From a virus (taxonomy: Duplodnaviria; Heunggongvirae; Uroviricota; Caudoviricetes): DNA of 64,000 bases. Within the stretch, counting starts at the first letter, position 1. Each line of letters begins with the position of its first letter. The position numbers were made by a program, and so were the translations under genes. The DNA is taken from positions 240,437 to 304,436 of the IMG/VR virus record IMGVR_UViG_3300031414_000001; one strand, 5' to 3'. The notes below the pieces were generated by a model. That model made no database searches and was not told where the DNA came from. It saw nothing but the letters and a program-made list of their open reading frames with translations. Positions 1 through 64,000 of the stretch are shown one piece after another.

Positions 1-81
1 TACCGATTGTATTACCAACAATAATAGTCAGTACTAAACCGATAAGGTATACGATTCCTATAATAATAAGAATGTCAATCA
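1..81 (-). CDS. partial small hydrophobic protein (N-terminus only; start at 81)
   Basis: Reverse-complement reads ATG at 79-81 followed by MIDILIIIGIVYLIGLVLTIIVGNTIG...; it runs off the window edge. Confidence 0.3.
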
Positions 82-435
82 TTAATCCCATCCTAAATGA
101 TAACGCCAGCCTTGAGAACCGAATGCGTCATCTTGATCACCAGCATCAAGGATACTGATCATGAATTCGATTTCTTCAGATACCATATCACCATCAACCG
201 GAGTTGAGTTGGCAATATTATCCAGTACTTCAAGGTTCAGAGGGGAATAATTTTCGAATAGATCATTTGGATCTACATCTTCATCATCGCCATAGTATTC
301 GCGGTCGAATTCTACAACGAGATTATGTATAATTCGGAGATCACGAATAAAAGAGTTACGGTCATCTTCATTACGAAATATACCGTTAATTTCTAATTCG
401 TGTTGAAGTTTACCGAAAGTACGTTCTTCACTCAT
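82..435 (-). CDS. hypothetical acidic protein (117 aa)
   Basis: Intact ORF in a co-oriented minus-strand early gene string; acidic composition. Confidence 0.5.
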   Translation of the reverse strand: MSEERTFGKLQHELEINGIFRNEDDRNSFIRDLRIIHNLVVEFDREYYGDDEDVDPNDLFENYSPLNLEVLDNIANSTPVDGDMVSEEIEFMISILDAGDQDDAFGSQGWRYHLGWD

Positions 436-710
436 ACATATCGCTCCATCAATTTATCAAAAACGTCTTTTAATGTTTGTCCGTTGAACCAATCAACTAA
501 CTCTAAATCATTAAAAGACGAATCTTCATCTTGATCTTCGGCGTGTTCATAGATTTCAACCATCCATGTTTTATTGTAATTAATATCAATCTTGAATACT
601 AATTCATGAAACACAGATTCTTCGATAGCATCCATCATATTAGATACATAATCGAATTGTTCGTCTTCCGATAGATTTTCAGGGAAGACGTATTTTACTT
701 CGTTAACCAT
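432..710 (-). CDS. hypothetical protein (start set at internal MVNEV, preceded by GGAAAAAGTT RBS)
   Basis: ORF 432..737; the Met at 710 has an SD. The ATG overlaps the upstream stop as ATGGTTAA. Confidence 0.45.
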   Translation of the reverse strand: MVNEVKYVFPENLSEDEQFDYVSNMMDAIEESVFHELVFKIDINYNKTWMVEIYEHAEDQDEDSSFNDLELVDWFNGQTLKDVFDKLMERYV

Positions 711-867
711 AACTTTTTCCAAATAACCACAGGCCAATAAGTGCCAGTAGTGGGGAGAATACTAGTGCTACTAAACCCCAAATGAAAACATTACGATTCT
801 GTTTGTTTGCGAAAACAATAACCAGAATGAATGCTGCGAACCAAATCAGGGTGAAAAGAATGCTCAT
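703..867 (-). CDS. small membrane protein (54 aa, two hydrophobic helices)
   Basis: Below the ORF-track cutoff. AAGGATTAAAAT-ATG RBS; translation MSILFTLIWFAAFILVIVFANKQNRNVFIWGLVALVFSPLLALIGLWLFGKSYG. Confidence 0.45.
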   Translation of the reverse strand: MSILFTLIWFAAFILVIVFANKQNRNVFIWGLVALVFSPLLALIGLWLFGKSYG

Positions 868-877
868 ATTTTAATCC

Positions 878-1081
878 TTACCAGTTGAGTTTACTTGCTC
901 TTTCGAGAATACGTTTTACGGCTTCTTGACGATTACGTTCATTTTCGTAATCCTCTTTTGTCCAGGGAACTTCAACAAGTGGCAGTCCATGACAACGACC
1001 TAACATATGTTCTTCTGAACCATAGTTGTTGACACAAACCTGACATACAAGTTTAGTTTTAATATGATGAACGTTAGTCAT
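878..1081 (-). CDS. small Cys/His-rich protein (possible Zn-binding); alternative longer start at 1141
   Basis: ORF with CQVC...CHG pattern; internal Met at 1081 carries a GGATGGAATGT RBS. Confidence 0.4.
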   Translation of the reverse strand: MTNVHHIKTKLVCQVCVNNYGSEEHMLGRCHGLPLVEVPWTKEDYENERNRQEAVKRILERASKLNW

Positions 1082-1340
1082 ACATTCCATCCATAATAAC
1101 ATCATAATAGTCATCAAGGAATTCGTCTTCATCGAAACCATGATGCTTAGTATGAATGGTTATATCACTAATTTCGTAGTTTGGACTATTTCGGAAAACA
1201 TCAATCTTAGTCTTAAGACTATTATGAATTTCTTCTGGAGATGCGTTAACAAACATATCACTCCATGAATAATTATTTTCGTCAAAGAATCCTAGTACTA
1301 CACAAGCAAATACAACTTTATCACTCATTTTGATTTCCAT
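1074..1340 (-). CDS. hypothetical protein (88 aa)
   Basis: Intact ORF; 4-nt overlaps with neighbours typical of a phage operon. Confidence 0.5.
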   Translation of the reverse strand: MEIKMSDKVVFACVVLGFFDENNYSWSDMFVNASPEEIHNSLKTKIDVFRNSPNYEISDITIHTKHHGFDEDEFLDDYYDVIMDGMYD

Positions 1341-1524
1341 TACTGGTTAATACATCAACAGAAATATCATAGTCATCTTCTGAATAGATATTACGAAGGG
1401 AAGATAAACGACCACCTACGCCGGATGTACCAATTGCGTTTATATGAGTCTCAGTACTTTGAGCAATAATATCATAGATTTCTTTGTTATCTTTTTTACG
1501 AATCGTATATACAACGTGAATCAT
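1321..1524 (-). CDS. hypothetical protein (67 aa)
   Basis: ORF with ATAAGGAGTACAA-ATG RBS immediately downstream of a UUCG-tetraloop terminator. Confidence 0.5.
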   Translation of the reverse strand: MIHVVYTIRKKDNKEIYDIIAQSTETHINAIGTSGVGGRLSSLRNIYSEDDYDISVDVLTSNGNQNE

Positions 1525-1544
1525 GTTGTACTCCTTATATTGTT

Positions 1545-1575
1545 TAATTAAAAGAAAGGGATACCGAAGTATCCC
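1545..1575 (-). terminator. rho-independent terminator after pnk (GGGATAC-UUCG-GUAUCCC + U-tract, minus-strand sense)
   Basis: Perfect 7-bp stem with UUCG tetraloop followed by TTTCTTTT, read in the sequence. Confidence 0.6.
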
Positions 1576-1583
1576 TTTTTGGA

Positions 1584-2510
1584 TTAGAAGTTACCGTACT
1601 CGACTTGAAGTACTTTCAACTTCAGCAGTTTACGCCACATGCGAACGACTTGATCGCGGTCATCGTAAACTTTTACAACGTTGAACTGGTCAAAGACATT
1701 GTTCATGTACAGTTCGTACTTCACAATATCATCGGAACGACTATCTTCAGCACCACGCATAAAGATATGATCATACTCAACGCCATGCTTTTTCAGCCAG
1801 GCTTCGGTATCTTCTTTACACGTTTCGTGACGACCACTCATGATGATCACGGTACGACCGAGATAAGCACGTTCCGCATGAACGGACAGAATTACTTCTG
1901 GATCTGGATCATCTACGGAAACTTTCGTTTCTTCGTATGGTCCACGTTTACCATTCATGTGAGCCAAAGTACCGTCAATGTCAACAACGATGGCTTCAGG
2001 AAGATCCGTGTTCGTTGGTACTGGAGCATTAAAAGCACTGTAGAAGTACTTTTCTGCCATACCGTCAATCACTTCTTCCGGTACTGACTTTTCACGAAGC
2101 AGGTTACGTTCTTTACACTGTTTGACGTACTCCTTAACAGCAAAGAATTCGTGGATGAAAGTTTTACCTTTCTTGAATTCTTCAAAGAAGTTTTGTTCTT
2201 TGTAAGTATAACCGTGCTCTTTGGCGAACTCTTTCCACTTCTCACGAACGGAAGGATTCAGGTTTGTGTCACCAACAATGATGTTCCACTTGTTAGCAGC
2301 AGCATGAACCGCAGCACTGTACTGAGCGTTTTGCACGTACTGTTCGTTATCTTTGCGGAACTTATAGTTGCTATGGGAACCTGCCATTGTTTGGCGAATG
2401 TCATCAAGGTTTACAATAACAGTCTTTGACCGTGCTGATTTCACTTGTTCATTCGCCCAGGTGGTCTTACCGCACCCTGGCAACCCGATTGTTACTGTTA
2501 CTTGTGGCAT
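1584..2510 (-). CDS. pnk: polynucleotide 5'-kinase/3'-phosphatase (T4 PseT/Pnk family)
   Basis: N-terminal P-loop GLPGCGKTTWA. C-terminal HAD phosphatase motifs DIDGTLA...MNGKRGPY. Colinear similarity to T4 Pnk through the C-terminus (...DDRDQVVRMWRKL...). Confidence 0.9.
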   Translation of the reverse strand: MPQVTVTIGLPGCGKTTWANEQVKSARSKTVIVNLDDIRQTMAGSHSNYKFRKDNEQYVQNAQYSAAVHAAANKWNIIVGDTNLNPSVREKWKEFAKEHGYTYKEQNFFEEFKKGKTFIHEFFAVKEYVKQCKERNLLREKSVPEEVIDGMAEKYFYSAFNAPVPTNTDLPEAIVVDIDGTLAHMNGKRGPYEETKVSVDDPDPEVILSVHAERAYLGRTVIIMSGRHETCKEDTEAWLKKHGVEYDHIFMRGAEDSRSDDIVKYELYMNNVFDQFNVVKVYDDRDQVVRMWRKLLKLKVLQVEYGNF

Positions 2511-2724
2511 TTTCTTTTCCTATTCCAAATTTATCAGAGAAAATTTTCAATACGTGCTCGGACAGACGAATACTCGCAGTATCCTCACGTGAACTGTATT
2601 TCAACGGTGTCCATTCTAACCCATTTGAATCGAGAAAGTCAAGCCCACGGAAGTAATCTTTTAACGAATTAAATTTGATTACAGTCATATCCTGGACGAT
2701 GCTATGTTGCACTTGTACTTTCAT
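2467..2724 (-). CDS. hypothetical protein (85 aa)
   Basis: ORF overlapping the pnk start; operonic. Confidence 0.4.
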   Translation of the reverse strand: MKVQVQHSIVQDMTVIKFNSLKDYFRGLDFLDSNGLEWTPLKYSSREDTASIRLSEHVLKIFSDKFGIGKENATSNSNNRVARVR

Positions 2725-2735
2725 GTGATTCTCCG

Positions 2736-2960
2736 TTAGATTATAATGTACTTGTCATGGTACTTCATCGTCAAATTGAAGAATGCTCCTTCGTCGAAGT
2801 AGAATTCACCATCGACAATAAAGGCCACGTCACCTATATTTCTTACATATTCTAGCATCTGACGCATTGTGTAAAGTGTCAGTGCTGTATTTGGGATAAC
2901 TGAAAATTCCTGATCTCGGTATAGCACTTTATGCGTTTGTAATGTTACTTGATTACTCAC
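2736..2960 (-). CDS. hypothetical protein (74 aa)
   Basis: Intact ORF in the early operon. Confidence 0.45.
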   Translation of the reverse strand: MSNQVTLQTHKVLYRDQEFSVIPNTALTLYTMRQMLEYVRNIGDVAFIVDGEFYFDEGAFFNLTMKYHDKYIII

Positions 2961-3192
2961 GAGCGTATCTTCCTAAATCATAAATTTTTGGTTTTTTGTT
3001 TTTGGGCTTACGTTCCTTCTTATACGCAGATGAACTAACTCCAAAAGTATTTTTAAGACGCTTGACAGATTTCTGAACCCCTTTCCTTGAGCGTTCAGAC
3101 TGTTTCGCGTCTATCTCTTGTAGTATTCTTCTATGTTCTTCAGGAGTTCGTACTTCGCCCTTTGTTGCTTTATACTTTGGTTTAGCCATCAC
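2953..3192 (-). CDS. small highly basic (Lys/Arg-rich) protein, possible nucleic-acid binding
   Basis: 79-aa ORF with K/R-rich composition (KPKYKATKGE...KKERKPKNKKPK). Confidence 0.5.
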   Translation of the reverse strand: MMAKPKYKATKGEVRTPEEHRRILQEIDAKQSERSRKGVQKSVKRLKNTFGVSSSAYKKERKPKNKKPKIYDLGRYARE

Positions 3193-3224
3193 TACTCCTT
3201 GTGGTAGGCTATTTAGAAGTACTG

Positions 3225-4373
3225 TTAAACTTCGAAATCCTTCAGTACTTCTTTCATGTATTTTAGCATCACACCCTTGTAATCAACAGGACGTTGTTGA
3301 TACAGGCTGAACGCAATACCTGGCTTACCAAGTTCGTTAGGCAGAACCTTCTGAACCTGTAAGGCATACTCTTTACGTTCAAGATGCTTGTTCTGATTGT
3401 AAAACGCTTCACTTTCAGTGACTAAAGCATTATAGCACGAAAATACAAGCTGTTCCATTTTTTCAATCTTTTTCATTGCGTACACATCAGTACTGAACAT
3501 CTGCTTCAGGTCGTCGGACGCACCCTGTACTACTGTTTCGTACAAGCGTGAATCAACGTTAATACCGTCCTTAGTAAAGTGCAGAGCACAGTACCAGTCA
3601 GTTTTAATCTTACAAATGCGACCATCTTTCAGAATCAATACGAAACCTTCAATGTCCGTCATCTCACGACATGCTTCAATGCTTTCGAACAATGTTTCTT
3701 TCATTGGGAATGTTTCGTCAATATCACCGAACTTAGCTGATACTGAACGTGCGTACAACTCAGGGAATACCTCTTTCAAAGCATTACCCACCAGCATTTC
3801 ACCAGTATGACGATGGCGAACATTCAGTACTGTTAATCCGTCTTCTTGATACGGAAGAACAATACGATACTCTGGTGATGTATATTCGAGATTCACAGTG
3901 TAACCAAGAATCTCAGCTTGATATACATCCTCATAGAATGCTTTATCCGCATGAAGCATCGCAGTACTGTTAATCGCGTGATCCGATTGTAATGATGCCT
4001 GAGATTTGGTACGGACTTTATAATCTTCATCCATAAAGGTACTGATGATTGAGCCGTCCAGTTTATCCATCACAACAGCGATTTCAGTACTTAAAGTACT
4101 CTTATCAAACATAGTGAATGGATTCTCATACGCATTAAAGAACTTCTTCGGTGGTCGCGAAGCAATGGTGATATAGTTACCTTCAGCATCTACTTTAAAC
4201 ATAGAGCCGCGACCTTCCAGAGCACTAGGCTCAAGGAAATCTGAATAACTCGCCAGGCGATATGAGAAAATACGGAAGATACCGCCACCAACAGAGGTGA
4301 AGTCTTTCCACGAAAACGCATCGTTCTTAGCGGTTAAAGCCATCAGATCGTTAAAAATAGTTTCAGTACTCAT
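3225..4373 (-). CDS. rnlA: RNA ligase 1 (T4 RnlA family)
   Basis: Colinear similarity to T4 Rnl1 over the whole length: FRIFSY..ASYSDFL.P.ALE.RG.MF, ligase lysine motif region, KSDWY, ASDDLK.M. Confidence 0.9.
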   Translation of the reverse strand: MSTETIFNDLMALTAKNDAFSWKDFTSVGGGIFRIFSYRLASYSDFLEPSALEGRGSMFKVDAEGNYITIASRPPKKFFNAYENPFTMFDKSTLSTEIAVVMDKLDGSIISTFMDEDYKVRTKSQASLQSDHAINSTAMLHADKAFYEDVYQAEILGYTVNLEYTSPEYRIVLPYQEDGLTVLNVRHRHTGEMLVGNALKEVFPELYARSVSAKFGDIDETFPMKETLFESIEACREMTDIEGFVLILKDGRICKIKTDWYCALHFTKDGINVDSRLYETVVQGASDDLKQMFSTDVYAMKKIEKMEQLVFSCYNALVTESEAFYNQNKHLERKEYALQVQKVLPNELGKPGIAFSLYQQRPVDYKGVMLKYMKEVLKDFEV

Positions 4374-4404
4374 TCTTTAATCCTCATTAATTAAGTAAGA
4401 GAAC

Positions 4405-4433
4405 AGTCTACACAAAAGCAGCCTGTCTGTCAA
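4405..4433 (-). promoter_or_regulatory. sigma70-type early promoter for rnlA (TTGACA-N17-TAGACT)
   Basis: Reverse complement reads gagTTGACAgacaggctgcttttgtgTAGACT, followed by the leader and the AGGATTAAAG RBS. Confidence 0.55.
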
Positions 4434-4434
4434 C

Positions 4435-4728
4435 TCAATATTCGCAAGTGTCGTCAATATTTTTCTGTAGATCGTACTTGTACATGCGAACTTTCAATTT
4501 CAAATCCGCAGGATAATGATAACATATTCCGTTATCATGACGCAAGTAAACCATGTCTACATCACGACCATAACGATTGTAATTAGTTCTTAGTAAATGT
4601 TGCGGCGGTTTTGTATGAGTTATTGTGTACAATACTTCGCCTGATGGCTTCTGTACAACTGTACCTTCTTCAATTCTACCAGCATCTACAAGTACTGTAA
4701 GGTAATCTACACCAGTTAAATCAATCAT
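4435..4728 (-). CDS. hypothetical protein (97 aa)
   Basis: Intact ORF, co-oriented. Confidence 0.45.
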   Translation of the reverse strand: MIDLTGVDYLTVLVDAGRIEEGTVVQKPSGEVLYTITHTKPPQHLLRTNYNRYGRDVDMVYLRHDNGICYHYPADLKLKVRMYKYDLQKNIDDTCEY

Positions 4729-5024
4729 TTGTCATCCCACATAACTACGTCATACAAGTTATGATATAATTCTTCAACACTCATATAAACCATTAATTCA
4801 GTACTTTCAGGAATCATATTAATGTTTCCTTGTTCATCAACTAAGAATACATTATCAACATCACATTTGATTTCCTGTTGATTCTCTCCGTAGATTTTAA
4901 TACTTCTACGTAATGTATATTTCTTTTGTCCAGTTGCTTTTGTTACTGTAGCACCATCACCAACGTATTGTGCTCTTAGTAATAATCGCATATCACCTGG
5001 CATGTATCGTACATTTATAGACAT
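4725..5024 (-). CDS. hypothetical protein (99 aa)
   Basis: Intact ORF with 4-nt overlap with the downstream gene. Confidence 0.45.
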   Translation of the reverse strand: MSINVRYMPGDMRLLLRAQYVGDGATVTKATGQKKYTLRRSIKIYGENQQEIKCDVDNVFLVDEQGNINMIPESTELMVYMSVEELYHNLYDVVMWDDK

Positions 5025-5063
5025 TTCTTTTCCTTAAAGAAAGCCCCAATTAAGGGGCAAACA

Positions 5064-5795
5064 TTAGAATAGTTGAACCATACCCATTAGTACTGAATCA
5101 TCAGGACGTGAATATGATTGTTTCTCAATTTTGAAATAGAATGAATCCGCGTCCTCTAAACAATAACGCTTCTTCAAACATCTAGTATAAGTTGAATTGT
5201 TTGGGTGAACCCATTCATAAATCTGAATTCCTTCTTCATTATATCCAACTATACTTGTACGGTTTCCCTCATGTCTATTGAAGTTCTTGCTACGCTCAGT
5301 GAAGTACTTGACTTCTGTCATAACAGGTTCTTCATATTCATAAGGCATTTCAGTTAGACGGAAGTAATAATGTGATTCATCCTCTGAATAACCCACTAAG
5401 ATAGTTTCAGTACTGCTAACTCCGTAGTGTTCTAAACTTTTAGATTCATTATCTTTTATATCCTGAAGCACCTCTCTTAGTACTTCAACTGGATCACCAT
5501 TTGGATTGGTTACTCCAGAAATCCTACGTTCTATAATAGGATCTGTATATCGTCTTTCTTCCTGAACTACACCGTTCATGAAATGCCCAACGAACTCGTC
5601 CTTATATGTTTTAACCGAGTATTGCGTACTGTTTAAAGTACTGAATACATCTGCCAACATATTAGCTTGTCCACACTGTACTCCATCTACACTTCCAGCA
5701 GTTGCGTATTCTGCCATAACGGAAGTCAATGTTTGAAAGTTTGACATATTGAGTTCATTAGCCATTTCTGTTGCAAATTTAATACGATCAATCAT
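5064..5795 (-). CDS. hypothetical protein (243 aa)
   Basis: Long intact ORF; no recognisable motif. Confidence 0.5.
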   Translation of the reverse strand: MIDRIKFATEMANELNMSNFQTLTSVMAEYATAGSVDGVQCGQANMLADVFSTLNSTQYSVKTYKDEFVGHFMNGVVQEERRYTDPIIERRISGVTNPNGDPVEVLREVLQDIKDNESKSLEHYGVSSTETILVGYSEDESHYYFRLTEMPYEYEEPVMTEVKYFTERSKNFNRHEGNRTSIVGYNEEGIQIYEWVHPNNSTYTRCLKKRYCLEDADSFYFKIEKQSYSRPDDSVLMGMVQLF

Positions 5796-5841
5796 CGCTC
5801 CACACTCCTTGTGAATAAATCTGCTAGTACTCCCTTAAAAT

Positions 5842-6957
5842 TTATTTTTCTTTCCGAACCCCAATTACACTTACTTTACCTTTAACATGGTAGTCAACCG
5901 CACCACGTGTTACCTGAACATCATTACCTAATTGTAACAATGCATAAACACGCTTAGAGTTTACCATCCAAGAGTAAAATGATTCAGCAGTGAAATCGAC
6001 AGGCATACCCTTGTGCCAGGTATCAGTTTGTTGAACATCAACAGCCGTTCCATCCATAGGGAATAGAATACCAGTACTTTCATCTTTGTAGTACTGCTTA
6101 TTGTTTTCTTCCACGATATTCAGGAAACGATAAACAACATTCTGACCTTCAAATGGATTGCCAGCAATGTAGAACATAATCTGTTCAAAGTTTGGAATAA
6201 TAGGATCTGTTTCAGGTAATTCATATACCTTATCAAGCATTTCTAGTGCTGCTTCCATACTGAACGGTACTTCTTTGTCAAATATTTCAGCTACGTCAAC
6301 ACCATAGAACCCGCTTAATTGGTCTATTAGTTTATCCCATGAATCCAGATTCAACATACTACAAGTCAGCCCAATCTTGAACATTTCTTTACGGTTAATG
6401 GTATAACCACGTTCAATATATTTCTGAACACGTAAAGTGCTCATAATAGGATAACGAGTATGTTCGTTGAAGGTCAAACGACGAGCAGCAACACTTTCCA
6501 GGAAATACGGATGTAAAATGAAGTTATCAATAGTGAAATCATACGCAGCCATATTGATATGGAAATCGTAGCTTTCAAAGATTTCTTCGGCATTTTGGAA
6601 GTACGCAAAGTGAATAAGCTGAATGGTATTACTATTTTGCGTAAAAGTGATACTACGGGCAGTTTGGTTCTGGCATGTAATGTTGAATGCTTTTTTGAAT
6701 TCAACTTTTTGTTCATCAGTTAAGATGAATAGATCTTCTTTGTTATCAGGTTTGCCAGGGCTTTTATAAGCATTTCGTAGAAATACAATCATGTCTTCCT
6801 TTGAACGGAAATACACATCGAAGTCATTGATTTGTGATTGGCTAAACAAAGAAGTAATGCTACCACCAGCGATGATAGCATTTGATTTTTTGAGAAGTGT
6901 AACCATATCTTCTCCGAGAATACGGAGAAGAATAGTTTTATAGCGTTCGTATTGCAT
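5842..6957 (-). CDS. putative nucleotidyltransferase-fold protein (371 aa)
   Basis: N-terminal IAGGSITSLFSQSQINDFDVYF fits the minimal Pol-beta-like NTase motif hG[GS]x9-13Dh[DE]h. The rest is unassignable. Confidence 0.4.
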   Translation of the reverse strand: MQYERYKTILLRILGEDMVTLLKKSNAIIAGGSITSLFSQSQINDFDVYFRSKEDMIVFLRNAYKSPGKPDNKEDLFILTDEQKVEFKKAFNITCQNQTARSITFTQNSNTIQLIHFAYFQNAEEIFESYDFHINMAAYDFTIDNFILHPYFLESVAARRLTFNEHTRYPIMSTLRVQKYIERGYTINRKEMFKIGLTCSMLNLDSWDKLIDQLSGFYGVDVAEIFDKEVPFSMEAALEMLDKVYELPETDPIIPNFEQIMFYIAGNPFEGQNVVYRFLNIVEENNKQYYKDESTGILFPMDGTAVDVQQTDTWHKGMPVDFTAESFYSWMVNSKRVYALLQLGNDVQVTRGAVDYHVKGKVSVIGVRKEK

Positions 6958-7652
6958 TAAATCCCTTTCAGACGATTTACCAATTGTGCTGCTGAATAAG
7001 TTTTGTTACGTTCTTCTTCCTGATGACCAATGATTACCAGGAACTTACGAATAGTACGGACTTCTGTCATCAACATGAATTTCAGTACTTCATATACTTC
7101 ACGTTGATTGAAGTTACTTTTCGCTTTATGCATCATATCCAGGAAGTATTTCTCAACTTCGTTACAGTACTCGGCAAGTTTCTCATTGCTGAAAACACCT
7201 ACGGCAGTACTTAGATTATGGATGCGGTCAATCAGTTTCACCACTGAACATACTTCACATTCAGACAGGCGACCGAAATAGCCATAATAAAGATCTTCAT
7301 CATGAGAGAAGTCTTTAAACTTAGCAAGACGCTGGCTGTACTGGACAGCATCAGGGAACATGTCTTGTAAAGCTTCCTGAGTTTCAGGATAGTCTTCAAT
7401 GGTATCATGAACAATGATAGCCATGTAAACTGAGTACGGATCAAGTAGTGAGTTATGTAAACTCAATGCGAGTGAAAGCATTTCTAATTGATGCGAAAAT
7501 TCAGGTGTACCATCTCGGCGTTGATTGCTATGTACACCTTCTGCGTATACGATAGCACGACGAACGTTAAAATAACGTGCGTCAGAAAGAGTCAGTCCTT
7601 CGATAATACCAAGGATTTTAGTACGTAGTTTGGCGTATTCAGTTTTTTCCAT
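6957..7652 (-). CDS. HD-domain metal-dependent phosphohydrolase
   Basis: H...HD signature (..HSNQRRDGTPEFSHQLEM.. / ..AIIVHDTIEDYPE..); 231 aa. Confidence 0.55.
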   Translation of the reverse strand: MEKTEYAKLRTKILGIIEGLTLSDARYFNVRRAIVYAEGVHSNQRRDGTPEFSHQLEMLSLALSLHNSLLDPYSVYMAIIVHDTIEDYPETQEALQDMFPDAVQYSQRLAKFKDFSHDEDLYYGYFGRLSECEVCSVVKLIDRIHNLSTAVGVFSNEKLAEYCNEVEKYFLDMMHKAKSNFNQREVYEVLKFMLMTEVRTIRKFLVIIGHQEEERNKTYSAAQLVNRLKGI

Positions 7653-7843
7653 TTTTAGTATCCTTCGAACGGTCTAACATACCCTTGATTAAGGATTTGA
7701 GTTTATCTGCTTCAGTACTTAAAATATCCAGAAGTTCACCAACGGTTTTATCCTTGAATTGATTTAGGTACTTTTGATCTTCTTTTTTATGGTCACGCAC
7801 GGTGTTTCTCCAATGAAAAGAGCGAGAAGAACTCGCTCAAATT

Positions 7844-8410
7844 TTACTTATGTCCACCTTCAATATCGTCCAGATATAGTACATCCACCTTCGGATGACT
7901 AAAATCTTCGAATATGAAGCCGTTACCTTGTCCAGTAATCATAAGGACAAAGTTTTCTGCTGGCGTGAACTCTGGTTCTTCACCAGTTTGTTGTCCAATC
8001 AGTTTCTTTAAACGCGATACTGCTTCTTCAAAAGCAGCAGGATCAATGAAGTCCATCATGAAATGAGCAAACTCACCATCACGATCACCAAAAGTACAGT
8101 TCAGTTGTTGTCCACAACCTACACGCACCCATACATCAGATCCAAGTTTAGATTTAGCCTGGTTGTAGATCGCATTGATAATCTCATGGTGACGATTAAT
8201 CATTACTTCTCGTGCTTCCAGACAATCCAAAATGTACGATACATCTGCGTCGATTTCATAGTCTCCCATGTCATCTATAGCGTATTGTACATTGTCATGG
8301 TACAGGCTGTACATGTAGTCACCATCTTTCCAGTTACCCCGAACGGTACGTGGAATGATACCCATACGCAAGTACTTCGCGAACGTTTTAGTCATACGAC
8401 TTTGCGGCAT
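7844..8410 (-). CDS. hypothetical protein (188 aa)
   Basis: Intact ORF. Confidence 0.45.
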   Translation of the reverse strand: MPQSRMTKTFAKYLRMGIIPRTVRGNWKDGDYMYSLYHDNVQYAIDDMGDYEIDADVSYILDCLEAREVMINRHHEIINAIYNQAKSKLGSDVWVRVGCGQQLNCTFGDRDGEFAHFMMDFIDPAAFEEAVSRLKKLIGQQTGEEPEFTPAENFVLMITGQGNGFIFEDFSHPKVDVLYLDDIEGGHK

Positions 8411-8443
8411 AGTTAATTTCCTTTTAGGTGTGAAAATTTAATC

Positions 8444-8734
8444 CTACACATTTCCTTCTATGCTGTCAAGGAAATTTTGCATCTCGTCAACAGTTAAGGA
8501 ATCTGAGCATAAAAATTCCATCAAGCCTGGCAGTACTGCGAACATGTCTGAGAACGTCTGTACCTCGTCCTGCTTGAATGAAAAGCCCATAGGTACTACT
8601 TGGGTCATCCATTCACCAGCAATCTTGTGTGCCGTTACAGCCATTAATACACGGTCATTATGTTCTACCGAGATATGTCTGTAACCAGTACTTTCATTTT
8701 CATCCCAAAACATACGTTTAGTCTTGAAGATCAT
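8444..8734 (-). CDS. hypothetical protein (96 aa)
   Basis: Intact ORF overlapping the downstream gene start by 4 nt. Confidence 0.45.
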   Translation of the reverse strand: MIFKTKRMFWDENESTGYRHISVEHNDRVLMAVTAHKIAGEWMTQVVPMGFSFKQDEVQTFSDMFAVLPGLMEFLCSDSLTVDEMQNFLDSIEGNV

Positions 8735-9267
8735 TTTACACCCATTAATTTACTTATTTCGTCGAAGTACTTTTTGTTCCTACCAAATGAACCATAGGGC
8801 ATAAGGGAACAGAATTCACCAAAGTCTTTGTCCATAATGGACTTGCGAACATTAGTACTGCTAAATTTGTTGTCATCCCTTTGTCCAGCACATTCAGAAA
8901 TGATACTATCAAAGTTATACAATAATCCATTGTACTTGTCAAGGAGTTTTTGAAACCCAAATGCCCTGTCAGAACCACTAACAATGATAATATCACTATA
9001 GGATTCATCAAGTTCTTCCAGTATTCCAAACAAAGTACTGCTATGTTCTTCCTGAATGTATTGTGCTGTCCAAGGATAATAATCTTTAATCATATCTAAC
9101 TTGAACTGATACGGAAGAATATTAGTATCATCTTCGGTAGTACTGGAATATATTTTAAGTTCAGAATATGGATTGTTCTTATGAATCATTAAAGCTTTAT
9201 TCAAAAGTTTACCATGTCCTTGATGGACGGGATTGAACCGCCCAAATGTCATTACGCAAGTCTTCAT
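8731..9267 (-). CDS. cytidylyltransferase-superfamily nucleotidyltransferase (NMN adenylyltransferase-like)
   Basis: N-terminal FGRFNPVHQGH = (H/T)xGH nucleotidyltransferase motif. ~178 aa, the size of archaeal/phage NMNATs. Confidence 0.55.
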   Translation of the reverse strand: MKTCVMTFGRFNPVHQGHGKLLNKALMIHKNNPYSELKIYSSTTEDDTNILPYQFKLDMIKDYYPWTAQYIQEEHSSTLFGILEELDESYSDIIIVSGSDRAFGFQKLLDKYNGLLYNFDSIISECAGQRDDNKFSSTNVRKSIMDKDFGEFCSLMPYGSFGRNKKYFDEISKLMGVK

Positions 9268-9270
9268 ATT

Positions 9271-9816
9271 TTACTCAGTGTATGGTTGAACTACAAACCC
9301 AAGACTTTTCAGTACTTCAATCTTTTCTTCTGTTAAGTTATTATCATAGATAACTAACATACTTGGGAATGGAGCACCGGATTTCTTATGTGAACCATCT
9401 TCTGTCCACGAAGGTAAACTCCGGTTATCGAATTTTAAACGACCTTTCACAAAACAAATAGCGGTGGCAGCAGTAGCTACGAACTTATGAAAGTAAGTAG
9501 TATCAGTACGTGCCGGTGGCAGAGCTACGATAGTAGTACCGTTCTCTGTAAATTCCTCATGCATCTTCTTAAACCATTTACTGATTTCTCGACCGTAAGG
9601 AGGATTACACCAAACAGTTTCGCCTTCCCATGAATGTGCTAGGCCGTCTGTTTCAGGTGTGTAGTACTTCTCACATTTTGCTGTATCATCCATAGCAGCA
9701 GGATCTAATGTGAAATTCCATACAGCATTTAGTTTCTCATAAAAGTCATCGGGAGTATCCCAAGTATTTGATGCTGAACTAAAGTGCACAGATTGTGTAT
9801 TCTTTTCTTCTTCCAT
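9271..9816 (-). CDS. DNA N6-adenine methyltransferase (phage Dam-like family)
   Basis: Catalytic motif IV WCNPPYGRE. Size and overall layout fit small phage N6A methyltransferases. Confidence 0.7.
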   Translation of the reverse strand: MEEEKNTQSVHFSSASNTWDTPDDFYEKLNAVWNFTLDPAAMDDTAKCEKYYTPETDGLAHSWEGETVWCNPPYGREISKWFKKMHEEFTENGTTIVALPPARTDTTYFHKFVATAATAICFVKGRLKFDNRSLPSWTEDGSHKKSGAPFPSMLVIYDNNLTEEKIEVLKSLGFVVQPYTE

Positions 9817-9831
9817 GAAGATTTCCTTATG

Positions 9832-10359
9832 TTATAAACTACTATAACAGTACCGTGTAATTGTATCAAAGTCAGTACTTTGTCGTCCTGATTCATAGAT
9901 AAACCTAAAGTAATGACCGTACTTCGCCATTATATTAAAGATTTCATCCTCACGAAATTCGTAGTACTTAAACGCCGAATTATCATCAGTAAAACCTATG
10001 AATTTCATTATATCGTTGGTTACATCATTTCCATTGAAAAAGAATTTCCTATCCATCAGTAAACCTTCTGCGTTGTACTTAACGTACTCTCCATAGAGTT
10101 TACCATCAAAACGATATGACAAAGAACTTACACGATTATTATTGTACCGTTCTTCTATGTGTCCATTGTATTCAACTGTTTGAATTATTGGTATCTTAGT
10201 GGGTCGGTAATCTATTTTAGCCAGTACTTCATTGTACCGCATCTCCGTTACCTTACTAATCTTATTATGGTCTATCTGAATACGATAGCCATCAAAAACA
10301 TTCAAATCTACAGAATCAGAGATTGATCCTGTATTCTTGCATTTGTATACAATTTTCAT
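9832..10359 (-). CDS. hypothetical protein, possible MORN-like repeat protein
   Basis: Repeated G-x-Y/F-x-x-Y-x-NG-like segments (YRFDGKLYGEYVKYNAEGLLMDRKFFFNGN); weak. Confidence 0.4.
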   Translation of the reverse strand: MKIVYKCKNTGSISDSVDLNVFDGYRIQIDHNKISKVTEMRYNEVLAKIDYRPTKIPIIQTVEYNGHIEERYNNNRVSSLSYRFDGKLYGEYVKYNAEGLLMDRKFFFNGNDVTNDIMKFIGFTDDNSAFKYYEFREDEIFNIMAKYGHYFRFIYESGRQSTDFDTITRYCYSSL

Positions 10360-10984
10360 TTACATCTCACATTTAGAATCAGTACTTAGCTGATTCAAAT
10401 TATACAAGGAACTACCTTCGGTAGCTCCAGTAAATCTCTGCTGAACTTCACTTACGTTACGTTCTTTTGAGATTTACGCTCTCTTACTTAAAATACGTTC
10501 AGTACTATTACTGACGAGATTTGTTGACGCATTTTCATCCCCCCGAAAGAGGAACGAATTAATCTGACGATGATAGTCATAGCAATTTCATGTCACGAAT
10601 TTCTTATTAGAGCGGAAGCGGGTTGTCCTGTTTCTCCCTATCGCGGTTCATACAACGGTCGTAGTCTTACTACACTTAGTACAATAGCTACATGAACAGC
10701 ATTGTACTTGTCAAAATCAAGACGGATCTATATTGTAATAAATCAATCGCTAATTTCAACTCCCTTATACATTAGGTAGGTGCGATCCTATATGTCTATC
10801 TAGGCATGAACTTATGTAGTACTGTCATGCTTTATACAGCCGCATTGCCGTGAGTGGTACAAACTATGCCAACATCTAACGGGTTTCTTTTGCTGTTCGT
10901 ACTGAATGAACTACTCAACTGATATTCTACTTTTCGATTATCAGGTTCAAAACTATCCTTGTTCTCAAGGTCATTCAGAGTTTT

Positions 10985-11016
10985 TTCTCAATTAAAAAAG
11001 GACGGTGCTCTCGCAT
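10985..11016 (-). terminator. rho-independent terminator after 11043..11837 (GGACG...CGUCC + U6, minus-strand sense)
   Basis: Reverse complement reads aGGACGatgcgagagcacCGTCCtttttt just downstream of the gene stop. Confidence 0.5.
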
Positions 11017-11042
11017 CGTCCTATACATTATAGCACAAAATT

Positions 11043-11837
11043 TTAAAACGTTTCACCGGAAATCTGCATCATTTGCCAACACAACGCACCCATGAATTTT
11101 AATCCAGAAGTGTGTTCAACGGCTTTTTCCAGTATATCTTTATCATCATTCATAAAGAAGTTAAAAGCAGTCAAAATCGCAGTGTACTGTAATGATGTTC
11201 CAGTGTACAGTACTTTGTCAGTATCGTTTGCCACTATCGCATTAAAACAGGTATCAATGAAATTAACTTCACGTTCAAGAATATCAGTAACTTCTTTAAA
11301 CAAATAATTCTTTTCATACGAGATATACTGACGTAATTCATCCAGTACTTGCTCGTAAAAATTATCAGGACATGTATAAGTGAATGGTTCTTCTTTTTCT
11401 ACACGTTCTGCGTAGTAATTAAAGAAATGCTCTTTCTCATTACCACTAATGAATCCACTACGACCTCTCGCACGATGACTTTTGTCACCAGACCAAGATG
11501 CCATATAAGCATTGTATGGAGTATTACCGAACCCAATCTTAAGTGTTTCTAAGTTAAAGGTACAGTACGAGTACTCTGGAACACACAATGCTTCTAACTG
11601 AAACATCGCTGCATCTTCAACATTAATGAGGATTTCACGAGTGAAACTGGAATTTTGACGGTACTGAGTTTCACGATTTAACTTCCTGGCTAAACCAGTT
11701 TTTAAACGTTCAAATGATACAATCTCAGGTACTTTATAGTTGTTATGTGATGAAGCAGTTTGACGCTGAGAGCCTGCACTCCCAGCAATAACAAAGTCTC
11801 CATCATCATGATATGAAAGGAAGAACCTTAAAAACAT
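11043..11837 (-). CDS. hypothetical protein (264 aa)
   Basis: Long intact ORF. Confidence 0.5.
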   Translation of the reverse strand: MFLRFFLSYHDDGDFVIAGSAGSQRQTASSHNNYKVPEIVSFERLKTGLARKLNRETQYRQNSSFTREILINVEDAAMFQLEALCVPEYSYCTFNLETLKIGFGNTPYNAYMASWSGDKSHRARGRSGFISGNEKEHFFNYYAERVEKEEPFTYTCPDNFYEQVLDELRQYISYEKNYLFKEVTDILEREVNFIDTCFNAIVANDTDKVLYTGTSLQYTAILTAFNFFMNDDKDILEKAVEHTSGLKFMGALCWQMMQISGETF

Positions 11838-12595
11838 TAATCAATCTCTACTAAAGTTACGTTACCTTCAACGTCGATAGTACTAGAATAGATAGAACCA
11901 GTACATTCATCTTGCATCAATTTTTGTAGAATAAGATGACGACGAACGGCTTCTTCGTATTTTCCAGTTATCGAACGGTCTTCGGTCATTGAAAGTTGTG
12001 GAACGTGAATATCGTAATCGAACTTAGTATTACGTAATTGAACAGAACGCTCAAGCTTACCTAAGTTTGTTTCACCGAAACTACGATTAAATTGTTTACG
12101 ATTGAAATCAATGAATTCAAGAATTGAACTACCATAAGGAATGATAGTGATTGTTTCATTGTTTCCAGTTACTGTATAACTATTACGATTCCAGAAAGGA
12201 CGTAGTTGATAGCGATATTGTAGAGAACGAATTCCCTCAACAATACCTTCTAAGTCTACGCATGGTATGTAGTCTGAAGGAATACGACCATCAAATGTTG
12301 TCGTTTCTTCACCAGTACTGGTAAGATAACCTGTATTTGGTAGTACTAAGAACGCTTCATTAATGGTGTTACATAATACATCATGAAGATACATAGCACA
12401 TTTATTCTTGTAATCCGTTATTAGTGGATTAAGAAGTTGGTCATACCAATCTTGATATTTCTGATCCCTGTACTTGTCGTCAAACAAGTCTTCATAAGAT
12501 AAGACCCCAAGTACTTTGGGATCTATCCCACGAGCAATATTCATGATTTCAGTATACGTTGTATGCTGATAGTTCATGTACTCTTTTATTTTCAT
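11837..12595 (-). CDS. hypothetical protein (252 aa)
   Basis: Long intact ORF; its start overlaps the stop of the upstream gene. Confidence 0.5.
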   Translation of the reverse strand: MKIKEYMNYQHTTYTEIMNIARGIDPKVLGVLSYEDLFDDKYRDQKYQDWYDQLLNPLITDYKNKCAMYLHDVLCNTINEAFLVLPNTGYLTSTGEETTTFDGRIPSDYIPCVDLEGIVEGIRSLQYRYQLRPFWNRNSYTVTGNNETITIIPYGSSILEFIDFNRKQFNRSFGETNLGKLERSVQLRNTKFDYDIHVPQLSMTEDRSITGKYEEAVRRHLILQKLMQDECTGSIYSSTIDVEGNVTLVEID

Positions 12596-12939
12596 TCGTC
12601 GTTCTCAATACGTTTACGTGCTTTTTTGATACTATTGTGCAATACAAAGAAAATACCAAAAGGCCACAAAGGTACACTGATCAATGCGAACATAATTGCG
12701 GGTAAGGTTGTCATAACAATGACTTCACCCCAATCATCTGAGTTGTTCCATTCCCAATACTGAACACCAAAATAAGTTTTAATGTCTTTTGGGCGAACAT
12801 GCTTAGCAGTATAAAGTTGGCGAATATATTCAAAGCAAGCACGGAAGTGCGAACCGATAATGTACGCCGCGAAAGACAAACCAACTACAGCATAGATAAT
12901 AATCAAATAGCCTAACATGTTATATACCCTTATACGCAA
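12592..12939 (-). CDS. small integral membrane protein (115 aa, 2-3 TM)
   Basis: Hydrophobic segments YLIIIYAVVGLSFAAYIIG and LPAIMFALISVPLWPFGIFFVL. Confidence 0.5.
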   Translation of the reverse strand: MRIRVYNMLGYLIIIYAVVGLSFAAYIIGSHFRACFEYIRQLYTAKHVRPKDIKTYFGVQYWEWNNSDDWGEVIVMTTLPAIMFALISVPLWPFGIFFVLHNSIKKARKRIENDE

Positions 12940-12961
12940 AAAGGGGCATATGCCCCTTCTA

Positions 12962-13318
12962 TTAATGGTTAGTACTGTAAGCGTAAGCTGGACGCAGAAG
13001 TTCTTGTGGGTTGATTTCAGGTTTCAGTACTGTAACTTTCACTTGATAATCTTCACCCGTAACAGGATGCTTATGTGTCTCGAAGTATACACCTTCAATG
13101 TAAGTTTCATATTCTTCTTGAGAACGAGAAACTACTGAAGCTGCGAACTTTTTACGACTTTCAGTTTTCATAGTAACACTGACGATTTCTACTTCTTCAG
13201 TGTCACTGTATTCATTGTCAACATCTTCTGAATCATATGATTCATCATGAAGTACTTTACGTACTTTTGGTTCTTCAAAGTTTTCGAACATGTTGAATTT
13301 GTCATTTCCGTTTGACAT
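12962..13318 (-). CDS. hypothetical acidic protein (118 aa)
   Basis: Intact ORF. Confidence 0.45.
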   Translation of the reverse strand: MSNGNDKFNMFENFEEPKVRKVLHDESYDSEDVDNEYSDTEEVEIVSVTMKTESRKKFAASVVSRSQEEYETYIEGVYFETHKHPVTGEDYQVKVTVLKPEINPQELLRPAYAYSTNH

Positions 13319-13341
13319 AATAATCTTCCTTGAGTTTTGTT

Positions 13342-13734
13342 TTATTCAGCGGTGTATTCAGTAATTGCGTCTTTCAGCATTTGAATACGTTTTTCAACGT
13401 CAGCTTTAGCCACGATTTCCGGTACTTCTTCGTTCAACTGTTTACATGCTTCCACCAGGAATTCGTAATCAGTATCGCAGTTTTCATGAGCTTGCGACAG
13501 GGCTTTCCAGTCGTTAGAGATGTTCTCATTTTCATCTTTGTAATGAGGCCACAACTTCCCGTACTGATCAACAGTTTTACCGTGAAGTACACGTACTGCG
13601 TTAAAGATTTGACCAATAGTGAAGTGCTTAGTACGGGTAAGATCTTCTACGCAACAAAGCATATCAGTTCCATCTTTCCTGATTAGTACTACACCAGTAA
13701 TCGCCTTTAAGTAGCCTGAATGTGATGTGTTCAT
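13342..13734 (-). CDS. hypothetical protein (130 aa)
   Basis: Intact ORF; the overlapping antisense ORFs are shorter and unsupported. Confidence 0.45.
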   Translation of the reverse strand: MNTSHSGYLKAITGVVLIRKDGTDMLCCVEDLTRTKHFTIGQIFNAVRVLHGKTVDQYGKLWPHYKDENENISNDWKALSQAHENCDTDYEFLVEACKQLNEEVPEIVAKADVEKRIQMLKDAITEYTAE

Positions 13735-13779
13735 TTTATAACCCTCTCGTTTTAGGTGTGTACATTATACCACAATAAT

Positions 13780-14109
13780 TTATTCCGTTCCATTTTTTGG
13801 TTCAGAATTATCTGTACTTAGCATTGTATGCCATTCGTTGAAGTCTGTCAACAACAAATAAAAATTATCTTCGTCTTCTTCGTCCATCACGTGAGCTAAG
13901 CCAAATAAGTACTTCGCCTGGTTAGCCGCATCCATCTGTACTGAAGAATTATAAATTCGTTCCACAGCAGCTTTGTAGTTCGGAGCATCAGAAATGTATA
14001 CAATAGAACCATCATGGTACTGTATTTCTTCCGCATTACGCGGTACTCCACGTTTGCCTAACCAAATATACTTAGGAGCATCATCAATGAATTTCAATTT
14101 ACGTTTCAT
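13780..14109 (-). CDS. hypothetical protein (109 aa)
   Basis: Intact ORF. Confidence 0.45.
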   Translation of the reverse strand: MKRKLKFIDDAPKYIWLGKRGVPRNAEEIQYHDGSIVYISDAPNYKAAVERIYNSSVQMDAANQAKYLFGLAHVMDEEDEDNFYLLLTDFNEWHTMLSTDNSEPKNGTE

Positions 14110-15019
14110 ATTTTATAGTGTTCTCGTCAATTTGAGCTAATATATTCCGAAATACATCTTTGTTATAAGGAGCAGTTTCAGACCTTTCCTGTACTAGAGT
14201 GCGGAGTTCATTTAATCCGTACTGGAACGCATCAAACAAATCAGTACTAGGTAACATTAAATCAATAAAGAAACAATTATACTCATTATAAAGATTAACA
14301 ATACTCGCATCTTTTAGTTCTGGTAACTTAATATTCTTAAGCATATAACCAGATTGTGGTTCTCCTTTACAGAAGAATTCAACTACACCATTGATTAGAT
14401 TAAGTTGAATTGAACCATGACCTGATTCATATGGGAAATGAAAGAGACTCGTAGTACAAACACCTTTGCTATTGTAATATTCATATAACTCACAACCAGT
14501 GTACGGAAATATGATTGAATGCTCACGTAGTCCATTCTTCCTTATACGTTGTGTATAAGTATGTGAACCATAGCAAATAGATTTGAATGTATTATCTGAG
14601 TAATTAATTTCAATACTGCGATCTTCAAAACGGTACTCTTTAGAGTCCATTCGAGTTTCACCCTTTTTGTTTATTTTAATTTTAGCATAAACATTCTTGA
14701 AACTAATTATTTCTTTAAAAGTACTTAAATGATAGTACATCCGATTTCCAAGAATATTAAATTCTCGTAATGATGGATGTACTACACTACGGGCTTTAAT
14801 AAATGTACCTTCATGAGTTTCTATATCTTGTGTGAATCCAGTGTTACCACGGTGAGTTCTTGAACTACTATGACCTAACATAAGTGGAGAATCAATTGGA
14901 CCATTGAATATATGGTCTAAGTGTTCTTTAAGTGAATGTGCTTTGAAGTCCAGCAAAGTATTAACCCTTAGAAACGTCAAAGGACGCATCATAGCGTCCT
15001 TTGTGTTTAGTTTTTCCAT
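14099..15019 (-). CDS. hypothetical protein (306 aa)
   Basis: Long intact ORF. Confidence 0.5.
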   Translation of the reverse strand: MEKLNTKDAMMRPLTFLRVNTLLDFKAHSLKEHLDHIFNGPIDSPLMLGHSSSRTHRGNTGFTQDIETHEGTFIKARSVVHPSLREFNILGNRMYYHLSTFKEIISFKNVYAKIKINKKGETRMDSKEYRFEDRSIEINYSDNTFKSICYGSHTYTQRIRKNGLREHSIIFPYTGCELYEYYNSKGVCTTSLFHFPYESGHGSIQLNLINGVVEFFCKGEPQSGYMLKNIKLPELKDASIVNLYNEYNCFFIDLMLPSTDLFDAFQYGLNELRTLVQERSETAPYNKDVFRNILAQIDENTIKYET

Positions 15020-15144
15020 TCTTCGATTCTTTCTTGCGGTCTACATGAGTAGCTGCTTTGTTGAAAGTATTCATGTGCTTCGCAACGAAGTTCTGAACAT
15101 CAGGTACTTCAGAAGTACTTTTCTTCTTGGACTTAGCCATTTTG

Positions 15145-15657
15145 TTACTCCAGGTATGGATTTTTGTGTGTTAAACTTTCTATGTCTTCAGCGGTAATCA
15201 TAACATGTGGCTCACCCTCTGTAAAGAGGAAGTCGTGATAACTTTCACGTACTGTAAAATTATCCATGACATAGCCTTTCGATAGAAACATAAGAATGTG
15301 TTTCTCGTCAGGTTTTGTATATGTGTTTCTTAGTTTCTCCACTTCAGATTGTGGAGTCTTATCTTTATTGTTTCGCATTACACATTCGTTGAATTCAGTA
15401 TTCATCGTCATGGGCGTTGCCATAATCCATTTATCAGTACTGTTAATAGTGACAGCAAAGCAATTACACATTGGATTATTGAAAAATTCGTACATTGTCG
15501 AACTACATAGGAAAAGACATTGAACAATGTCCTTAATGTTAAACATAATCCCATGTACTTCAAAGGCTTCTTTTGAGATCACATCATCAATCGGCCCATT
15601 CTCTTTGTGAATAATATTCATGCGTTCACTCCCTTGAACTCTTTTAATGCACCGCAT
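15145..15657 (-). CDS. hypothetical protein (170 aa)
   Basis: Intact ORF. Confidence 0.45.
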   Translation of the reverse strand: MRCIKRVQGSERMNIIHKENGPIDDVISKEAFEVHGIMFNIKDIVQCLFLCSSTMYEFFNNPMCNCFAVTINSTDKWIMATPMTMNTEFNECVMRNNKDKTPQSEVEKLRNTYTKPDEKHILMFLSKGYVMDNFTVRESYHDFLFTEGEPHVMITAEDIESLTHKNPYLE

Positions 15658-15701
15658 CGGTGCTCTAAAAGTATTTATACTCGTCCTTGAGTACGGTTTT
15701 G

Positions 15702-16145
15702 TTATGATGCGGTTAATTTCCGCAAGAATTCTTCGTGAACTCTACGGCACATCGTAATCGTTTCCTGCATTGTATCATAGTCGAACTGTACTGGCAAGCC
15801 AAAAACAGCACCATTATTTGTAAACGCAGATGGGAGTTCTTCTAAACTAAAGGAACCTTCAAAGAGATTAGTACTCAATTCGTTTCCCGCCTGAACGAAG
15901 AAAAATTCAGGACTGTAACGTATTACAATATTCTTCTTGTCAATACCTATGTTACATAAATCTTGTAAGTTCTGAGTTCGTACCTTTAACTTGTATACGT
16001 TCTTGCGAACTTCCTGAACATCCAAAGAGTATCCTTCACCTATGTAAAAATTGTTCTTCGGAGCAAGTTCTAATCCATTGATGTTACTCAAAACATCCTG
16101 GATAATGAAATTGATTGGGTCAATATTCTCAATTATGTTCAGCAT
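15702..16145 (-). CDS. hypothetical protein (147 aa)
   Basis: Intact ORF; abuts the paralog array. Confidence 0.45.
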   Translation of the reverse strand: MLNIIENIDPINFIIQDVLSNINGLELAPKNNFYIGEGYSLDVQEVRKNVYKLKVRTQNLQDLCNIGIDKKNIVIRYSPEFFFVQAGNELSTNLFEGSFSLEELPSAFTNNGAVFGLPVQFDYDTMQETITMCRRVHEEFLRKLTAS

Positions 16146-16828
16146 TTTTGTTCTTCCAATTTATGTACTAATTTTCTGTATGATTCAATATGACTGTCAT
16201 TAAAAATCCTGTCCATATTGATTGTCAAAGACACAAAATTACCAATCCAAAGATTCTCTAAAGTTCTTTGAACTTCAATAAAATATTCTTCTGGTGGTAA
16301 ATCTACTTGCGTCAACTTTTGGAAGTACCATGCTTCATCATGCTTCAAATCATTATCTAACCTATATTCAGTACAGTCAAGTACTTTCATTCCTCGATTC
16401 ATGGGTGAATAAGAAAACTTATCCTGATTAACATGATTGCCATCATTAATATCACTGAAGTGAATTAACGCAGCATCATGCCATGAAGAATGATTGTTAG
16501 ATGTAAATTTCATATAGAAATGAACACAATTATCCTTTACATGTTGAATACGAAACATACCACAATCAGAATCAATCTCTGTAAAGTCTGGATTAGAAAT
16601 ACAGTAGTTTTCTACAATCTCCAGTAGTGGTAACATCTGTTCAACAAGGATTAGTTCTTTAAGAAACACATCATCGCAATCATCATAACTGAATTGATGT
16701 ATTTTTTTCATTAACTCCAGATCAATCTCTGTTGTTATTTCAGCATCAAGTTCTGCTTGTAGTTCTGCCATAAAGTCATCATCATCAGTAATAATGTCCT
16801 TGATAGCCTTCGAAAGTGAATTGTCCAT
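16139..16828 (-). CDS. early paralog family member 1 (EEYF-motif family)
   Basis: Contains DLPPEEYFIEVQRTLENL, matching the family motif. Confidence 0.5.
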   Translation of the reverse strand: MDNSLSKAIKDIITDDDDFMAELQAELDAEITTEIDLELMKKIHQFSYDDCDDVFLKELILVEQMLPLLEIVENYCISNPDFTEIDSDCGMFRIQHVKDNCVHFYMKFTSNNHSSWHDAALIHFSDINDGNHVNQDKFSYSPMNRGMKVLDCTEYRLDNDLKHDEAWYFQKLTQVDLPPEEYFIEVQRTLENLWIGNFVSLTINMDRIFNDSHIESYRKLVHKLEEQKC

Positions 16829-17219
16829 TTAGTATATCTTCTGCTACGTCCATATGCATCGTGCTATGGTCTAAAATTTTAATATTTGTTGTATCGAAAA
16901 GGCAGAAAGATGGCATTATGTCCGGTTCATATTCGTTGATATATTTAATCGAATCAAAAATGACATTTTCCCGCAAAAGCATATTATGTAGTTTACGCCA
17001 ACCTTCGTCTGAACCTTCATCAAAAGATTCATACGGAGTAGTACTGATAAGCTCGCACTGGTGAATATGAATATGATCAATGTAATGACCTTTGCCGCGA
17101 CCCTCATATAATTTACGCAGAGCACATTCAATAGCACTCTGGTATCCACCTACATGTAAACCACCATAAGGAATATAGAATTCCTCAATCTTTACAGTAC
17201 CAGCATGAAATACAATCAT
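16785..17219 (-). CDS. hypothetical protein inside the paralog array (144 aa)
   Basis: Intact ORF; no family motif seen. Confidence 0.4.
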   Translation of the reverse strand: MIVFHAGTVKIEEFYIPYGGLHVGGYQSAIECALRKLYEGRGKGHYIDHIHIHQCELISTTPYESFDEGSDEGWRKLHNMLLRENVIFDSIKYINEYEPDIMPSFCLFDTTNIKILDHSTMHMDVAEDILNGQFTFEGYQGHYY

Positions 17220-17812
17220 ATTACCCTGAACCCTTCAAGTGTTTTTAATTTGAATTTTTCCAGATCACTAATGTTAATCATAATATCCTCACGAATTAAA
17301 TTCGGAAGAACTAGATTGTAGTACCAGTTAACTTCTTGCTGGAATAATTCATACGGAATAATGTTCTGTACTGTCAGTTGTTGGAAGAAATATTCTTCAC
17401 CATATTCCTCAAATACGTCTTCAGCATCAGAGCCAGAAGAACAAGAAATATATCGGCGTTCCCAATTCGTTTTATGATCGCCAACAACTAAACACAAATC
17501 ATCGTTGTACCTTCCATTGTACCACTGGAACTCGCTATCTGACAAGGAAAATTCTGCCCAAACCGCGTGATCTCGTTCTACAATACTAATCTCAAATACT
17601 GGATATTCAGAATCAGATTCATCATATACCGAAAAGTACTTAGGACGCATAACAATGTTCTGTCCAGTATCCCTGAAGTTCAAGAACTCGAACTCATAAC
17701 TTTCTTCAGTACCCGCAAGATGCGAGTACTTTTCTTCCATCTGAAGATATAAGTTATATACATGTCGAATCATATAGAACGTTTCTGGAGTACTGAATTC
17801 TTCACGTTTCAT
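17216..17812 (-). CDS. early paralog family member 2
   Basis: EEYGEEYFFQQLTVQNIIPYELF motif. Confidence 0.5.
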   Translation of the reverse strand: MKREEFSTPETFYMIRHVYNLYLQMEEKYSHLAGTEESYEFEFLNFRDTGQNIVMRPKYFSVYDESDSEYPVFEISIVERDHAVWAEFSLSDSEFQWYNGRYNDDLCLVVGDHKTNWERRYISCSSGSDAEDVFEEYGEEYFFQQLTVQNIIPYELFQQEVNWYYNLVLPNLIREDIMINISDLEKFKLKTLEGFRVI

Positions 17813-18392
17813 CTAAGTAACCTTTTACTTGTTCTAAGAACGTACTCCAGTACTGTTCCTGATAATTGAAATTAATACTCATTTTAAATGGAAGTGCACG
17901 AATCGTTTTATGAATAGCATCATACTCTGCCATATCTTCATAATACGGAATATCGTGTAACGTTAATAACTGGAACAACCATTCCTCAGTAATCTGTTCA
18001 GGTAATATAGCAACTACATCACCACCAGTACTCATAAAGTACGCATGACTCTCTGGAATGTTATTCATCGAAATTTGATTGTGAACCTTAGAAATACTAT
18101 TGAAGAACCAGGCAACATCATACACAACACTTAAGGAACACAATGTCTGTACTGAAGCAGCTAAACAACTAATAGTACTTCTACTGAACGTAAAATTGAT
18201 TTGCTTTTTATGATGGGCTGGATGATCTGATTCACTAACCGAAAACGAATACTGTATAGAATACTCAGTACTGTTAACACCGCACGGCACGTTTGTATCA
18301 CGTGTCTTAAGTACGAATGGCTTATCTCGTAACTTCGGCAAGTCCTTCACGATTTCATGTAATGCTGTCAGTACTTCTTTCATATTAACCAA
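17802..18392 (-). CDS. early paralog family member 3
   Basis: ILPEQITEEWLFQLLTLHDIPYYEDM motif. Confidence 0.5.
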   Translation of the reverse strand: MVNMKEVLTALHEIVKDLPKLRDKPFVLKTRDTNVPCGVNSTEYSIQYSFSVSESDHPAHHKKQINFTFSRSTISCLAASVQTLCSLSVVYDVAWFFNSISKVHNQISMNNIPESHAYFMSTGGDVVAILPEQITEEWLFQLLTLHDIPYYEDMAEYDAIHKTIRALPFKMSINFNYQEQYWSTFLEQVKGYLDET

Positions 18393-18898
18393 TTGCTAAG
18401 ACTGTAAGGATAATGTGTATCATCTTTATGTAATTCAATTAATTCAGAGTACTTCAACAAAGCATTTAATGTATTATGATGAATGTCCTTCCGAATATAT
18501 CCAATATATCCTGAAGTATGAAGTAGACACAAATAATAATAATCATATAATTCAGAATCATTATACAGTGTCTGTAACTGGAAATCTAATGCTTCATCAA
18601 ACTCCGGTATTCTACGTAACTGTCGGTCAATCCTTCGATGATTGTAGTTAGTACCTGAACCATCAAAAATATAAAATGAAGCATGGTGTCTGACAATTGA
18701 TGCGTCACCATCACTCATAAGGAGAGTATAATTCATTCCAGCTTTACCTTTTCGATAAATCTTATCCGAATAAAATCTATAAGACTTTATACCAATAGAA
18801 TTTGTACTCAACCGTTCAGTACTAGCTTCTTGATGTGCTCTAATAGAAGCTACTTTATCTGCCACAAATTTTGCTTTGTTGTATATTTCTAAACTCAT
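18380..18898 (-). CDS. early paralog family member 4 (divergent)
   Basis: Similar size and position; the motif is degenerate. Confidence 0.4.
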   Translation of the reverse strand: MSLEIYNKAKFVADKVASIRAHQEASTERLSTNSIGIKSYRFYSDKIYRKGKAGMNYTLLMSDGDASIVRHHASFYIFDGSGTNYNHRRIDRQLRRIPEFDEALDFQLQTLYNDSELYDYYYLCLLHTSGYIGYIRKDIHHNTLNALLKYSELIELHKDDTHYPYSLSNWLI

Positions 18899-19503
18899 AA
18901 CTTCGCCGTTCTCCGTATTGCGAATTCGACTAATTTAATATCATCCCGTACTTTCTTCATAGCACCGGAATCATTAAGGACTTCCCTGAATTTCTGAACA
19001 CCAGTACTATCATTAGCTATTAATTGAAGAACACATTGATGCTCTTTCTCAATATCTACAAAGTACTGATATAAATCTTCTGAACTTAAATCTAATAAAG
19101 TTAAATGCTGGAAGTACTGTTCTTCTGATATAGGAAATGGAAGTACTTTAAGTGTTTCTCTATCCTGTACCCAAATCTTATCTGAATCCAGTACTCTACC
19201 GAAATTGATTCCAGTACTTGAGGCTTCACCAAAGAATTGACAGCAATCCCATCTGTCATGTTCGAAATCCATACTGTATTCAAATACAAATACATCAGGT
19301 TCATATATCTTTAATTGTACCCATTGTGCTGTACAAATTAATCTGTACTCCAATGAACCATGTCTACCACCCATGTTATTAACACTATAAGAACCTTTCT
19401 TACATGAATCCAGTACTAAATTGTCCACAAGCTGAATTAAAATATTCTGTTCTTCATAGAACTGCTTTAATAACTCACAATTTCTCACACGCTTCCCTCG
19501 CAC
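18895..19503 (-). CDS. early paralog family member 5
   Basis: LPFPISEEQYFQHLTLLDLSSEDLYQYF motif. Confidence 0.5.
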   Translation of the reverse strand: MRGKRVRNCELLKQFYEEQNILIQLVDNLVLDSCKKGSYSVNNMGGRHGSLEYRLICTAQWVQLKIYEPDVFVFEYSMDFEHDRWDCCQFFGEASSTGINFGRVLDSDKIWVQDRETLKVLPFPISEEQYFQHLTLLDLSSEDLYQYFVDIEKEHQCVLQLIANDSTGVQKFREVLNDSGAMKKVRDDIKLVEFAIRRTAKL

Positions 19504-19594
19504 CCTCGCCGCCGCCCATTATACCTTAATATCTATAATGAGAAGCGGAAATTTTTTCTGGTTATTTTTTGTACACGTTTTTTAAGGTGAAGAC

Positions 19595-20287
19595 TTATTT
19601 ATCTCCGTGAAAATCATCAAAATGTTCACGTTCTACATCCTTCGCCCATTCTTCATCACGTGCCTCAATACGGTCTTTCTCAACCTGAATCAATCCTTCA
19701 AGAACTTCCCGTACTGATTGTACCATACTTTCTTTGTTCGTTTCATCTATTTGATCTTCTGCTATCCATCCTGCGTTGAATGAATATGCCTTGAACTTCG
19801 TAACACCGTCCATTACATATGAACCTGTATTCATGAACAAATCAATATCAGATTCTAACGGTACTGGAAACCTCGTTAACTCCTGAAACACTTGTTCCTC
19901 TTGTAAAGGATATTGTAATGAACATTGTTTAGCTTCACGTAAACTAATCGCATGACTTATTAATAATTCGGTACTATCCTTTCGGTACGTACTGAATCCT
20001 ATATTATCACAATTCGAATTCAATCGAACATGAGATGAACGCAAATTAGATACTACTGTTCCTGTATCGTAAAAACATGTACAATGAATTATCTCATAAT
20101 CCGTGTCTTCACCAATAGCATAAGCATTGAAGGTCATTCGGTCGTCACGTGCTCGTACTAAACGACAGCGAACATTATCGTTCTTAAAGGATATGTCATT
20201 TAAAACTTCTGTCTCAAATGGCTCCATCAACATCTTCAATACATCTTTAAACGCATCTTGTACGTAAAGGTTCCTAAACGTTGTCAT
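19595..20287 (-). CDS. early paralog family member 6
   Basis: LQYPLQEEQVFQELTRFPVPLESD motif. Confidence 0.5.
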   Translation of the reverse strand: MTTFRNLYVQDAFKDVLKMLMEPFETEVLNDISFKNDNVRCRLVRARDDRMTFNAYAIGEDTDYEIIHCTCFYDTGTVVSNLRSSHVRLNSNCDNIGFSTYRKDSTELLISHAISLREAKQCSLQYPLQEEQVFQELTRFPVPLESDIDLFMNTGSYVMDGVTKFKAYSFNAGWIAEDQIDETNKESMVQSVREVLEGLIQVEKDRIEARDEEWAKDVEREHFDDFHGDK

Positions 20288-20912
20288 GTATCGTTCGCTC
20301 CTGAATCTCGGTTTCTAATACTTCAATTAACTCTAAAATTTCTTCTGTACTCAAAATATCCAGTACTCGATAATCTAACTTCATCGTACAAAAGAAACCT
20401 TTTTCATCCCTCTCGTACTCAGTCATCCTGTGCGGATATATCTGTACAGCAATTAACTGAGTCAGGACTTCATTCATTGTATAACGTGTGAGGTTCTGAA
20501 AGATTATCGGGTCAATTATATCTGGTTCAAGACTTGTATCAGCCGACAAAGCAGGATATGTCTGAGCCATCTTATCTAACCTTCCTAAACTTGCACGACG
20601 TATTCCACGACTCATAACCCAAGTATAAGGCCATCGTGTAGGAAATATCGCTCGTACATCATCCCATATCTCAGGCTGGAATGGCTCGTTATTTGAATCG
20701 TAATACAAAAACTCAGTACATCCCTCAAATTCTTTATCAAGCATCTCTATGTATGCTATACTTGAGTTTACTGATGTACGATAATTTTTACCCGTACTTA
20801 ACTGCTTAACCTTAAATGTAAATCCTAATCCTTCATCTAACCTGTACATACAATACAGTTCATCCAGTACTTTCATTAATCGAAGTACTTCATCCAGCTT
20901 TGGAGGCTTCAT
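20274..20912 (-). CDS. early paralog family member 7
   Basis: IIDPIIFQNLTRYTMNEVL motif. Confidence 0.45.
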   Translation of the reverse strand: MKPPKLDEVLRLMKVLDELYCMYRLDEGLGFTFKVKQLSTGKNYRTSVNSSIAYIEMLDKEFEGCTEFLYYDSNNEPFQPEIWDDVRAIFPTRWPYTWVMSRGIRRASLGRLDKMAQTYPALSADTSLEPDIIDPIIFQNLTRYTMNEVLTQLIAVQIYPHRMTEYERDEKGFFCTMKLDYRVLDILSTEEILELIEVLETEIQERTIHDNV

Positions 20913-21525
20913 GCTCTAATCCTATTACAGTACTATAATACAAATCTTTCAACGCAGCTTCACGTTCTTCACCTAAACCAACAAATGGTGCTAAGTTCAC
21001 TGCGTACTTCTGAATACCAACATCCTCATTGATAAGAACCTGATTCAGTAGTATAGCAGTTAAATCTACCATTCCATACTTAGACATAAGCATGAACTCC
21101 ATGACTTCTAATTCTTCTGGATCATTCTCATGAAGCATCTCAAATACCTTAGTAGGATGATTACCCTTCAAGAAGTAATAAGGTTCTGCTGCGTTTGGAA
21201 TAGTACAAAGACTACGACCATCGTAAGAACTAATATATTGCCTCTGCTGTTCAGCAGTAGTCATAGAAAACATTTGCTCACGAGTAGCTTTGTGTAACCT
21301 GGAACTCTGGAAACTCAAATGAGCATTATCATAACCAACATGAATGTTACATGTTACTGAAGCACCAAACGCTGGATAGTACTTCGTAGTCTGATAATCA
21401 AAAGAAGAACCATAATTCGCTACCGCCAATGTTTCAATTCGAGGAAACATCTTCAAGTACTGTTCACGTAAATGAGTAATTAGCTCGTAGTGAAAATCAA
21501 TCGTCTGTAACATCATATGCTCCAT
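20890..21525 (-). CDS. early paralog family member 8 (divergent)
   Basis: Same size class, tandem position. Confidence 0.4.
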   Translation of the reverse strand: MEHMMLQTIDFHYELITHLREQYLKMFPRIETLAVANYGSSFDYQTTKYYPAFGASVTCNIHVGYDNAHLSFQSSRLHKATREQMFSMTTAEQQRQYISSYDGRSLCTIPNAAEPYYFLKGNHPTKVFEMLHENDPEELEVMEFMLMSKYGMVDLTAILLNQVLINEDVGIQKYAVNLAPFVGLGEEREAALKDLYYSTVIGLEHEASKAG

Positions 21526-22099
21526 CTAAGTAAGGTACTAACAAATCCAGTACTGTTTGTACTTCTAAATCAAAATCATTAAGTACCATTCCAATCGTTA
21601 TTGCTGAATGGTCATTATGACGAAACATTTGAATCATCTTCTCGCACTCTGTATCCCACATACCGTAATCTTCTTCAGGTAATGTTTCCTGTACTGTCAT
21701 ACGCTGAAAGAAATATTCTTCAGGGAAAGGATATGAAATGAAAGTATGTTTCTGACCGTCCCTGCCATTACTTGGATCGAACAGTGCGTAGTACCGTGGA
21801 TGGTCTTCTTTCCAAAACGCAATACGCATACCGTTAGAATCAAAAGTACTTAAGTATTGAGAACTCGTATTAAAGGACATGCTGAATACAATGTCCTCCT
21901 GCCAACGCCCACCATTACCAAATAACTTTAAGATGTACTGGTACTCGTTTAAGTCACCATCACTCCACCGTGCTACGGAAGCACCGTATTCATCATTTAA
22001 CTGAACATAGGCTTTATCTTGAAAAGGTATCTTAGGAACAAGGTGCTCCCACGTTCCAAGAAACATTTCCTTTATCTTTTCGTACTTTTCGTAATCCAT
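21497..22099 (-). CDS. early paralog family member 9
   Basis: ISYPFPEEYFFQRMTVQETLPEEDY motif. Confidence 0.5.
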   Translation of the reverse strand: MDYEKYEKIKEMFLGTWEHLVPKIPFQDKAYVQLNDEYGASVARWSDGDLNEYQYILKLFGNGGRWQEDIVFSMSFNTSSQYLSTFDSNGMRIAFWKEDHPRYYALFDPSNGRDGQKHTFISYPFPEEYFFQRMTVQETLPEEDYGMWDTECEKMIQMFRHNDHSAITIGMVLNDFDLEVQTVLDLLVPYLDGAYDVTDD

Positions 22100-22707
22100 T
22101 ATTGAATGTATCCTTGTTCTTTAGCTTGTTCAATAATCTGTTCAACAACACCTTCGTAGGAGATTAAATCAATAGGTGCTTCAACGTGCTTGCCGTAAAT
22201 CATGAAAGCACGGTACTTCTCATTATGTAAGTACTGAATGCTTTCTTGTACAGTTTCAAACATCTTAATACCATTAGGTGAGTAATACCCTGCTTCAGCA
22301 CCCTGGAGTACTATCATTCCCTGGCCGACGAATGTTTGACCTTCCAGTACTTCATAATCATATTCAGTACGAAGCATACCAATGCGAACGTGTGGTTCAA
22401 AGAAGTCGCCGATTGTGATTGCGGAAGAATTGCCCTGTACAGTGTACGTAACAGTAAGACCTAAAGTACCGCCAATTTCTAAAAGAGTGTGTTCGACCTG
22501 ATCGCTGAGGACGCTGGTTCGACCATTCTGAAGTTTATCTTCGATTTGGAGAAGTAACTGTATCAGTACTTCAGAGATTTTGAGGAACTTCGTGTAGTAT
22601 TCTTCGCCGAGGTTAATGAGGGATAAACCGTTATGAGCATTTTGTTTAATACGATTCAGGCGAGAATTCCATTCACGATTAGCTAAGCCGCAAGCAGTGC
22701 TTTCCAT
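22099..22707 (-). CDS. first gene of the tandem array (202 aa); family membership uncertain
   Basis: Intact ORF with AAGGAAACAAC-ATG RBS; similar size. Confidence 0.45.
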   Translation of the reverse strand: MESTACGLANREWNSRLNRIKQNAHNGLSLINLGEEYYTKFLKISEVLIQLLLQIEDKLQNGRTSVLSDQVEHTLLEIGGTLGLTVTYTVQGNSSAITIGDFFEPHVRIGMLRTEYDYEVLEGQTFVGQGMIVLQGAEAGYYSPNGIKMFETVQESIQYLHNEKYRAFMIYGKHVEAPIDLISYEGVVEQIIEQAKEQGYIQ

Positions 22708-22937
22708 GTTGTTTCCTTAATGTGGGATTAATTGTATAGGGTAATACTTATACCCCGTTTATAAGGGTGCTAAGCATTACTGGCCTTTAGTAAGCAAAAA
22801 AATTTTGCATAGTCTTTTAATGTTATATACAGAAAAGTCAAGGGATTACCTGTTCATTTTAAAAGTCAAGCACTTTTTAGTTCACTTAACTTTTTTTCAG
22901 ATAATTCCTAAAGTACTGTAATCCTGCGTAGAACGCT

Positions 22938-23138
22938 CTATGCGAGGCGTACAGTACAGCCTGACCCGCCGTAGTCCACGTGGTGCTCCGCTGCCCCTGA
23001 CAGCTTAGGCAGAGCGTTACGCATGGCTCGTACCTTCTTATCAGTCAATGGTATCTGTGAACGTACAGCATCAATAGCTGCGTCGATGGTATCAGCCTGA
23101 GCTACAACAGTGCCGAGGCAACCGATGATAGTAAACAT
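22938..23138 (-). CDS. hypothetical small protein (66 aa)
   Basis: Intact ORF. Confidence 0.4.
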   Translation of the reverse strand: MFTIIGCLGTVVAQADTIDAAIDAVRSQIPLTDKKVRAMRNALPKLSGAAEHHVDYGGSGCTVRLA

Positions 23139-23205
23139 GTTAGTACTCCTATAAAAGAATAAGCCCCGCTAGATTAGCAGGGCTTGTCGGTACTGTCAAG
23201 GACTA

Positions 23206-23613
23206 TTACAGTCCTAAGATGATACGTGCCTCGTTACGCTCACGTACTTCATTAAGGATATAGTCAAGCGTATCGGCGTTAATGTCGCCGTCATTCATTG
23301 CCTGTCGTGCTGGCTTAGTGTAAGCTCCGAAGCCTGAGCGAGTGATAGTAATGTCGTTCAGGTTAGTTGTGTACTGGTTGTCCAGTACTTTCTCTGACTT
23401 GAATACAGCATCAACGCTGAATTCTACATTGCCGTCATTGACGTTCTGTAGTTCAATAACCTGACGAGCCGCCCAACGTCTACAATCTCTTACCAGGGCA
23501 GGGAACGCCGTGTTAACAGTACTGTTCTGTACAGCGTAATCCAGGGCAGCGATGCCAAAGGTTTTAGCCAGTACCAGAACATCATTGTAAGTGTTGGTAG
23601 TGAATGTAGCCAT
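23206..23613 (-). CDS. hypothetical protein (135 aa)
   Basis: Intact ORF. Confidence 0.45.
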   Translation of the reverse strand: MATFTTNTYNDVLVLAKTFGIAALDYAVQNSTVNTAFPALVRDCRRWAARQVIELQNVNDGNVEFSVDAVFKSEKVLDNQYTTNLNDITITRSGFGAYTKPARQAMNDGDINADTLDYILNEVRERNEARIILGL

Positions 23614-23670
23614 GATGAATCTCCTGATTAAGAGCGGGAAGCGGTATTGCCTCCCGATGTGTTTAATATA

Positions 23671-23943
23671 CTACTGTTCGACCTGGGACGCAAGTACTTT
23701 AAGCTTTTCTTTTAAATCTTTTACAACATAGGTAATGTGAATGTTGTTACCGTTAACGTCAGTAACTTTGTACATTCCATCGCTGAACAGCTTAATGAAG
23801 TAATCAGGCTCGCATGCATCTTCGTCACGCTGGATAGTATAGTACTCCAGTACTGACGCTTTATCTTCTTCGTCCAGGGTATCCATGTAGTCCTGGATAG
23901 AGTTATCGCCGAACAGTTTCTTAATCAGTGTTTGTACTCTCAT
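23671..23943 (-). CDS. hypothetical protein (90 aa) with long conserved leader
   Basis: ORF preceded by GAGGAAGTAAAC RBS and the ~150-nt conserved leader module. Confidence 0.5.
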   Translation of the reverse strand: MRVQTLIKKLFGDNSIQDYMDTLDEEDKASVLEYYTIQRDEDACEPDYFIKLFSDGMYKVTDVNGNNIHITYVVKDLKEKLKVLASQVEQ

Positions 23944-24126
23944 GTTTACTTCCTCGTGTTGGTTTATGTGTTAAGTATACTCCACCAGCAGAAGAACGCA
24001 AGTACTTTTTACGATTTAATTTATAATATTTTTTGGACGGATCTTGCCACCCTATAGGGTTTGTGCGTTTCGCCGCATTGATAGTACTATAACAAAAGGG
24101 CTAACCGAAGTCAACCCCTTTTTGAA

Positions 24127-24324
24127 TTAAAAATCGCAATGTACTGCGTCTTCACCCTGGCCGTGCGGGTGCAGAATGTTCTGGACTTCTTCGAAAACAT
24201 CATTGTACACGTTGGCGTTTTCTTTGGTATACTCACCAATGACCACTTCCATTGCCTCATTAATGCCGAGGTGTTTACGTGCCAGTACGTTGTTTGCCAG
24301 TTGCTTGATTCTTTCAGTAGCCAT
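24127..24324 (-). CDS. hypothetical small protein (65 aa)
   Basis: ORF with GGAGAGAAAC RBS 7 nt downstream of an early promoter +1. Confidence 0.5.
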   Translation of the reverse strand: MATERIKQLANNVLARKHLGINEAMEVVIGEYTKENANVYNDVFEEVQNILHPHGQGEDAVHCDF

Positions 24325-24354
24325 TTTGTTTCTCTCCGTTGTTTCAGTACTGAT

Positions 24355-24383
24355 AGTATATGACAGGGGCTAACAGTTGTCAA
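24355..24383 (-). promoter_or_regulatory. early sigma70 promoter embedded in terminator hairpin (TTGACA-N17-TATACT, then ATCAGTACTGAAAC)
   Basis: Reverse complement reads ggggTTGACAactgttagcccctgtcaTATACTatcagtactgaaac. The GGGGUUGACA/UGUUAGCCCC arms form the stem. Confidence 0.6.
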
Positions 24384-24395
24384 CCCCTAATTTGA

Positions 24396-24704
24396 TTAAT
24401 CCAGTAAGCCCATACGTTCAGCAACCTGCCAGGCTTCTGATCCGTACACTGGTTCAATCTCATTCCAGTGATCAGGGTTCAAGCTTCCACCAGCGGCGAG
24501 ATGTTTCTCAATTGCCAGGATACGGCGATTTTGTTTCTCACGTACTGCCTGTTGTTCGTGGAGTTCGTGAGTCAGTTCGCTGGAAGTTTTCAGGGCAATG
24601 CGTCGGCCTGTTTCTGTATCTTGACCAACGATGTAAAAGCTTGATGCTTCTTGACCGTTATACTCTACCAGGTCATGACGTACAAAAAAGGTTAATCTAG
24701 ACAT
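24396..24704 (-). CDS. hypothetical protein (102 aa; start set at MSRLTFF with AGGAAGTAAACA RBS)
   Basis: ORF 24396..24818; the internal Met has a strong SD directly downstream of promoter +1. Confidence 0.45.
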   Translation of the reverse strand: MSRLTFFVRHDLVEYNGQEASSFYIVGQDTETGRRIALKTSSELTHELHEQQAVREKQNRRILAIEKHLAAGGSLNPDHWNEIEPVYGSEAWQVAERMGLLD

Positions 24705-24737
24705 TTGTTTACTTCCTGTTGTTGTTTCAGTACTGAT

Positions 24738-24766
24738 AGAATAGCAAAGGGGCTGAACTATGTCAA
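24738..24766 (-). promoter_or_regulatory. early sigma70 promoter in terminator hairpin (TTGACA-N17-TATTCT)
   Basis: Reverse complement reads GGGGTTGACAtagttcaGCCCCtttgcTATTCTatcagtactgaaac. The 8-bp stem GGGGUUGA/UCAGCCCC contains the -35. Confidence 0.6.
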
Positions 24767-24781
24767 CCCCTAATTTGTACT

Positions 24782-25624
24782 TTATGCGGCATCTACTAAT
24801 GAAGTTGCCAACTGCCACAATTTAGAGTTAAAGTCTAAATTCTTGTCGATGTTAGTCACGCCGCGAGTAGTACGGCGACGGCCTGTATCACTGCGGCCTG
24901 ATTGTCCACCAGCCATTACGTTCTGTTGTACGATGTTAAACGTGCTGTAAAGGCTGTTGCTGTTGCGATCAGTACTGTTCACGTTGCGAGTATTCAACAA
25001 CTGTTCAGGACTGTACAGGAAGTTGATCCCTTCGCCTGGTTTTGGTAAACCTTCTTTAGCGAAGTAACCAGCAACGGCAAATGATTTGCGTTGTTTGTCG
25101 TCTAACTGGATGCGTGACATTTCGCCTTTGTAACGGTCGATAAGGTCGAAGTCTTTAACAACCTCGAATACACCTTCGATCACGTCATCCATGATGTTCT
25201 GGCCTTTGTGATAGATCTTAGTGTTGCTTTGGGTGTTACCCATTACCAGACCATTAGCACAAACAAAACGGAATTGCCCGCTAATCAACTGATAAGCACT
25301 TGTGCCATCGTTGGCGTTAAGAAGGATGATTTCATTTGCTTCACCTTCTTTCATACCAGGTTGACGGAAACGCAACATATGCTTTGTGAATTCGCGTTTT
25401 GATTCATCGCGTACACGTGCCTGAGTTGCGAACATCGGGAAATAGTTTTCCTGAGCAAGACGATCAATCACGTCGATAGTTGGCACTGGTGCGAAACGTG
25501 CTGAACGTGATTCGTGTGCATCGTACTGGAATACGGACGGCACTACTTCCAGGAGTTCAGTTCTGGTCAATGGACGGTTTTCTTTGATAGCTTTACCGTT
25601 GATACCCTGATACATTTTAATCAT
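24782..25624 (-). CDS. DUF932-like phage/plasmid-associated protein
   Basis: 280 aa; segment QLISGQFRFVCANGLVMG resembles the conserved core of the DUF932 family. Confidence 0.4.
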   Translation of the reverse strand: MIKMYQGINGKAIKENRPLTRTELLEVVPSVFQYDAHESRSARFAPVPTIDVIDRLAQENYFPMFATQARVRDESKREFTKHMLRFRQPGMKEGEANEIILLNANDGTSAYQLISGQFRFVCANGLVMGNTQSNTKIYHKGQNIMDDVIEGVFEVVKDFDLIDRYKGEMSRIQLDDKQRKSFAVAGYFAKEGLPKPGEGINFLYSPEQLLNTRNVNSTDRNSNSLYSTFNIVQQNVMAGGQSGRSDTGRRRTTRGVTNIDKNLDFNSKLWQLATSLVDAA

Positions 25625-25700
25625 GATTCGTTCCTCTCGTTTGGTGTAAGGTAATAGTACTGGATTCTGTTTATGTTGTCCAGTACTATTTTGAATTTAA

Positions 25701-25940
25701 TTACTCGATTCCGCCATCTACAGGCCAGCAATCACGAATGAATTTAGAACGGGATGGATCATCTTTCAGTGTCTTTGTCAAGAGTACTGCGTGATCTTCC
25801 GCACCTTTTTCAGTACTGAATTCCGCACCAGGTTGATAGTGCTGGCGGTTGTTGTCGTGGTCGAGGGCTACAACGTCGAACGGGCGAGCGTCGCTATCAG
25901 ACCAGACTCTTACTTTAAATTCAATTCCTGATTTTGCCAT
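25701..25940 (-). CDS. hypothetical protein (79 aa; start at MAKSGIEF after ~170-nt leader)
   Basis: The ORF track's longer N-terminus is translated leader; the RBS sits before the internal ATG. Confidence 0.45.
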   Translation of the reverse strand: MAKSGIEFKVRVWSDSDARPFDVVALDHDNNRQHYQPGAEFSTEKGAEDHAVLLTKTLKDDPSRSKFIRDCWPVDGGIE

Positions 25941-26115
25941 TTTGTTTTGCCTCTGTGCTGTTTCAATAACTTCATTATACGTTATCCTGGTTTGAATGCA
26001 AGTACTATTCACGTTTTAATTTATAAATTTTTTACTGGACAGATATACAGTACTAATAGATTTTGAATACAGTACGCCACCCTATAGGGTTAGTCAGTTT
26101 CGCCTGATTGATAAC

Positions 26116-26144
26116 AGTATAGCAAGAAGGGCTGAACGGGTCAA
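26116..26144 (-). promoter_or_regulatory. early sigma70 promoter in terminator hairpin (TTGACC-N17-TATACT)
   Basis: Reverse complement reads GGGTTGACCcgttcagcccttcttgcTATACTgttatcaatcaggcgaaa. Confidence 0.55.
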
Positions 26145-26519
26145 CCCTTTCTATTAAAATATTTGCATTTCTTTTGCTACTGCCTGGCTGTAATAATAAA
26201 GAGCATACCAGGGCTTGACAAACGTTGTGGTGCAGTTATTAATATCTGCGTGGTTAAGTGTTAGTACTCCGTGTTTAGAATACAATCTAACTTTGCCGTT
26301 TCTGAATGATTTAAGTTCACGCATGATTAGAATACCAGGAAAAAGGAAAGTACTGTAACAATTGCGAGGATCACAATTTGTTCCATATGTTTAGCTTCAA
26401 TGTGTGCTAAACTTTCTTCTGTATACTCTACAACATATTTTTCTTTCATGTTTGCTTCCTCTGTTTCAGTACTGATAGGATAGCAAAAGGGCTTAACCTA
26501 AGTCAAGCCCTATTTTGAA

Positions 26520-27098
26520 TTAAAGATAAGTTACTGACGCTTCACGCGGATCTTCTTCAAAATCCATATCATTAGCGATGATAGTTTGTTTAACTTGTTC
26601 ATCGCTGATAAGATCGTAATACGCTGTATCTAAATCAGAGTAGTATTCTTTACCCTGTTCAGTGATAAAGCCGTCGATTTCTTTTTCAAGTTCTTCATAC
26701 ATTTCAGACTTTTTAGAAGTCATTTCGATATACCATTCACCGGACAACTCTGCTGCTGTAGTGTTGTAGTGAACATAACGTGAACCGTGATCGCGGCGTA
26801 CTTTACAGGTAATATCTTTAATGCGAATATGCTCATGTAAGCAACGGTAATGCGTCCAGCGTTTTTGTGAACGTAAAAACTTCTCAATATCCACATTTCC
26901 AGCCGTGAAACTTGCACCGTCGCCTTGTGAACAAAACCCGGAGTACTGAGATTCTACGTCTTCAAAACCTACAGATTCCAGGATTGAATGATGTTTTTCT
27001 TTTATCCAATCATTCCAATCAGGATAATCGACGTTAATATCTCTGTTCAGTTCAATTGCTTTAGCTTGCTGTTCTGCGTTCAGTTCGTTAAATTTCAT
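26520..27098 (-). CDS. hypothetical acidic protein (192 aa), possible anti-restriction-like
   Basis: Acidic, Asp/Glu-rich early protein; start set at MKFNELN. Assignment is speculative. Confidence 0.4.
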   Translation of the reverse strand: MKFNELNAEQQAKAIELNRDINVDYPDWNDWIKEKHHSILESVGFEDVESQYSGFCSQGDGASFTAGNVDIEKFLRSQKRWTHYRCLHEHIRIKDITCKVRRDHGSRYVHYNTTAAELSGEWYIEMTSKKSEMYEELEKEIDGFITEQGKEYYSDLDTAYYDLISDEQVKQTIIANDMDFEEDPREASVTYL

Positions 27099-27343
27099 TT
27101 TGATATTCTCGCTTAAATGATTAAGGCCATTCCCTAATCCATGTAAAAGATTATACAGTACTGAACGAATAACGCAAGTACTATTCACGTTTTAATTTAT
27201 AAATTTTTACCTGTACAGATATACAGTACTTTCTAGTACTAAAATCCATTGGACGCAACTTGCCACCCTATAGGGTTAGTCCATTTCGCTGGATTGAATA
27301 CAGTATAGCAAAAAGGGCTAACCGAAGTCAACCCTTTATTTTC

Positions 27344-27565
27344 TTAATGCATCAGTTTATGATCAGCCAGTACGAACGGCGTAGCCAGTGGGCTAACCTT
27401 ATCGGCGATGATCTGGCGGTCGAATCCACCCAGGAAGTTATTCAGTAGGAGGACGCCCATCAGGTTAAACTGATTGAACTCACAGATCTGCCCGATCACT
27501 TCATTAGCTTTCAGGTCTGCTTCTGTTGGTTCAGTGAACAATTCTCTTAACATATCTTCAATCAT
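27344..27565 (-). CDS. hypothetical small protein (73 aa)
   Basis: Intact ORF. Confidence 0.4.
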   Translation of the reverse strand: MIEDMLRELFTEPTEADLKANEVIGQICEFNQFNLMGVLLLNNFLGGFDRQIIADKVSPLATPFVLADHKLMH

Positions 27566-27637
27566 GGTAGTGCCCTCGTTTGTTGTCAGTACTGATAGGA
27601 TAGCAAAGGGGCTGAACTATGTCAACCCCTTATTTGA

Positions 27638-28357
27638 TTAATATTCGTATCCGTGTTTTACTGCTGCTGATTTACGAATTTTCATAGAACGATCCAGCAC
27701 TACTTGAGCACGAGTTAGGAAACCAGCACTGACCGCCGCTTCACGTACTAACCAGTAAGAATGTGGATTCGTTTCGTCGTAAAATTTCCATTTAGTTGCT
27801 TCATGGAATGCGATCACACGATAAGCCCAGGCACGTTCTGAACCTTTAACATCTGCCTCTTGTGGTTCGCAGAATGCAGGAACATCGGCCAGGAAATAAT
27901 CATAGCGACGGTTATCATCACCGTGTGTACGTTTGTTGATATATTCAATATCGCTTAACAGAGCATCGCGGATCTTATCCTGGTTCAGTACTGAACAGGT
28001 GAGATTAAACATAGTAACAAGGCTTAACAGTTTGCCCCAGCGTTGTGACAGTTTAGAAACTAAATCATTGCGGTTATTGGTACGGTCAAGTCCTTTTTGA
28101 TCAGCACGTACACGCACAAACATCGGGCTAAAGAATGTGCTATATAAATCAGTATTCAGTACTTTACGCAGTACTGAAACACGTTTTTCAATGAAGATAT
28201 TTTCATTGTTAACAATGTCAAAGATTGAATTACCAGTGCCGCCAACGGAATTAAACAGAATTTCATCGGACAGGTTATTGAAGTCGATCACGTTGTTTCT
28301 TGCCAGTACTGCCAGTGATTCAGAATTCAGAGTTGCCAGGTTGATATTCATGTTCAT
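27638..28357 (-). CDS. hypothetical protein (239 aa)
   Basis: Long intact ORF. Confidence 0.5.
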   Translation of the reverse strand: MNMNINLATLNSESLAVLARNNVIDFNNLSDEILFNSVGGTGNSIFDIVNNENIFIEKRVSVLRKVLNTDLYSTFFSPMFVRVRADQKGLDRTNNRNDLVSKLSQRWGKLLSLVTMFNLTCSVLNQDKIRDALLSDIEYINKRTHGDDNRRYDYFLADVPAFCEPQEADVKGSERAWAYRVIAFHEATKWKFYDETNPHSYWLVREAAVSAGFLTRAQVVLDRSMKIRKSAAVKHGYEY

Positions 28358-28590
28358 TTTTAGATTCTCGCTTAATTAAAGGTTTTGATTTTTTTGAGAC
28401 TGTTTGCTGTCTCGATGTGTATATATTATCAAATACAAAACATAACGCAAGTGCTTTTTGATATTATTTTTAAATTCTTTTTATTTTTAAAGTACTGACG
28501 GAACTACCCACCCTATAGGGTTAGTCAGTTTCGCCTGATTGATAACAGTATAGCAAAAGGGGCTAACATATGTCAACCCCTGGAATGAAA

Positions 28591-28941
28591 TTAATTACAA
28601 TGATAAACGATCTTGACAGGAAGATAAACGCCGTGTTGTGGTACTGACGTTTTCATGGTAAACATAGATCCGGCCTGTTCGATTGTGCCAGTATCATTCC
28701 GATAGATACTGTAATCTTTCCAGAATTGAACTACGTCCATATCGGTATCTTTCACCTGAACTTCGATCACTGGTTCAGTAACAGTGATTTGAATAATATG
28801 TTCAGGAGCGGCATTATCAACTTTCTGATAGTTACCGTTGCCAGTACCTTGATACAGTGTGTAGCTAGGGCAAGTATAAACCTGAGTACCAGCGTTCGCA
28901 CATGAAGCCACCAGCAGACCTAACAGAAGAAGTTTTCTCAT
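28591..28941 (-). CDS. putative outer-membrane lipoprotein (signal peptide + lipobox LVASC)
   Basis: MRKLLLLGLLVASCANA: type II signal peptide with Cys at +1; 116 aa. Confidence 0.55.
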   Translation of the reverse strand: MRKLLLLGLLVASCANAGTQVYTCPSYTLYQGTGNGNYQKVDNAAPEHIIQITVTEPVIEVQVKDTDMDVVQFWKDYSIYRNDTGTIEQAGSMFTMKTSVPQHGVYLPVKIVYHCN

Positions 28942-29012
28942 TTCGTTGTACCTTGTTTGTTTTCAGTACTGATAGAATAACAAAGGGCTTAACCAAAGTC
29001 AAGCCCTAATTT

Positions 29013-29480
29013 TTAAACTGATTGTATTGCGTTCATGATAGCTTCATACTTATCATAAACATCATCTGATTCTGTGTTATGTGTTGCGTGAAATAATGCC
29101 TTGACAGCAGCTTGATATTGTGCTGGTGGCACGGCCTTTAATGCTGATGTAATATCTTTAATGTACGTTGGTTCGTCTTTGAACATAGTACGTAAGACAT
29201 TAGGCAGATCTTTAATAGATGGTTCTGGTGTAGGTTCGCGGCCTGGCATAAGTCCTAACGATTTAAAGTACTTTAACTTTTCATCTGGATTCATGCGGGA
29301 AGTGTCAACGCCTTGACTTGGCATTGTGTTTAGCTTACCTTGTAGCCCTGTTCCCTGGTTACGTGATCCGCGATCACCTTGTCCAGCGTCGTGACTGTTT
29401 GAACGTCTATTACTGTTTGACCACTTATCGGCGTGACCTGCCATTGTTGCATCTTTCTTGTTAACGAATTTTCCTGGCAT
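29013..29480 (-). CDS. hypothetical protein (155 aa)
   Basis: ORF directly downstream of a strong promoter. Confidence 0.45.
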   Translation of the reverse strand: MPGKFVNKKDATMAGHADKWSNSNRRSNSHDAGQGDRGSRNQGTGLQGKLNTMPSQGVDTSRMNPDEKLKYFKSLGLMPGREPTPEPSIKDLPNVLRTMFKDEPTYIKDITSALKAVPPAQYQAAVKALFHATHNTESDDVYDKYEAIMNAIQSV

Positions 29481-29509
29481 AATAAAAAAATCCCCTATGA
29501 CTATAGTTT

Positions 29510-29539
29510 ATTATAATCATATTTAGGGGATTCTGTCAA
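29510..29539 (-). promoter_or_regulatory. strong sigma70 promoter (TTGACA-N17-TTATAAT)
   Basis: Reverse complement reads cgTTGACAgaatcccctaaatatgaTTATAATaaactatag. Confidence 0.6.
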
Positions 29540-29778
29540 CGCCTAGCGATGAAATTGTTATATTGCTCATGAGTCATTAGGTTAAGTTTGCCATTGTCAA
29601 TCACAATACGTTCATTGCGTGATACTTCTATCACACTGAACAATCCACAATTCAGCTTTCGCGGTCTGATATTACCGCCATTAAATTCTCTCACAACACG
29701 AATAGCCTTGTCAAGTACTTTAGTCTGAGCTTTAAAATGTATTCGTAATTGTGTATCATCTACCATTATCTTTTTCAT
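29536..29778 (-). CDS. hypothetical protein (80 aa; start at MKKIMVDD)
   Basis: The internal Met follows the CAGGGGG/CCCCCUG terminator hairpin and an RBS. Confidence 0.4.
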   Translation of the reverse strand: MKKIMVDDTQLRIHFKAQTKVLDKAIRVVREFNGGNIRPRKLNCGLFSVIEVSRNERIVIDNGKLNLMTHEQYNNFIARR

Positions 29779-29828
29779 TGATACACCCCAGGAATAAACA
29801 GGGGGCATATAACCCCCTGTATCGCATT

Positions 29829-30179
29829 TTAAGAGACTTTAGCGAGATGGTTAGCCAACCGTACCGCCGTCATATTGCGACGCCATGAAACACGTACAGG
29901 CTTGTTATTTGGCGTTTTCAGTACTTGCTCGCCGATGATACCTGGCCGCTGACTTGTGATCACTTCGGCATCCTGTAGTACCTTCCATTGATCGTGGAGG
30001 TTCTGCGTTTCCTGATAAGCAGGAGAAAGAAGTGTTGCTTCGTCTGGTACTTCCACCAGCACCGCCCAACGCTCACCAGTTGCGGCATCTTTGCCAAAGT
30101 CTTTGAGCTTACCGTTCAGTACTTCAACGTTAGCACGAGCGAGAGTTCTGGTAGCGAAGTAGTGAGTCTGAATAGTCAT
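29829..30179 (-). CDS. hypothetical protein (116 aa; start at MTIQTHYF with AAGAGGAAAGAAAC RBS)
   Basis: The N-terminal 28 codons of the track ORF are leader. Confidence 0.45.
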   Translation of the reverse strand: MTIQTHYFATRTLARANVEVLNGKLKDFGKDAATGERWAVLVEVPDEATLLSPAYQETQNLHDQWKVLQDAEVITSQRPGIIGEQVLKTPNNKPVRVSWRRNMTAVRLANHLAKVS

Positions 30180-30273
30180 GTTTCTTTCCTCTTTGTGGTT
30201 TACAGGGAAATTTGTTTCCCGTCTGGATGTAAGTACTATAACAGTACTGACTGAGTAACGCAAGTATTATTTT

Positions 30274-30672
30274 TTACTTTACAAAAGCTTTGCCAGTTTG
30301 ATAAATGTCAATAGCTTTCTTTGCCATTTCGTGCCGTTCAACGTTCAAGCCTACAGCTTGCCACAATGCCTGGTACTGTCCGTTATTATTCGCAAGGAAC
30401 ATTACCATATCATTAATGGTCTTTAGCTTGTACTCGCGAGGATGTTCTTTATTATAACGTTCCTTCGCTCGATTGTACAGCCTTTTCATCTTGGGATCTT
30501 TAATAACCCCAAAACCAGAAGTCTTGCCACGGTTGATCATTTCGTTATAATAATCATCCTCTGTGCGGTACTTCCTACGAGCACCGCCACCAGCCGTATT
30601 ACGTGCGATCTCGTCAAGGGCAGTCGCTATGCCTTTCGGCAACCCATAAACATTTTGACCCATTACTTGCAC
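30274..30672 (-). CDS. hypothetical basic protein (132 aa)
   Basis: Intact ORF. Confidence 0.45.
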   Translation of the reverse strand: MQVMGQNVYGLPKGIATALDEIARNTAGGGARRKYRTEDDYYNEMINRGKTSGFGVIKDPKMKRLYNRAKERYNKEHPREYKLKTINDMVMFLANNNGQYQALWQAVGLNVERHEMAKKAIDIYQTGKAFVK

Positions 30673-31025
30673 CTTACAATGATCATGCCACCGCTGGCTT
30701 TTTCATCATCCATAAAGATTTTATAACCAGACAAATAATCGTCAATGTCCAGCACTCGCCGCCCTTCAATTGTATCACCATAACGAGATGATTTCAATAC
30801 TGATTTCGACACTTTAAACGAGCCGTTGTATTCATCACGGCTGTTACGTTCAAAATCATTGAATGAACATTCCAGGTTATCAGCCTTGTCAGTACTGTTA
30901 GTACTAACACCGTTTACAGTTACGTTAATAACTGGAGCAGACTTGACAGATTCAACATATCGACCTACATTCAGACCAACAGCGAAAGTAGTAGCAGCAA
31001 TGGCGATAACAGCGATTCTTTTCAT
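30663..31025 (-). CDS. secreted/periplasmic protein with N-terminal signal peptide (120 aa)
   Basis: Start at MKRIAVIAIAATTFAVGLNVG with ACGGAGAA RBS. The track ORF's MLIECEYFIM prefix is a repeated leader, not protein. Confidence 0.5.
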   Translation of the reverse strand: MKRIAVIAIAATTFAVGLNVGRYVESVKSAPVINVTVNGVSTNSTDKADNLECSFNDFERNSRDEYNGSFKVSKSVLKSSRYGDTIEGRRVLDIDDYLSGYKIFMDDEKASGGMIIVRCK

Positions 31026-31216
31026 TTTGATTCTCCGTTCAGTTGATGTAATCATTATAAAGTACTCGCATTCAATAAGCAAGTACTTTTGATAATGTTT
31101 ACTCGCAAGTGTAGCTATTGCCAGATTGACCCATTATCACCGTACAGTTATTATTTGAATACGTGACAGTACAACCACGTAAAGCAAAGAATACTACGGC
31201 GGCGATAAGTATAAAC

Positions 31217-31417
31217 TTAAGCATTGGCTAACTCCTGGTTATATGTTACCATCCACGCTTTTTCGTGGGCTTTAAACATCTTAGCAAGATCAAGATCCAT
31301 CTTGCGGAAATCGTGGTTATGTTCCCACTGTCTAGCACCTTTCAAGTACTTAGCACGGCTTTCACGGCTTTCACGTGCTGCCATAAGTGGGAAAGGAATT
31401 GCTGGCCCGATGAACAT
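31217..31417 (-). CDS. hypothetical protein (66 aa; start at MFIGPAIPF, ACGGAGGG RBS)
   Basis: The internal Met has a near-perfect SD; upstream codons are conserved leader. Confidence 0.4.
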   Translation of the reverse strand: MFIGPAIPFPLMAARESRESRAKYLKGARQWEHNHDFRKMDLDLAKMFKAHEKAWMVTYNQELANA

Positions 31418-31559
31418 ATTGCTACCCTCCGTGCGATTCACCATGAACCGCTTCGATGTAATAATAGTACTACACACCAATAACGAAAGCAAGTACTATT
31501 TTATAAAATGCAAAAGAAAAAGCCCCAATTAAGGGGCTTGATTTATTCAGTACTTTGTG

Positions 31560-32429
31560 TTACTTCTGGCCTGGCAGAGAAACACCAGTCAGGGAACTGT
31601 TAGGCACAACAGTAGTAGGGCTAATACCGTTCCACGTGGTGGCGTAGGTATACGCTACGAGAGTATCACCAGCCTGTTTCAACGCTTCGCCTTTGGCACG
31701 GATTGCCGATGCTTCTGCGTCGCCTTTCGCCTTGATACCGTTCGCCTCTGCTACCAACTGAGCATACTTAGAATCGGCATCAGCTTTCGCATTAGTCAAC
31801 TGGATCTGAGAAGTAATTTTAGCTTTTTCCCATTCCTGCTGTGACTGTTCCACGGCTACCTGTGCCGTCATACGAGTTTCAACCGCTTTATCATAAGCTG
31901 GCGAGAAAGACAAGCCCTCGATCTGGATGCTGGAGATCGTTACAGGTTCGTTCTTCATTGCCTCTTTTACGGCCTTGTTAACATCAGCCACCAGCCGTGT
32001 GCGATCCTGTACAGCACTGATCGCTGTATACTGTCCGAACACGTTTTCCAGGGCTTGCGGAATCTGGCGATCAATAACACGTGCGATCATCGCTTCAACA
32101 GTGTTATACTTCTTATACAGATCCTCGACCTGGCCAGGCGTCACGTTGAACGACACGGAAACCGCCATATCTGCTGGCTGCTGATCGCGACTGTACGCCT
32201 GGAGTTTATCCCAACGGCGTGACTCGCCCGTTACGGAAATATCCTTAGTACTGGTAACGAATGGCATAACCAGATGGAAACCAGGCTGAGCCACTTCTAC
32301 GAATTTACCGTTTCGCAGTACTACAGTACGCTCTGTTTCTTGCGTGGTGAATGACGACGCGATAGCCGACACCAGGATCACCAACGCACCAAAACCAACC
32401 AGACCCCAGGAGAAATATTTCTTTGACAT
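31560..32429 (-). CDS. SPFH/band-7 (HflK/C-prohibitin-like) membrane protein
   Basis: N-terminal TM (LVGFGALVILVSAIASSF). SPFH-type core (VAQPGFHLVMPFV...QIPQALENVFGQYTAISAVQDR...) and a C-terminal coiled-coil-like A/E/K-rich region. Confidence 0.7.
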   Translation of the reverse strand: MSKKYFSWGLVGFGALVILVSAIASSFTTQETERTVVLRNGKFVEVAQPGFHLVMPFVTSTKDISVTGESRRWDKLQAYSRDQQPADMAVSVSFNVTPGQVEDLYKKYNTVEAMIARVIDRQIPQALENVFGQYTAISAVQDRTRLVADVNKAVKEAMKNEPVTISSIQIEGLSFSPAYDKAVETRMTAQVAVEQSQQEWEKAKITSQIQLTNAKADADSKYAQLVAEANGIKAKGDAEASAIRAKGEALKQAGDTLVAYTYATTWNGISPTTVVPNSSLTGVSLPGQK

Positions 32430-32438
32430 AGTGTTACC

Positions 32439-32633
32439 TCATGTTAATTTACCGGATGAATTATACAGGAAAGATGGAATATCTTTCTTGCTTAAATCTA
32501 CTACGAACGATGGATCTACTTCCTTACAATGTTCAATTACTCTTTCCATTGTCAACTTCGGTGCATCAGGACGTTCACGCTTACGCTCGTCAAGATACAA
32601 AGCATGTACTGGATTGATTGGCTGAATTCTCAT
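32439..32633 (-). CDS. hypothetical small protein (64 aa)
   Basis: Intact ORF. Confidence 0.4.
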   Translation of the reverse strand: MRIQPINPVHALYLDERKRERPDAPKLTMERVIEHCKEVDPSFVVDLSKKDIPSFLYNSSGKLT

Positions 32634-32855
32634 TTAAAAGTACTCCCTCGTTTCGATACAATAATAGTACTACACACCGAGCCATCACGCAAGGAATTTA
32701 TTCAAAAACTTTTCCTTGACAACGCCGCTCTGTTCCCCTATAATTACTACATAGACGCGAGAAAGCGGAAACCCCAGGGGGTGGCAAAATGTATCTATAG
32801 GTTAGAAAGCTGTATATAAAAACAGTACTGGATATTTCACCAGTACTTTATGTTT

Positions 32856-33155
32856 TTAGCTGAAAATGTAACGTGATCCGCCGAAGTAATCAACGTTGAC
32901 CATAACAGCTTTATCTGTTACAATCGTGTGTTGCGTAGTCCAGCCAATCAGGTTAGTACCATCGAATAAGGCCATATGACCATAACCATATTCGACCAGT
33001 GCTGTAAAGTCGCCTTTTTCTTCAACGACACGCCAGGCATAGGGGGAACCGTCTTTCAGCCACAACGCACAATCTGAATAATCAGGACTGAGCTTATGCT
33101 CTTTGTCAGAAAGTACTTTTGCGACTTCTGCCATCAGTACTGCTAACTTATCCAT
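32856..33155 (-). CDS. hypothetical protein (99 aa; start at MDKLAVLM, GAGAGGATAGACAA RBS)
   Basis: The track ORF's MLIECEYFIM prefix duplicates the 31050-31100 leader sequence. Confidence 0.45.
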   Translation of the reverse strand: MDKLAVLMAEVAKVLSDKEHKLSPDYSDCALWLKDGSPYAWRVVEEKGDFTALVEYGYGHMALFDGTNLIGWTTQHTIVTDKAVMVNVDYFGGSRYIFS

Positions 33156-33233
33156 TTGTCTATCCTCTCGCTTAATGTGTAACTTCATTATAAAGTACTC
33201 GCATTCAATAAGCAAGTACTTTTGATAATGATT

Positions 33234-33422
33234 TTACGCCGTGCGGATCACTGTGATATTAGTATCAATATCAATTGATGTTCCCACTTCCAGATCGATG
33301 ATAGCACACAATTCATCGTTGGTCAAATCTGGTACAGTACTGATAACATCCAGGAGATTTAACCGATGATCAGTGTTATCATCGTTGCCGATAGTGTATT
33401 CACGTTTGACCATCTGGATCAT
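33234..33422 (-). CDS. hypothetical small protein (62 aa)
   Basis: Intact ORF. Confidence 0.35.
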   Translation of the reverse strand: MIQMVKREYTIGNDDNTDHRLNLLDVISTVPDLTNDELCAIIDLEVGTSIDIDTNITVIRTA

Positions 33423-33628
33423 GCCGGAACCTCTTGCGTCGATTCTTCCCAGGAAGATTTAACCATCGGCGTTTGCCCGCTTTTTTTCCAACGGGCAATC
33501 TCTTGCTCCGCGTCGTGGCGTGTATCATGTGCTGATACATACGTACCGCAAAAACGAATTACGAATTGCTTTTTCGGTGCACCAGTAAACTCACCTGCTA
33601 CGTTGTAACGACGATCTTTTTGAGCCAT
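33419..33628 (-). CDS. hypothetical small protein (69 aa)
   Basis: Intact ORF with 4-nt overlap. Confidence 0.4.
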   Translation of the reverse strand: MAQKDRRYNVAGEFTGAPKKQFVIRFCGTYVSAHDTRHDAEQEIARWKKSGQTPMVKSSWEESTQEVPA

Positions 33629-33715
33629 GATAACTTCCTCTTAATTAATGGTTATTGCGTTTCAGTAAGTTCATTATATAGTACTCGCAGAAGAAAGCAA
33701 GTACTATTAATGGAT

Positions 33716-33952
33716 TTACAAAGAAATAACTTTGTGATACTCGCCATGCGTCAAATCAGACACATATACTTCATTGCTGTTATTCAGCTTTTCAGTACTG
33801 GTGATCACGTTGCCGTGATACGTTTCATTCGCCCAGGTTTGGATCTGCTGGCTGACTTCTTCCAGATTGTCAGATCCTGCCAGTACTAACAGTTTATCAG
33901 ATCCAGCAATCGCCGTGCCAGTACTGCTTACAATGACTTCGAATTGTGGCAT
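33716..33952 (-). CDS. hypothetical small protein (78 aa)
   Basis: Intact ORF. Confidence 0.4.
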   Translation of the reverse strand: MPQFEVIVSSTGTAIAGSDKLLVLAGSDNLEEVSQQIQTWANETYHGNVITSTEKLNNSNEVYVSDLTHGEYHKVISL

Positions 33953-34224
33953 GATATATCCTCTTAATTAAATTCAACAGACAACATTATAACAATAAAG
34001 ATAAACAAAAGAAACTCTACTTTACGACTCATTTCTTTACCCTCGTTTGCCCTTCCATGTAATACATATTACCAGATTCAAAAACAAAAGCAAGTACTTT
34101 TTATGATTTAATTTATAACTTTTTTTGAACGGATCTTGCCACCCTATAGGGTTAGTCAGTTTCGCCTGATTGATAACAGTATAGCAAAAAGGGATTGAAC
34201 TTGTCAACCCCTAATTTTAGTACT

Positions 34225-34530
34225 TTACAAATCACGCACCGCTGTAGTATGCGTAATGTATGGGGCAGAACCGCCGATCAATTCTACCTTTGCCATCAGG
34301 GATATATGATCCCCTGCTGTTGGTAATGCTAACGCTTCCTGTACTGTGATCACTTCACCGAAAGAGTACTGATATTGTACAAAGGCTAACCAGGTATTAA
34401 AGATCTCGCCCGGTTTCCATCCGTGCTGTACTAAGCACACATTATCAATTACAATCGGTTTACCTGTATGATCTCTCGTAGTACAGGTATAAGTAAATGC
34501 TTTCGCGAAGTTATCAATGTTATCAGACAT
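34225..34530 (-). CDS. hypothetical protein (101 aa)
   Basis: Intact ORF downstream of a conserved leader module. Confidence 0.45.
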   Translation of the reverse strand: MSDNIDNFAKAFTYTCTTRDHTGKPIVIDNVCLVQHGWKPGEIFNTWLAFVQYQYSFGEVITVQEALALPTAGDHISLMAKVELIGGSAPYITHTTAVRDL

Positions 34531-34771
34531 TTTCTAATGTTACCTTAAGAGATTGTGTCATACGATTTCGCATTGCTTTTAGTACCATGCGACACGCTAA
34601 CACTTTGCCTTTATCATCCAGACGTTTAAAGCCTGGCCGTTTCATTGTATGGGATTGTAATTGAGTCCAGTTATCGACCCTTTGCCCCTTGCGATAGATT
34701 ATACAATGAATCTTGTCAGAAGTACAAGTAAAAATTACAACTAATCTTTTAGTACTATAGAATAGATCCAT
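34523..34771 (-). CDS. hypothetical protein (82 aa)
   Basis: Intact ORF. Confidence 0.4.
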   Translation of the reverse strand: MDLFYSTKRLVVIFTCTSDKIHCIIYRKGQRVDNWTQLQSHTMKRPGFKRLDDKGKVLACRMVLKAMRNRMTQSLKVTLENV

Positions 34772-34819
34772 AAAGCCCCTACAACACGTTTTAAGAGGGG
34801 GTATATTGCCCCCTATAGG

Positions 34820-35197
34820 TTACACGTCTACAGTATCATAAACATTACCTGATGCGATCCAGACGCTGAATTTTGGCATCTTATCCCATTCAGCCATAGT
34901 CAGACCGAGATCGTGGAGAACGTTAGTATTTGCCATACCTGGTACATTGTGAGCAGTACTGTACAACTTTCCATTGTACTGATACGCTAAACACATTTTA
35001 TGCTGATTGACAACGCACAACATAGAAGTAATCAGGGTAGTACAGGCGAAACGTTCCCGTACTAATGACAATTCAGTACTGATGCGTTTATTCAATCTGT
35101 CAACTTCTTTATTACATTCAGCTTTTGTTTTCCCCATCATTTCGATATGGGAAAGTGCACCTACAATGTCAGCCTGGATTGTGAAGATCTTATTCAT
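34820..35197 (-). CDS. hypothetical protein (125 aa; start at MNKIFTIQ, AAAGGAGTAAACC RBS)
   Basis: The internal Met has an excellent SD. Confidence 0.45.
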   Translation of the reverse strand: MNKIFTIQADIVGALSHIEMMGKTKAECNKEVDRLNKRISTELSLVRERFACTTLITSMLCVVNQHKMCLAYQYNGKLYSTAHNVPGMANTNVLHDLGLTMAEWDKMPKFSVWIASGNVYDTVDV

Positions 35198-35388
35198 GGG
35201 TTTACTCCTTTCGTTTAGTGTGAATACATAGTAAGTCATTACAGCAGTTAAAGCAAGTACTATTTGAGTTTTAATTTATAATATTTTCTGGATAGATCTC
35301 GCCACCCTATAGGGTTAGTCCATTTCTCTGGAGTGATTACATAGTACTATAAAAGGGATTGAATAGTCAACCCCTCTTTTGTAAAGAT

Positions 35389-35571
35389 TTAAACTTCTTT
35401 CCAGCGTCCATTATAGAACGTATGCGTTTCAATATACATGTTGTTAATGTTGCTGATATATCCTACACTATCAGCAGCCCGCCGTGTAGCAGCATTCTTT
35501 GCCCCACGTTCGGACTTTGCCTGGATAGGGTAAGCCTTACTACCGATCCCGATTGCGTATTGTTTAGCCAT
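35389..35571 (-). CDS. hypothetical small protein (60 aa)
   Basis: Intact ORF. Confidence 0.35.
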   Translation of the reverse strand: MAKQYAIGIGSKAYPIQAKSERGAKNAATRRAADSVGYISNINNMYIETHTFYNGRWKEV

Positions 35572-35749
35572 GCTTCACCGCCTTGATTGCGTTAACCGCA
35601 ATAATTCCTTTACATTCGCGAGGCAAACGGCATTCACATAACCAACGGGAAATACCGCCAACATAACGAGCCGTAGGGCATTTGTTCGCGTTCTCCTGAG
35701 TGAACAAAGGCCATTCAACATTACCCCAGGTAGGTCTAACAGTTTTCAT
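35564..35749 (-). CDS. hypothetical small Cys-rich protein (61 aa)
   Basis: Intact ORF; CxxxxxxxxxC..CxC pattern. Confidence 0.35.
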   Translation of the reverse strand: MKTVRPTWGNVEWPLFTQENANKCPTARYVGGISRWLCECRLPRECKGIIAVNAIKAVKHG

Positions 35750-35826
35750 TTTTAAAACCTCGTTTGCTTAAGTGATAACTCATTGTAAAGTACTTGCCAG
35801 GATTAAGCAAGTACTTTCGAAATGAA

Positions 35827-36213
35827 TTATAGATCTTTTTTGCGTTTTACGTCTGCCAGGTTTTCAGATACTGGAATATCATGTTCACGACAAAAACGGG
35901 ATAACGTGCCACAATCAGGAACTGGATAAGTACAGGCAGCATCGAACAACGCCAGGGCAGTTTGATCGAAACAACGCTCATAGCCATATTGGAATGTATC
36001 TTGTGCCAGGTCGATCCACACTGTACCATCTTCTAACGGGCGATTGTACACGTTCGCTACAAGCTCGTTAGCACGTTCTACAGGCACCAGGACGCTAACA
36101 TATACAGAATGATATGTGTTACCATCACCACGGTTAAACCAGCGTTTCGCGGTCATAGTGACGGCGTGAACATCGGCCAGGTTAACAGTACTGAAAATAG
36201 TTCTATTGGTCAT
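35827..36213 (-). CDS. hypothetical protein (128 aa)
   Basis: Intact ORF. Confidence 0.45.
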   Translation of the reverse strand: MTNRTIFSTVNLADVHAVTMTAKRWFNRGDGNTYHSVYVSVLVPVERANELVANVYNRPLEDGTVWIDLAQDTFQYGYERCFDQTALALFDAACTYPVPDCGTLSRFCREHDIPVSENLADVKRKKDL

Positions 36214-36220
36214 AATAATC

Positions 36221-36391
36221 TCACTTAATGTTATTGGCTGCTACAAAGTCAGGGTGTTTAGATTCAAACCACTGCATGACTTCTATTCTATCAGTACCTA
36301 CACCGAAGTGCAAGAACTCTTTTTCGATTTCATCATCATTGTTAACGGGAACCAATGAGAACAATTCCCACAACTTCAATAACTCCGCCAT
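36221..36391 (-). CDS. hypothetical small protein (56 aa, below ORF-track cutoff)
   Basis: Reverse complement reads GGAGTAAACAGC-ATG MAELLKLWELFSLVPVNNDDEIEKEFLHFGVGTDRIEVMQWFESKHPDFVAANNIK. Confidence 0.4.
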   Translation of the reverse strand: MAELLKLWELFSLVPVNNDDEIEKEFLHFGVGTDRIEVMQWFESKHPDFVAANNIK

Positions 36392-36486
36392 GCTGTTTAC
36401 TCCTGAGTGATTACCCTATACCGCTTATTATACAGATTACTCATTTACGATCAAGTACTATCTCGTTTTAATTTACTTTATTTTAA

Positions 36487-36512
36487 AACAAAAAATGCCC
36501 CTCGATCTAGGG
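36487..36512. terminator. bidirectional-looking hairpin terminator (GCCCCUcgaucuAGGGGC)
   Basis: 6-bp GC stem flanked by an A-run upstream and an AT-run downstream. Confidence 0.45.
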
Positions 36513-37072
36513 GCATTAATTGGTGAATAAGGTTTCCTTTCAGAACGTCTATAATGGCACTAATGCGATTATAGAACTTCACACCTACGCGGCAATTTAA
36601 TATAAGTAGTTTGTTTATAAAATTGAGTACCGGATAATCTTTCAGTACTAACCACAATCACCCTGTAGATGTGCTTTCGCTTTGTGGTTCCTGGTATAGA
36701 CTTACCTTGTGTGCTATACGTCTTAGGGTTCTACGTACTGCCACCAGGATATCAGCCTGATGGTTCAAATCTTAACTCCTTTGGCGGCTCGCCGTGTCGT
36801 TTCGATGTAGCTATATTATCATAACCAGCGAACCGATCAAGCGATTTAATTACTTTTTTTCGATTCTTTTTCCTTGCTTTTCTTTTTCAGTACTGGCATA
36901 ATATCTACATACCAGCGAAATGGGAGACTCTAGAGAGTGGCAAGTTGCGTCTAAAATTTATATAAAAAGCAATGGACGGATCTTGCCACCCTTTTGGGTT
37001 AGACCATTTCGCTGGATTGATAGTACTTTAACATAAGGGGCTAACCGAAGTCAACCCCTGTTTTGTAAAGAT

Positions 37073-37414
37073 TTACATTGCTTCGATGACTAATTTTAAT
37101 TCATATGAACTAAAATGTTTCTTGAATAATTGTTCAGCCTGGGCTTTACTTTCGGCGTCAATTATGATTGAGTCTTCACCGCGATCCGTGCCGTAGGTTA
37201 TCGCGAACCCACGACGCACGATTTCTTTTGTTGGCAGGTGAATAGTACCGTTACGCAACAATTGCCCTTCTGGATCATTTGCGATTGCCTGGAGATCTAC
37301 TTCAACGTAAAGTTCATCGTTGAACAATTCCACAATCGGATCAATGTTCCCTCTTTTGTGTGCGATTTGTTCCAGTTGGAAAAGTACGCCTTTCAGTTCG
37401 CTTAATCTCATCAT
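37073..37414 (-). CDS. hypothetical protein (113 aa)
   Basis: Intact ORF. Confidence 0.45.
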   Translation of the reverse strand: MMRLSELKGVLFQLEQIAHKRGNIDPIVELFNDELYVEVDLQAIANDPEGQLLRNGTIHLPTKEIVRRGFAITYGTDRGEDSIIIDAESKAQAEQLFKKHFSSYELKLVIEAM

Positions 37415-37493
37415 TTTCGTTTTGCTCCGTTGGTTGGTGTGATTACATAGTACTATAAAGGGCTTGAAACAGTCAAGCCCTAAATTGTAAAGA

Positions 37494-38156
37494 TTATAAC
37501 TTTTCTAACGCTTCCTGAATCCGTTCCTGTAAGTTAGTCGTGACAATGTTTTCCAGTGTCAGATCGTCCGGGTAGTTAATATCTGAGTTTTCCAGTACTT
37601 CCCCCAGGGTTGGATCTTCCTGTACAATCAAGGCCGCCAGGTTAGGCCAAATTTGATTATACTCAAAATCCAGAACATCCCAGACGGCTTCCTGTACTGA
37701 ATCACGCCATTTCATTTCTGATAACGCAAGGTTATAGTAATGTTCATACATGGTAACAGTGATCGGCGTTTCCATCTTCTGGCGGTAGTACTGAATCAGA
37801 CGATCCACCAGCTTGATCCGGTTCGCACCGTGGATCGTGTCGTCGTCGTACAAGTTACGCTGAGCAGTGTACGCAATACGCATATGATCGCGATTGTCGT
37901 TACTCATACCCTCCACCGGATAGGCATTATCTAAGCCCATTTCTTCAAAGGCATCACACAAAAATTCCCAACCGATCCCTGTTATGTTGTGGTCCGGCGT
38001 TTTGGCGTATACATGCCAGCAAATGCCGAAAGAAGTAGTAAGGTTAAACGGCTTACCTTTAACATTAGTGTAAGTCTCGCCACGGTCTAAACAATCTTTC
38101 ATTTGTTCCAGTACTTCCAGAACCATTCTATATTGCTCTAACTTAAATAAGTTCAT
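37494..38156 (-). CDS. hypothetical protein (220 aa)
   Basis: Long intact ORF. Confidence 0.5.
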   Translation of the reverse strand: MNLFKLEQYRMVLEVLEQMKDCLDRGETYTNVKGKPFNLTTSFGICWHVYAKTPDHNITGIGWEFLCDAFEEMGLDNAYPVEGMSNDNRDHMRIAYTAQRNLYDDDTIHGANRIKLVDRLIQYYRQKMETPITVTMYEHYYNLALSEMKWRDSVQEAVWDVLDFEYNQIWPNLAALIVQEDPTLGEVLENSDINYPDDLTLENIVTTNLQERIQEALEKL

Positions 38157-38296
38157 TTTGTTTTCCTCTCGTTTCGATAAGTTCTATTATCCATATTCGA
38201 ACGAACTATGCAAGTACTAATTTACTTTTTTGATGCAAAAATAAAACCCCTTCTAAAACGCTCTGTAACGAGTTCTAAGGGGTTTTATATGTTAGC

Positions 38297-38566
38297 TTAT
38301 GCCTTTAATGATTCTGCGTTAAAAGCCCCGCTAATGGGCTTACATTGAAGATTTACGGCATAGTTTACTTTCTTGTGGATGATATACATACACGAATCAA
38401 ATTGATGATTGTAAGGCATATCATAGATCCGACGCTGTACCAGTACGCCACCAACTACAAAGGCAAGATAGCCGCTAAACTCCGCTGTATATCGCCCCGT
38501 CTGCGTCATTGTCTTTGCGATCCTGGTACGTGGATCAATCAGGTCTGAAATAGGTTTCAATTCCAT
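38297..38566 (-). CDS. hypothetical protein (89 aa)
   Basis: Intact ORF. Confidence 0.4.
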   Translation of the reverse strand: MELKPISDLIDPRTRIAKTMTQTGRYTAEFSGYLAFVVGGVLVQRRIYDMPYNHQFDSCMYIIHKKVNYAVNLQCKPISGAFNAESLKA

Positions 38567-38711
38567 AGGCGTTTACTCTCAATTAAAAGGTAGTCTAAAA
38601 CGCTCTAGGATCGATTCTAAGCGTTTCTAACAGTACTGTAACCCGATTGTATATCAGTACTGTTAGAACTGCTTAAGGGGGCATTTAGCCCCCTTATTTT
38701 ACGCCGTGGGA

Positions 38712-39410
38712 TTACTCGCCAGCGTTTTCGGTTTCAGCTTCGCTTTCGGCTTCGACTTTATACGCTTTGATAAAGTCGTCACGGTCAAGGCCGCTTTCAG
38801 ACAGAATCGCTTTGAGTTCGTTACCCATGTTACCTTTTACCGGCATATCGTACTGTTTGCCGTTGTATTCAACCGTTACACGGTCGTAGCTGTTTTTCGG
38901 CTCTGCGGCGGCTTTCAGTTTCGCTTTCGCACCAGCTTCGACGGCGGCTTTAGCCATTGTCAGATCCATGCCTGAATCGAGCAGCAGTTTCAGCATCGCT
39001 TTCTTTTCTTCTTCCATCGCGGCGTTGGCGGCGGCGGCTTCGGCTTCACGCTGAGCTTTCAGGGCGTTGCGGTTCGCTTCGCGGTCTGCTTTGCGTTTAG
39101 CGATGTTTTCCGCTTCACGTTCCAGGACAGCAGGGATCAGCGTTACAGTCGCAGACAGCAGGCGGGAAATGATTTCCACGTTGTCGGACTTGTCAACCAG
39201 GTAATCAGCCAGGGCAGCCGCCTGAGTGTTTACGAACGCCGTTACATCGCCTTCGAATTGTGCCAGTACTTCAGGGCTGTGCGACTCGCCTTCTTTCAGG
39301 GTAGCCAGTACCGGAGCAGACGCCAGCACAATGCTGTTCAGGGTTACTTTAGGAGCTTTAACAGCAGTTTCAACGGTAGCAGCAACAACAGTTTTGTTAG
39401 ACTTAGACAT
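38712..39410 (-). CDS. Ala/Glu/Lys-rich protein encoded on a GC-rich island (232 aa)
   Basis: Long ORF whose local GC is visibly higher (about 55%) than surrounding DNA. Low-complexity A/E/K repeats (AKAAVEAGAKAKLKAAAEPK). Confidence 0.55.
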   Translation of the reverse strand: MSKSNKTVVAATVETAVKAPKVTLNSIVLASAPVLATLKEGESHSPEVLAQFEGDVTAFVNTQAAALADYLVDKSDNVEIISRLLSATVTLIPAVLEREAENIAKRKADREANRNALKAQREAEAAAANAAMEEEKKAMLKLLLDSGMDLTMAKAAVEAGAKAKLKAAAEPKNSYDRVTVEYNGKQYDMPVKGNMGNELKAILSESGLDRDDFIKAYKVEAESEAETENAGE

Positions 39411-40379
39411 AATATGTACCTTCTTAAAAGTGATTGATTAATTTGTTTGTCTGATTCGCTCTTGCGTTTCAGTGATTACATCTTACTACGTTTCGTTTCT
39501 TTCGGTCAAGGACTTTTTCAACTTTCTAGAAACTTTTTTTCGTTTCATCTCCAGGCGGTAGATAGGACGCTAACAGTTAGTTAGCCTTTATAACGCTACG
39601 TTGCCTTTGTCGGTCATACGCTGTAACAGTACTATCTATTCTAGCCCTGTTACCGTTTCCTATCATCCGGCGAACCTTACCGCCTTTCGATGATTGACAT
39701 TCTACACTACTCAATCTAGCAGTCAAGTACTTTCTCAAATCTTTTTCGCGTTTCCGCTTAAGTCATTGTTTCAGTACTGAATGCCAGGTTTTTAAAGAGC
39801 GGTGTTTCGTGTCGTTGGAGCTATACTATCATACAGAACGAACCATGCAAGGACTTTTTCACTTTTTCATTAAAATAGTTTCGTTCCTCGCTTTCCTTCA
39901 TTATATGCACTTCCTGGTTCCTGTATCGAGTTCTAAGCCCTTTAACAGTACTAACATACACATTCACCAGGGATCGAACTACAAACGCTTAAACGGCTTT
40001 ATATTACGTATAAGGAAGGGCTAAAAAGTTTTGTAAAGATTGTAGAAAGTACTGGACAGCAGATCCCGAATAAGGCATAATAACTACATAGACGCGAGAA
40101 AGCGGAGACCCCAGGGGGTGGCAAGTTGCGTCCAAAATTCGTATAAAAAACTACAGACGGATCTTGCCACCCTCTAGGGTCGCCCATTTCGCTGGTGTGT
40201 GGATATAGTACTATAATCCGGCCAGGTCTGTCAAATTTATTTTTATTGAAAAAAGTACTTGCATTCGTCGCTCAGTATGATAATATAGCTCTGTCAACAC
40301 GAAAAGACAGCTTTCGATTCTGCCTGGTACTAACCAGACGCGGAAGGGGAGCTAATGGAAAAATGACAGAAAAAAACCA

Positions 40380-40520
40380 TTTAGCCGTCTAAACGTCTAG
40401 CCATCTAGACGGATAGCCATCTAGCCTTTTAGCCGTCCAGAAGGATAGCAGTCTATACGTCTATACATCCAGCTATCTACACTTCCAGAAGTCTATCCAT
40501 CTTCTGACAGCAGACGGGAT
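40380..40520. repeat. iteron-like array of about 10 direct/inverted copies of AGCC(A/G)TCTA / GTCTA(T/G)
   Basis: ttagccgtctaaacgtctagccatctagacggatagccatctagccttttagccgtccagaaggatagcagtctatacgtctatacatccagctatctacac... Confidence 0.6.
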
Positions 40521-40730
40521 TGATCCGTCTATCGAATACCAATACAGTACTGTAATTGTATCTGTATCTTGGACTCTCTCAATTAAAATTTAACAGTACT
40601 GACACTATACTCTCTAGGGTAATATCTACCGTACAAAAATATAATGCCAGTACTGTCGAAGTGCATCAAGTGCTACTCAAATACGCTTAGTACTCAATTT
40701 CCTAAGCAACGCAAGAAAGGAGGAAAAACT

Positions 40731-40802
40731 ATGAACACGAGGGTTCAAGTCACCAGGCAGTCTACACCAACCAGGCTAGGCTTCAGTACTGGCAGCTATT
40801 AA
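40731..40802 (+). CDS. 23-codon mini-ORF with perfect RBS (MNTRVQVTRQSTPTRLGFSTGSY)
   Basis: AAAGGAGG 7 nt upstream of ATG, inside an otherwise ORF-free 2-kb region. Confidence 0.35.
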   Translation: MNTRVQVTRQSTPTRLGFSTGSY

Positions 40803-41426
40803 CCACCTCCTGAACCATGTGTGTATATTACCGTACCACCAGCCAGAACGCAAGGACTTTCTTCAACTATTTTCATAATACTCTAGTACTGTAAATGTAT
40901 CCAGTACTGTACATATACACATGGGTGCTGGTGGTTCGAACTTTAGTTACAACATCTTATTCTATATTCTTTCGAAGATAGTCTAGTACAGAAATGATTT
41001 CGAGTACTATTGAGATTTAGGCTGGAGGTTCAAAGGTACTTCAAAATTTCTAGGATCGAGATTTAGGATAGAGTACTTTCCAGATTTTAGCTGAAGTGAG
41101 TTCTGGTTTTTTCAGTACTGAGATTTCCGTTCGACTTCAGGAACAGATATAGCGGAAGGGGGTTGACCAGTACTGGCAAGGGATGTTACAGTACTGGAGT
41201 GTACACTGTATGTATCTTCAGTACTGATAACTTATACATAATGTAGATTTTTACAGTACTGTATATTAATACATGGAATATCGCGAACGCTATTTTAGCT
41301 AGTTTGAATCCTTTCGATATCGCAATAGCGATACTACAGGAATCAAACACATGGCGTATAGAGCGTTCTAGGAGGTTCTAAGGGGTGTTTGAGATAGGTT
41401 TGTAGTACTGTTCTATATAGGTAAAG

Positions 41427-41438
41427 TGGGTAAATACT
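41427..41438 (+). promoter_or_regulatory. GGGTAAATAC motif (candidate late-type promoter) 33 nt upstream of first tagged gene
   Basis: gtGGGTAAATACtg. The same motif precedes genes at 47061, 48313, 59446 and (as GGTAAATTA) the SPFH gene. Confidence 0.4.
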
Positions 41439-41471
41439 GATAAGAATTTTTATTATAAGGAGATAAAAGGT

Positions 41472-43502
41472 ATGTTACCCTTTCCAATATTAAACTACTA
41501 TGGGAATAACATTGTACCTCCAGTAAAGACAATAGAAAGATTTTCAATATCCTCCAATGGTTCAGGAGTACTGTTACATTATGCTAATGGTGATTTATAT
41601 GCTTTAGGAACTAACACTGCTGGTAAGTTTGGTACAGGTGATACTACGAACATAACTGGTGCTTGGAGACTCATAGCTAGTAATGTACGTAAGTATGTAT
41701 GTTCTCATAACTTCACTATAATCATACACAATGATGGTTCAGTTCAGTACTCAGGCAATGTGAGTAATATTTTCACGTCAGCATTAGGATATTCATTTAG
41801 TACTACGAATGTGTTTACTGACATGAGTTCGGCGTTTAGTTCCTTTGATGTTCTAGGCATTAAGTCCTTAGAGTCTATGGAAGATTCAGGATATAGATTT
41901 TGGCTAATTGATAAGAATGATGTGTTATGGTGTATTGGTTCTAATCAGTACTACGCATTAGGTAGTTCTTCTAGTCTTACTACAACGAATTGGGTACAGG
42001 CAGTTAATGGTACTAATGTCGAAAGAGTTATGCCTGGATTACAATCAGTATGGATTAAGAAGAAAGATAATACGTACTGGAGAGCGGGAACTAATGCTTA
42101 TGGTTTATTAATGAGTAGTTCAGCTTCACAGACATATACGACATTTACTGTACAGAATTCATATGCCGGTACAGCGGCGAATAACACTATACGGAATCTA
42201 ACAGTAACTCCATACAACATGTATATGAATTTAGAAGACGGTTCAGTACGTATCTATGGTGTAAGAAACTCTGGTCAGACAGGTACAGGAAGCACAACTG
42301 GTACGGCATTGATTCCAGATAATCCATCGGGAACAAGTGGAGTTCTGAAGTTACTGGATAGTACTGGTTCGTTTTACAGTTCTTATTTGGTTGGGCCGAA
42401 TGGATTATTGGTAGCAGGTCAAGGTACTAATAACATGTTTGGTTTAGGTACGGGGGCATCTCCTACAACCTTTACGTTATCTAACACAGGTGTAATGACT
42501 AATTTAGATTATGCTAATTTAGATTACTTGAACTTCGTTACATCTAATGCTGGGTATGCTGTAATTGGTGGGGAAGTATATACTGCTGGTAATAGTGCTT
42601 ATACATTAGGTGCTACGTCATATATTACGTGGACATTGATGAATACACCACAGAGTCAGTTATGGGGAACATCAGGAATGGTTAGTACTATAACTAATGC
42701 TTCGACTACTTCTCCGACAATGACTAGATATTCTCACAGCAGATGTAGTTATGGAGATGATAAGTTCATTATCTATGGTGGATATAATGGTTCGACGATT
42801 TTTAATGATATTAACATTTACGATGGTACTACAGGAACGTGGAGTACTGTACCAGTGACGGGAACTACGAAGGCATTATTTGGTGCAGGTATTACTACTA
42901 TTGGTGATACGATGTATGTCTTTTGTGGTAACAGTACTACCTCGACTACGACGAACACGATTTATTCAGTTAATTTACTTACTGGAGATTGGACTACGAT
43001 TACGCCGAGTGGAAGTACTATAAGTGCTAGATCGCATGTACGGGCGTGTACTATAGGAACTATGATATACATATGGGGTGGTGAGAGTGTTAACACATGG
43101 TTCTCATTTAATCCGGTTACGAATGTAGTAGCTTCTATGCCTACATCGCCAGTAACATCTAGTATTGATGCGGATATGGTTACTGATGGTAAGGATATAT
43201 TTGTTAACATTGGTACTACGGCGTTTTACAAGTACAGTACTAGTAAAGCTGCTTGGATAGTACTAGCTAATAAGAATAATGCGGCATTGAAGCTCGCATA
43301 TAGTAATGGATATATCTATGGTTCTATGGCGGGGAATACATTCTTGTTCGCATATAAGGTCAGTACTAACATATGGACGCAATTACCTAATCCTTCATTG
43401 ATTAGTACTAGTCGTCATTGTTTAGCATCAGCGGCGGGTAAGGTTGTGTATACGGGTGGTATAGCTAGTACTAACAGCAATAACTGTTTTACAATAACAT
43501 AA
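41472..43502 (+). CDS. MLPFPxL-tagged RCC1-like + Kelch-like beta-propeller protein (676 aa)
   Basis: N-terminal tag MLPFPILNYYGN. RCC1-type GxNxxGxLGxG blades (GTNTAGKFGTGDTTN, GSNQYYALGSSSS). C-terminal Kelch-like blades (RYSHSRCSYGDDKFIIYGG, RSHVRACTIGTMIYIWGG). Confidence 0.75.
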   Translation: MLPFPILNYYGNNIVPPVKTIERFSISSNGSGVLLHYANGDLYALGTNTAGKFGTGDTTNITGAWRLIASNVRKYVCSHNFTIIIHNDGSVQYSGNVSNIFTSALGYSFSTTNVFTDMSSAFSSFDVLGIKSLESMEDSGYRFWLIDKNDVLWCIGSNQYYALGSSSSLTTTNWVQAVNGTNVERVMPGLQSVWIKKKDNTYWRAGTNAYGLLMSSSASQTYTTFTVQNSYAGTAANNTIRNLTVTPYNMYMNLEDGSVRIYGVRNSGQTGTGSTTGTALIPDNPSGTSGVLKLLDSTGSFYSSYLVGPNGLLVAGQGTNNMFGLGTGASPTTFTLSNTGVMTNLDYANLDYLNFVTSNAGYAVIGGEVYTAGNSAYTLGATSYITWTLMNTPQSQLWGTSGMVSTITNASTTSPTMTRYSHSRCSYGDDKFIIYGGYNGSTIFNDINIYDGTTGTWSTVPVTGTTKALFGAGITTIGDTMYVFCGNSTTSTTTNTIYSVNLLTGDWTTITPSGSTISARSHVRACTIGTMIYIWGGESVNTWFSFNPVTNVVASMPTSPVTSSIDADMVTDGKDIFVNIGTTAFYKYSTSKAAWIVLANKNNAALKLAYSNGYIYGSMAGNTFLFAYKVSTNIWTQLPNPSLISTSRHCLASAAGKVVYTGGIASTNSNNCFTIT

Positions 43503-43511
43503 GGAGAGAAT

Positions 43512-44612
43512 ATGTTACCATTTCCAATAATGAATCAGTACGGTAATGAAGTAGTTTATCCTGATGTGATAAAGAAGCTCAGTACTGGTCAGAACAACAC
43601 AGGGTTATTAAAAACTAATGGTGATTTTTACATACAAGGATTAAACAACGTAGGGCAAAGTGGTACAGGTAATACTAATGATGTAGTTAACTTTACTAAA
43701 GTGGATTCTGGTGTTGCTGATATTAGTGTAGGGTACAATACTTCCTTTTATAGAAAAGGTACTAACCAGATAATGGGTACTGGAGTTTTCAGTTATATAG
43801 ATGGAACAGTGCAAAAGAATACATGGACACAAATCAATTCATTGTTTACATCACTTAGTGTATCTTTTGAATTATTTTTAGATATAAGAACAAGTAGTTC
43901 AGGTTTGTTCGTATTGTACAATGGAAATTATTTGTACTGTCGTGGTTCAAATACAAATGGTGATTTAGGTGTTACTTCGAACACTAGTACTTGGTCATTA
44001 AGTGCTACTGATGTAAAGGAAGTTCATTGTGGGTATGAGTGTAGTTACATATTAAAGACTAATGGTGATTTATATGCTTCAGGTACTAACAGTAGGGGGC
44101 AATTAGGCACAGGTAATACTACTCGTTCAAATACTTGGATACTAATACAGCAGAATGTATTACAAGTTTATGCTGGTTTTTATAATCTAATCATTGCTAA
44201 GAGTGATGGGCTATATGGTGTAGGTGCTAGAGAGAATGGATTGTTAGGTGATGGTTATACCAGTTCAACAGCATCAAATCAATTAGGTTTTGTAAAATTG
44301 AATATTCCCAATGGAAGTTATAATTTAGGACGCGGTTTCATTTACAGTTCAGGAAACGCGGTACTGGATACTGGTGTTGCTTATGTATCTGGGGTTAATG
44401 CTGCGGTTGGTGGTGCTGGGGCGAATAATGGTTTATTCACACAAGCACAAGGAACATTACCAATGAACTTAAAAGGATTAAATTTAATGGCTAATGGTAT
44501 ATTAGTACATGATGGTACGGATATATGGGGTTCTGGTAATGGACGATTACTACCTGGATATGGTTCAGGAACTTATACAACCTTTGTAAAATGTACAATG
44601 CCAACTACATAA
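43512..44612 (+). CDS. MLPFPxL-tagged RCC1-like beta-propeller protein (366 aa)
   Basis: Tag MLPFPIMNQYGN. Repeats GLNNVGQSGTGNTN, GSNTNGDLGVTSN, GTNSRGQLGTGNTT, GARENGLLGDGYT. Coupled via TAAGGAGAGAAT-ATG. Confidence 0.75.
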   Translation: MLPFPIMNQYGNEVVYPDVIKKLSTGQNNTGLLKTNGDFYIQGLNNVGQSGTGNTNDVVNFTKVDSGVADISVGYNTSFYRKGTNQIMGTGVFSYIDGTVQKNTWTQINSLFTSLSVSFELFLDIRTSSSGLFVLYNGNYLYCRGSNTNGDLGVTSNTSTWSLSATDVKEVHCGYECSYILKTNGDLYASGTNSRGQLGTGNTTRSNTWILIQQNVLQVYAGFYNLIIAKSDGLYGVGARENGLLGDGYTSSTASNQLGFVKLNIPNGSYNLGRGFIYSSGNAVLDTGVAYVSGVNAAVGGAGANNGLFTQAQGTLPMNLKGLNLMANGILVHDGTDIWGSGNGRLLPGYGSGTYTTFVKCTMPTT

Positions 44613-44622
44613 GGAGAGACAG

Positions 44623-45129
44623 ATGTTACCTTTTACACAATTATTGGTTTATGGAAATACTGTAATTAGAAATGAATATAATATGTTTGTTTCTGAATTA
44701 ACTTCAAATAGTACAAATAAGTCCGTAGTTTATAATCAATCATACAGTGCTATAAATGGAACTACATATAATAGAGTTTATATGTATAGTACTGCTGCAC
44801 TATCAGGCACATTATGGGGAACACCATATGGTAATAAAATGACATGGGATAGTTCATTTTGTAGAGTTATACAACATGCGTTTCCTACCCAGGCATTATA
44901 TAGTGATTTTATTGCTAATCCTGGTAATCGAGTTGTATGTTTAGTTCGTTCAGCAACGGCGAGTGGGAGTGGGTATGTATCATTATCCAGAAATGGATAT
45001 ACAAGTTCATCATATGGATCATTTACTGGTTGTACTGTAACACAATTTATATATTTTGATCCTGTTACACAACGTGTTATGACATATAATCCTAGTACTG
45101 TTAGTACTCCAACATTTTATTACACATAA
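44623..45129 (+). CDS. MLPFxQL-tagged small protein (168 aa)
   Basis: Tag MLPFTQLLVYGN; TAAGGAGAGACAG-ATG coupling; no propeller repeats. Confidence 0.6.
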   Translation: MLPFTQLLVYGNTVIRNEYNMFVSELTSNSTNKSVVYNQSYSAINGTTYNRVYMYSTAALSGTLWGTPYGNKMTWDSSFCRVIQHAFPTQALYSDFIANPGNRVVCLVRSATASGSGYVSLSRNGYTSSSYGSFTGCTVTQFIYFDPVTQRVMTYNPSTVSTPTFYYT

Positions 45130-45140
45130 GGAGAGAATGG

Positions 45141-46307
45141 ATGTTACCATTTCCACAATTATTAGATTACGGGAATACTGTTGCTCCACCAGCACCAATT
45201 AAAAAGATACAAACATATTCGAACTCAGTATATGTTTTAATGTCCTCTGGACAATTATATGTTCGTGGATTTAATAGTTCAGGTCAATTAGGTATAGGAA
45301 GTACAGCAACAGTAACCACATGGACATTGAGTACTATACTAGTAGATGATGTATGGGTTGGTGGTAGTGCGGCTTTAATACGTAAAATGGATGGTACTTA
45401 TCAATTCACTGGCAATAATACAAATGTAGGAAATGCTAATGGAACCAGTACTACAACATGGGCTACATGGACTGTTAAGAATACATTAACATCAGGAATA
45501 GTAGATATTGCTTTGAGTTCTCAAAGCATTAGTGTACTGTTAGAAGATGGAACTATTAAGTCGGCGGGTGTTGGTACTAATGGACAGTTAGGTAATAATA
45601 GCACAACAAACAATATAGCTGGTTCTTTTGTAAACAGTACTATACCGAGTGGTATTACACCTGTTTCATTACTGGCTGGTAATACGATGCATGGATTCAT
45701 TGGGAACAATGGTAAGTTGTATCATACTGGTATGGTTAATGCTACTAATACTGTTAGTCCCGGTACTACAACATATCTGGTATATACATTGAATCCAGCT
45801 ATTGGTACTAATACTGCTTTATCATACATGAATAACGCTAATGGATTAGCTATGGGTTTGATTAGAACTCCAGCTAATGTTGTTCGAATGTATTTTGGTG
45901 GTTCAAGAATATTTGGTCAAATGGCAGATGGGGTTAATGGGAACTTATCTAACATTAAAGCTTTTGGTGATTTTACTGGAACTCCATATCCATCAGGAAC
46001 TATTCTTGGTGTAAGTACTGGTTATTCGTATTATGCTCAGATGGTTATTACGAGTACTGGAATATTTGCGGCGGGTCGTAATACTGGAGATCAGTCTGGT
46101 GCTTTAAGTACTGGAATCGCATCAGAAGCATTGACCTATACAGCATGTGTATTACCATCTAGTTTTGATACTACTAATGCGAAAGTACATATGTGTTTAA
46201 GCAGAACGTACTTAACTGATGGTAATTATCTGTATAGTTCAGGTACATATGTTACTTATGGTGGTCCAAGTAGTACTACGTTTACATTAGATGATCCAAG
46301 ATTTTAA
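45141..46307 (+). CDS. MLPFPxL-tagged RCC1-like beta-propeller protein (388 aa)
   Basis: Tag MLPFPQLLDYGN; repeats GFNSSGQLGIGSTAT, GVGTNGQLGNNSTTNN. Confidence 0.7.
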   Translation: MLPFPQLLDYGNTVAPPAPIKKIQTYSNSVYVLMSSGQLYVRGFNSSGQLGIGSTATVTTWTLSTILVDDVWVGGSAALIRKMDGTYQFTGNNTNVGNANGTSTTTWATWTVKNTLTSGIVDIALSSQSISVLLEDGTIKSAGVGTNGQLGNNSTTNNIAGSFVNSTIPSGITPVSLLAGNTMHGFIGNNGKLYHTGMVNATNTVSPGTTTYLVYTLNPAIGTNTALSYMNNANGLAMGLIRTPANVVRMYFGGSRIFGQMADGVNGNLSNIKAFGDFTGTPYPSGTILGVSTGYSYYAQMVITSTGIFAAGRNTGDQSGALSTGIASEALTYTACVLPSSFDTTNAKVHMCLSRTYLTDGNYLYSSGTYVTYGGPSSTTFTLDDPRF

Positions 46308-46317
46308 GGAGAGAGAA

Positions 46318-46971
46318 ATGTTACCATTTCCACAATTAGTTCAGTACGGTAATGTTGTTCAGACCGCATTGATGGATATTGATTTTAATAATAGTACTGT
46401 TGGTAGTACTGTAATTACAGATATTGGTGGACATGTATTCACTAAGATTGGTACAGGTTCAGCGGTAGTAGTTAATGATGCTACAAAGGGGAATGTGATG
46501 CAATTCAGTGGTTCATCATATTTTACAACACCTATGGTTCAAAATATATCTTTAAGTAATTTACATTTCAAGATGCGATTAGTATTCAAGAGTACAGTGT
46601 CATCTGAGAACATGGTATTCAGTACTGGAGATTATTATTCTAGTGGTTCAATAGTAGGTGGTATATTGCTTACCTTATTCAATAACACTGGTTCTCAATT
46701 ATTCTGTACTACAACATCTGGTGTATTCACTCGTTGTCAATTCACATATGTAGTTAATACATGGAGAGATTTAACGATAGAATGGATACCTACAACAAAG
46801 ACAATGATTATACATGATAATGATTCTAACACTAACGTGTTTAGTGGTACTGTTCCTGGTGGATTTGGTGATGGTACACAATTTGCGATTGGTGCTAGTT
46901 ATGTTCGTGGGGCTGGTAATGCTAATTTCCAGGGACAAATACAAAAAATACGTATTGATGCTGTACTATAA
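46318..46971 (+). CDS. MLPFPxL-tagged ConA/LamG-like lectin-fold protein (217 aa)
   Basis: Real start at MLPFPQLVQYGN (the track ORF starts 27 nt earlier). C-terminal ...FAIGASYVRGAGNANFQGQIQKIRIDAVL resembles the LamG/ConA-like F.G.I.E.RI signature. Confidence 0.65.
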   Translation: MLPFPQLVQYGNVVQTALMDIDFNNSTVGSTVITDIGGHVFTKIGTGSAVVVNDATKGNVMQFSGSSYFTTPMVQNISLSNLHFKMRLVFKSTVSSENMVFSTGDYYSSGSIVGGILLTLFNNTGSQLFCTTTSGVFTRCQFTYVVNTWRDLTIEWIPTTKTMIIHDNDSNTNVFSGTVPGGFGDGTQFAIGASYVRGAGNANFQGQIQKIRIDAVL

Positions 46972-46983
46972 TAGTACTCAAAT

Positions 46984-47012
46984 AAAGCTCAACTTAGGTT
47001 GGGCTTTTATTA
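46984..47012 (+). terminator. rho-independent terminator (AGCUCAAC-UUAG-GUUGGGCU + U-tract)
   Basis: Hairpin followed by TTTTATTATTTT. The same CAAC-UUAG-GUUG hairpin type recurs at 48238 and 61806. Confidence 0.6.
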
Positions 47013-47060
47013 TTTTCGTGGGTAAATACTTAATTAATATTTTAAAAAAAGGAGTTTCTA

Positions 47061-48236
47061 ATGTTACCATTTCCAATATTAAATCAATACGGTAATGAAG
47101 TAGAAGTGCCAGTAGTAAAGTTTACAACATCTGAATATAGTTCAACCTATTCTATTCTTAAGAATGGTGTTCTATATTTGAGTGGGGATAACTCAATGTA
47201 TCAGATGGGTGATGGTACAACCACTAACAAATATAATACATGGATTAAAAGAACTGAAACAGAGGAAATAATAGCTTGTAGTACTGGTTATCGTCAAACA
47301 GTATATGTTACTAAAACTGGACGAGTTATGTTAACTGGCACAGATATAACAGTGAATCCTAATGTGGTTCGAACATCGTGGTATAATATCACATCAGTAC
47401 TAGCAAGTGCTATAGATACAAGTGCTATCAAATACATTAGCATAGATCGTAATGGTTTATTAGCTATTCTTACAGATGGTACAGTATGGGGTACTGGTAC
47501 TGATAATAGTGGATGGATGGGAACTGGTTCAATACCTTCAGCGTTCTTATCAATGCGTCAGATACATCCAGGTCCAGCAGTAGCATGTACAGCGGGTACA
47601 GGTGTAGCTCGAATAGTACTACAAGATGGTACAATTTTAGGTTCAGGTAATAATACATCGTATCAAATAGACAGTACTGGAGTTAATATCAGCACCTTTA
47701 CTAATTCATTCCCTACAGTAGATCCTAGTACAATATATCAATTTAAACTTGGTAATAATAATTGTATTGTCTTTTTAAACAATGGAACATTTCATAGTAC
47801 TGGTATGGGTTCTTTTGGAGCATTAGGAAATAATAATACAGCTTCAACTGGCAATAATCAGTACTACACAGGAACATTATCATTTACTCCTGCTGATATG
47901 CGACAATATCGACATTTACAAGGTTCAAGTGCTAGTGGATGGTCATTAGTATTATCAAGCACAAATGAAATGTATGGTTGTGGTTATAATGGTGGAAATT
48001 TAGTATCTAACAGTGTACACTATGGTGTGTTTACTAAATGTGTACAAACGAGTACATATCCTAATATGATGTTTTTATCTGGTTCAGGAAACACAGTACT
48101 GATAAATCCATATCTAATTTCTCCTACTTCAGTACAACTTATTGCCAGTTCTCCTAAAGCTACAAGTCCATATGCTCAATCATTAACACCAGCATTAGGG
48201 CTTACTACTGCTGTTACGGTTACATTACCAACATAA
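47061..48236 (+). CDS. MLPFPxL-tagged RCC1-like beta-propeller protein (391 aa)
   Basis: Tag MLPFPILNQYGN; repeats GDNSMYQMGDGTTTN, GTDNSGWMGTGS, GMGSFGALGNNNTAS. Preceded by terminator + GGGTAAATAC motif (47030-47039). Confidence 0.7.
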   Translation: MLPFPILNQYGNEVEVPVVKFTTSEYSSTYSILKNGVLYLSGDNSMYQMGDGTTTNKYNTWIKRTETEEIIACSTGYRQTVYVTKTGRVMLTGTDITVNPNVVRTSWYNITSVLASAIDTSAIKYISIDRNGLLAILTDGTVWGTGTDNSGWMGTGSIPSAFLSMRQIHPGPAVACTAGTGVARIVLQDGTILGSGNNTSYQIDSTGVNISTFTNSFPTVDPSTIYQFKLGNNNCIVFLNNGTFHSTGMGSFGALGNNNTASTGNNQYYTGTLSFTPADMRQYRHLQGSSASGWSLVLSSTNEMYGCGYNGGNLVSNSVHYGVFTKCVQTSTYPNMMFLSGSGNTVLINPYLISPTSVQLIASSPKATSPYAQSLTPALGLTTAVTVTLPT

Positions 48237-48237
48237 G

Positions 48238-48268
48238 AAAAGGCTCGACTTAGGTCGGGCTTTTCTTG
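48238..48268 (+). terminator. rho-independent terminator (GGCUCGAC-UUAG-GUCGGGCU + U-tract)
   Basis: Hairpin then TTTTCTTGTTT; followed by the GGGTAAATAC motif at 48276-48285. Confidence 0.6.
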
Positions 48269-48312
48269 TTTAAGTGGGTAAATACAGTAATAAGATTCTA
48301 AAAGGGGGATTT

Positions 48313-50385
48313 ATGTTACCATTTCCACAATTAGTCGTGTATGGAAATACAGCTCCTATTCCAGGAATAGGAATAAAAAGAATGAGCAATACACAACAAG
48401 GTACTGCTCAGATGTTACAATATTCGAATGGTGAACTTTATGCTCTTGGTGCTAATACTAATGGTAAGTTCGGATATGGTGGTGCTGGTGGTGAGACTAT
48501 AACAACTTGGACACAGTTAAGTACTGGTGTTCGTTTATATTCACTAGCACAACAAACAATGATATTAATAATGAATGACGGTACTGTTAAAGGTAGTGGT
48601 TCATTAAATAATATCTTTAGTGCTGCTACAGGTGGTGCGATTGCGAACAGTACTTCATTAGTAGATATTACTGACAGGTACAGTACTTTTAATATCCCAG
48701 GTATTAAACAAATTGTTCAGTACGATACACAGGTTCGTCAATACTTGATTGATGAAAACAATCAGCTATGGGGAATGGGTACAAGAACTTCATATGTGTT
48801 AGGTAATAATACGAACAGTGGTAGTACTAGTTGGGTTCAGATTGATAATGGTGATAATTGTCAAGAGATACAATGTACGGCACAGGGATTATGGATCAAA
48901 AAGATTAATGGTACATGGTGGCGTTGTGGTACAAATGGTAGTGGTTGTTTAGTAGGTGCTGCGGCATCGACAACTTATACAACATTAACACAATTCACAG
49001 ATTTTGCTAACTTAGCAGATGTAAGTGTATTGAGTAGCAGTTTAATGATTAGATTAACTGATGGTACAATGCGTTTCTATGGTACACAGTACTGGATAAA
49101 CAGTGTTGGAGTTACTTTTACTCCGTATACCCCTACAGTTTCTGGTGTATTCGCTATGAATATTTCAGAAAGTTATCTAGGGAACTTCCAAGCAATAACA
49201 ACTCCTAATGGAATTATGGGAGAGGGTACTAATGGTGGCGGTTCATTAGGTATAGGTAATACTTCTAATGCATATGCTGGAACATGGTATGCAAGTATAG
49301 GGGTATTCACAGACCCATCAAATACCGCATTAGATACTTCTAAAATTAAATTCTTGTGCACAGGAAACAACTCAGGATTCTTTGCTTATGAAGATGAAGT
49401 ATATGTGAGTGGTTCAGTAGGATATACACAAAGTGGTGCTGCTAGTAATGGTTTCTGGCAAGTACAGAGAACTCCTAGAAGTGCTATCTGGTCAGCGGCA
49501 GATAATCATCCATTATTATCAGGTACAGTAACCAATCTCAGTTCCGCTTCACCTGTAATGAATAGATATGGACATGCTACAGCAGTATGGGGTAAAAAGC
49601 TATTAGTTAATGGTGGTATTATTAGTTCTTCCGCATTTGCTGATACGGGTGAAATTAATATCTATGATACAGAAACTGGATTATGGAGTTCTATAGCTAA
49701 TACTACATCTATCACTAGATACGCACATGCGATGTGTGTTATAGGTGATGTAGCTTATATTTGGGGTGGATATACTTCTCCTAGTGGTGGAACAAATACA
49801 AATACTATGTATTCTGTTAACTTGAATACGGGAGTATGGACAAATTTAGCTCCATCAAATAACATAACCTTTGGTGCTTATGCAAGAATGGTTAGTACTA
49901 ATGATGGTATGATCTATATGTGGGGTAGAGATATTGGTACACAAATGTATCAGTACAATCCAACCACAAATTCGTTTGTTACAAAAACATCATCAACGTT
50001 CGCTGCTGCTGGTCCTGGTGGTAGTGGTGTATCATTAACTAATGCTGCTGGTGCAGGTTTTTGTACTGATGGTACTTATATGTATAACTGTACTGCTGTA
50101 TCTCAAATGGCAAAATATGATCCAACATCAAATACATGGAAACAATATCAAAGTAAAACTACCGGGGCAGTTGGTAAATGTTCTTTCTTAAATGGTGTTC
50201 TGTACTGTATTATAAACAACACACTATATTCATATAGAATTAGTACTGGTGTATGGACAACCGGTGCGGCTTCATTAATGCCTGGTACAAGAAACGCTGC
50301 TTCAATGGAAGCAATAAATGGTGCTTTGTACTATATTGGTGGTCAAGGTACATCAAGTACTGATAATTTTTACAAGATTCAATAA
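48313..50385 (+). CDS. MLPFPxL-tagged RCC1-like + Kelch-like beta-propeller protein (690 aa)
   Basis: Real start MLPFPQLVVYGN after AAAGGGGGATTT RBS. RCC1 blades (GANTNGKFGYGGAGG) and Kelch blades (RYGHATAVWGKKLLVNGG, RYAHAMCVIGDVAYIWGG). Same architecture as 41472..43502. Confidence 0.75.
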   Translation: MLPFPQLVVYGNTAPIPGIGIKRMSNTQQGTAQMLQYSNGELYALGANTNGKFGYGGAGGETITTWTQLSTGVRLYSLAQQTMILIMNDGTVKGSGSLNNIFSAATGGAIANSTSLVDITDRYSTFNIPGIKQIVQYDTQVRQYLIDENNQLWGMGTRTSYVLGNNTNSGSTSWVQIDNGDNCQEIQCTAQGLWIKKINGTWWRCGTNGSGCLVGAAASTTYTTLTQFTDFANLADVSVLSSSLMIRLTDGTMRFYGTQYWINSVGVTFTPYTPTVSGVFAMNISESYLGNFQAITTPNGIMGEGTNGGGSLGIGNTSNAYAGTWYASIGVFTDPSNTALDTSKIKFLCTGNNSGFFAYEDEVYVSGSVGYTQSGAASNGFWQVQRTPRSAIWSAADNHPLLSGTVTNLSSASPVMNRYGHATAVWGKKLLVNGGIISSSAFADTGEINIYDTETGLWSSIANTTSITRYAHAMCVIGDVAYIWGGYTSPSGGTNTNTMYSVNLNTGVWTNLAPSNNITFGAYARMVSTNDGMIYMWGRDIGTQMYQYNPTTNSFVTKTSSTFAAAGPGGSGVSLTNAAGAGFCTDGTYMYNCTAVSQMAKYDPTSNTWKQYQSKTTGAVGKCSFLNGVLYCIINNTLYSYRISTGVWTTGAASLMPGTRNAASMEAINGALYYIGGQGTSSTDNFYKIQ

Positions 50386-50394
50386 GGAGAAAAC

Positions 50395-51054
50395 ATGTTA
50401 CCATTTCCACAATTGGTTGTATATGGAAATACTAGACCATCATATTCTGGTGTTCTTGTAATGCATGCTGACAATGGTTTTACCGATTTAGCATCTCCAT
50501 CGAGAACTATCAATAAATCAACAACAGCGTTAGTTACAAGTACTACTCAACATTTACCGGGTTTAGTATCGTCATACAATTGTACACTAGGATACATTAT
50601 TATTCCAGCAGCTAATATGGCTGATATGAATATTGGACAAAATACTGGTAATTTTACCGTTGAGTGGTTTTGTTATATAACTTCAATGGCTGGAACTCCT
50701 TGGTATATAAGTTCAGGAACAGGTACTACTAGTGATGTTAAAGTGTTTAGTAGTACTTTATATCTACAAAATAGAACAGGAGGTTCTAGTGTAGCAGTAA
50801 GTACTATTAACAACAGTACATATGTTGGTCGTTGGATACATTGTGCTTTAGTTCAAGATGGAACTACCGTTACTTGGTATATGAATGGGACCCGTATACT
50901 AACTGCTGCTGGTAGATGGGGAGATGTTAATACTCCATTGAGAATTGGCGGTTATGAAAATGTTTCAAATTCATATATTGATCAAATACGAATAACAAAT
51001 ACAGCATTATATTCTGGAGCTTCATTTGTAGCACCTGAATATCCGTTAGTTTAA
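50395..51054 (+). CDS. MLPFPxL-tagged ConA/LamG-like lectin-fold protein (219 aa)
   Basis: Tag MLPFPQLVVYGN; C-terminus YIDQIRITNTALYSGASFVAPEY (LamG-like). Confidence 0.65.
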   Translation: MLPFPQLVVYGNTRPSYSGVLVMHADNGFTDLASPSRTINKSTTALVTSTTQHLPGLVSSYNCTLGYIIIPAANMADMNIGQNTGNFTVEWFCYITSMAGTPWYISSGTGTTSDVKVFSSTLYLQNRTGGSSVAVSTINNSTYVGRWIHCALVQDGTTVTWYMNGTRILTAAGRWGDVNTPLRIGGYENVSNSYIDQIRITNTALYSGASFVAPEYPLV

Positions 51055-51069
51055 TTAAAGGAGAAAAAC

Positions 51070-51843
51070 ATGTTACCATTTCCACAATTAGTAAAGTACG
51101 GGAATGTTAGAGCACCAGAATGGTACACCGGTTCAGATGTTCTAATGGCGTTCGATTCTGTTAATTTTGTTCCTAGTACTGGATTTAACACAAATGGCTT
51201 TACTGATTATAAAGGTAAAGTAATGACTTCTGATGCTCAAAATACTGGTAAATTACCAGCTAAAGCTGATGGAACAAATAGTATCTTAAACACCTTTGGT
51301 TCATATGGTATTATATTATATGGATCAGGTATTGTAGCTGCTAATTCTCAAATACTACCATCATTAACACAACAAGATCATACGGTAGATTTCTGGTTTA
51401 GAAATACTACTACAGGTAATGCTAATCTTGAGATGGTTCCATTTATGTGGTATAATGTAATGGCTACAAATAATGATAAATGGTGTATGTGGGCTTATAT
51501 GAAAGATGGTCAGGGTCCAAGATTTACTAACAATAATAGTAATACATTAAGAACTTTATCATTATATTCCACCATGTACAACAATACAAACTGGAACCAT
51601 TATGCTTATGTATTTGTTAAATCTACTAATACTATATCTATATTTCTTAATGGAATCAAAGTAGATACATTTACTTATAATATCATTACTCCTGCTGCTG
51701 GTTCAAAATGTGGTATTGCTGGACATGTGAATAGTACTGATGCTAATGGAGGTAGCGGTGCTCACACAGCAATAGATCGATTCAGAATTCGAAATACAGC
51801 AGTATGGACAGCAAACTTCAACACTAGTACAATATACCCATAA
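51070..51843 (+). CDS. MLPFPxL-tagged ConA/LamG-like lectin-fold protein (257 aa)
   Basis: Tag MLPFPQLVKYGN; C-terminus AIDRFRIRNTAVWTANFNTS. Confidence 0.65.
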   Translation: MLPFPQLVKYGNVRAPEWYTGSDVLMAFDSVNFVPSTGFNTNGFTDYKGKVMTSDAQNTGKLPAKADGTNSILNTFGSYGIILYGSGIVAANSQILPSLTQQDHTVDFWFRNTTTGNANLEMVPFMWYNVMATNNDKWCMWAYMKDGQGPRFTNNNSNTLRTLSLYSTMYNNTNWNHYAYVFVKSTNTISIFLNGIKVDTFTYNIITPAAGSKCGIAGHVNSTDANGGSGAHTAIDRFRIRNTAVWTANFNTSTIYP

Positions 51844-51853
51844 GGAGATAAAG

Positions 51854-52480
51854 ATGTTACCATTTCCAATTATAAACAAATTAACAGAACGTCCATCAGA
51901 AAATACTATTATTACATTTCTTAAAACTGGTGGAACTCTTACAAAAACTAATATAAATGAATCTCCTAATGATTTTTTCACAGAATCATATAACGCAATT
52001 CAATTCAATTCAGGATCAGCAAATATTCAAGTAGGTTCAGGTGGGATTCCTGCTATATGGCAAATAGGGAACAGTACTAACTTCCGCATTGAAACATACG
52101 TAAAGCTTTCAAATACTGGAACTAAAATACTATGTGGTAATCTTCAGAACAATGGTACTGGTTCATGGTGGATGGTATTAAACAATGTCTTTCAGAACAG
52201 TACAGCAGTTGCTTTAGATGGATTTAGTACTACTGGTGCTGTACAACGTTTCCATTTCACTGGAATGACAACATTACCAATTAATGTATGGAATCATATT
52301 GTGCTTGAACGTATAGGAAGTACTATAACATGTTATATCAATGGAACATCTATTGGTTCATTAACTATGACATTGGGTTTCCAGACACATTCAAACGCAT
52401 TTAGAGTAGGCGACAGTACTGACAATGCTTATAGCTTTAATGGTATTATAGATAGTTTCAAAATGACAATGAATGCATAA
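51854..52480 (+). CDS. MLPFPxL-tagged jelly-roll-like protein (208 aa)
   Basis: Tag MLPFPIINKL (divergent); C-terminal FNGIIDSFKM. Confidence 0.6.
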   Translation: MLPFPIINKLTERPSENTIITFLKTGGTLTKTNINESPNDFFTESYNAIQFNSGSANIQVGSGGIPAIWQIGNSTNFRIETYVKLSNTGTKILCGNLQNNGTGSWWMVLNNVFQNSTAVALDGFSTTGAVQRFHFTGMTTLPINVWNHIVLERIGSTITCYINGTSIGSLTMTLGFQTHSNAFRVGDSTDNAYSFNGIIDSFKMTMNA

Positions 52481-52490
52481 GGAGATTAAT

Positions 52491-53654
52491 ATGCTACCAT
52501 TTCCAATTATAAGTCAGTTAACAATACAACCTGCTAAGCCAACAATACAAGCATTAAACTTTGTTGCGAGTGGCGTGTATCTGTTATACAGTACTGGAGA
52601 GTTATTTTTTAGAGGTCGAGGAAATTCAGGTTATAAAGGCGATGGAACAAATACCGCTGCTCAATATAATTCATGGAATCCATCTAATACTAATGTTATC
52701 ATGGTTAGTACTGGCCCTGGCCCTGGTGTAGTAATTAAGAATGATGGTACTTATTGGACTACAGCAAGTTCTAATTATATGGGAATAAGTACTGGTTACG
52801 TTCAGTATAAATGGTCTGATTGTACTTCTAAATTCACAGCAATTACTAGCAATCCTGGTAATATTAAGCAAATAGTTTCTACTGGTGGTGGAGTTTTTGT
52901 TCTATTGTATTCAGGAGAACTGTATGCTATTGGTACTAATTCTAATGGTTGTTTAGGTTTAGGTACATCAACGTCTTACTCAGTAACTAACTTCACATTA
53001 GTTGGTACTAACGTAAAGAAAATAAGTGCTAGTTCTAATCACGCAATGTATATTAATAATAACAATACTCTATTCAGTACTGGATATAATATCATTGGAC
53101 AATTAGGTAATAATAGTACTACTACAGGAATATCATTTACTCAACTATCAGCAGGGCAATTAACAGCTTATCCATTTGTTCAGGATGTTGTATGTATTTC
53201 TAACAGTACTGTTGTTATTTCTAGACAAACTGCGGAATCAGCAAATATAATGTTAGCATGTGGTGCAGCATTATATTCAGGTACAGGAACAACGAGTGGT
53301 GGATATACTACATTTGTATACATTGGTACAATGAGTGGTACTACAGCTAGAGTTAATGCGTTGAGTTCAACTATGGGTTCAGCCAATAACAATATGATAA
53401 TGACAGAGAAAGGATTATATGCTATTGGTTCAGGACAATATTATCAGCTAGGTAATGGCAATGCTAATGATGTGTCAGTATGGACAGCAGTTCAAAGTTT
53501 ACCAACTACAGATTACAGTACGATCAAGTTTTTTGGTTCGAGTTCAGAAGGTTCTGCCTTTGTTTACCTGGACAAAGTTTACATTTTTGGTGTTTCTGGT
53601 CAATGGGGAACAAGTAGATCCTTACCAACGTTATCAACCGATACACCATATTAA
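52491..53654 (+). CDS. MLPFPxL-tagged RCC1-like beta-propeller protein (387 aa)
   Basis: Real start MLPFPIISQL after AAGGAGATTAAT. Repeats GTNSNGCLGLGTSTS, GYNIIGQLGNNSTTTG. Confidence 0.7.
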   Translation: MLPFPIISQLTIQPAKPTIQALNFVASGVYLLYSTGELFFRGRGNSGYKGDGTNTAAQYNSWNPSNTNVIMVSTGPGPGVVIKNDGTYWTTASSNYMGISTGYVQYKWSDCTSKFTAITSNPGNIKQIVSTGGGVFVLLYSGELYAIGTNSNGCLGLGTSTSYSVTNFTLVGTNVKKISASSNHAMYINNNNTLFSTGYNIIGQLGNNSTTTGISFTQLSAGQLTAYPFVQDVVCISNSTVVISRQTAESANIMLACGAALYSGTGTTSGGYTTFVYIGTMSGTTARVNALSSTMGSANNNMIMTEKGLYAIGSGQYYQLGNGNANDVSVWTAVQSLPTTDYSTIKFFGSSSEGSAFVYLDKVYIFGVSGQWGTSRSLPTLSTDTPY

Positions 53655-53661
53655 TGCAAAT

Positions 53662-53692
53662 AAAAAAACCCGCCTTGAGCGGGTTTTTTTGT
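53662..53692. terminator. bidirectional rho-independent terminator between convergent genes (A7-CCCGCcuugaGCGGG-T7)
   Basis: Perfect 5-bp GC stem flanked by A7 and T7 between the + cluster end (53654) and the - gene end (53694). Confidence 0.7.
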
Positions 53693-53693
53693 T

Positions 53694-54206
53694 TTACTTA
53701 GAAGGTAATGATTCTACCAATTCAACGTAACGATTGAATGCTTCATTAACTACTGGATCTGAATAACCAACGGTTATGGCTTCAATATCAGTACTACGAA
53801 GACCAATCAACTGACCTTCAGTATATCCAGTACTGTTAGAAGCATAGAACTTCTCAAACGGAGCAAACATATTGATACGACGAGCATCTTCATGCTGGGT
53901 ATCAGTATGGAAATGTTCATAAAACGAATGTTTTACAAATTCCGTATGAGTGATCTCCACGATTTGAAGTTTATACTTAATCGTAACTTCTTTCTTTTCA
54001 TCGTGTAGTTCTTTGAGCCTGAACTCTGCGTTTTCCAGGGTTCCGAAACATAATGGTTGTTGCCATTCACGATCACGTTCACTGAGGCTTACGAAGCGAT
54101 AACCGCCCATTGTATCGAACAACACAGTACTGGCATCATTATCCTTACAGATATAGAATGATGATGTACGTTGTTGTGGAAGATGAACAGTACTAATAAC
54201 TTTCAT
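53694..54206 (-). CDS. hypothetical protein (170 aa), co-transcribed with ygiB-like gene
   Basis: Intact ORF 1 nt downstream of the YgiB-like gene. Confidence 0.45.
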   Translation of the reverse strand: MKVISTVHLPQQRTSSFYICKDNDASTVLFDTMGGYRFVSLSERDREWQQPLCFGTLENAEFRLKELHDEKKEVTIKYKLQIVEITHTEFVKHSFYEHFHTDTQHEDARRINMFAPFEKFYASNSTGYTEGQLIGLRSTDIEAITVGYSDPVVNEAFNRYVELVESLPSK

Positions 54207-54207
54207 A

Positions 54208-54867
54208 TTAACCCCCGAAGCTACGTGAACCAGAAGAATGTGAACTGAAAGAACTATGAGATGAAGAACTCATTTTACTTACAGTACCGCCAAATCCACC
54301 ACGAGTGGTTGTAGTAGTCGTAGCAGCTTTAGGTGCTAATGAACTTTTAGGAACACTAGCAGTACCTTTAGAAGTAAAGGAACCAAATGAAGTACCTTTG
54401 CTATCTACGAACTTACCGTACATTGGAGAGTTGTAACTCTTTGAACTGTACAGTGGTTGGCTCGGATAGTTAGCATGAGAAGAACTATATCCGCTCATTA
54501 ACGGGAACCACATAAATGAACTATGTGAACCGTTAGAAGTACTTACGTTGTTCGCAGTACTGGCTTGTGAGTTACATTGACCGATGCCAAATTCATCTTC
54601 ACAATCTTTCTGAGAAGAATACTTAGGTGCGACCTTTGCGTTTTGTGCTAATGCGTTCTGGTAATCCAGAGCACATTGATCTTTCGCAGCTTGGTTAGCA
54701 GCACTGCGTTCACAATCCTGGATAGTGTTATACACTGAAACGTTCTCTGCTTCATCGCAGCCAGTAAGGAACATAGAACCACCAACAGCGATGAAGATAG
54801 CACTATATTTCCAGAAGGTGCGTACTTTGCGAAAACGGTCATAGTTCATTACTTTAGTACGTTTCAT
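54208..54867 (-). CDS. ygiB: YgiB-like (DUF1190) lipoprotein
   Basis: Lipobox FLTGC. Colinear similarity to E. coli YgiB along the length (SVYNTIQDCERSAAN, APKYSSQKDCEDEFGIGQC, FMWFPLMSGY, QPLYSSKSYNSPMYGKF, VPKSSLAPKAATTTTTTRGGFG, ...SRSFGG C-terminus). Confidence 0.75.
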   Translation of the reverse strand: MKRTKVMNYDRFRKVRTFWKYSAIFIAVGGSMFLTGCDEAENVSVYNTIQDCERSAANQAAKDQCALDYQNALAQNAKVAPKYSSQKDCEDEFGIGQCNSQASTANNVSTSNGSHSSFMWFPLMSGYSSSHANYPSQPLYSSKSYNSPMYGKFVDSKGTSFGSFTSKGTASVPKSSLAPKAATTTTTTRGGFGGTVSKMSSSSHSSFSSHSSGSRSFGG

Positions 54868-54917
54868 TTACTTCCCTCTCAATTAAAAACTCCCCGTACA
54901 TTGTACGGGGAATGGTA

Positions 54918-55235
54918 TTACTGCTGGTCTTTCTTGACTTCTTCGAACTCAGCGTCTGATTCTTTGGTTTCGTCAACCTTAGTTTCGTCGTGCTTCGCCG
55001 ATTCAACATCGGTCAGAATTTCCTGTTCGATCTCTTGGTACTCATAGTACGCCGTGTACGCAAGGTACAGGATGAAAATGAGCACAAGACCCAGCCACGA
55101 TGCCCACAGCAGACCAGACAGGGCGAGAGCGATATACAGTGGTGAGCATTCGATGAATTGTTTGAACTCCACCTTTACTTCATTCAGTACACGCTTACCT
55201 ACAAGTACTACAACATCTTTAGTGTTCTCGTCCAT
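54918..55235 (-). CDS. small membrane protein with acidic C-terminal tail (105 aa)
   Basis: One or two TM segments (LYIALALSGLLWASWLGLVLIFILYLAY) then an E/D-rich tail. Confidence 0.5.
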   Translation of the reverse strand: MDENTKDVVVLVGKRVLNEVKVEFKQFIECSPLYIALALSGLLWASWLGLVLIFILYLAYTAYYEYQEIEQEILTDVESAKHDETKVDETKESDAEFEEVKKDQQ

Positions 55236-55277
55236 CTTTGATTCCTCTCGTTCAGTTGATATACGTAGTATACGGGA

Positions 55278-55676
55278 TTACTCAGAGTCCGTCAAGGACT
55301 TTTTACGAGCTTTTTCTTCCCGCCGTGCTATGCTAGTATTACGAAGTGTAGTTAATCCTTTCACCAGTACTGCGAACACAGCAAGGAGAACAATATAACC
55401 AATACACATAGAACCGAACAGATTAGCCATGATTACAAAGAACATGGAACCAGTCAATACTTCCATCACCTTACACAAACAACCAATAATTGTCAGTAAG
55501 ATAATAGGTGAAGTTGCTTCCAGTGGGATGTAATTACCCAGGAAGTTAATCATACGATTGAAGGTATCGCTGACTTTATCATAGCCGAATGACCAATCAA
55601 CTGCGAACAGTACAGCAATACCAATCCAGAACCAGGTATACACACTGGCAATGGTTTCTAGAACAGGATGAAACAT
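55278..55676 (-). CDS. integral membrane protein (132 aa), basic C-terminus
   Basis: Four hydrophobic helices; C-terminal RREEKARKKSL. Confidence 0.5.
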   Translation of the reverse strand: MFHPVLETIASVYTWFWIGIAVLFAVDWSFGYDKVSDTFNRMINFLGNYIPLEATSPIILLTIIGCLCKVMEVLTGSMFFVIMANLFGSMCIGYIVLLAVFAVLVKGLTTLRNTSIARREEKARKKSLTDSE

Positions 55677-56026
55677 TATTTTTTACCTCGTTTTGATAAA
55701 CACCAATCCCTGATACATGATAAGAATGCCAGGAACATACATACACCAACTACCAGTACTACAATACATAACCACAGAGTCCAGATAGCATAGAAGAATG
55801 CCACTGGTGGAGCTACAGCACCCCATAGTAAGAATGGGATAGTAAGTATTACTGACAGTACTACATGGACAATACAAGTACCTACAGCATCATCTGTATC
55901 AAAGAATTGTTCTTCTAAGAAGTCATATAGATCAGTTCCTAGAGTCCACAGTACTAATACGATGACAGCCATTACCATGATGATATATGACGGCACAGGT
56001 GCGTAAGTCAAGAACAAATTATACAT
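55676..56026 (-). CDS. small membrane protein paralog A (116 aa, ...CLSKRGKK)
   Basis: 3 TM helices, GTDLYDFLEEQFF loop, basic C-terminal tail. Confidence 0.55.
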   Translation of the reverse strand: MYNLFLTYAPVPSYIIMVMAVIVLVLWTLGTDLYDFLEEQFFDTDDAVGTCIVHVVLSVILTIPFLLWGAVAPPVAFFYAIWTLWLCIVVLVVGVCMFLAFLSCIRDWCLSKRGKK

Positions 56027-56370
56027 TAGATTTTACCTCGTTTCGCTAAGCACCATGCGTTGAATGAATGTAATAAATGGCGAACTAAGCGAACACTGTA
56101 CATGAACAGTATGATTGAACACCATAAGTTGAACGCAGCCCAGCCATAGATAAGATTTTCAGTGAAGATAAGCCCAAAGGCATTAATAACTAATACCCAC
56201 CAGAAGTAGATCTTCATGAAGTCTAAGGAGTTCCACCATAACTTCTTGAAGCGATCATACCAGTCAGTACCGAACAGCCACATCATGTATACTAACAAGG
56301 TCAGTACTACATATACAGCAGAAGGGTAGTAGATGTATGGTTGTACGAAAGTCCAGATTGATTCAATCAT
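56026..56370 (-). CDS. small membrane protein paralog B (114 aa, ...CLAKRGKI)
   Basis: Same topology; GTDWYDRFKKLWW loop. Confidence 0.55.
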   Translation of the reverse strand: MIESIWTFVQPYIYYPSAVYVVLTLLVYMMWLFGTDWYDRFKKLWWNSLDFMKIYFWWVLVINAFGLIFTENLIYGWAAFNLWCSIILFMYSVRLVRHLLHSFNAWCLAKRGKI

Positions 56371-56705
56371 ATGCGGCGTCCTCGTTTATCTGCGAAGTAC
56401 TGACGAAGATCCATAATCTTACCATGAATAAAGATGGCTAAAGTTATGATTAGTACAATAGTGAAATAGCCTAAGTGGACATAAGGGGCTTTCCCAAATC
56501 CATCAAATGTTAGTCCGATTACTATTGAGGCAATACTAATACCTATGCTGAATAATACATGCATGAACAACGGTAGTCCTTCCGCAAATTTAGCACTACT
56601 ATAGTAATAGTCAGCACAGGTTAACCACCCAATACCAATTACTACTAATGAAGCTATATTCAGGAATAAACAAACCAGTTCAAGTACTTCAAAGATGTTT
56701 GTCAT
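56367..56705 (-). CDS. small membrane protein paralog C (112 aa, ...FADKRGRRI)
   Basis: LTCADYYYSSAKF loop, basic tail. Confidence 0.55.
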   Translation of the reverse strand: MTNIFEVLELVCLFLNIASLVVIGIGWLTCADYYYSSAKFAEGLPLFMHVLFSIGISIASIVIGLTFDGFGKAPYVHLGYFTIVLIITLAIFIHGKIMDLRQYFADKRGRRI

Positions 56706-56753
56706 TTGCTTATCTCGGTTAACAAAGAACTCCCCGAAGGGAGTTCTATCAGA

Positions 56754-57533
56754 TTACTTTACTTCTTCCAGGTACTGACTACGTTCGTAGATCCAGTCCA
56801 TGTAGTGAAGCAGATGGCTACGCTTACGCAGCGTCGGATTAGTACGGATTTCATGAATCGCTTCATCCCAGGTAATGGAAGTGCGGTTCAGTTCAGTCAG
56901 TACATCGCGACAGTAACGTTGACCTGCATCACAAGCACCAGCACGGTTCAACGCACGAGTGCTGATAGTGCGGTTTTTGAAGTCACGCCCGATTTTGCGG
57001 AATTCTTCGGTAGTCAGGTAACGCAGGTTACGAGTAACATCGTTACGAGTTTTCAGAATCGCAAGACCTTCATCCGTGAACATGAAGTGACGGATCGCAG
57101 GGTTGCGAGAACTGATCAACACATCATTGAATTCACGCCAATCCAGAAGTTTGAGTGCTTCAGTAACTGGCACGGCATCTTGCGTACATGCGATTTGAGA
57201 ACCGAAACGACGAGCGGTACGATTGTTACCGAGAATGTCTTTGATCACAGTGTACGGCATCTGAATGTCAGCAAGTACATTCCAGCCATCCTGGTAGTAC
57301 GCAGTTTCCAGAAGTTCAATCCACTGATCAGTACTGAGATTAGTTGGCGTCGCACGGTTGTTTTTGATCAGTGATTTGATGATCGGCTTAGACATTTTGA
57401 ACAGGTAAGTGTTCAGTACTTCAGTGTCTACACCTTCCAGATCACAAATACGAATGGATTTCCATTGTACGTGCGGCAGAAGTGCTTTGTCCAGTGTCAG
57501 AAGTGTTGCGTCTTCAATTTGAAGTTTAATCAT
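56754..57533 (-). CDS. hypothetical soluble protein (259 aa) inserted in the membrane-protein array
   Basis: Long intact ORF; no motif. Confidence 0.5.
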   Translation of the reverse strand: MIKLQIEDATLLTLDKALLPHVQWKSIRICDLEGVDTEVLNTYLFKMSKPIIKSLIKNNRATPTNLSTDQWIELLETAYYQDGWNVLADIQMPYTVIKDILGNNRTARRFGSQIACTQDAVPVTEALKLLDWREFNDVLISSRNPAIRHFMFTDEGLAILKTRNDVTRNLRYLTTEEFRKIGRDFKNRTISTRALNRAGACDAGQRYCRDVLTELNRTSITWDEAIHEIRTNPTLRKRSHLLHYMDWIYERSQYLEEVK

Positions 57534-57559
57534 TTTTCACTACCCTTACGAAGTTAAAG

Positions 57560-57898
57560 TTAACGACCACGTTTAGACCAGAAATACTTCCTGGACGTTT
57601 CGAACCAATTGAAAAGATTGAATGCGACAAACAGAACAATTAAGATCATGTTTATCACGCCTACAATACCATATGCGAAGTTATGTGTAAACTCAGCACT
57701 CCTGGCCTGAGTGACAGCACCTAAGCCCATAATAAAGATCCAGAAGAACCACGCAATAGCATTACAAATTGCGAGAACACCGACGAAATCTTTATTCAGT
57801 TTAAAGTAGTAGTTAGCACCTGTCCAGTACCCGACGAGGGCAACAATCAGAAATGCTAATACTACGAATGCCAGTACTACACAGATTTCAATAAACAT
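57560..57898 (-). CDS. small membrane protein paralog D (112 aa, ...FWSKRGR)
   Basis: WTGANYYFKLNKDF loop, basic tail. Confidence 0.55.
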   Translation of the reverse strand: MFIEICVVLAFVVLAFLIVALVGYWTGANYYFKLNKDFVGVLAICNAIAWFFWIFIMGLGAVTQARSAEFTHNFAYGIVGVINMILIVLFVAFNLFNWFETSRKYFWSKRGR

Positions 57899-58236
57899 TA
57901 CAGTTTACCCCGCTTTTTGCCGAAGTACTCTTTCAGTTCACCGAAACCATAATAACATCCGAAGCAAACAATCACCACGTACATTAGCAATGATACGCCA
58001 GTACACCACATTAAACCGTAGCGAAAGCCTTTCTCGATGCTTTGTTCAACTAAACTGACGAGTGCCATGTTTACCAGGAAACACATCGCCTGAATACCGA
58101 TAGCAAGTTTTAACATTTGCTTCGTATCAGATTCCAGTTTAGTATAATAGTCGGCGTATGTCAAGTTCCCGACGAGATAAATTATTGAGATCGCGACCCA
58201 CACAAACAAGTTGATAGGGGCTAAAATGTCGTACAT
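57898..58236 (-). CDS. small membrane protein paralog E (112 aa, ...FGKKRGKL)
   Basis: LTYADYYTKLESD loop, basic tail. Confidence 0.55.
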   Translation of the reverse strand: MYDILAPINLFVWVAISIIYLVGNLTYADYYTKLESDTKQMLKLAIGIQAMCFLVNMALVSLVEQSIEKGFRYGLMWCTGVSLLMYVVIVCFGCYYGFGELKEYFGKKRGKL

Positions 58237-58238
58237 AG

Positions 58239-58574
58239 TTACACCACCTTATTACGTTTACGTCCGAAATACTGACGAATGCCACCTGAATGACGCACGA
58301 ACAGTACTACAGCACCAATTGTTAATACCCATGAACATACGCAGCTAATACCAACGTACATTTCCCAGGGACTGATTTTTTTTGCGGCATCAGGTAAAGC
58401 AGCAGCGAATATCACGAAGGATATTACAGTGGCTACTAATGAAAGTAGTTTGTAATCACTGATGAAACTATCTGAGAACTTATCATAGTAATCAGCATAA
58501 GTTAAGTAACCAATGTACAGTACTACAACTGACACTAACCAAATGTGTGTGACAATTAATCCATAGAGTTCCAT
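58239..58574 (-). CDS. small membrane protein paralog F (111 aa, ...FGRKRNKVV)
   Basis: LTYADYYDKFSDS loop, basic tail. Confidence 0.55.
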   Translation of the reverse strand: MELYGLIVTHIWLVSVVVLYIGYLTYADYYDKFSDSFISDYKLLSLVATVISFVIFAAALPDAAKKISPWEMYVGISCVCSWVLTIGAVVLFVRHSGGIRQYFGRKRNKVV

Positions 58575-58583
58575 ACAATCCCC

Positions 58584-59372
58584 TTATGATTCTAAGCAGA
58601 CTTTCTCTGCATGTTTTTCCCACTTATTCGGGAACTGAGTATACAAGCCAGCAAGCTGTACTGGCATACGTAATGATGGCATACGAAGCTTATCACTGTT
58701 ACGAAGCATGAAGTCCAGGATCTGGTCAGAACCTTTCTGGTCTACACCAAGACTCTTAACAATGTTAGTAGTACGCATGATGTTTTCAATATGAACCATA
58801 ACACTTTCATTGTCATGAATTTCGAGGTCAATGAACGCACCACGAGTCATAAGAGCACATACATGCGGAGCTAGAGAACTACGACCTTTAGAAATCTTAA
58901 CCAAATCTTTGTTCGTAATGAATACTACTTTACCTTTGAACTCGAATTGAGTAGGAATTCCAGCATCACGAAGTACCTGAGAAGAACTCATGTAAGTAAT
59001 GATACGTTTGTCATCTGACTCCAGAGATGCTTTCAGGAGGTTCAGTTTATCTTCTGTATCGAATACATCAACGTCATCGAGTAACAGTACTGAACCCAAC
59101 TGACGAGCGTTATACAACGCCTGGTATAAACCTAAACCAGTACATTTACCATTCAGATAAAAGTAGTTACAGAAACCTGTATCGTGTGCTTCTTCTAAAC
59201 GCTGAATGACATTGTATGATTTACCAATACCACTCGCACCCGTTACAGTCATGGACTTAATCGGGTTATACGGATTCAGGATACATTCTACCATATCCAT
59301 CATTGCGTCGAAGTTATCTGCGATGCGTAATTTCAGTTTTTCACGATGTAAAGACATTTTGACCTCTCTCAC
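58584..59372 (-). CDS. AAA+/P-loop ATPase (262 aa)
   Basis: Walker A TGASGIGKS; Walker B VLLLDDVD. Confidence 0.65.
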   Translation of the reverse strand: MREVKMSLHREKLKLRIADNFDAMMDMVECILNPYNPIKSMTVTGASGIGKSYNVIQRLEEAHDTGFCNYFYLNGKCTGLGLYQALYNARQLGSVLLLDDVDVFDTEDKLNLLKASLESDDKRIITYMSSSQVLRDAGIPTQFEFKGKVVFITNKDLVKISKGRSSLAPHVCALMTRGAFIDLEIHDNESVMVHIENIMRTTNIVKSLGVDQKGSDQILDFMLRNSDKLRMPSLRMPVQLAGLYTQFPNKWEKHAEKVCLES

Positions 59373-59412
59373 TTAACGCAACCATTATAGCAGACAGAAA
59401 CTGGCGATGCAA

Positions 59413-59422
59413 GGGTAAATAC
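59413..59422 (+). promoter_or_regulatory. GGGTAAATAC motif 23 nt upstream of the tagged gene at 59446
   Basis: caaGGGTAAATACgtaaaaac. Confidence 0.4.
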
Positions 59423-59445
59423 GTAAAAACAAGAGGATTTTTTAC

Positions 59446-60084
59446 ATGCTACCATTTCCACAACTGTTCACATACGGGAACACGATAGAAACAGCACCTG
59501 TTTTTTTAATGACAGACTTTTTAACAACGGCTGATATTAAAGATAAAGGTCCATATTCAATACCAGTAACTAATAATGGTAACATTCCTGTCGGGGCTGA
59601 CGCATACGGAACTTATATGAATTTTACAGGTCTAACAACTCAATGGTTAGAATTTGCTTCAACCAATTTGAATATAGGTGAAGCTGAAATTCGTGTTAAA
59701 CTATCAAACTTCCAATATAGAAACACGATGTATCAAAATGTTATTTTAGATGGTAGACCATATCAAACAAATGGTCCATATTTAAATTTCGCTTATACAT
59801 CAAATGTTACAGCACCATTCCAGGTTTATGCGAACTACAATTCAAGCCAAACATTATATTCTGGAACAATTAATGCTGCTTCATACCCAATAGAAGTTAT
59901 ATTAAAAATCAGAACTACAGGAACTTCTATTTTAATTAATGGTGTTCAAGTTGCTAGTTCTTCTAATACTATTAATTTTGTTAATCAACAATTCAAAGTT
60001 GGGAGAAATGCTTTTATTGCTACTGCTGCTGTTCCATATCTATATGCTAAAGTATATCATTTAGAGATCAGAAAATACCTATAA
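59446..60084 (+). CDS. MLPFPxL-tagged jelly-roll/lectin-like protein (212 aa), orphan copy outside main array
   Basis: Tag MLPFPQLFTYGN; C-terminal LYAKVYHLEIRKYL. Confidence 0.65.
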   Translation: MLPFPQLFTYGNTIETAPVFLMTDFLTTADIKDKGPYSIPVTNNGNIPVGADAYGTYMNFTGLTTQWLEFASTNLNIGEAEIRVKLSNFQYRNTMYQNVILDGRPYQTNGPYLNFAYTSNVTAPFQVYANYNSSQTLYSGTINAASYPIEVILKIRTTGTSILINGVQVASSSNTINFVNQQFKVGRNAFIATAAVPYLYAKVYHLEIRKYL

Positions 60085-60112
60085 AAAAGGGAGCCATCGG
60101 CTCCCTTTTCTT

Positions 60113-61111
60113 TTATGCGATCATTGCTTTGACCGCTTTTACAATCTTCTGCCAGAATGACAGTTCAGCAGGAATCAGGATTGTATGTTGTTCCTGTACT
60201 TTCTGTTGCATTTCTTCAGACTGGCGTTGTGTCGCTGCGATGTTCTCTTTACGAATCTTCTCGCGACGCTCAGCTAATGCTGTTTTACTTAACTCGAATA
60301 CTGAGGATTGAATCTTATTGTGAATCAGATTCAAGAAATCATCAGCAGACATTTTCTTTTTGTTGTACGTCTTGTACACCGAGAAGTTAATGTTTGGGTT
60401 CTGGATACGGTACTTATGCTCACGCTCGATAAGCATTACCACCAGCGAGTTCATCAGTTCATTCCATGCATCCGTATTATAACGGGTAAGCAATGAATCG
60501 CTTGTATAGTTATAACTATTGTTCGGAGCGGAGATGTTACGAACGAACTTACCATTCTTCATATACATCTCGACCAGATGTTTACGCAGGAACGGAGGGA
60601 ACACAGCACCTTTAGCTAAATGCTCAATGTCCTTCATCGACCCCAGGTTCTTCTGGAAATCCAGGTAACAGAAGTTCTGTACCAAAGTACGGGCAGCGTT
60701 ATACGGGTTACGTCCGAATGAGATTTGTTCATCGAACCACGATTTAAACTCACTGTATTCCGCAAACAAATTACCACGAGCGGAGTTACAACGTTCACAG
60801 AGTAAATGCTGATTATCAATTGTATCAGCACCCGCCAGTGATTTCAGAATATCATGATCCATAGTCATGGCAGTTGGTTTCTTCTTATACAACTGAGAAG
60901 ATACTAGTACTAAACCGTTCTGAGGATGAATGGTGAAGTACAGTTTGTCATCACCACAGCAATCACATTTCAATCCATCACGTTTAGCAATGTTGATCAG
61001 CATTAAGTTACCACTGCTGATTTTGATTTGTGAGCGTACTGCTTCAGTGTTATCCAGGACGTACTGAGCTTTTACTTTCACGTTGTTCATGCTATCTGCT
61101 AATGCTTTCAT
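60113..61111 (-). CDS. HNH endonuclease-domain protein (332 aa)
   Basis: CDCCG zinc knuckle then MTMDHDILKSLAGADTIDNQHLLCERCNSARGN (HNH catalytic His/Asn/His and CxxC). C-terminal ~180 aa unassigned. Confidence 0.65.
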   Translation of the reverse strand: MKALADSMNNVKVKAQYVLDNTEAVRSQIKISSGNLMLINIAKRDGLKCDCCGDDKLYFTIHPQNGLVLVSSQLYKKKPTAMTMDHDILKSLAGADTIDNQHLLCERCNSARGNLFAEYSEFKSWFDEQISFGRNPYNAARTLVQNFCYLDFQKNLGSMKDIEHLAKGAVFPPFLRKHLVEMYMKNGKFVRNISAPNNSYNYTSDSLLTRYNTDAWNELMNSLVVMLIEREHKYRIQNPNINFSVYKTYNKKKMSADDFLNLIHNKIQSSVFELSKTALAERREKIRKENIAATQRQSEEMQQKVQEQHTILIPAELSFWQKIVKAVKAMIA

Positions 61112-61150
61112 ATCAATTCTCTCTTAAAATTTACAGGGAGTCTTTCGTTT

Positions 61151-61186
61151 CAGTACAGTCATAATAGCAAAAGGCTCGACGGTCGT
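61151..61186 (-). promoter_or_regulatory. early sigma70 promoter in terminator hairpin (TTGACG-N17-TATTAT, then tgtACTGAAAC)
   Basis: Reverse complement reads aagggcTTGACGaccgtcgagccttttgcTATTATgactgtactgaaacg. Confidence 0.5.
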
Positions 61187-61202
61187 CAAGCCCTTTTTGT
61201 GT

Positions 61203-61547
61203 TTATTGTGGAGTAATTGAGTTTCGGTACTTGATTAGACCTTTAACCACGACAGTTAGGCCGCCGATACCACCGAACATACAAACACACATTAAGAACA
61301 TAAATCCTAATGGCGTTAGTTCATCGGGTTTTAATTTAGTTAGTATCTGAACGAGTAACATAGCGAATGCCATAATCAAATACAGTACTGAGGACAACCG
61401 CATATCAAAGTTATCAGTGAAGTACTTGGACACTAATGTATTACGTTTAAAGAATACAAGTATCCATCCACAACAGATGTAAAGAATAAATGAGCACACA
61501 ACGAATGGTGCTATTACATTTGAAATGTCAATGATATGTTGAAGCAT
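61203..61547 (-). CDS. integral membrane protein (114 aa)
   Basis: Three hydrophobic helices. Confidence 0.5.
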   Translation of the reverse strand: MLQHIIDISNVIAPFVVCSFILYICCGWILVFFKRNTLVSKYFTDNFDMRLSSVLYLIMAFAMLLVQILTKLKPDELTPLGFMFLMCVCMFGGIGGLTVVVKGLIKYRNSITPQ

Positions 61548-61813
61548 TAAGATTCCTCCCCAAATGGAGAACGCAGATTACGATTACGCTCACAGCGTTT
61601 CTTGATACACGCATGAACAATGTTAGTGCTTACCTCAGTGAAAAGATACTCAGCAATCTCTGAACGAGTATAACCCTTTTCGAAAAGGGTATTGAAAGTA
61701 TCTTGTACTGTTTGTGAAAAAGCCCTTGATGCTTCTTCATTAAGCAGAGCACCGTTAGGTTTCAGATCGTTGTTATGGTCTTCCATAGTACTATCCTCAA
61801 TGAAAAAGCCCAA
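61547..61813 (-). CDS. hypothetical protein (88 aa)
   Basis: Intact ORF. Confidence 0.45.
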   Translation of the reverse strand: MGFFIEDSTMEDHNNDLKPNGALLNEEASRAFSQTVQDTFNTLFEKGYTRSEIAEYLFTEVSTNIVHACIKKRCERNRNLRSPFGEES

Positions 61814-61832
61814 CTTAGTTGGGCTTTATTAA

Positions 61833-62219
61833 TTACAGAACCAGGTTTGGATGATTTTGTTTAATCGCAGCCACCACATTATCAATTGACGCTATGTAGT
61901 TTTTTTCACCTTTACGCAGAACAAGGTTCTTTTGTTTCATGCCGATCAGTTCGTAGTGTTCACCACCGAAGTTGATTACCGCACCTACCGCTGAATCTGT
62001 AAGACCGAGTACGACCGTATTAGCACGGAGTTTCGCCATTTCAGAACTATCGCCGCCACTGAATACACCAGAGATTTTCATTTGAAAACCATCGTCAGTG
62101 AAGGTACAGCGACCACGTTCCATTTGAGCCAAGCCATGCTTTTCTACGATCTGTATAAACGCTTTGTTCAGGTCAATAGTGATGGCAGCAATTTTGGCAC
62201 GAATTTCTTCATTAGTCAT
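61833..62219 (-). CDS. hypothetical protein (128 aa)
   Basis: Intact ORF. Confidence 0.45.
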   Translation of the reverse strand: MTNEEIRAKIAAITIDLNKAFIQIVEKHGLAQMERGRCTFTDDGFQMKISGVFSGGDSSEMAKLRANTVVLGLTDSAVGAVINFGGEHYELIGMKQKNLVLRKGEKNYIASIDNVVAAIKQNHPNLVL

Positions 62220-62288
62220 GATACAAACTCCGGTTCAGTTAAGATAGAGCTATCTTACAGGATAGCTCAGGACTCGTCAAGGACTATT

Positions 62289-62723
62289 TTAAAGTAAATC
62301 CAAATAGTACTTTGGTTTAATTGTGTTGGTATACTTATACCATTCTGGTTTCATAACCAGCTTTTCAATAATACGAGCACGAGATAGTTCTATTTCTGAT
62401 TCAGTTGGATTGTAATCATTACAGAACTCATGTGGTATATCATTAATACAGTTAATAGCAGTATTAGTTATATTAATACCACGCCGCAAACATTCTGTAA
62501 CTAAATCTTCATGTCGCATCTTCAGATACAATAACTTGTCATAGAAGAACGTAACATGACCAGTACCGAGAATGTAAGTACTGTTAATTTTGAAAGAGCT
62601 TTTGGTTTTACCATCCTGAACATGTTTACGAACAGCACCAAATACACGTGGTAATTCACGATATTCAGCCATAAGGTGTTGGTCAGCGAGTTCTTTAACA
62701 GGAATTAGATTAATGCGGGTCAT
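62289..62723 (-). CDS. denV: pyrimidine-dimer DNA glycosylase / endonuclease V (T4 DenV family)
   Basis: Near-identity stretches to T4 endonuclease V: [46 protein letters not shown]-like C-terminus. Confidence 0.9.
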
Positions 62724-62795
62724 TACTTATTCTCATTTAATTTCAACAAGGCTATAATAGCAAAAAAGGCTGACTCTCGTCAACCTCTTTTTTTG

Positions 62796-63068
62796 TTACT
62801 GCTCACGTTTTACATCATTTAATTTTGGCATTTCTTGCACAACAGTAAATGAATGGAGTGGTTTTTTTCTGTCTTGTGTACTATAAACTTTTCCAACATT
62901 GCGTTCAAAGATTATCATCAGTGTGTTATCTTGGCTCACAAAAATTCTATGTTCATCAGTACTGAAAGATTTTACAAAATGAAACCCTTGAGATTTAAGC
63001 AAATCAGCAAGGTCTGACATTTTAACAGTATTCCATTTTTTAATAACATTCATGTCCGAACGAATCAT
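62796..63068 (-). CDS. hypothetical protein (90 aa)
   Basis: Intact ORF. Confidence 0.4.
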   Translation of the reverse strand: MIRSDMNVIKKWNTVKMSDLADLLKSQGFHFVKSFSTDEHRIFVSQDNTLMIIFERNVGKVYSTQDRKKPLHSFTVVQEMPKLNDVKREQ

Positions 63069-63240
63069 AATTAATATCCTTATTAATTTGTTTTCTGTAT
63101 GTTATTTATTATCCAGACAAATGTTAACCAGTGCTGGCACAGATACTGCCTGATTATCGTGCATATCCACTAGATCAAAAATGTTCTGAGAACAGTAATG
63201 AATAGCATTACCAATATCAGTCCCTTGTTCTTTGAGTTCG

Positions 63241-63441
63241 TTAAGACGTTTGATTATCATCTGGTAGATCATTCTTCTTTCCTTTAGTACTTGGCTCGAT
63301 TAAACCATTAGCACAATCAATAATGAACTGACGTTTTTCTTCTCTGCTTAAACCATGTGGCATTTCAAAGAAATCATCTTCTTCTAATATGCGATTCAAT
63401 TCATTGAATGTTTCTTTGCTAAACATTTTTAAGCTTCCCAA
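63241..63441 (-). CDS. hypothetical small protein (66 aa)
   Basis: Intact ORF. Confidence 0.35.
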   Translation of the reverse strand: MGSLKMFSKETFNELNRILEEDDFFEMPHGLSREEKRQFIIDCANGLIEPSTKGKKNDLPDDNQTS

Positions 63442-63685
63442 TAATATCGTAGTACTCTAAATTAATAAGGTACAACAAGTAATCATAGTACTTGATTTCG
63501 TCGTCATACCTGGAACGTACTTTGGCTTTATCAGCTTCAGTTTTAGAATTACGAAGTTCTTTATTACGAGTCTTCTGTAGTAATTCTAATTTATCCTTTA
63601 GCTGTTTGATAGTACTGTTAACCTCATGGCGTGTAGTCCATGAAGCTTTGTACTTATTCATCGCCGCAATTACGCTCCGTTTCAT
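63419..63685 (-). CDS. hypothetical basic protein (88 aa)
   Basis: Intact ORF. Confidence 0.4.
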   Translation of the reverse strand: MKRSVIAAMNKYKASWTTRHEVNSTIKQLKDKLELLQKTRNKELRNSKTEADKAKVRSRYDDEIKYYDYLLYLINLEYYDIIGKLKNV

Positions 63686-63869
63686 AACATTTCACCTTAG
63701 ATACGTATTTCATTTTATAGTACAGGTTATCTAAACGTACAGTATAGATAGCATCGGCAATTAAATCGTCAACTTCCCGTTCTGTTTCAGCCCGGATCAC
63801 GATGGGAATTTCTTCATACACATCTTCACCGAACTTTAAACCTTTTAGAAGTACATTGTATACTAACAT
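63654..63869 (-). CDS. hypothetical small protein (71 aa)
   Basis: Intact ORF. Confidence 0.35.
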   Translation of the reverse strand: MLVYNVLLKGLKFGEDVYEEIPIVIRAETEREVDDLIADAIYTVRLDNLYYKMKYVSKVKCYETERNCGDE

Positions 63870-64000
63870 AAAATGTTATCCTCTGTCAAGCAGATTCTTT
63901 TGCGAAATAGTTTTTAACTAGCATGAATAGATACCAGTATGATCCTATCACAAGTGCGACATTGATACAAGCGTCCAGATCAACGCTCTTGATGAAAATC

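Follow-up and report, generated by a model that had tools for sequence, protein, structure and literature searches.

Palindromic composites in a Rak2-like jumbo phage as probable face-to-face early promoter and leader modules

Composites, promoters and genes at the locus

The window, i.e., the whole 64,000-nucleotide stretch of DNA that was analysed, belongs to a Rak2-like (Mimasvirus-type) jumbo phage, and the region considered here is dense coding sequence with small minus-strand early genes. Two palindromic composites (36896-37031 and 40077-40211) and a solo copy (32740-32801) are present in this region, far above chance; a 17-nt core, with up to 3 mismatches allowed, occurs 7 times, as compared to 0.04 occurrences expected. 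A sequence-only reading had described the composite at 40.1 kb as two leader cores in inverted orientation around a 9-bp perfect inverted repeat, and both its quoted sequence and the inverted orientation of the cores are correct. The repeat consists of GGTGGCAAG (40117-40125) and CTTGCCACC (40163-40171) with 37 bp between them, of which the central 22 bp form the AT-rich part. The perfect repeat is found in both window composites, and the symmetry at 40.1 kb reaches arms of 55 nt with 71% complementarity.

Other statements of that reading held in part. The copy at 36.9 kb does exist, but it is not near-identical, as the identity is 82% over 83 nt only. The left half does recur at roughly 32.7 kb (32740-32787, 96% identity over 48 nt), while its supposedly separate occurrence at 40085-40130 is actually the left arm of the 40.1-kb composite itself. 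A covariance model identifies 11 leader motifs in the window, at E-values between 1e-13 and 1e-20; eight are minus-strand and three are plus-strand copies (Table 1). The interval of 32.7-40.2 kb was thought to be ORF-poor. However, it is full of small minus-strand genes (16 CDS in the orthologous stretch of XbC2), and 7 of the 9 minus-strand ORFs tested there match PHROG families; the truly ORF-poor stretch is at about 39.4-41.5 kb.

Table 1. Positions of leader motifs, predicted promoters and associated features in the window
Feature	Position	Strand	Basis
Leader motif, plus arm of 40.1-kb composite, type A ACTACATAGACGCGAGAAAGCGGAGACCCCAGGGGGTGGCAAGTTGCGTCC	40077..40138	+	cmsearch, 69.6 bits
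AT-rich central spacer between arms, 40.1-kb composite	40133..40155	.	composite alignment
Leader motif, minus arm of 40.1-kb composite	40150..40211	-	cmsearch, 73.6 bits
Plus promoter, 40.1-kb composite, TGGACA-17-CATAAT	40053..40081	+	consensus scan, 10/12 matches
Minus early promoter, 40.1-kb composite, TTGACA-18-TACTAT	40205..40234	-	10/12 matches
Leader motif, plus arm of 36.9-kb composite	36896..36957	+	cmsearch, 66.5 bits
Leader motif, minus arm of 36.9-kb composite	36969..37031	-	cmsearch, 68.9 bits
Plus promoter, 36.9-kb composite, TTGCTT-17-CATAAT	36874..36902	+	aligned with 24 other plus-arm promoters
Minus promoter, 36.9-kb composite, TTGACT-18-TAAAGT	37025..37058	-	consensus prediction
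Solo plus leader motif, type A, antisense to gene block	32740..32801	+	cmsearch, 63.3 bits
Promoter of solo plus copy, perfect consensus TTGACA-17-TATAAT	32716..32744	+	12/12 matches
Bidirectional intrinsic terminator, AGTACTGG-N8-CCAGTACT, T-runs on both strands	32824..32857	.	flagged on both strands
Predicted start sites	near 40086(+), 40201(-), 36906(+), 37021(-), 32751(+)		consensus
Solo minus leader after P1 promoter	35285..35347	-	cmsearch
Solo minus leader	34122..34184	-	cmsearch; promoter 34207-34178, 11/12 matches
Solo minus leader	28491..28553	-	cmsearch
Solo minus leader	27246..27308	-	cmsearch
Solo minus leader	26060..26122	-	cmsearch
Solo minus leader	24030..24092	-	cmsearch
Indel/replacement breakpoints versus XbC2 and Kaldavass	32856/33232, 35233/35250, 36213/36427, 37073/37398

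In both orientations, the leader motif lies directly 3' of near-consensus promoters; all promoters and start sites given here are consensus predictions. We aligned the plus-arm promoters of 25 copies, taken from ten phage genomes and one metagenomic contig. The TTG of the -35 element and the A..AT of the -10 element are invariant or nearly so, the spacing is 17±1, and the upstream DNA is AT-rich. The predicted start sites of face-to-face promoters are about 116 bp apart. We consider it highly probable that each composite consists of two convergent sigma70-type (host-type) early promoters, each with its own copy of the leader motif.

The region is punctuated by intrinsic terminators that are embedded in the next promoter. 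For example, the -35 element of the minus promoter at 36.9 kb is within a terminator-type hairpin (GGGGTTGAC-TTCG-GTTAGCCCC), which, read in reverse, constitutes a weak terminator for the plus RNA; cassettes with the -35 element in such a hairpin received a terminator call at five other sites too. For the plus RNA at 40.1 kb, scanning both strands from 40200 to 41500 revealed no terminator-like site. The bidirectional terminator near the solo plus copy would cut off that copy's RNA at roughly 110 nt. One solo minus leader (35285..35347) is followed by a UP-like TATAAATTAAA and then by a second promoter (AGTACTTGC...). Some P1 cassettes have no leader, and the leader is thus an optional module.

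The leader motif as a probable structured RNA

The leader motif is approximately 55 nt long (about +4 to +55) and begins a few bases 3' of a sigma70-consensus promoter. It comprises hairpin H1 (3-5 bp with the loop GNGAAA), H2 (ACCC-N4-GGGU), H3 (GGGUGG-N6-CCGUCC) and a conserved 3' tail, where H2 is predicted to compete with helix H3. In the minus arm at 40.1 kb, these correspond to CCA-GCGAAA-TGG, CCC-TAGA-GGG and GGGTGG-CAAGAT-CCGTCT, followed by T6. Among 60 copies, H1 shows full covariation: 98.8% of its cells are paired, and double-sided changes occur in all three pairs (CG, GC, AU, UA); the covariation score and percent paired were reached by 0 of 500 shuffles. H3 is 96.8% paired, with about 94 changed cells that retain pairing (G-C to G-U, U-G to U-A) and 9 that are broken. 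Its pairs are often G-U, which function on the sense strand only. H2 shows independent compensation in two variants, CTC/GAG and CCU/AGG, and the former is present in the plus arm at 36.9 kb (CTC-TAGA-GAG). Because the hairpins covary and contain G-U pairs, the constraint appears to be on a strand-specific RNA rather than on a recognized duplex, and we regard it as likely that the motif acts at the RNA level.

This evidence bears on the earlier proposal that the palindrome is the complete site for a dimeric DNA-binding protein, i.e., an operator at which a repressor or activator would occupy two GGTGGCAAG half-sites. The perfect repeat in both composites would suit such a protein, and the site overlaps transcribed DNA just 3' of the promoters, where a roadblock repressor could act. 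However, 46 bp separate the centres of the half-sites, and among orthologues the arm starts are offset by anything from 72 to 91 nt. Moreover, the repeat's inner bases do not match from one arm to the other in XbC2, Kaldavass, BF, fHe-Yen9-04, Munch and others, and singles outnumber paired copies, with at least five of the 11 window copies being single half-sites. Stems that change freely yet stay complementary, as in H1, and G-U pairs, as in H3, would be unexpected for duplex recognition. An operator is therefore very improbable.

Single copies of the leader are thermodynamically ordinary, with z-scores of +0.1 to -2.5 (mostly 0 to -1), and given this weak stability, the isolated motif probably needs a protein partner. 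Short structured RNAs in early leaders that are read during transcription include lambda nut (boxA/boxB) and HK022 put, and boxB loops are GNRA-like. It is conceivable, if unlikely, that the leader is a related RNA, acting in cis to modify the host RNA polymerase at the early promoters of the terminal repeat. Alone or with a small phage protein, it would bring about antitermination or promoter-proximal arrest for early shut-off, and the composites would be places where both directions of transcription are modified. This possibility competes with an antisense or interference mechanism, not with the anatomy described above. The motif's location at the extreme 5' end of transcripts from strong promoters is consistent with it, as are the covariation of an RNA hairpin, a region full of promoter-embedded terminators and a weakly stable motif that implies a protein or polymerase partner. 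Like nut and put, the motif has a small hairpin whose loop is purine-rich and conserved, and GNGAAA is reminiscent of boxB. However, GNGAAA is a hexaloop on a 3-5 bp stem, as opposed to a pentaloop on a 5-bp stem, there are 11 copies that start from about +4, and neither a boxA-like element nor sequence similarity to nut or put is visible. The motif has no match in Rfam. A crude scan of minus-strand ORFs at 18-41 kb gave no obvious arginine-rich, N-like protein. Other points also count against this possibility. A good terminator lies about 50 nt after the solo plus copy, where it would serve no purpose if the motif made transcription terminator-resistant. With a separate promoter for almost every cassette, there is no obvious need for read-through, and the leader is missing from some P1 promoters.

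Conservation in related phages

Convergent plus/minus pairs occur at two syntenic sites in each of XbC2, Kaldavass, CBB, GAP32, BF, fHe-Yen9-04 and Munch, and at one site in fENko-Kae01, while vB_Ec-M-J has a degenerate pair at one site. The eight relatives with convergent pairs represent three named genera and two unplaced phages. With a 9-kb query, only the noncoding DNA around the 40.1-kb composite still aligns, at about 80%, to Serratia/Erwinia Eneladusvirus phages. The solo plus copy at 32.7 kb has orthologous solo copies in XbC2 and Kaldavass, and there is another unpaired plus copy in fHe-Yen9-04. The arm-start offset varies because of 18-nt insertions in the spacer, which are present in four aligned composites (BF, fHe-Yen9-04, Munch and fENko-Kae01) and are themselves palindromic in Munch and fENko-Kae01; no spacer column is invariant among the aligned composites. 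In the relatives' composites, the two arms do not agree in the inner 3-4 bases of the 9-bp repeat, e.g., GGTGGGGAA/GGTGGCAAG in XbC2 and GGTGCGGAG/GGTGCCAAG in BF. From these alignments, the perfect repeat appears to be peculiar to the window's lineage.

In phage records that annotate a terminal repeat from position 1 (CBB, fENko-Kae01 and vB_Ec-M-J), the 40.1-kb composite is about 1 kb inside the repeat's left end. This location might suggest a part of a replication origin or terminus-processing region, in which the highly conserved plus promoter would yield a primer or activator RNA toward the genome end. The composite also lies in a 2-kb noncoding region that is conserved across genera, next to an array of 8-bp periodic repeats. 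The minimum of the cumulative GC skew and a strand switch fall at the same place. Of the composite's two arms, the plus arm is the more conserved, with about 93% identity to Salmonella and Klebsiella phages over 44 nt. However, the 36.9-kb composite and the 32.7-kb solo copy are inside the gene block and lack such a context, and the change in gene orientation explains the GC-skew switch equally well. Additionally, the DNA between convergent promoters becomes overwound by transcription, not unwound. We judge an origin to be distinctly improbable.

The elements had also been proposed to be transposition or recombination ends. Ends of a MITE-like or transposon-like mobile segment, or dedicated site-specific recombination sites, could be repeated and partly inverted, as these elements are, and where the window differs from XbC2 and Kaldavass by indels or replaced genes, the differences do start or stop at promoter/terminator cassettes. 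These breakpoints are at neighboring cassettes, however, and only one abuts a composite: Kaldavass has another gene in place of 37073-37398, and the composite is kept there. The composites at 36.9 and 40.1 kb are in direct, not inverted, mutual orientation and are syntenic in eight relatives. On reading the composite flanks, no target-site duplication was noticed, and no transposase or recombinase is evident among the four ORFs between the composites, three of which match PHROGs of unknown function and one of which has no match. We thus find mobile ends very hard to credit. Homologous exchange among the repeated regulatory cassettes accounts better for the breakpoints (cf. the PeSLs of T4-type phages, PMC2839356), which fit passive shuffling of this kind.

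Convergent modules and known regulatory systems

The composite is best regarded as a conserved, uncharacterised transcription-control cassette, rather than as a dimer-binding site or a transposon end. We favor the interpretation that the palindromes are face-to-face modules of an early promoter and leader whose transcription is mutually controlled, with a probability of roughly 0.55. The DNA palindrome, including the 9-bp repeat, would then be a by-product of two copies of one RNA motif placed head to head. If both promoters fire, their transcription units would cross, and in each RNA the leader would be succeeded by the complement of the opposite leader. Either RNA could therefore fold on itself, and the two RNAs would be fully complementary. 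A hairpin of about 115 nt is predicted, at roughly -53 to -56 kcal/mol; the z-scores for the two strands are -5.3 and -6.0, and the upper stem is near-perfect over at least 17 bp.

So stable a hairpin on both strands could instead be a bidirectional terminator or attenuator, i.e., a long GC-rich structure that halts polymerases from both sides, and H3 of the minus arm with its T-run received a terminator-like call in both window composites. However, the full hairpin is not followed by a U-run on either strand, and the T-run after H3 is missing in the composites Kaldavass_b, CBB_b and GAP32_a and in those of Eneladusvirus. The composites are located 3' of promoters and not at the 3' ends of genes, and the region's genuine terminators have a recognisably different form. 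We consider termination an improbable role.

For convergent modules under mutual control, the two directions could affect each other by promoter interference or polymerase collision, by countertranscript pairing, or by masking of the leader or its processing by RNase III. At 40.1 kb, such control would affect the first early transcription unit within the terminal repeat, and it would operate a second time at 36.9 kb. It is important to emphasize that this mechanism, including promoter firing, the fate of the transcripts and a factor that reads the leader, is tentative, and that a convergent layout alone is insufficient to demonstrate regulation.

Face-to-face promoter switches include pR/pL of coliphage 186 and Pe/Pc of P2, and countertranscript systems include RNA I/RNA II of ColE1 and sar/ant of P22. 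These use transcriptional interference or antisense pairing of structured RNAs for control, and like the composites, they have convergent promoters about 60-110 bp apart and a 5' overlap. Unlike in these systems, both RNAs open with the same sense motif here, which makes their overlap palindromic and either RNA complementary to itself. The present case also differs in that it involves a virulent jumbo phage and two sites, with interference that we infer from the sequence. RNase III processing hairpins in phage early leaders, such as T7 R0.3 and the lambda N leader, are also long, imperfect 5'-leader hairpins in the first early transcription unit, but here the hairpin is made of two promoter-leader modules and its cleavage is putative.

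The closest parallels in organization are the promoter-early stem-loop (PeSL) cassettes of T4-type phages (Arbiol et al. 2010, PMC2839356; Comeau et al. 2014, PMC4122927). Both are small, repeated regulatory cassettes among small genes of unknown function. In each, the early promoter is strong and sigma70-like, the DNA upstream of it is AT-rich, and a GGGG...CCCC stem-loop terminator lies next to it. Both bound indels or gene replacements between close relatives. Neither PMC2839356 nor PMC4122927 mentions the leader motif or convergent pairing. In contrast to PeSLs, the -35 hexamer is inside the stem-loop here, roughly half of the cassettes add a conserved structured leader of about 55 nt and a second promoter, and two cassettes per genome are face to face.

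Facing promoter and leader modules

The palindrome at 40.1 kb is two promoter and leader modules lying face to face, and to take it for a protein operator or the end of a mobile element is a tempting misreading. The sequence-only reading had quoted the palindrome correctly: a perfect 9-bp inverted repeat encloses 37 bp, and the arms reach 55 nt at 71% complementarity (inverted repeat I2). Its second composite, at 36.9 kb, is also present, with 82% identity to the first over 83 nt (direct repeat D10), as is the further copy of the left half at 32740-32787, with 96% identity over 48 nt (direct repeat D15). A 17-nt core, allowing up to three mismatches, occurs seven times, against 0.04 expected. 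Once oriented, all copies show one module, namely a near-consensus sigma70 promoter (e.g., TTGACT-17-TATAGT), then a conserved sequence of ~55 nt that begins a few bases past the predicted start site. In the 40.1-kb composite, the plus and minus leaders are separated by an AT-rich centre of 22 bp.

Coordinates of features in the window, and terminal repeats annotated in related phages
Feature	Position	Strand	Description
Plus promoter, 40.1-kb composite	40053-40081	+	Predicted, TGGACA-17-CATAAT; then plus leader
Minus promoter, 40.1-kb composite	40234-40205	-	Predicted, TTGACA-18-TACTAT; then minus leader
Plus promoter, 36.9-kb composite	36874-36902	+	Predicted, TTGCTT-17-CATAAT
Minus promoter, 36.9-kb composite	37054-37025	-	Predicted, TTGACT-18-TAAAGT; faces the plus promoter
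Arms of 9-bp inverted repeat	40117-40125, 40163-40171		GGTGGCAAG, CTTGCCACC
Promoter of 32.7-kb solo unit	32716-32744	+	Predicted, perfect consensus TTGACA-17-TATAAT
Bidirectional terminator of 32.7-kb solo unit	32824-32857		
Leader copies (covariance model R1)	24030, 26060, 27246, 28491, 34122, 35285, 36969, 40150	-	
Leader copies (covariance model R1)	32740, 36896, 40077	+	
Terminator hairpins enclosing the next promoter's -35	24748-24771, 26488-26511, 28558-28581, 28984-29007, 34190-34212	-	AGGGGTTGAC-N4-GTTAGCCCCT and T-run; called terminator-like at 24771, 26511, 28581, 29007, 34212
Same hairpin, 36.9-kb composite	37037-37058	-	AGGGGTTGAC-N4-GTTAGCCCCT and T-run
Second promoter class (examples)	23960-24030, 34050-34122, 35215-35285	-	TATAAATTAAA, N7-9, AGTACTTGCnTT-N16-TAnnnT
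Noncoding region	39411-41471		
8-bp-period array	40377-40472 (about 40361-40496)		Consensus CCATCTAG/ACGTCTAG
Hairpin I18	38618-38675		21-bp arms, 90% complementary; 16-nt loop
Terminal repeat, CBB			22,456 bp
Terminal repeat, fENko-Kae01			19,736 bp (PhageTerm)
Terminal repeat, vB_Ec-M-J			21,525 bp

The window belongs to a Rak2-like jumbo phage and shares 89% identity both with Xanthomonas phage XbC2 (Mimasvirus) and with Erwinia phage Kaldavass; there are weaker matches to CBB, GAP32, Serratia phage BF, the Erwinia pEa_SNUABM phages and Yersinia phage fHe-Yen9-04, and also to many E. coli, Salmonella and Klebsiella phages. Convergent pairing is found at two syntenic sites each in XbC2, Kaldavass, CBB, GAP32, BF, fHe-Yen9-04 and Munch, and at one site in fENko-Kae01; a pair at one site in vB_Ec-M-J has a degenerate minus arm. 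Three named genera and two unplaced phages share the positions of the head-to-head copies, and the starts of paired arms are offset by 72-91 nt. The predicted facing promoters of both composites match the consensus and are conserved in relatives. Ten phage genomes and one metagenomic contig supply 25 plus-oriented copies, in which the T and G of the -35 and the A..AT of the -10 never vary, the two elements are spaced 17±1 apart and AT-rich DNA lies upstream; by these sequence features, the plus-arm sequences have been maintained as promoters.

In an alignment of 18 composites, the invariant columns are the leader motif's own invariant positions, twice over, and the spacer has none. Within the 9-bp repeat, the inner bases correspond to loop positions of a leader helix (H3, described below) and often differ between arms, and therefore the perfect repeat is a feature of this lineage rather than a selected property. 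Selection for arm-to-arm pairing was considered and rejected: most orthologues carry one to three mismatches in the repeat, so complementarity between the arms is not what is conserved. One compensated change does occur, from GGCAAG/CTTGCC in the window to GGGAAG/CTTCCC in XbC2, with Kaldavass as the mismatched intermediate.

These comparisons contradict both functions that had been proposed for the palindrome. An operator for a dimeric DNA-binding protein is at odds with half-sites that are unequal between arms and variably spaced in orthologues, with the predominance of single copies and with covariation of the RNA type. The alternative of a transposon, MITE or recombination end draws some support from indel and replacement breakpoints relative to XbC2 and Kaldavass, which do abut neighbouring cassettes. 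However, the composites are strictly syntenic in eight relatives and lie in direct, not opposed, orientation to each other (D10), and PHROG matching of ORFs found no transposase or recombinase. Nor do the elements flank an ORF-poor region, as had been suggested. The interval 30-39.4 kb is packed with small minus-strand genes: its counterpart in XbC2 has 23 annotated CDS, and seven of the nine minus-strand ORFs tested match PHROG families. The real noncoding stretch runs from about 39.4 to 41.5 kb.

A covarying leader RNA

The covariance model of the leader motif, R1, identifies 11 copies in the window and 60 over eleven loci. Its first helix, H1, is a stem of 3-5 bp with a GNGAAA loop, and is paired in 98.8% of cells across the 60 copies. 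All three of its core pairs interchange CG, GC, AU and UA, with 68 double-sided changes; in 500 shuffles, neither this covariation score nor this percentage of pairing was ever reached, and in slid controls pairing drops to 40-63%. The 3' helix H3, GGGUG(G)/(C)CGUCC, is 96.8% paired. Its variation is confined to the 3' side with pairing kept (G-C to G-U, U-G to U-A), and about 94 changed cells retain pairing versus 9 in which it is broken. Its many G-U pairs would be A-C mismatches on the opposite strand, so the constraint applies to the sense strand only. An additional helix, H2 (ACCC-N4-GGGU), overlaps H3; two of its variants, CTC/GAG and CCU/AGG, are compensated, each independently of the other. 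H2 is the thermodynamically preferred fold; it and H3 are mutually exclusive, and the evidence favours neither decisively. By this pattern of substitution, the motif behaves as RNA.

It could be supposed that the composite is a terminator or attenuator, given that H3 of the window's minus arms is a GC-rich hairpin followed by a U-run. However, that U-run is not conserved in relatives, the full hairpin is not directly followed by one, and an attenuator made of H3 and the T-run was rejected on the same grounds.

The leader is an undescribed RNA, supported by covariation and without an Rfam match. A search of the whole window against Rfam 15 at gathering thresholds gave no hit, and permissive thresholds gave only sub-threshold hits to miRNA precursors, which arise because the query is a generic long hairpin; a tRNA/tmRNA search likewise found none. 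Matches to a loose pattern in IMG/VR were mostly due to chance, and a strict pattern for type A, the variant in the plus arm at 40.1 kb and in the solo copy at 32.7 kb, retrieved only two large contigs, both of this phage group. The type-A leader, which is extremely conserved, has no match in 5,426 E. coli genomes or in 185,579 species genomes, so mimicry of a host RNA or a host origin is unsupported. The CBB genome paper predicted RpoD-like promoters in the early region and terminal repeat, and mentions neither the leader motif nor convergent pairs (PMC5259590). Our literature searches found no description of the motif or of the AGTACT enrichment reported below, and no transcript-level study of the Rak2-like transcription programme.

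Isolated leaders are not unusually stable (z-scores roughly 0 to -1), which points to a protein or polymerase partner. It is possible that the leader is itself a polymerase-modifying RNA like nut or put. Compared with lambda boxB, which has a 5-bp stem and a GNRA-like pentaloop bound by arginine-rich N, H1 is a covarying stem of 3-5 bp with a hexaloop. A nut-type boxA, whose consensus sequences are CGCTCTTA and TGCTCTTTAACAA, is not visible in the aligned leaders, even as a TGCTCTTTAACAA-like element, and no nearby ORF has a convincing N-like arginine-rich N-terminus. Three other resemblances were dropped. Two were to the RfaH ops element, GGCGGTAG, and to the type I-F CRISPR repeat; for each, the decisive positions vary among copies and genera. 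A preQ1-like hairpin with an A-tail had no Rfam hit.

Predicted overlapping transcripts near a presumed genome end

The predicted start sites of a composite are ~116 bp apart, so that each RNA would consist of its own leader and then the complement of the other. Both RNAs are predicted to fold into hairpins of ~115 nt (-55.9 and -52.9 kcal/mol; z-scores -5.3 and -6.0), and they would be fully complementary to one another. This geometry is that of face-to-face promoter switches, in which firing of one promoter reduces expression from its partner, and of countertranscript systems, and also of RNase III sites in phage early leaders. For this reason, we favour a scheme in which converging transcripts would overlap, each carrying the complement of the facing leader, and the overlap would lead to mutual transcriptional interference, or to antisense or RNase III control, at two points of the early region.

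The solo unit at 32.7 kb, in which the motif is followed by a bidirectional terminator, would yield a non-coding RNA of ~110 nt, which suggests that the motif also functions outside mRNA. XbC2 and Kaldavass both conserve this copy, and one further unpaired plus copy occurs in fHe-Yen9-04. A more ambitious reading, which we regard as rather unlikely, is that the leader, as found in the sampled Rak2-like phages, represents a new class of cis- or trans-acting phage RNA. At some of the early promoters in the terminal repeat, it would attract or tie up a factor of the host or of the phage, e.g., to modify RNA polymerase or to divert a nuclease or a defence protein as a decoy. The composites and the stand-alone unit would then be genes devoted to small RNAs, which set the timing of the early programme on the DNA that enters first.

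The window is presumed, from alignment to related records, to span the physical genome end. Position 41150 corresponds to position 1 of the XbC2 record and, judged by composite position, approximately to the point at which the direct terminal repeat annotated for CBB, fENko-Kae01 and vB_Ec-M-J begins. In these three records, which annotate the repeat from position 1, the composite lies ~1.0-1.4 kb inside its left end. An end in the interior of the window probably reflects a collapsed or permuted assembly. All 11 leader copies (24.0-40.2 kb) are less than 17.2 kb from 41150, and therefore within the expected terminal repeat. The 2-kb noncoding region separates minus-strand early genes, to the left, from plus-strand RCC1-like genes starting at 41472, and contains the cumulative GC-skew minimum at about 40 kb. 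Within a 9-kb query, only 39479-40521 is still ~80% identical to Serratia and Erwinia Eneladusvirus phages, and it is therefore more conserved than the flanking genes. For the 40.1-kb copy only, genomic context suggests a role as an origin or terminus, which we consider unlikely. About 170 bp to the right of this composite is an array of 8-bp period with higher-order periods of 16 and 32 bp, also visible in XbC2 and BF; it could represent iterons or a signal related to packaging or the terminus.

Rak2-like jumbo phages, of about 350 kb, are candidate agents for phage therapy and for biocontrol. What is new here is the definition of a repeated early-promoter cassette in the terminal repeat, of the leader motif and of two conserved head-to-head copies, one of them ~1 kb from the presumed physical end. 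For the question of how these phages start and shut off early expression, the testable targets are the start sites, mutants of the loop and the stem, and knock-outs of the promoters.

Terminator and promoter cassettes

The cassettes in the window combine strong sigma70-consensus early promoters (9-12 of 12 consensus matches, with AT-rich upstream DNA) with an adjoining GGGG...CCCC stem-loop and T-run, a predicted terminator. The -35 hexamer of the upstream promoter sits within a GGGGTTGAC-N4-GTTAGCCCC hairpin followed by T's, which is by its sequence a predicted terminator of the preceding unit; the hairpin is absent from the 40.2-kb promoter. After the leader, five of the six solo minus-strand copies continue with an AT-rich TATAAATTAAA tract, a second promoter (AGTACTTGCnTT-N16-TAnnnT) and a gene; the copy at 28491 diverges. 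The TTGCTT-type -35 of this second class may resemble the T4 MotA box, and its TATAAAT may resemble T4 late promoters. Some cassettes have the same terminator and promoter and then a gene directly, and therefore the leader and second promoter are an optional insert.

These compact cassettes resemble the promoter-early stem-loops (PeSLs) of T4-type phages, which mediate modular shuffling (PMC2839356, PMC4122927). Breakpoints relative to XbC2 and Kaldavass abut cassettes at 32856/33232, 35233/35250 and 37073/37398, which matches such shuffling. Mini-circles are a product of recombination between PeSL-type cassettes. Single-gene indels or replacements relative to close relatives lie at 32857-33231, 36214-36426, 35233/35250 and 37073-37398: a 119-aa ORF has no counterpart in XbC2, and a 56-aa ORF has none in XbC2 or Kaldavass; XbC2 has an extra gene of ~660 bp at 35233/35250; and in Kaldavass a different gene replaces the 113-aa ORF adjoining the 36.9-kb composite. 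The composite is a new variant on both PeSL-like cassettes and face-to-face promoters.

Separately, four palindromic hexamers (CAGCTG, AGGCCT, AGCGCT and ACGCGT) are absent from the whole window, where 6-9 of each are expected, which may reflect restriction-site avoidance. The palindromic hexamer AGTACT occurs 291 times in the window versus about 22 expected (13-fold), while the runner-up palindrome is enriched only 1.85-fold. No 4-kb bin lacks AGTACT, and within coding DNA it occurs in each codon phase (114 of the 291 are inside long ORFs); in the XbC2, BF, Kaldavass and vB_Ec-M-J loci, too, it is enriched, by 15-24-fold. Many promoter elements contain it, and its commonest context is CAGTACTG. 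Two copies of CAGTACTG form the basis of hairpin I18, which lies between genes for 232 and 89 aa and is preceded by a GGGGGC...GCCCCC hairpin.

Follow-up and report, generated by a model that had tools for sequence, protein, structure and literature searches.

What is a 2-kb stretch without genes doing in a phage genome, at the very point where the direction of the genes changes? The stretch (positions 39420-41471) lies in a 64,000-nucleotide piece of DNA, hereafter the window, whose source is a Rak2-like jumbo phage sharing approximately 91% identity with Erwinia phage Kaldavass and XbC2. An earlier note had described it as an ORF-free switch region between leftward early genes and rightward genes, and proposed that its repeats make it a regulatory and origin hub. 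The explanation that we favour, and consider likely as a whole, is that the region is the junction of the two ends of a linear jumbo-phage chromosome, i.e., a non-coding control region at the left end, which the window shows joined to the right end, the arrangement expected of a concatemer or a circularised assembly.

The lack of genes itself was borne out. The longest ORFs in the region encode 71 aa (GTG start, 39809-40024), 65 aa (GTG) and 62 aa (ATG), and none is conserved, each being broken by stops or frameshifts across five aligned relatives, while nucleotide conservation peaks in blocks carrying stops. Both sequence and conservation indicate that the first 1.74 kb of the chromosome has no gene; in vB_Ec-M-J, the first gene starts at position 1760 within its direct terminal repeat (DTR). 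The region was non-coding in all nine aligned sequences (eight relatives and a metagenome contig, from three genera), and its replacement by ordinary genes, which the earlier note had envisaged for a related phage, was seen in none of them. Coding sequences are annotated here in Kaldavass (nine 'hypothetical proteins', automatic) and in GAP32, and one short frame follows a strong Shine-Dalgarno sequence:

40731-40802, plus strand: mini-ORF of 23 codons behind AAGGAGG, absent in CBB and GAP32

Nevertheless, it is most improbable that the region encodes several very small proteins, this one included, as no ORF of 30 aa or more is intact in all five relatives, most being interrupted in several of them, and the mini-ORF is frameshifted in Kaldavass, at 91% identity. 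The mini-ORF had been reported earlier together with an AGTACT cluster; both exist, but the mini-ORF lacks conservation and is unlikely to be a gene.

The positions at which related phage chromosomes end point to what the region is instead. The features concerned are as follows:

22773-41149, no strand: putative DTR of 18,377 bp, indicated by homology and by shifts in GC content and skew
41132-41162, no strand: terminus block, CGACTTCAGGAACAGATA and TAGCGGAAGGGGG meeting at the predicted terminase cut, the left DTR boundary, at 41149/41150

The repeat would run leftwards from 41149 to 22773 (18.4 kb), its termini being placed purely through homology. The termini of CBB, XbC2 and vB_Ec-M-J, together with the start of the BF record, all map to 41149/41150. 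The annotated 22,456-bp repeat of CBB ends between AGGAACGGATA and TAGCGG, homologous to this position in the window, and the XbC2 record, with a DTR of 17,581 bp, begins at the matching nucleotide; these termini derive from read depth in CBB and from a PhageTerm analysis in XbC2. The start and end of the BF record meet at the equivalent position, its start perhaps having been set by analogy with CBB. At the far boundary (minus strand, CCAGTAATGCT followed by TAGCACCC at 22773/22772), CBB, XbC2 and vB_Ec-M-J agree to within 1 nt. Furthermore, the 31-bp block spanning the cut is conserved in eight phages, and the DTR differs in composition from its flanks, with GC content and skew shifting at approximately 22-23 kb and 41 kb.

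Related sequence is present at both DTR boundaries, as expected of one nuclease, in the form of an inverted (C)GCTA^ just outside the repeat. The left boundary reads CCGCTA^ in the window and CBB, and the right boundary GTGCTA^ in the window, TCGCTA^ in CBB and CCGCTA^ in XbC2. The two copies in vB_Ec-M-J, GTCACTAA^AG and GTCGCTAA^AG, are identical at 9 of 10 positions, with CTAA^ at both ends as against CTA^ in Mimasvirus-like phages, in which the motif is short (4-6 nt). We infer that the packaging nuclease cuts at 41149/41150, and it would recognise the site through the short (C)GCTA^ motif, inverted, just outside the DTR at both boundaries. The long terminal repeats of K-like staphylococcal phages are likewise bracketed by short inverted sequences exactly at both repeat/unique boundaries. 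There they are 12-bp inverted repeats, whereas the motif here, (C)GCTA^ or GTCRCTAA^, is shorter at 5-9 bp and is positioned immediately outside the repeat, in an unrelated phage family.

On both sides of the cut, and beyond it, further elements were found:

40546-41260, no strand: AGTACT cluster, with sites to the left and right of the cut
41303-41348, no strand: invariant palindrome GTTTGAATCC-TTTC-GATATCGC-loop-GCGATAC-TAC-AGGAATCAAAC, 155-200 bp outside the DTR
41431-41436, plus strand: TAAATA late-promoter-like motif, approximately 35 nt ahead of the start of the RCC1/Kelch gene (41472)

The AGTACT cluster has 14 sites in 710 bp from 40546, the maximum for the whole window (mean 3.2, s.d. 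1.9), and CAGTACTG lies 12-19 nt outside the cut in four phages. LexA boxes were considered as the source of the cluster and rejected: TACTG-N10-CAGTA occurs three times, which is close to the number expected from AGTACT abundance alone (estimated at approximately 1.3). Our literature search found no report of AGTACT in jumbo phages. The palindrome sits in a conserved block (41253-41350) with 91.6% identity to CBB, for which late-promoter motifs of the TAAATA type have been described. Positions 41150-41471 would be the last unique DNA together with the leader of the late RCC1/Kelch gene. Identification of the region as a DTR/unique junction explains the divergent gene orientation here without an internal switch: what had been taken for a switch region appears to be the right end of the unique sequence meeting the left end of the DTR at 41149/41150.

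Within the repeat, the region holds seven predicted sigma-70-type promoters, five directed inward (40860, 40234, 39857, 39733 and 39516) and two outward (40053 and 40259). Their -35 and -10 hexamers lie 16-18 nt apart and are accompanied by an A-rich upstream element; the hexamers form conserved islands in the alignment, while the spacers diverge. A plain consensus scan returned 17 promoter-like sites against 10.8 ± 3.4 expected, and the promoter calls are therefore based on conservation. Five of the promoters, with two further elements, are:

39480-39509, minus strand: early promoter P39516, TTGACC-18-TAAGAT, with an A-rich UP element; hexamers conserved in five phages
39699-39726, minus strand: early promoter P39733, TTGACT-16-TAGAAT; conserved hexamers, predicted to drive the RNA E1
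39823-39850, minus strand: early promoter P39857, TTGCAT-16-TGaTAGTAT, the repeat block ggagctatactatcatacagaacgaacc...gcaaggactttttc of the earlier note
40259-40286, plus strand: outward promoter P40252, with UP element, TTGCAT (40259-40264), 16-nt spacer and TGaTAATAT (40278-40286)
40294-40374, plus strand: conserved leader of P40252, with a covarying hairpin CTGG/CCAG
40684-40708, no strand: small conserved hairpin GCTTAG...CTAAGC (GTTCAG...CTGAAC in BF)
40825-40853, minus strand: terminus-proximal inward promoter P40860, TTGCGT-17-TAATAT, approximately 300 bp from the chromosome end

P39516 lies directly upstream of the first DTR gene (38712-39410), and both hexamers of P40860 are kept in five phages. 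P40252 had already been picked out as a plus-strand extended -10 promoter (TTGCAT-16-TGaTAATAT); it is conserved in Mimasvirus and Eneladusvirus, and vB_Ec-M-J has an equivalent, TTGACA-17-GATAAT. The hairpin in its leader changes to CTAG/CTAG in BF and Yen9-03 and to GGGG/CCCC in vB_Ec-M-J, and an SD-like GGAAGGGGAG with an ATG in the leader heads a cistron of variable length (2-14 codons). The repeated blocks observed earlier are also real (D8, 39507-39544 and 39848-39885; I2, 39805-39859 and 40250-40304; I4, 36797-36831 and 40268-40302), and they correspond to the -35/UP and extended -10 parts of the predicted sigma-70 early promoters. Host RNA polymerase would start at the inward promoters once the left end enters the cell, and the early genes of the DTR would be transcribed from them, much as T7 is transcribed from its left end. 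The CBB paper describes promoters of the RpoD-like type with UP elements, some of them on the repeat, and in the distant relative PA5oct the DTR is transcribed early by host RNA polymerase.

The two outward promoters also bear on whether the region is merely a long promoter or 5' UTR of the first rightward gene, the RCC1/Kelch gene. Both point right, and 41472 could be within reach of their transcripts in two settings, a concatemer and the right-hand DTR copy. In the left-end copy, however, such transcripts run off the chromosome at 41149; moreover, the RCC1/Kelch gene has a late-type motif and a ribosome-binding site of its own within 40 nt of its start, and the majority of the promoters in the region face the opposite way. 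We therefore give this reading very little credence.

The remaining two promoters form part of the palindromic composite element that the earlier note had listed; it is present, with arms at 40078-40132 and 40156-40210 and a second copy at 36901-37015:

40053-40134, plus strand: outward promoter (TGGACA-17-CATAAT) and leader unit CGC-GAGAAA-GCG, ACCCC-AG-GGGGT, GGCAAGTTGCGTCC
40154-40234, minus strand: inward promoter (TTGACA-18-TACTAT) and leader unit CCA-GCGAAA-TGG, ACCC-TAGA-GGGT, GGCAAGATCCGTC, T-run

The palindrome thus appears to be a convergent promoter pair, with a covarying 5' leader hairpin module downstream of each member. In relatives, the counterpart of the 40053 promoter is the canonical TTGCAT-17-TGgCATAAT. 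The module occurs in eleven copies in the window, all within the DTR, where it also recurs between genes. Across 38 distinct copies the unit keeps a fixed distance from its promoter, starting approximately 9 nt past the -10 element in 38 of 38. Its hairpin P1 showed 48 double-sided compensatory cells against 13.3 expected, a value that 0 of 500 shuffles reached. The 3' helix of the unit is rich in G-U pairs, which indicates that the sense strand is the folded one. Such 5' structures would stabilise or mark early transcripts. An intrinsic terminator was rejected as an account of the palindrome, since its long hairpin lacks a T-run on either strand; a T-run follows only the short 3' helix of the minus-strand leader unit. 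No Rfam family matched the leader units or the palindrome at the gathering threshold, and only generic hairpin (miRNA) matches appeared, far below it. Phage lambda nut and HK022 put are promoter-proximal RNA elements, small hairpins at the start of early transcripts. The leader units are likewise promoter-proximal hairpins with a purine-rich loop on early transcripts, in an early region punctuated by intrinsic terminators. However, the hexaloop here is G(A/C)GAAA, and an N-like protein and boxA were not among the features found; we regard the likeness as a resemblance only.

A second structured RNA is predicted downstream of P39733:

39545-39696, minus strand: E1, structured RNA of approximately 150 nt, showing covariation; its 5' and 3' ends pair to close a multi-branch fold

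E1 begins 2-3 nt after the predicted start site of P39733, which probably drives it. Among seven sequences, 10 of its 43 pairs carry compensatory changes and 98.3% of cells are paired; 0 of 500 shuffles reached the observed value, and slid controls gave 0-1. The minimum free energy was -54.2 kcal/mol (z -5.4) for the minus strand versus -45.6 kcal/mol (z -3.8) for the plus strand. Rfam scans of the region returned no match to E1, and tRNA/tmRNA scans nothing relevant. E1 is known from eight closely related genomes and one metagenome contig: wider sampling by a scan of IMG/VR recovered known isolates only, and among 22 contigs from a metagenome scan, one, 95-98% identical to the window, carries E1, the others being chance matches. 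The covariance comparison with related genomes that the earlier note had called for found compensatory changes in E1 and in leader hairpin P1, and the regulatory half of its hub proposal is upheld by the seven promoters with conserved hexamers and these two kinds of RNA structure.

The most consequential item of the region is a tandem repeat located between the convergent promoters P40252 and P40860:

40375-40502, no strand: 16 phased 8-bp boxes, 14 above the single-box threshold, matching the MetJ metbox consensus AGACGTCT

The repeat, listed earlier as an iteron array, has a strict 8-bp period (autocorrelation 0.50-0.52 at lags 8, 16 and 24, versus approximately 0.2 elsewhere) and is unique within the window. 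The repeat itself stands, but its reading as iterons is not supported; it matches the MetJ matrix. According to the criterion of Augustus & Spicer, a MetJ operator has at least two adjacent 8-bp boxes, each with at least a quarter of the consensus bits, and a site total of at least the consensus bits. In the array, boxes occur in a single register as runs of 8, 4 and 2 (58.6, 28.5 and 14.1 bits, approximately 101 bits in total), and these are the only predicted MetJ sites in the window. For comparison, the E. coli metJ/metB and metF operators scored 31.2 and 24.9 bits and shuffled windows at most 17.5 bits, and 0 of 20,000 randomised-consensus arrays of equal periodicity reached the score of the array. 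The array is present in Kaldavass, XbC2, CBB, GAP32, BF, Yen9-03, vB_Ec-M-J (14 boxes, 105 bits), 121Q and a metagenome relative. No metbox array was found in the first 3.1 kb of the record of Salmonella phage Munch, so the array is not universal in the wider group.

We infer that the array consists of 16 tandem predicted boxes for host MetJ. In E. coli, met operators are tandem 8-bp metboxes bound cooperatively by MetJ with SAM; the array shares their period and consensus, passes the published thresholds, and has the strings CGTCTAAACG and ACGGATAG in common with the metF operator. There are clear differences. The array has 14-16 boxes, as against 2-5 in host operators, and whereas host MetJ operators overlap or adjoin a methionine-regulon promoter, typically within approximately 75 bp of the start codon, the array sits in a phage terminal repeat, at +77 to +205 from the predicted P40252 start, with no promoter overlap and no met gene nearby. 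Half of its boxes have C at position 3, a tolerated but suboptimal base. Hosts of the relatives are Erwinia, Pectobacterium, Cronobacter, Serratia, Yersinia and E. coli, and the MetJ-regulon paper covers the genus of each; the host reported for XbC2 is Xanthomonas, a genus absent from that paper. Our literature search found no metboxes in phages, and a MetJ-box array in a phage has, in the literature searched, not been reported before.

An origin role for the region, the other half of the hub proposal, is not supported. Here, the repeats would be iterons for an initiator, activated by transcription from a flanking promoter, as in the transcription-linked activation of T4 oriF/oriG and lambda ori. 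The repeats do lie downstream of a strong promoter, in an array unique in the window, and the cumulative GC skew has its minimum at approximately 41 kb. But this minimum falls precisely where the coding strand switches and the chromosome ends, the period is 8 bp rather than the 17-22 bp of iterons, and the array is not AT-rich and adjoins no AT-rich unwinding element. No Rep-like gene is adjacent, the neighbours being of unknown function or the RCC1/Kelch protein, and the MetJ matrix accounts for the boxes. We regard an origin here as improbable.

Somewhat less unlikely, though still doubtful, is that the array is recognised by a phage protein, such as a ribbon-helix-helix regulator or the small terminase subunit, and is merely metbox-like, serving as a packaging/terminus-recognition site or a phage operator. 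Its distance from the terminus is conserved (approximately 650-780 bp in the window, with similar values in the relatives in which it was measured), its boxes are consistently asymmetric (AGCC on one side, GTCT on the other) and overlap no promoter, and tandem arrays of 7-8 bp are typical of cooperative ribbon-helix-helix binders (ParG/parH, omega). On the other hand, the match to the MetJ matrix is far above that of a generic 8-bp repeat and above authentic operators. No ribbon-helix-helix or MetJ Pfam domain was detected in 86 small ORFs (64 kb of approximately 360 kb), and no MetJ homologue in 50,697 phage records. Furthermore, known terminase recognition sites are usually closer to the cut than 650 bp.

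If the boxes are instead read by host MetJ, the SAM-bound repressor would coat the array. Since the array exceeds every host operator in size and is copied along with the phage, its most likely effect would be to soak up MetJ and derepress methionine and SAM synthesis; alternatively, it would act as a SAM-dependent roadblock. With two copies in each virion chromosome, and more as replication proceeds, the array would be a sponge of 14-16 MetJ boxes in the terminal repeat that titrates MetJ and switches on the host methionine/SAM pathway (metA, metE, metF, metK and others), a proposal that we advance tentatively, as a possibility.

The left end and concatemer junction of the T7 chromosome offer a parallel for the region as a whole. 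The end of T7 is non-coding, with strong tandem host promoters directed inward before the first early gene; arrays of short repeats accompany the terminal repeat, and the unique DNA has a palindrome just before the right-hand repeat. Similarly, the end examined here would have a non-coding terminal stretch (0.9-1.7 kb across the two phages), inward host promoters, an array of short repeats close to the terminus and, in the adjacent unique DNA, a palindrome. In contrast to T7, the repeat is 18 kb rather than 160 bp, there is no sequence homology and no phage RNA polymerase, and the repeats match a host repressor site. Closer at hand, the DTRs of Rak2-like phages (CBB, XbC2, vB_Ec-M-J and, more distantly, PA5oct) are homologous in sequence, with boundaries at the same nucleotides, and are packed with small early genes preceded by RpoD-type promoters that carry UP elements. 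Published accounts of them stop at repeat length and promoter lists, and in the literature searched we found no description of the gene-free first 1.7 kb, the bracket motif, the leader modules, E1 or the metbox array.

Our analyses thus place, by homology, the true chromosome ends of this phage and provide a first nucleotide-level picture of the conserved, gene-free terminal 1.7 kb of Rak2-like jumbo phages, with a candidate cut-site motif, a battery of predicted early promoters and two structured-RNA families (E1 and the leader modules) that are absent from Rfam and backed by compensatory changes. If MetJ does bind the array, an operator three to four times the size of any in the host would let these phages sense the host's methionine/SAM metabolism or rewire it, a new way for phages to manipulate host regulation. 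Were the sponge proposal true, it would feed a very large phage that encodes several SAM-dependent methyltransferases, and the regulatory takeover would be the work of non-coding DNA rather than of a phage protein.

The ORF-free 2 kb at 39420-41471 matched Erwinia phage Kaldavass at 91% identity (96% query coverage) and Xanthomonas phage XbC2 at 91% identity, with weaker matches to CBB, GAP32, BF, pEa_SNUABM phages, fHe-Yen9-03/04 and E. coli Asteriusvirus phages; given these matches, the window was assigned to a Rak2-like jumbo myophage. The scarcity of ORFs described in the earlier note was borne out: the longest reach 71, 65 and 62 codons, and once five genomes are aligned, each ORF of ≥30 codons proves to be interrupted by a stop or frameshift in at least one relative, mostly in several. 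A mini-ORF at 40731-40802 is without conservation. Every repeat class listed in that note was found in its place. XbC2 (OP292654), whose reported host is Xanthomonas vesicatoria, is as similar to the window over the region (~91%) as the Erwinia phage Kaldavass, and its DNA was left uncut by two restriction enzymes although sites for both are present. Furthermore, 86 small ORFs of the window were compared with Pfam, giving one match each to a Dam-type N6-adenine methyltransferase (5e-28), a pyrimidine-dimer glycosylase (3e-15), a ParE-like toxin domain (3e-11) and a cytidylyltransferase-like domain (4e-8).

From homology, we infer that the region is the chromosome terminus of the window's own phage. 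In CBB, a 22,456-bp "redundant repeat" was annotated from two-fold read depth and PFGE; its end falls within the homologous gene-free region, at ...AGGAACGGATA^TAGCGGAAGG, and the counterpart in the window is ...AGGAACAGATA^TAGCGGAAGG, between 41149 and 41150. The direct terminal repeat (DTR) of XbC2 (17,581 bp) was classed as "T5 type" by PhageTerm and the record re-oriented to begin there; its first base aligns with window position 41149. The BF record starts at the same nucleotide as the XbC2 and CBB terminus, and its two ends, when joined, reconstitute the conserved sequence. The far repeat boundary maps to the same homologous position in CBB as in XbC2, and is at most 1 nt off in E. coli phage vB_Ec-M-J. 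It corresponds to the junction of 22773 and 22772 in the window, which would give a DTR of 18,377 bp (22773-41149). G+C content is 0.40-0.45 within this inferred DTR versus 0.35-0.39 in its flanks, and skew also differs. Eight phages share a conserved 31-bp block that spans the left cut, and directly outside the repeat at both boundaries lies a short inverted motif ending at the cut:

Window: left CCGCTA^, right GTGCTA^
CBB: CCGCTA^ and TCGCTA^
XbC2: CCACTA^ and CCGCTA^
vB_Ec-M-J: GTCACTAA^AG and GTCGCTAA^AG

The additional A in vB_Ec-M-J is present at both ends together, as predicted if one nuclease recognises both boundaries. K-like staphylococcal phages have a comparable inverted-repeat pair at their LTR boundaries. 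The distance between the end and the first repeat gene is 1,740 bp in the window and 1,760 bp in vB_Ec-M-J, so that conservation of the gene-free leader extends across genera. Around the far boundary (22700-22900), the minus strand reads ...CTAAAGGCCAGTAATGCT^TAGCACCC, a sequence kept in CBB, XbC2 and vB_Ec-M-J, and TTGACT-type promoter-like sequences immediately inside the boundary point into the unique region. GC skew is near zero across the left half of the inferred DTR. The nearest relative found, a 19.8-kb environmental contig (Ga0153956_1001543; 95-98% identity to 34772-42436), continues uninterrupted through the DTR boundary.

The cut is flanked by the window's densest 710 bp of AGTACT, starting at 40546; seven phages maintain a density of 10-17 sites/kb there, even beyond alignable sequence. 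In four phages, CAGTACTG is positioned 12-19 nt outside the cut. In P1 pac, methylatable hexamers help mark the packaging site, and the AGTACT cluster may do likewise. AGTACT is also the top hexamer of the window as a whole (291 observed versus 21 expected, a 14-fold excess). Long ORFs contain 156 sites, which occupy all three codon phases (88/26/42), whereas synonymous-codon shuffling yields 37.7 ± 5.3; sites within genes include those at 41567, 41746 and 41799. These counts indicate DNA-level selection for the palindromic site genome-wide, and this excess needs an explanation separate from that of the packaging-site cluster. A LexA-box architecture (TACTG-N10-CAGTA) occurs three times (40887-40906, 32826-32845 and 26033-26052; 0.08 expected from shuffles), approximately the number that the AGTACT excess alone would yield; the site corresponding to 40887 in CBB and GAP32 has CTG-N10-CAG boxes.

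The repeated blocks "gtcaaggactttttc" and "ggagctatactatcatacagaacgaacc" correspond to the UP/-35 and extended -10 parts of minus-strand sigma-70 promoters. A search with the pattern A-rich UP, AAAGTACTTGC, 16-18 nt spacer and -10 gave matches on the minus strand at 23.7-40.9 kb, i.e., within the DTR. The promoters predicted in the region, inward (leftward into the DTR) or outward, are as follows:

40825-40853, minus strand, predicted inward promoter
40205-40234, minus strand, predicted inward promoter
39823-39850, minus strand, predicted inward promoter
39699-39726, minus strand, predicted inward promoter
39480-39509, minus strand, predicted inward promoter
40053-40081, plus strand, predicted outward promoter
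40259-40286, plus strand, predicted outward promoter

A plain consensus promoter scan alone was not significant (17 sites versus 10.8 ± 3.4 expected). In alignments with relatives, the promoter hexamers stand out as conserved islands amid diverged spacers. The CBB authors described the same promoter class, with some copies on the repeat, and host polymerase is responsible for early transcription of the DTR genes of PA5oct. At 40052-40075, the outward unit promoter carries a substitution patch (TGGACA...AAGGCATAAT) where Kaldavass, XbC2, CBB and GAP32 have the canonical CTTGCAT...CAGTACTGGCATAAT, and it may be weakened in the window's phage.

Downstream of such promoters we found a leader unit, with 38 distinct copies in the window and eight relatives by motif search, every one following a -10 element at a distance of ~9 nt. 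It comprises a 3-4-bp hairpin (P1) with loop G(A/C)GAAA, then ACCC-N3/4-GGGT and GGCAAGATCCGTCC. The P1 stems include CCA/TGG, CGC/GCG, CAG/CTG, TGCG/CGCA, GGAG/CTCC, CGA/TCG and CAAA/TTTG, and their covariation is strong (48 double-sided changes versus 13.3 in shuffles; 0/500 shuffles as high; slid controls low). RNAalifold added a proposed G-U-rich 3' helix that is unable to form on the opposite strand. The leader unit therefore belongs to the transcript from the adjacent promoter. All 11 units in the window lie inside the DTR:

32759, 36915 and 40096, plus strand, leader units
40192, 37012, 35328, 34165, 28534, 27289, 26103 and 24073, minus strand, leader units

In each of the long palindromes (40078-40210 and 36901-37015), a plus-strand unit faces a minus-strand unit, so that the palindromic element consists of two convergent promoter-leader modules. 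The leader unit could shield the 5' end of the transcript or serve as a mark for protein binding, for instance a nut-like site; every gene of the early region ends in an intrinsic terminator. Some gene ends carry C(UUCG)G-tetraloop hairpins (GGGGTTGAC-TTCG-GTTAGCCCC) flanked by an A-run and, on the opposite side, a T-run (37036-37067, with equivalents at ~24100, 27320, 28570, 34200 and 35380). They include the TTGAC -35 of the following leader-unit promoter, and terminator and promoter thus overlap.

Downstream of the minus-strand promoter at 39699-39726 lies E1, a 150-nt element (39545-39696, minus strand) conserved far above its flanks, with a predicted multi-branch fold closed by its own ends. 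Among 43 consensus pairs, 10 show compensatory changes in only seven sequences, with 98.3% of cells paired; 0/500 shuffles matched the observed values and slid controls gave 0-1. Folding energy favours the minus strand (-54.2 kcal/mol, z -5.4) over the plus strand (-45.6, z -3.8). E1 had no match in Rfam, and matches to its covariance model were confined to the window, Kaldavass, XbC2, CBB, GAP32, BF, Yen9-03 and one metagenome contig. Judged from these sequences, E1 is a new structured RNA.

The 8-bp repeats at 40375-40502 keep a strict 8-bp period and, in the right register, read AGCCGTCT, AAACGTCT, AGCCATCT, AGACGGAT and onwards; the metbox consensus of the MetJ repressor is AGACGTCT. When the whole window was scored with the half-metbox weight matrix at the thresholds published for it, only three runs emerged, all in one register and all within the array:

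40375, MetJ-box run of 8 boxes, 58.6 bits
40447, MetJ-box run of 4 boxes, 28.5 bits
40487, MetJ-box run of 2 boxes, 14.1 bits

The two boxes separating the runs fall marginally under the single-box threshold. On 6 kb of E. coli K-12, the same script recovered exactly the known metJ/metB (4 boxes, 31.2 bits) and metF (4 boxes, 24.9 bits) operators. Shuffled windows reached at most 17.5 bits, and among 20,000 arrays of the same periodicity with randomised consensus, none attained the observed 101 bits and 0.3% attained 50 bits. The array recurs in Kaldavass, XbC2, CBB, GAP32, BF, Yen9-03, 121Q and the metagenome relative, and in vB_Ec-M-J as 14 contiguous boxes scoring 105 bits. Array, outward promoter and leader make up the best-conserved block of the region, at ~93% identity between the window and CBB versus ~65% in the flanks (by eye). 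Save for that reported for XbC2, which carries the same enterobacterial-type array, the relatives' hosts belong to genera within the MetJ-regulon study. No phage in the searched collection encodes a MetJ homologue, no ribbon-helix-helix Pfam domain was detected in the 86 small ORFs, and our literature search found no paper describing metboxes in phages.

Host MetJ probably binds the array, an estimate tempered by the fact that the boxes overlap no promoter and half have a suboptimal C at position 3. The most natural consequence would be titration, in which the array soaks up MetJ during replication, because the 32 boxes per chromosome roughly equal the total of the whole host regulon. Alternatively, the array could act as a SAM-dependent roadblock between the convergent promoters at 40259-40286 and 40825-40853.

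Right of the cut, block 41253-41350 shows 91.6% identity to CBB and contains an invariant palindrome (41303-41348) whose inner stem varies with complementarity kept. It lies in unique DNA just ahead of the right-hand repeat copy, a position that recalls the inverted repeat of T7, which is implicated in terminal-repeat duplication. The rightward genes (41472-53654) are a series of RCC1/Kelch beta-propeller paralogues, each beginning ATGTTACC.TTTCC (MLPFP...), with CBB homologues annotated as virion structural proteins. Short repeats occur at their junctions (BLAST matches at ~45.1, 46.3, 50.4, 51.1 and 51.8 kb), and a late gene signal precedes them:

41431-41436, TAAATA motif (late gene signal) upstream of the RCC1/Kelch gene

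The earlier reading is partly right: the region as a regulatory hub encoding non-coding RNAs stands, whereas its origin role is unsupported, the "iteron array" reading as MetJ boxes, and the chromosome terminus had been overlooked. Terminal control regions of DTR phages are a known kind, to which this one belongs; what is new in it, and merits experiments, is the metbox array, E1 and the leader modules.

Follow-up and report, generated by a model that had tools for sequence, protein, structure and literature searches.

Results

A tandem array of met-box-like units at the edge of a jumbo-phage terminal repeat

A Rak2-like jumbo phage carries, in the non-coding DNA of its direct terminal repeat, a long array of contiguous 8-bp units whose sequence fits the box recognised by the host repressor MetJ. 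We hold with moderate confidence that this array is a very long MetJ operator, a predicted landing pad for MetJ·SAM that would gate transcription near the repeat boundary. The phased anatomy of the array, its fit to the MetJ matrix, the selection that keeps this fit, its position in the repeat, its linkage with a promoter and leader, and its recurrence in terminal-repeat phages of MetJ-bearing hosts are established below.

The array was analysed in a 64-kb stretch of the phage genome (64,000 nt, hereafter the window). Its core consists of 15 in-phase units without spacers (40383-40502), or 16 if AACCATTT at 40375 is counted, which follow each other head-to-tail and have the consensus AG(C/A)C(G/A)TCT, that is, the dyad-symmetric met box AGACGTCT (Table 1). 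Period-8 self-matching in 96-nt windows peaked at 0.604 at 40375, compared with a window-wide mean of 0.262 (sd 0.049), and exceeded 0.5 nowhere else in the 64 kb. Supportively, Tandem Repeats Finder reported periods of 8, 16 and 32 across 40377-40472. Each of the 15 core boxes agrees with AGACGTCT in at least 5 of 8 positions, and the longest run of boxes at this level was 15 in the array versus 2-3 in 30 shuffles of the window. The motif-rich stretch named in the original prediction is thus present and far beyond chance, having the strongest 8-bp periodicity of the window. It had been described as about ten copies in both orientations, which is replaced here by a contiguous array of one polarity; the two-orientation impression arises because each unit has internal dyad symmetry (AGAC-GTCT type).

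Table 1. Coordinates of the array, its units and the surrounding features in the window
Feature	Position	Strand	Basis
Leftward early promoter, paralogue of P_R	39805-39859	-	inverted repeat I1 and promoter-family copies
Long imperfect hairpin with 55-nt arms, terminator-like repeated family of the early region	40074-40216		inverted repeat I2
Promoter P_R: A/T-rich UP-like tract, -35 TTGCAT (40259-40264), extended -10 TGaTAATAT (40278-40286)	40233-40286	+	read from sequence
Non-coding leader between P_R and array: hairpin (40318-40345), invariant motif GCGGAAGGGGAGCTAATGGAAAA (40340-40362)	40294-40374	+	conserved
Tandem met-box-like array, 16 contiguous 8-bp units	40375-40502		periodicity, Tandem Repeats Finder, MetJ matrix, conservation
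Array units 1-8, in order: AACCATTT AGCCGTCT AAACGTCT AGCCATCT AGACGGAT AGCCATCT AGCCTTTT AGCCGTCC			
Array units 9-16, in order: AGAAGGAT AGCAGTCT ATACGTCT ATACATCC AGCTATCT ACACTTCC AGAAGTCT ATCCATCT			
Ten CAGTACTG palindromes between array and boundary, straddling the boundary	40545-41261		count versus expectation
Three ~26-nt GAGATTTAGG-type repeats, 50-150 bp inside the terminus	41002-41096		direct repeat family D7
Predicted direct-terminal-repeat boundary, physical left end of virion DNA	41149-41150		mapping from XbC2 and CBB

The units fit the MetJ binding box and the fit is under selection

MetJ operators are composed of tandem 8-bp met boxes with the consensus AGACGTCT (PMC4239095), and a MetJ weight matrix is available (PMC3228920). 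All 15 core boxes scored positive with this matrix, giving a total of 101.6 bits (6.8 per box), while the four-box E. coli operators of metBJ and metF gave 31.2 and 24.9 bits, respectively, and the remaining seven registers of the array gave -52 to -326 bits. The published site criteria ask that every box reach at least one quarter of the consensus score and that the site total be at least the consensus score (Augustus & Spicer); three segments of the array, of 8, 4 and 2 boxes, satisfy them and are the sole passing sites in the window. Among 40,320 column permutations, only 2 reached the observed score. Furthermore, the base frequencies of 203 phage boxes correlated with those of the natural met-box matrix (r = 0.90), and the bases forbidden in met boxes were also avoided, with no T at position 3 and no A at position 6.

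The phage boxes depart from natural ones at position 3, which is C in half of them, compared with A in 87% and C in 10% of natural boxes, so that many phage boxes have one weaker half-site. Given this C, a different ribbon-helix-helix protein of similar sequence taste may be the binder. TrpR sites likewise have CTAG at 8-bp spacing; a TrpR site was rejected, with the unit fitting ACTAGTTA at only 5 of 8 positions versus 7 of 8 for the met box.

Selection maintains the fit of the array to the MetJ matrix. The array is kept in phase in all jumbo relatives examined, and those of the window phage and BF, while differing at 27 of 120 positions (22%), score 101.6 and 99.3 bits, whereas neutral substitution would be expected to leave the diverged array with 12±15 bits (P<5e-5). 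The MetJ score is likewise retained despite divergence in GAP32 and CBB. The array indels are of 8 nt and 24 nt, i.e. multiples of 8 bp.

The array lies inside the terminal repeat, some 650 bp from the mapped terminus

The direct terminal repeat is ≈18.4 kb long and runs leftward from its predicted boundary at ≈41149 to about 22770, where the inner boundary appears as a step in GC content. The outer boundary was placed through two relatives. XbC2, which is 91% identical, and 91-95% around the array, has termini determined by PhageTerm and a repeat of 17,581 bp (PMC11273794); when aligned to the window, its record begins at 41149 and ends at about 41140. The boundary derived from read depth in CBB (355924) aligns at the same position, ≈41149. 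The array accordingly lies within the repeat, 647-766 bp from this boundary.

The original prediction had offered a pac or terminase cleavage site as one identity of the array. The array does adjoin the genome terminus, and other terminal-repeat phages carry short end-adjacent repeats, as T7 does with its CCTAAAG repeats and leftward host promoter A0; but the termini map ~650 bp away in two relatives by two methods (PhageTerm in XbC2, read depth in CBB), and other repeats are closer to the cut and straddle it. The array is therefore only near the terminus, and a packaging role for it is highly improbable. Among these other repeats, CAGTACTG occurs 65 times in the window where about 1 copy would be expected, and the GAGATTTAGG-type repeats are a candidate for a terminus- or terminase-linked element, their 41029-41096 portion having 85% identity to sequence 185-250 bp from the annotated repeat end of E. 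coli phage vB_Ec-M-J. Being closer to the boundary, both this repeat group and the CAGTACTG cluster are better terminus-linked candidates than the array. The only motifs common to the two repeat boundaries (≈41149 and ≈22770) were AGTACT-type words.

A conserved promoter and leader are linked to the array

P_R is of the strong σ70 type and points rightward through the array to the terminal-repeat boundary. Its TTGCAT and TGaTAATAT elements are separated by 13 nt, corresponding to a spacer of 16 nt between the -35 and -10 hexamers, and the array starts ~80 nt (~81-90) 3′ of it; transcription is predicted to begin at about 40293. P_R is the sole + strand member of the early-promoter family of the terminal repeat; alignment indicated that it is almost invariant across Mimasvirus and Eneladusvirus, and an equivalent TTGACA promoter lies upstream of the array in the Asteriusvirus vB_Ec-M-J. 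The extended -10 site predicted upstream of the array is thereby confirmed and found conserved in relatives. Together with the leader, P_R is co-conserved with the array in three jumbo genera. The leader hairpin has 18 pairs, 5 of them with compensatory changes (RNAalifold, 9 phages), and because one G-U pair is kept in all nine phages, the leader probably acts as a + strand RNA; the leader motif GCGGAAGGGGAGCTAATGGAAAA was found in 10 phages.

The repeats themselves might act as RNA, with a non-coding transcript from P_R that carries 15 AGCCGUCU-like repeats binding or sponging an RNA-binding factor. The covarying leader hairpin with its G-U pairs, which makes the + strand probably a functional transcript, is consistent with such a role, as is the folding of the 247-nt RNA, which is better than that of shuffled sequences (z = -2.5). 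However, the structure signal comes from the leader rather than the repeats, an RNA motif needs neither dyad symmetry nor a match to a DNA-binding matrix, and transcription from the closest upstream unit in the T5-like and T7-like phages described below would copy the other strand of the array. Nor did any family pass its gathering score in Rfam, searched across 39400-41500 at permissive E-values; the 40106-40182 hairpin drew only sub-threshold matches of miRNA-hairpin type, which were discarded. We consider this RNA reading very improbable.

The surroundings of P_R and the array are non-coding. No conserved ORF was found in the 2.06-kb stretch 39411-41471, which confirms the predicted region of ~2 kb without credible ORFs, and the tRNA/tmRNA scan of the same stretch found none. 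No conserved ORF starts in the leader (40294-40374). The ATG after the GGGGAG motif was rejected as the start of a conserved gene, since the ORF that it opens varies among relatives and is 3 to 14 codons long, as was a 23-codon ORF with a strong SD at 40731, which is present in the closest relatives only. The leftward early promoter, with 80% identity to P_R over 55 nt, drives the early genes of the terminal repeat, and further copies of the terminator-like hairpin were found at 36895-37031, 32740-32787, 35295-35352 and 27252-27292. The array was also confirmed to sit at the switch between leftward and rightward genes, and the terminal-repeat boundary is there as well.

The same surroundings bear on a replication origin, with the units as iterons or with P_R and an easily melted array as a T4-type R-loop origin. 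In favour of an origin, the phage is a member of the T4 superfamily (CBB paper), non-coding DNA rich in TA steps follows a strong promoter, and the cumulative GC skew, computed from 64 kb of about 360 kb, has its minimum at ~41000. This minimum, however, coincides with the gene-orientation switch and is therefore uninformative on an origin. Contiguous 8-bp units are also unlike helically phased 17-22-bp iterons, neither an initiator-like or DNA-binding domain nor a Pfam family was detected in the five neighbouring early ORFs, no consensus DnaA box is present in 39400-41500, and the same array occurs in T5-like phages, whose origins map near the genome centre (Davison preprint). The origin suggested by the original prediction is thus unsupported and extremely unlikely.

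Similar arrays recur in the terminal repeats of T5-like and T7-like phages

Similar arrays of 9-39 boxes were found in the terminal-repeat non-coding DNA of T5-like phages of Vibrio, Aeromonas and Providencia and of T7-like phages of E. coli, so that the carriers comprise Rak2-like jumbo phages, Demerecviridae (Thalassavirus, Shenzhenvirus, Priunavirus) and Autographiviridae (Ermolevavirus). In the four-box pattern scan of IMG/VR, the many 4-nt microsatellites (GGAT/ATCC) were filtered out by box diversity. The array lies 765-916 bp from the repeat boundary in vB_Ec-M-J, at nt 38-109 of the 260-bp repeat in PGT2, and at 9620-9691 of the 10,461-bp repeat in PR1, 770-840 bp from the boundary. 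In every family the array thus lies in non-coding terminal-repeat DNA ~0.1-0.9 kb from a repeat boundary; jumbo phages have it near the left boundary, T5-like phages near the right. In the latter, it takes the place equivalent to Repeat Region 3 / iss, with consensus DnaA boxes and DRD-like repeats alongside.

Hosts of the 103 phage records that matched belong to Escherichia, Vibrio, Erwinia, Aeromonas, Salmonella, Providencia, Yersinia, Pectobacterium, Cronobacter and Serratia, all of which fall in MetJ-bearing orders, and the closest relatives of the window phage infect Erwinia, Pectobacterium, Serratia, Yersinia and Cronobacter, an order with MetJ. XaC1, a divergent relative isolated on Xanthomonas, had no array in the 5 kb scanned at its mapped left end; XbC2 keeps the array, yet was reported to grow on Xanthomonas vesicatoria, whose order lacks MetJ (PMC11273794). 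Because T5 and T7, both with MetJ-bearing hosts, have no such array, it is not a general need of terminal-repeat phages. An exact 18-mer is common to arrays of different families, and judging from this sequence identity the arrays may be homologous through horizontal transfer; the three families are therefore not fully independent observations.

The binding factor is probably of the host rather than the phage, since the three families share no flanking protein, no MetJ homologue was found among 50,697 phage records and no DNA-binding domain was found in the neighbouring ORFs. All-against-all blastp of the array-flanking ORFs of the three families gave no shared protein and nothing credible. 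A phage-encoded MetJ was sought by tblastn with E. coli MetJ against these records and rejected, with no phage homologue among the matches, which were two bacterial contigs and one unannotated 1.4-kb fragment record only.

The array could instead be the site of another protein, of phage or host and of ribbon-helix-helix type, that prefers AGCCRTCT and serves the biology of the terminal repeat, for example by signalling a stop or hold in injection, like the T5 iss, by protecting the ends, or as an accessory site for terminase. The constant closeness of every family's array to a repeat boundary, the iss-equivalent location in T5-like phages, and the position-3 C bias and constant polarity, which MetJ does not explain, are all consistent with this. 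On the other hand, the three families have no common flanking protein and unrelated terminases, the MetJ matrix is matched with high specificity, the host range parallels the distribution of MetJ, T5 itself has no array, and the boundary concerned differs between jumbo and T5-like phages. We regard this alternative as possible but unlikely.

Discussion

A predicted MetJ·SAM gate at the repeat boundary

The original three-way interpretation of the array as an origin, a packaging site or a regulator landing pad is partly supported, and it is the landing pad that holds, now made specific as predicted MetJ met boxes. We infer that MetJ binds the array, with the following consequence. Each box would take up one MetJ dimer carrying S-adenosylmethionine (SAM), in contact with its neighbours, so that ~128 bp would be coated with a cooperative, switch-like filament. 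Because the P_R-leader-array module sits ~650 bp inside the left repeat boundary, we propose that this filament would act on RNA polymerase moving out of the repeat toward the boundary, as a roadblock or gate that depends on SAM. Beyond the gate would lie the physical DNA end in the left repeat copy; in the right copy, or in concatemers, it would be the neighbouring Kelch/RCC1 gene cluster. Such a gate would couple an early infection step to the methionine/SAM state of the host. The array itself does not adjoin any gene for methionine/SAM metabolism or transport that it could control; it lies in terminal-repeat non-coding DNA without a conserved downstream ORF.

All the met-box evidence counts equally for an array that acts as a MetJ sponge, which would titrate the repressor and de-repress host methionine/SAM synthesis (metK, metE, metF and others). 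Present in two copies per genome and multiplied by replication, it would feed the several SAM-dependent DNA methyltransferases of the phage. In keeping with titration, the array is 3-8 times the length of natural operators, its terminal-repeat position doubles the dose, and three to four DNA methyltransferases are encoded by CBB and XbC2. However, a strong conserved promoter through the array would tend to strip the repressor off, and titration leaves this linkage unexplained. One infecting genome brings about 30 boxes only, so titration would be workable only late in infection. Pre-early functions of T5 degrade host DNA within minutes (Davison preprint), and by analogy host DNA is probably destroyed early in infection by the T5-like carriers of the array, which would then gain nothing from de-repression. 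A sponge thus appears quite unlikely.

The proposed roadblock can be extended to a general "metabolic gate", in which portable MetJ-box arrays at the edge of the first-entering DNA of unrelated terminal-repeat phages (Rak2-like jumbo, T5-like and some T7-like) would make delivery or expression SAM-dependent, the MetJ·SAM filament stalling RNA polymerase or holding DNA at the repeat boundary. If this were true, the jumbo phages would have a T5-like two-step infection with the 18-kb repeat as the first-step segment. Two-step DNA transfer is not known in Rak2-like jumbo phages, the T5 type depends on A1/A2, and no protein match was found between the window ORFs and A2-carrying T5-like loci. We consider this extension decidedly improbable.

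If MetJ does bind, these would be, as far as the searchable literature goes, the first virulent phages with very long operators for a host amino-acid/SAM repressor, and they would belong to three morphologically different groups, the operators always being in terminal-repeat non-coding DNA. This would provide a handle on the function of the non-coding, densely repetitive ends of T5-like and T7-like genomes, on why host promoters face outward at genome ends (A0 of T7), and on the sensing of host metabolism by large phages, SAM being the currency of restriction-modification and BREX defence. For annotation, a MetJ-matrix scan for at least 4 phased boxes flags the element and helps to place repeat boundaries in new genomes. 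The recurrence in unrelated phages suggests that these viruses use a host metabolic sensor.

Comparison with known systems

The array resembles the E. coli met operators (metF, metJ/metB) in its contiguous head-to-tail 8-bp AGACGTCT units, with the T-A step conserved at the junctions, and in per-box quality (6.8 bits versus 6.2-7.8 in metF and metBJ). It differs in box number, 15-16 here and up to 39 in other phages versus 2-5 in natural MetJ operators, and in location, being in the terminal repeat of a virulent phage rather than at methionine genes. Canonical MetJ operators overlap or adjoin met promoters, typically about 75 bp from the start codon, whereas the array lies ~80 nt 3′ of a transcription start; its strong position-3 C preference and polar arrangement are also unlike the E. 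coli operators. Short contiguous repeats bound by cooperative dimers of the MetJ/Arc fold are likewise present at parH of TP228, bound by ParG with a period of about 8 bp, and in the ω heptads of pSM19035. In these two systems the genes for the binding protein itself and for a partner ATPase lie beside the site, whereas none of this kind was seen near the array by blastp of the flanking ORFs and Pfam on five ORFs.

As in Repeat Region 3 / iss of T5, a repeat-packed long non-coding stretch edges a long terminal repeat in the window, both have a further dispersed repeat that spans the repeat boundary, and in the T5-like phages of Vibrio, Aeromonas and Providencia the met-box array is exactly at the iss-equivalent region. 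The T5 region has been proposed as a landing pad for a host DNA-binding protein, through DnaA boxes (Davison preprint). T5 has no 8-bp array, and the window region has no DnaA box, whereas the T5 iss has paired DnaA boxes in large inverted repeats; the jumbo-phage boundary concerned is the left, outer end, unlike in T5. The T5 DRD repeats were rejected as the same element, having a different sequence and no MetJ score. The left end of T7 is similar in that a host-polymerase promoter (A0) aims at the physical left end across short repeats, an arrangement whose function is still unexplained; unlike the array, the CCTAAAG repeats are irregularly spaced heptamers without a MetJ-matrix score.

CtrA boxes in alphaproteobacterial phages are host transcription-factor sites that have been co-opted (PMC9437464). 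The regulator, site architecture and genomic position differ from those of the array, whose link to MetJ is a prediction, but the concept would be the same, namely that a virulent phage carries sites for a host regulator to read the state of its host.

An in-register run of 8-bp units

Read directly, the sequence at 40380-40520 falls into an 8-base register (TAGCCGTC TAAACGTC TAGCCATC TAGACGGA and onward). Scanning the whole window for period-8 self-match (mean 0.262, sd 0.049) revealed a single peak of 0.604 at 40375, with no second place above 0.5 elsewhere in the 64 kb, and Tandem Repeats Finder reported nested periods of 8, 16, and 32 on the array, which together confirm the motif-rich repeat of the original prediction. 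Position 1 is A in all 15 core units, position 6 is T in 13/15, and positions 7 and 8 are C and T, respectively, in 12/15 each. Each unit is approximately dyad-symmetric, and the earlier impression of motif copies in both orientations is due to this rough symmetry of units that share one register. Arrays with a 32-bp (four-box) super-period, near three helical turns, were seen in the window and at one further locus (L089, 4513-4800); the super-period could equally be a leftover of duplication history.

Features of the array and its surroundings, in window coordinates
Feature	Position	Strand	Sequence or remark
P_R promoter, TTGCAT	40259-40264	+	A/T-rich tract upstream; direct reading
P_R promoter, TGaTAATAT (extended -10)	40278-40286	+	direct reading
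Leader hairpin	40318-40345
Extra unit	40375		AACCATTT
Units 1-8	from 40383		AGCCGTCT AAACGTCT AGCCATCT AGACGGAT AGCCATCT AGCCTTTT AGCCGTCC AGAAGGAT
Units 9-15	continuing		AGCAGTCT ATACGTCT ATACATCC AGCTATCT ACACTTCC AGAAGTCT ATCCATCT
32-bp super-period	40382-40472
Array to repeat boundary	650 bp		ten CAGTACTG palindromes, three GAGATTTAGG-type repeats
Dense CAGTACTG copies	40545-41261		ten copies around predicted physical end
23-codon ORF	40731-40802	+	MNTRVQVTRQSTPTRLGFSTGSY; near-perfect Shine-Dalgarno AAGGAGG, 7-nt spacer
Three 26-nt GAGATTTAGG-type repeats	41002-41096		50-150 bp inside predicted terminus
Predicted first bases of repeat	41140-41149	-	TATCTGTTCC, including ATCTGTT
Long hairpin elements (GGGTGGC...GCCACCC core)	40074-40216, 36895-37031, 32740-32787, 35295-35352, 27252-27292		early region
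Kelch/RCC1-like β-propeller genes	41472-44612	+	first genes beyond repeat, co-oriented with P_R

The units fit the MetJ operator

MetJ, the host methionine repressor with S-adenosylmethionine (SAM) as co-repressor, binds as one dimer per 8-bp met box, adjacent dimers interact, and at least two neighbouring boxes are required. Its operator architecture is defined by contiguous head-to-tail 8-bp repeats of the consensus AGACGTCT (PMC4239095). When scored with the met-box information weight matrix from the literature (PMC3228920, Table 3), all 15 core boxes were positive with a sum of 101.6 bits; by the same scoring, the metJ/metB and metF operators of E. coli, of four boxes each, reached 31.2 and 24.9 bits, respectively. 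The sites in the 64-kb window that passed that study's own criteria were solely three segments of the array. The seven alternative registers of the array scored -52 to -326 bits. When the eight columns were permuted in all 40,320 ways, each applied to all boxes, only 2 permutations reached the observed score, indicating that the fit is specific and not due to composition or repetitiveness. In 30 window shuffles, the longest run of boxes with 5/8 consensus matches was 2-3. Across 203 boxes from 13 phage arrays, base frequencies correlated with the natural met-box matrix (r = 0.90) and mirrored its second-choice and forbidden bases (T at position 3 and A at position 6, 0% each). The sole clear departure was C at position 3 (48% vs 10% in natural boxes), and this bias and the constant polarity of the boxes are among the main caveats to the MetJ reading. 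MetJ probably binds the array, which supports the 'regulator landing pad' originally proposed and sharpens it to predicted MetJ boxes.

Selection on the array

Erwinia phage Kaldavass and Xanthomonas phage XbC2 match the region at 90-91% identity, and Pectobacterium phage CBB, Cronobacter phage GAP32, Serratia phage BF, and Yersinia phages fHe-Yen9-03/04 are further relatives; all belong to the Rak2-like jumbo myoviruses (genera Mimasvirus and Eneladusvirus). When the arrays of the window, CBB, GAP32, and BF were aligned box on box, the window and BF differed at 27/120 positions and yet scored 101.6 vs 99.3 bits, whereas random substitutions at that density gave 12±15 bits (P<5e-5); the same test gave P = 0.0007 for GAP32 and P = 0.015 for CBB. 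No substitution was found at box position 1 in these four arrays, and array length changed by one unit (8 nt) in pEa_SNUABM_12 and by three units (24 nt) in fHe-Yen9-03. As judged by the matrix, the conserved property is in-phase 'met-boxness' rather than the exact sequence.

Position relative to the predicted terminal repeat

Long direct terminal repeats (DTRs) are present in these jumbo phages: that of CBB, inferred from doubled read depth (CBB paper), is 22.5 kb, and that of XbC2 is 17,581 bp, with ends called by PhageTerm and a record that begins at the left end (PMC11273794). Position 1 of XbC2 aligns to window 41149 and its last bases to ~41140-41220, the CBB repeat boundary maps to the same place, and XbC2 position 17,581 falls at ≈22770, the site of a step in GC content from ~0.40 to 0.44. 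By these mappings the window spans a junction of unique DNA and terminal repeat, and the repeat is predicted at ≈22770-41149 (~18.4 kb) with the left physical end at ≈41149, the termini being those mapped in relatives. The predicted boundary coincides with the switch between leftward and rightward genes that had been pointed out; the CBB counterparts of the Kelch/RCC1-like genes beyond it are annotated as structural proteins.

With the array 647-766 bp inside the predicted left end, a pac site, another function originally suggested, is off by ~650 bp, although the array is clearly part of the boundary region. As a candidate terminus or terminase signal, the GAGATTTAGG-type repeats are more plausible than the array; 41029-41096 shares 85% identity with the corresponding place in E. 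coli phage vB_Ec-M-J. For a replication origin, also proposed, nothing speaks but a skew minimum, and this coincides with the gene-orientation switch. The heptamer ATCTGTT at the predicted terminus, known from the class II pause (concatemer-junction) site of T7 RNA polymerase, is likely a chance occurrence because a T7-type polymerase is absent from these phages.

The CAGTACTG palindrome occurs 65 times in 64 kb (~1 expected), in coding as well as non-coding DNA to either side of the boundary. The left end of XaC1, a more divergent Xanthomonas phage, holds 49 copies of AGTACT in 5 kb.

Promoter and leader upstream of the array

The extended -10 promoter noted earlier is present as P_R, a σ70-type promoter. 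The terminal repeat contains small leftward early ORFs, each set headed by copies of one σ70-type promoter family, of which P_R is the only + strand member; all others drive leftward early genes. P_R and its 80-nt leader, the stretch up to the array, are almost invariant over two genera in alignment, and in E. coli Asteriusvirus vB_Ec-M-J the array likewise has a promoter and leader of equivalent function upstream. The leader hairpin has five pairs with compensatory changes and one G-U pair kept in 9/9 phages, suggesting that the + strand is transcribed; an RNA-level role of the array is one rival to MetJ binding. As originally described, the region lacks credible ORFs: 39411-41471 (2.06 kb) holds no conserved ORF, tRNA, or Rfam family above threshold, and no conserved coding sequence lies downstream of the array.

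XbC2 has an identical copy of the 23-codon ORF and Kaldavass a version shortened to 15 codons; CBB, BF, and GAP32 lack it. The long hairpin elements, which probably form a terminator family, also occur in Salmonella phages Munch and 7t3 and in XaC1 (~83% conserved), and in relatives a TTGCAT-17-TGGCATAAT promoter-like site precedes the element.

Distribution in other phages and hosts

BLAST with the array matched ~100 phage records, and individual loci were then matrix-scored; the arrays compared were found by BLAST or pattern search, not by an unbiased matrix scan. They comprise E. coli/Salmonella Asteriusvirus (vB_Ec-M-J, 14+4 boxes), Aeromonas Shenzhenvirus (AhSzq-1, 28-29 boxes, 221 bits), Vibrio Thalassavirus and relatives (Pontus, Quinn, and KIT04, 14-17 boxes; PVo5, array not box-scored), Providencia Priunavirus (PR1 and PSTCR5, 9 near-consensus boxes), E. 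coli T7-like Ermolevavirus (PGT2 and phiKT, 9 boxes), and metagenomic contigs with up to 39 boxes (361 bits). T5 and T7 genomes have no such array. The array occupies 9620-9691 of the annotated 10,461-bp repeat in PR1 and nt 38-109 of the 260-bp terminal repeat in PGT2, and in T5-like phages it follows the rightward pre-early ORFs, with consensus DnaA boxes and T5-DRD-like repeats next to it. The array thus lies, in all these cases, in non-coding DNA of the terminal repeat and within ~0.1-0.9 kb of a repeat boundary.

An exact 18-mer (TTAGCCGTCTAAACGTCT) at one array edge is common to different families, so the element probably moved horizontally, which makes the three families (Rak2-like, T5-like Demerecviridae, and T7-like Autographiviridae) less independent as observations. 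This sharing also shows the element working across very different phage backgrounds, which dependence on a host factor would predict. The array flanks of the three families have no protein in common, no domain is recognisable in the neighbouring early ORFs, and none of the phage records searched encodes a MetJ homologue. Hosts of matching phages are Escherichia, Salmonella, Erwinia, Pectobacterium, Serratia, Yersinia, Cronobacter, Providencia, Vibrio, and Aeromonas, whose orders are among the five reported with MetJ regulons (PMC4239095). The exception is the array-bearing XbC2, reported on Xanthomonas, which conflicts with MetJ dependence; in XaC1 the hairpin element and an AGTACT-rich left end are present, but its first 5 kb contain no array. 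A rival to MetJ is another ribbon-helix-helix-like protein in end biology, serving as injection stop, end protection, or terminase accessory.

Over the array, relatives' records carry only blanket 'hypothetical protein' or whole-repeat features, and the CBB paper does not mention it. Nothing relevant on MetJ or met boxes in connection with phages was found in the literature searched, which is absence of evidence only, given incomplete coverage.

Proposed mechanism and comparison with known systems

Since P_R, leader, and array are conserved as a unit with no coding sequence after them, gating of RNA polymerase is the most economical reading. Holo-MetJ would polymerise over the 128 bp of the array, 15 moderately good boxes would give a steep response to SAM level, and the filament would gate RNA polymerase leaving the repeat towards the boundary. 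In the left copy, the gated direction would be the DNA end, and in the right copy or concatemers, the co-oriented Kelch/RCC1 gene cluster. Such gating is clearly less probable than MetJ binding itself, and a MetJ sponge is a rival to it.

Consensus DnaA boxes TTATCCACA are found 40-150 bp away from the array in T5-like phages of Vibrio and Aeromonas (Vibrio phage KIT04, L029, 6266-6700; L009, 3296; L023, 704 and 754), and in KIT04 a field of GTGCAAATCCGA repeats resembling T5 DRD repeats follows the array. The stretch, at the T5 'iss' position, has the look of a composite host-protein landing zone. The array of T5-like phages likewise faces the rightward pre-early operon, behind the operon's terminator, and its stretch is the equivalent of T5 Repeat Region 3 or 'injection stop signal'. 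The unexplained leftward host promoter A0 of T7, at nt 224, is a formal analogue of P_R.
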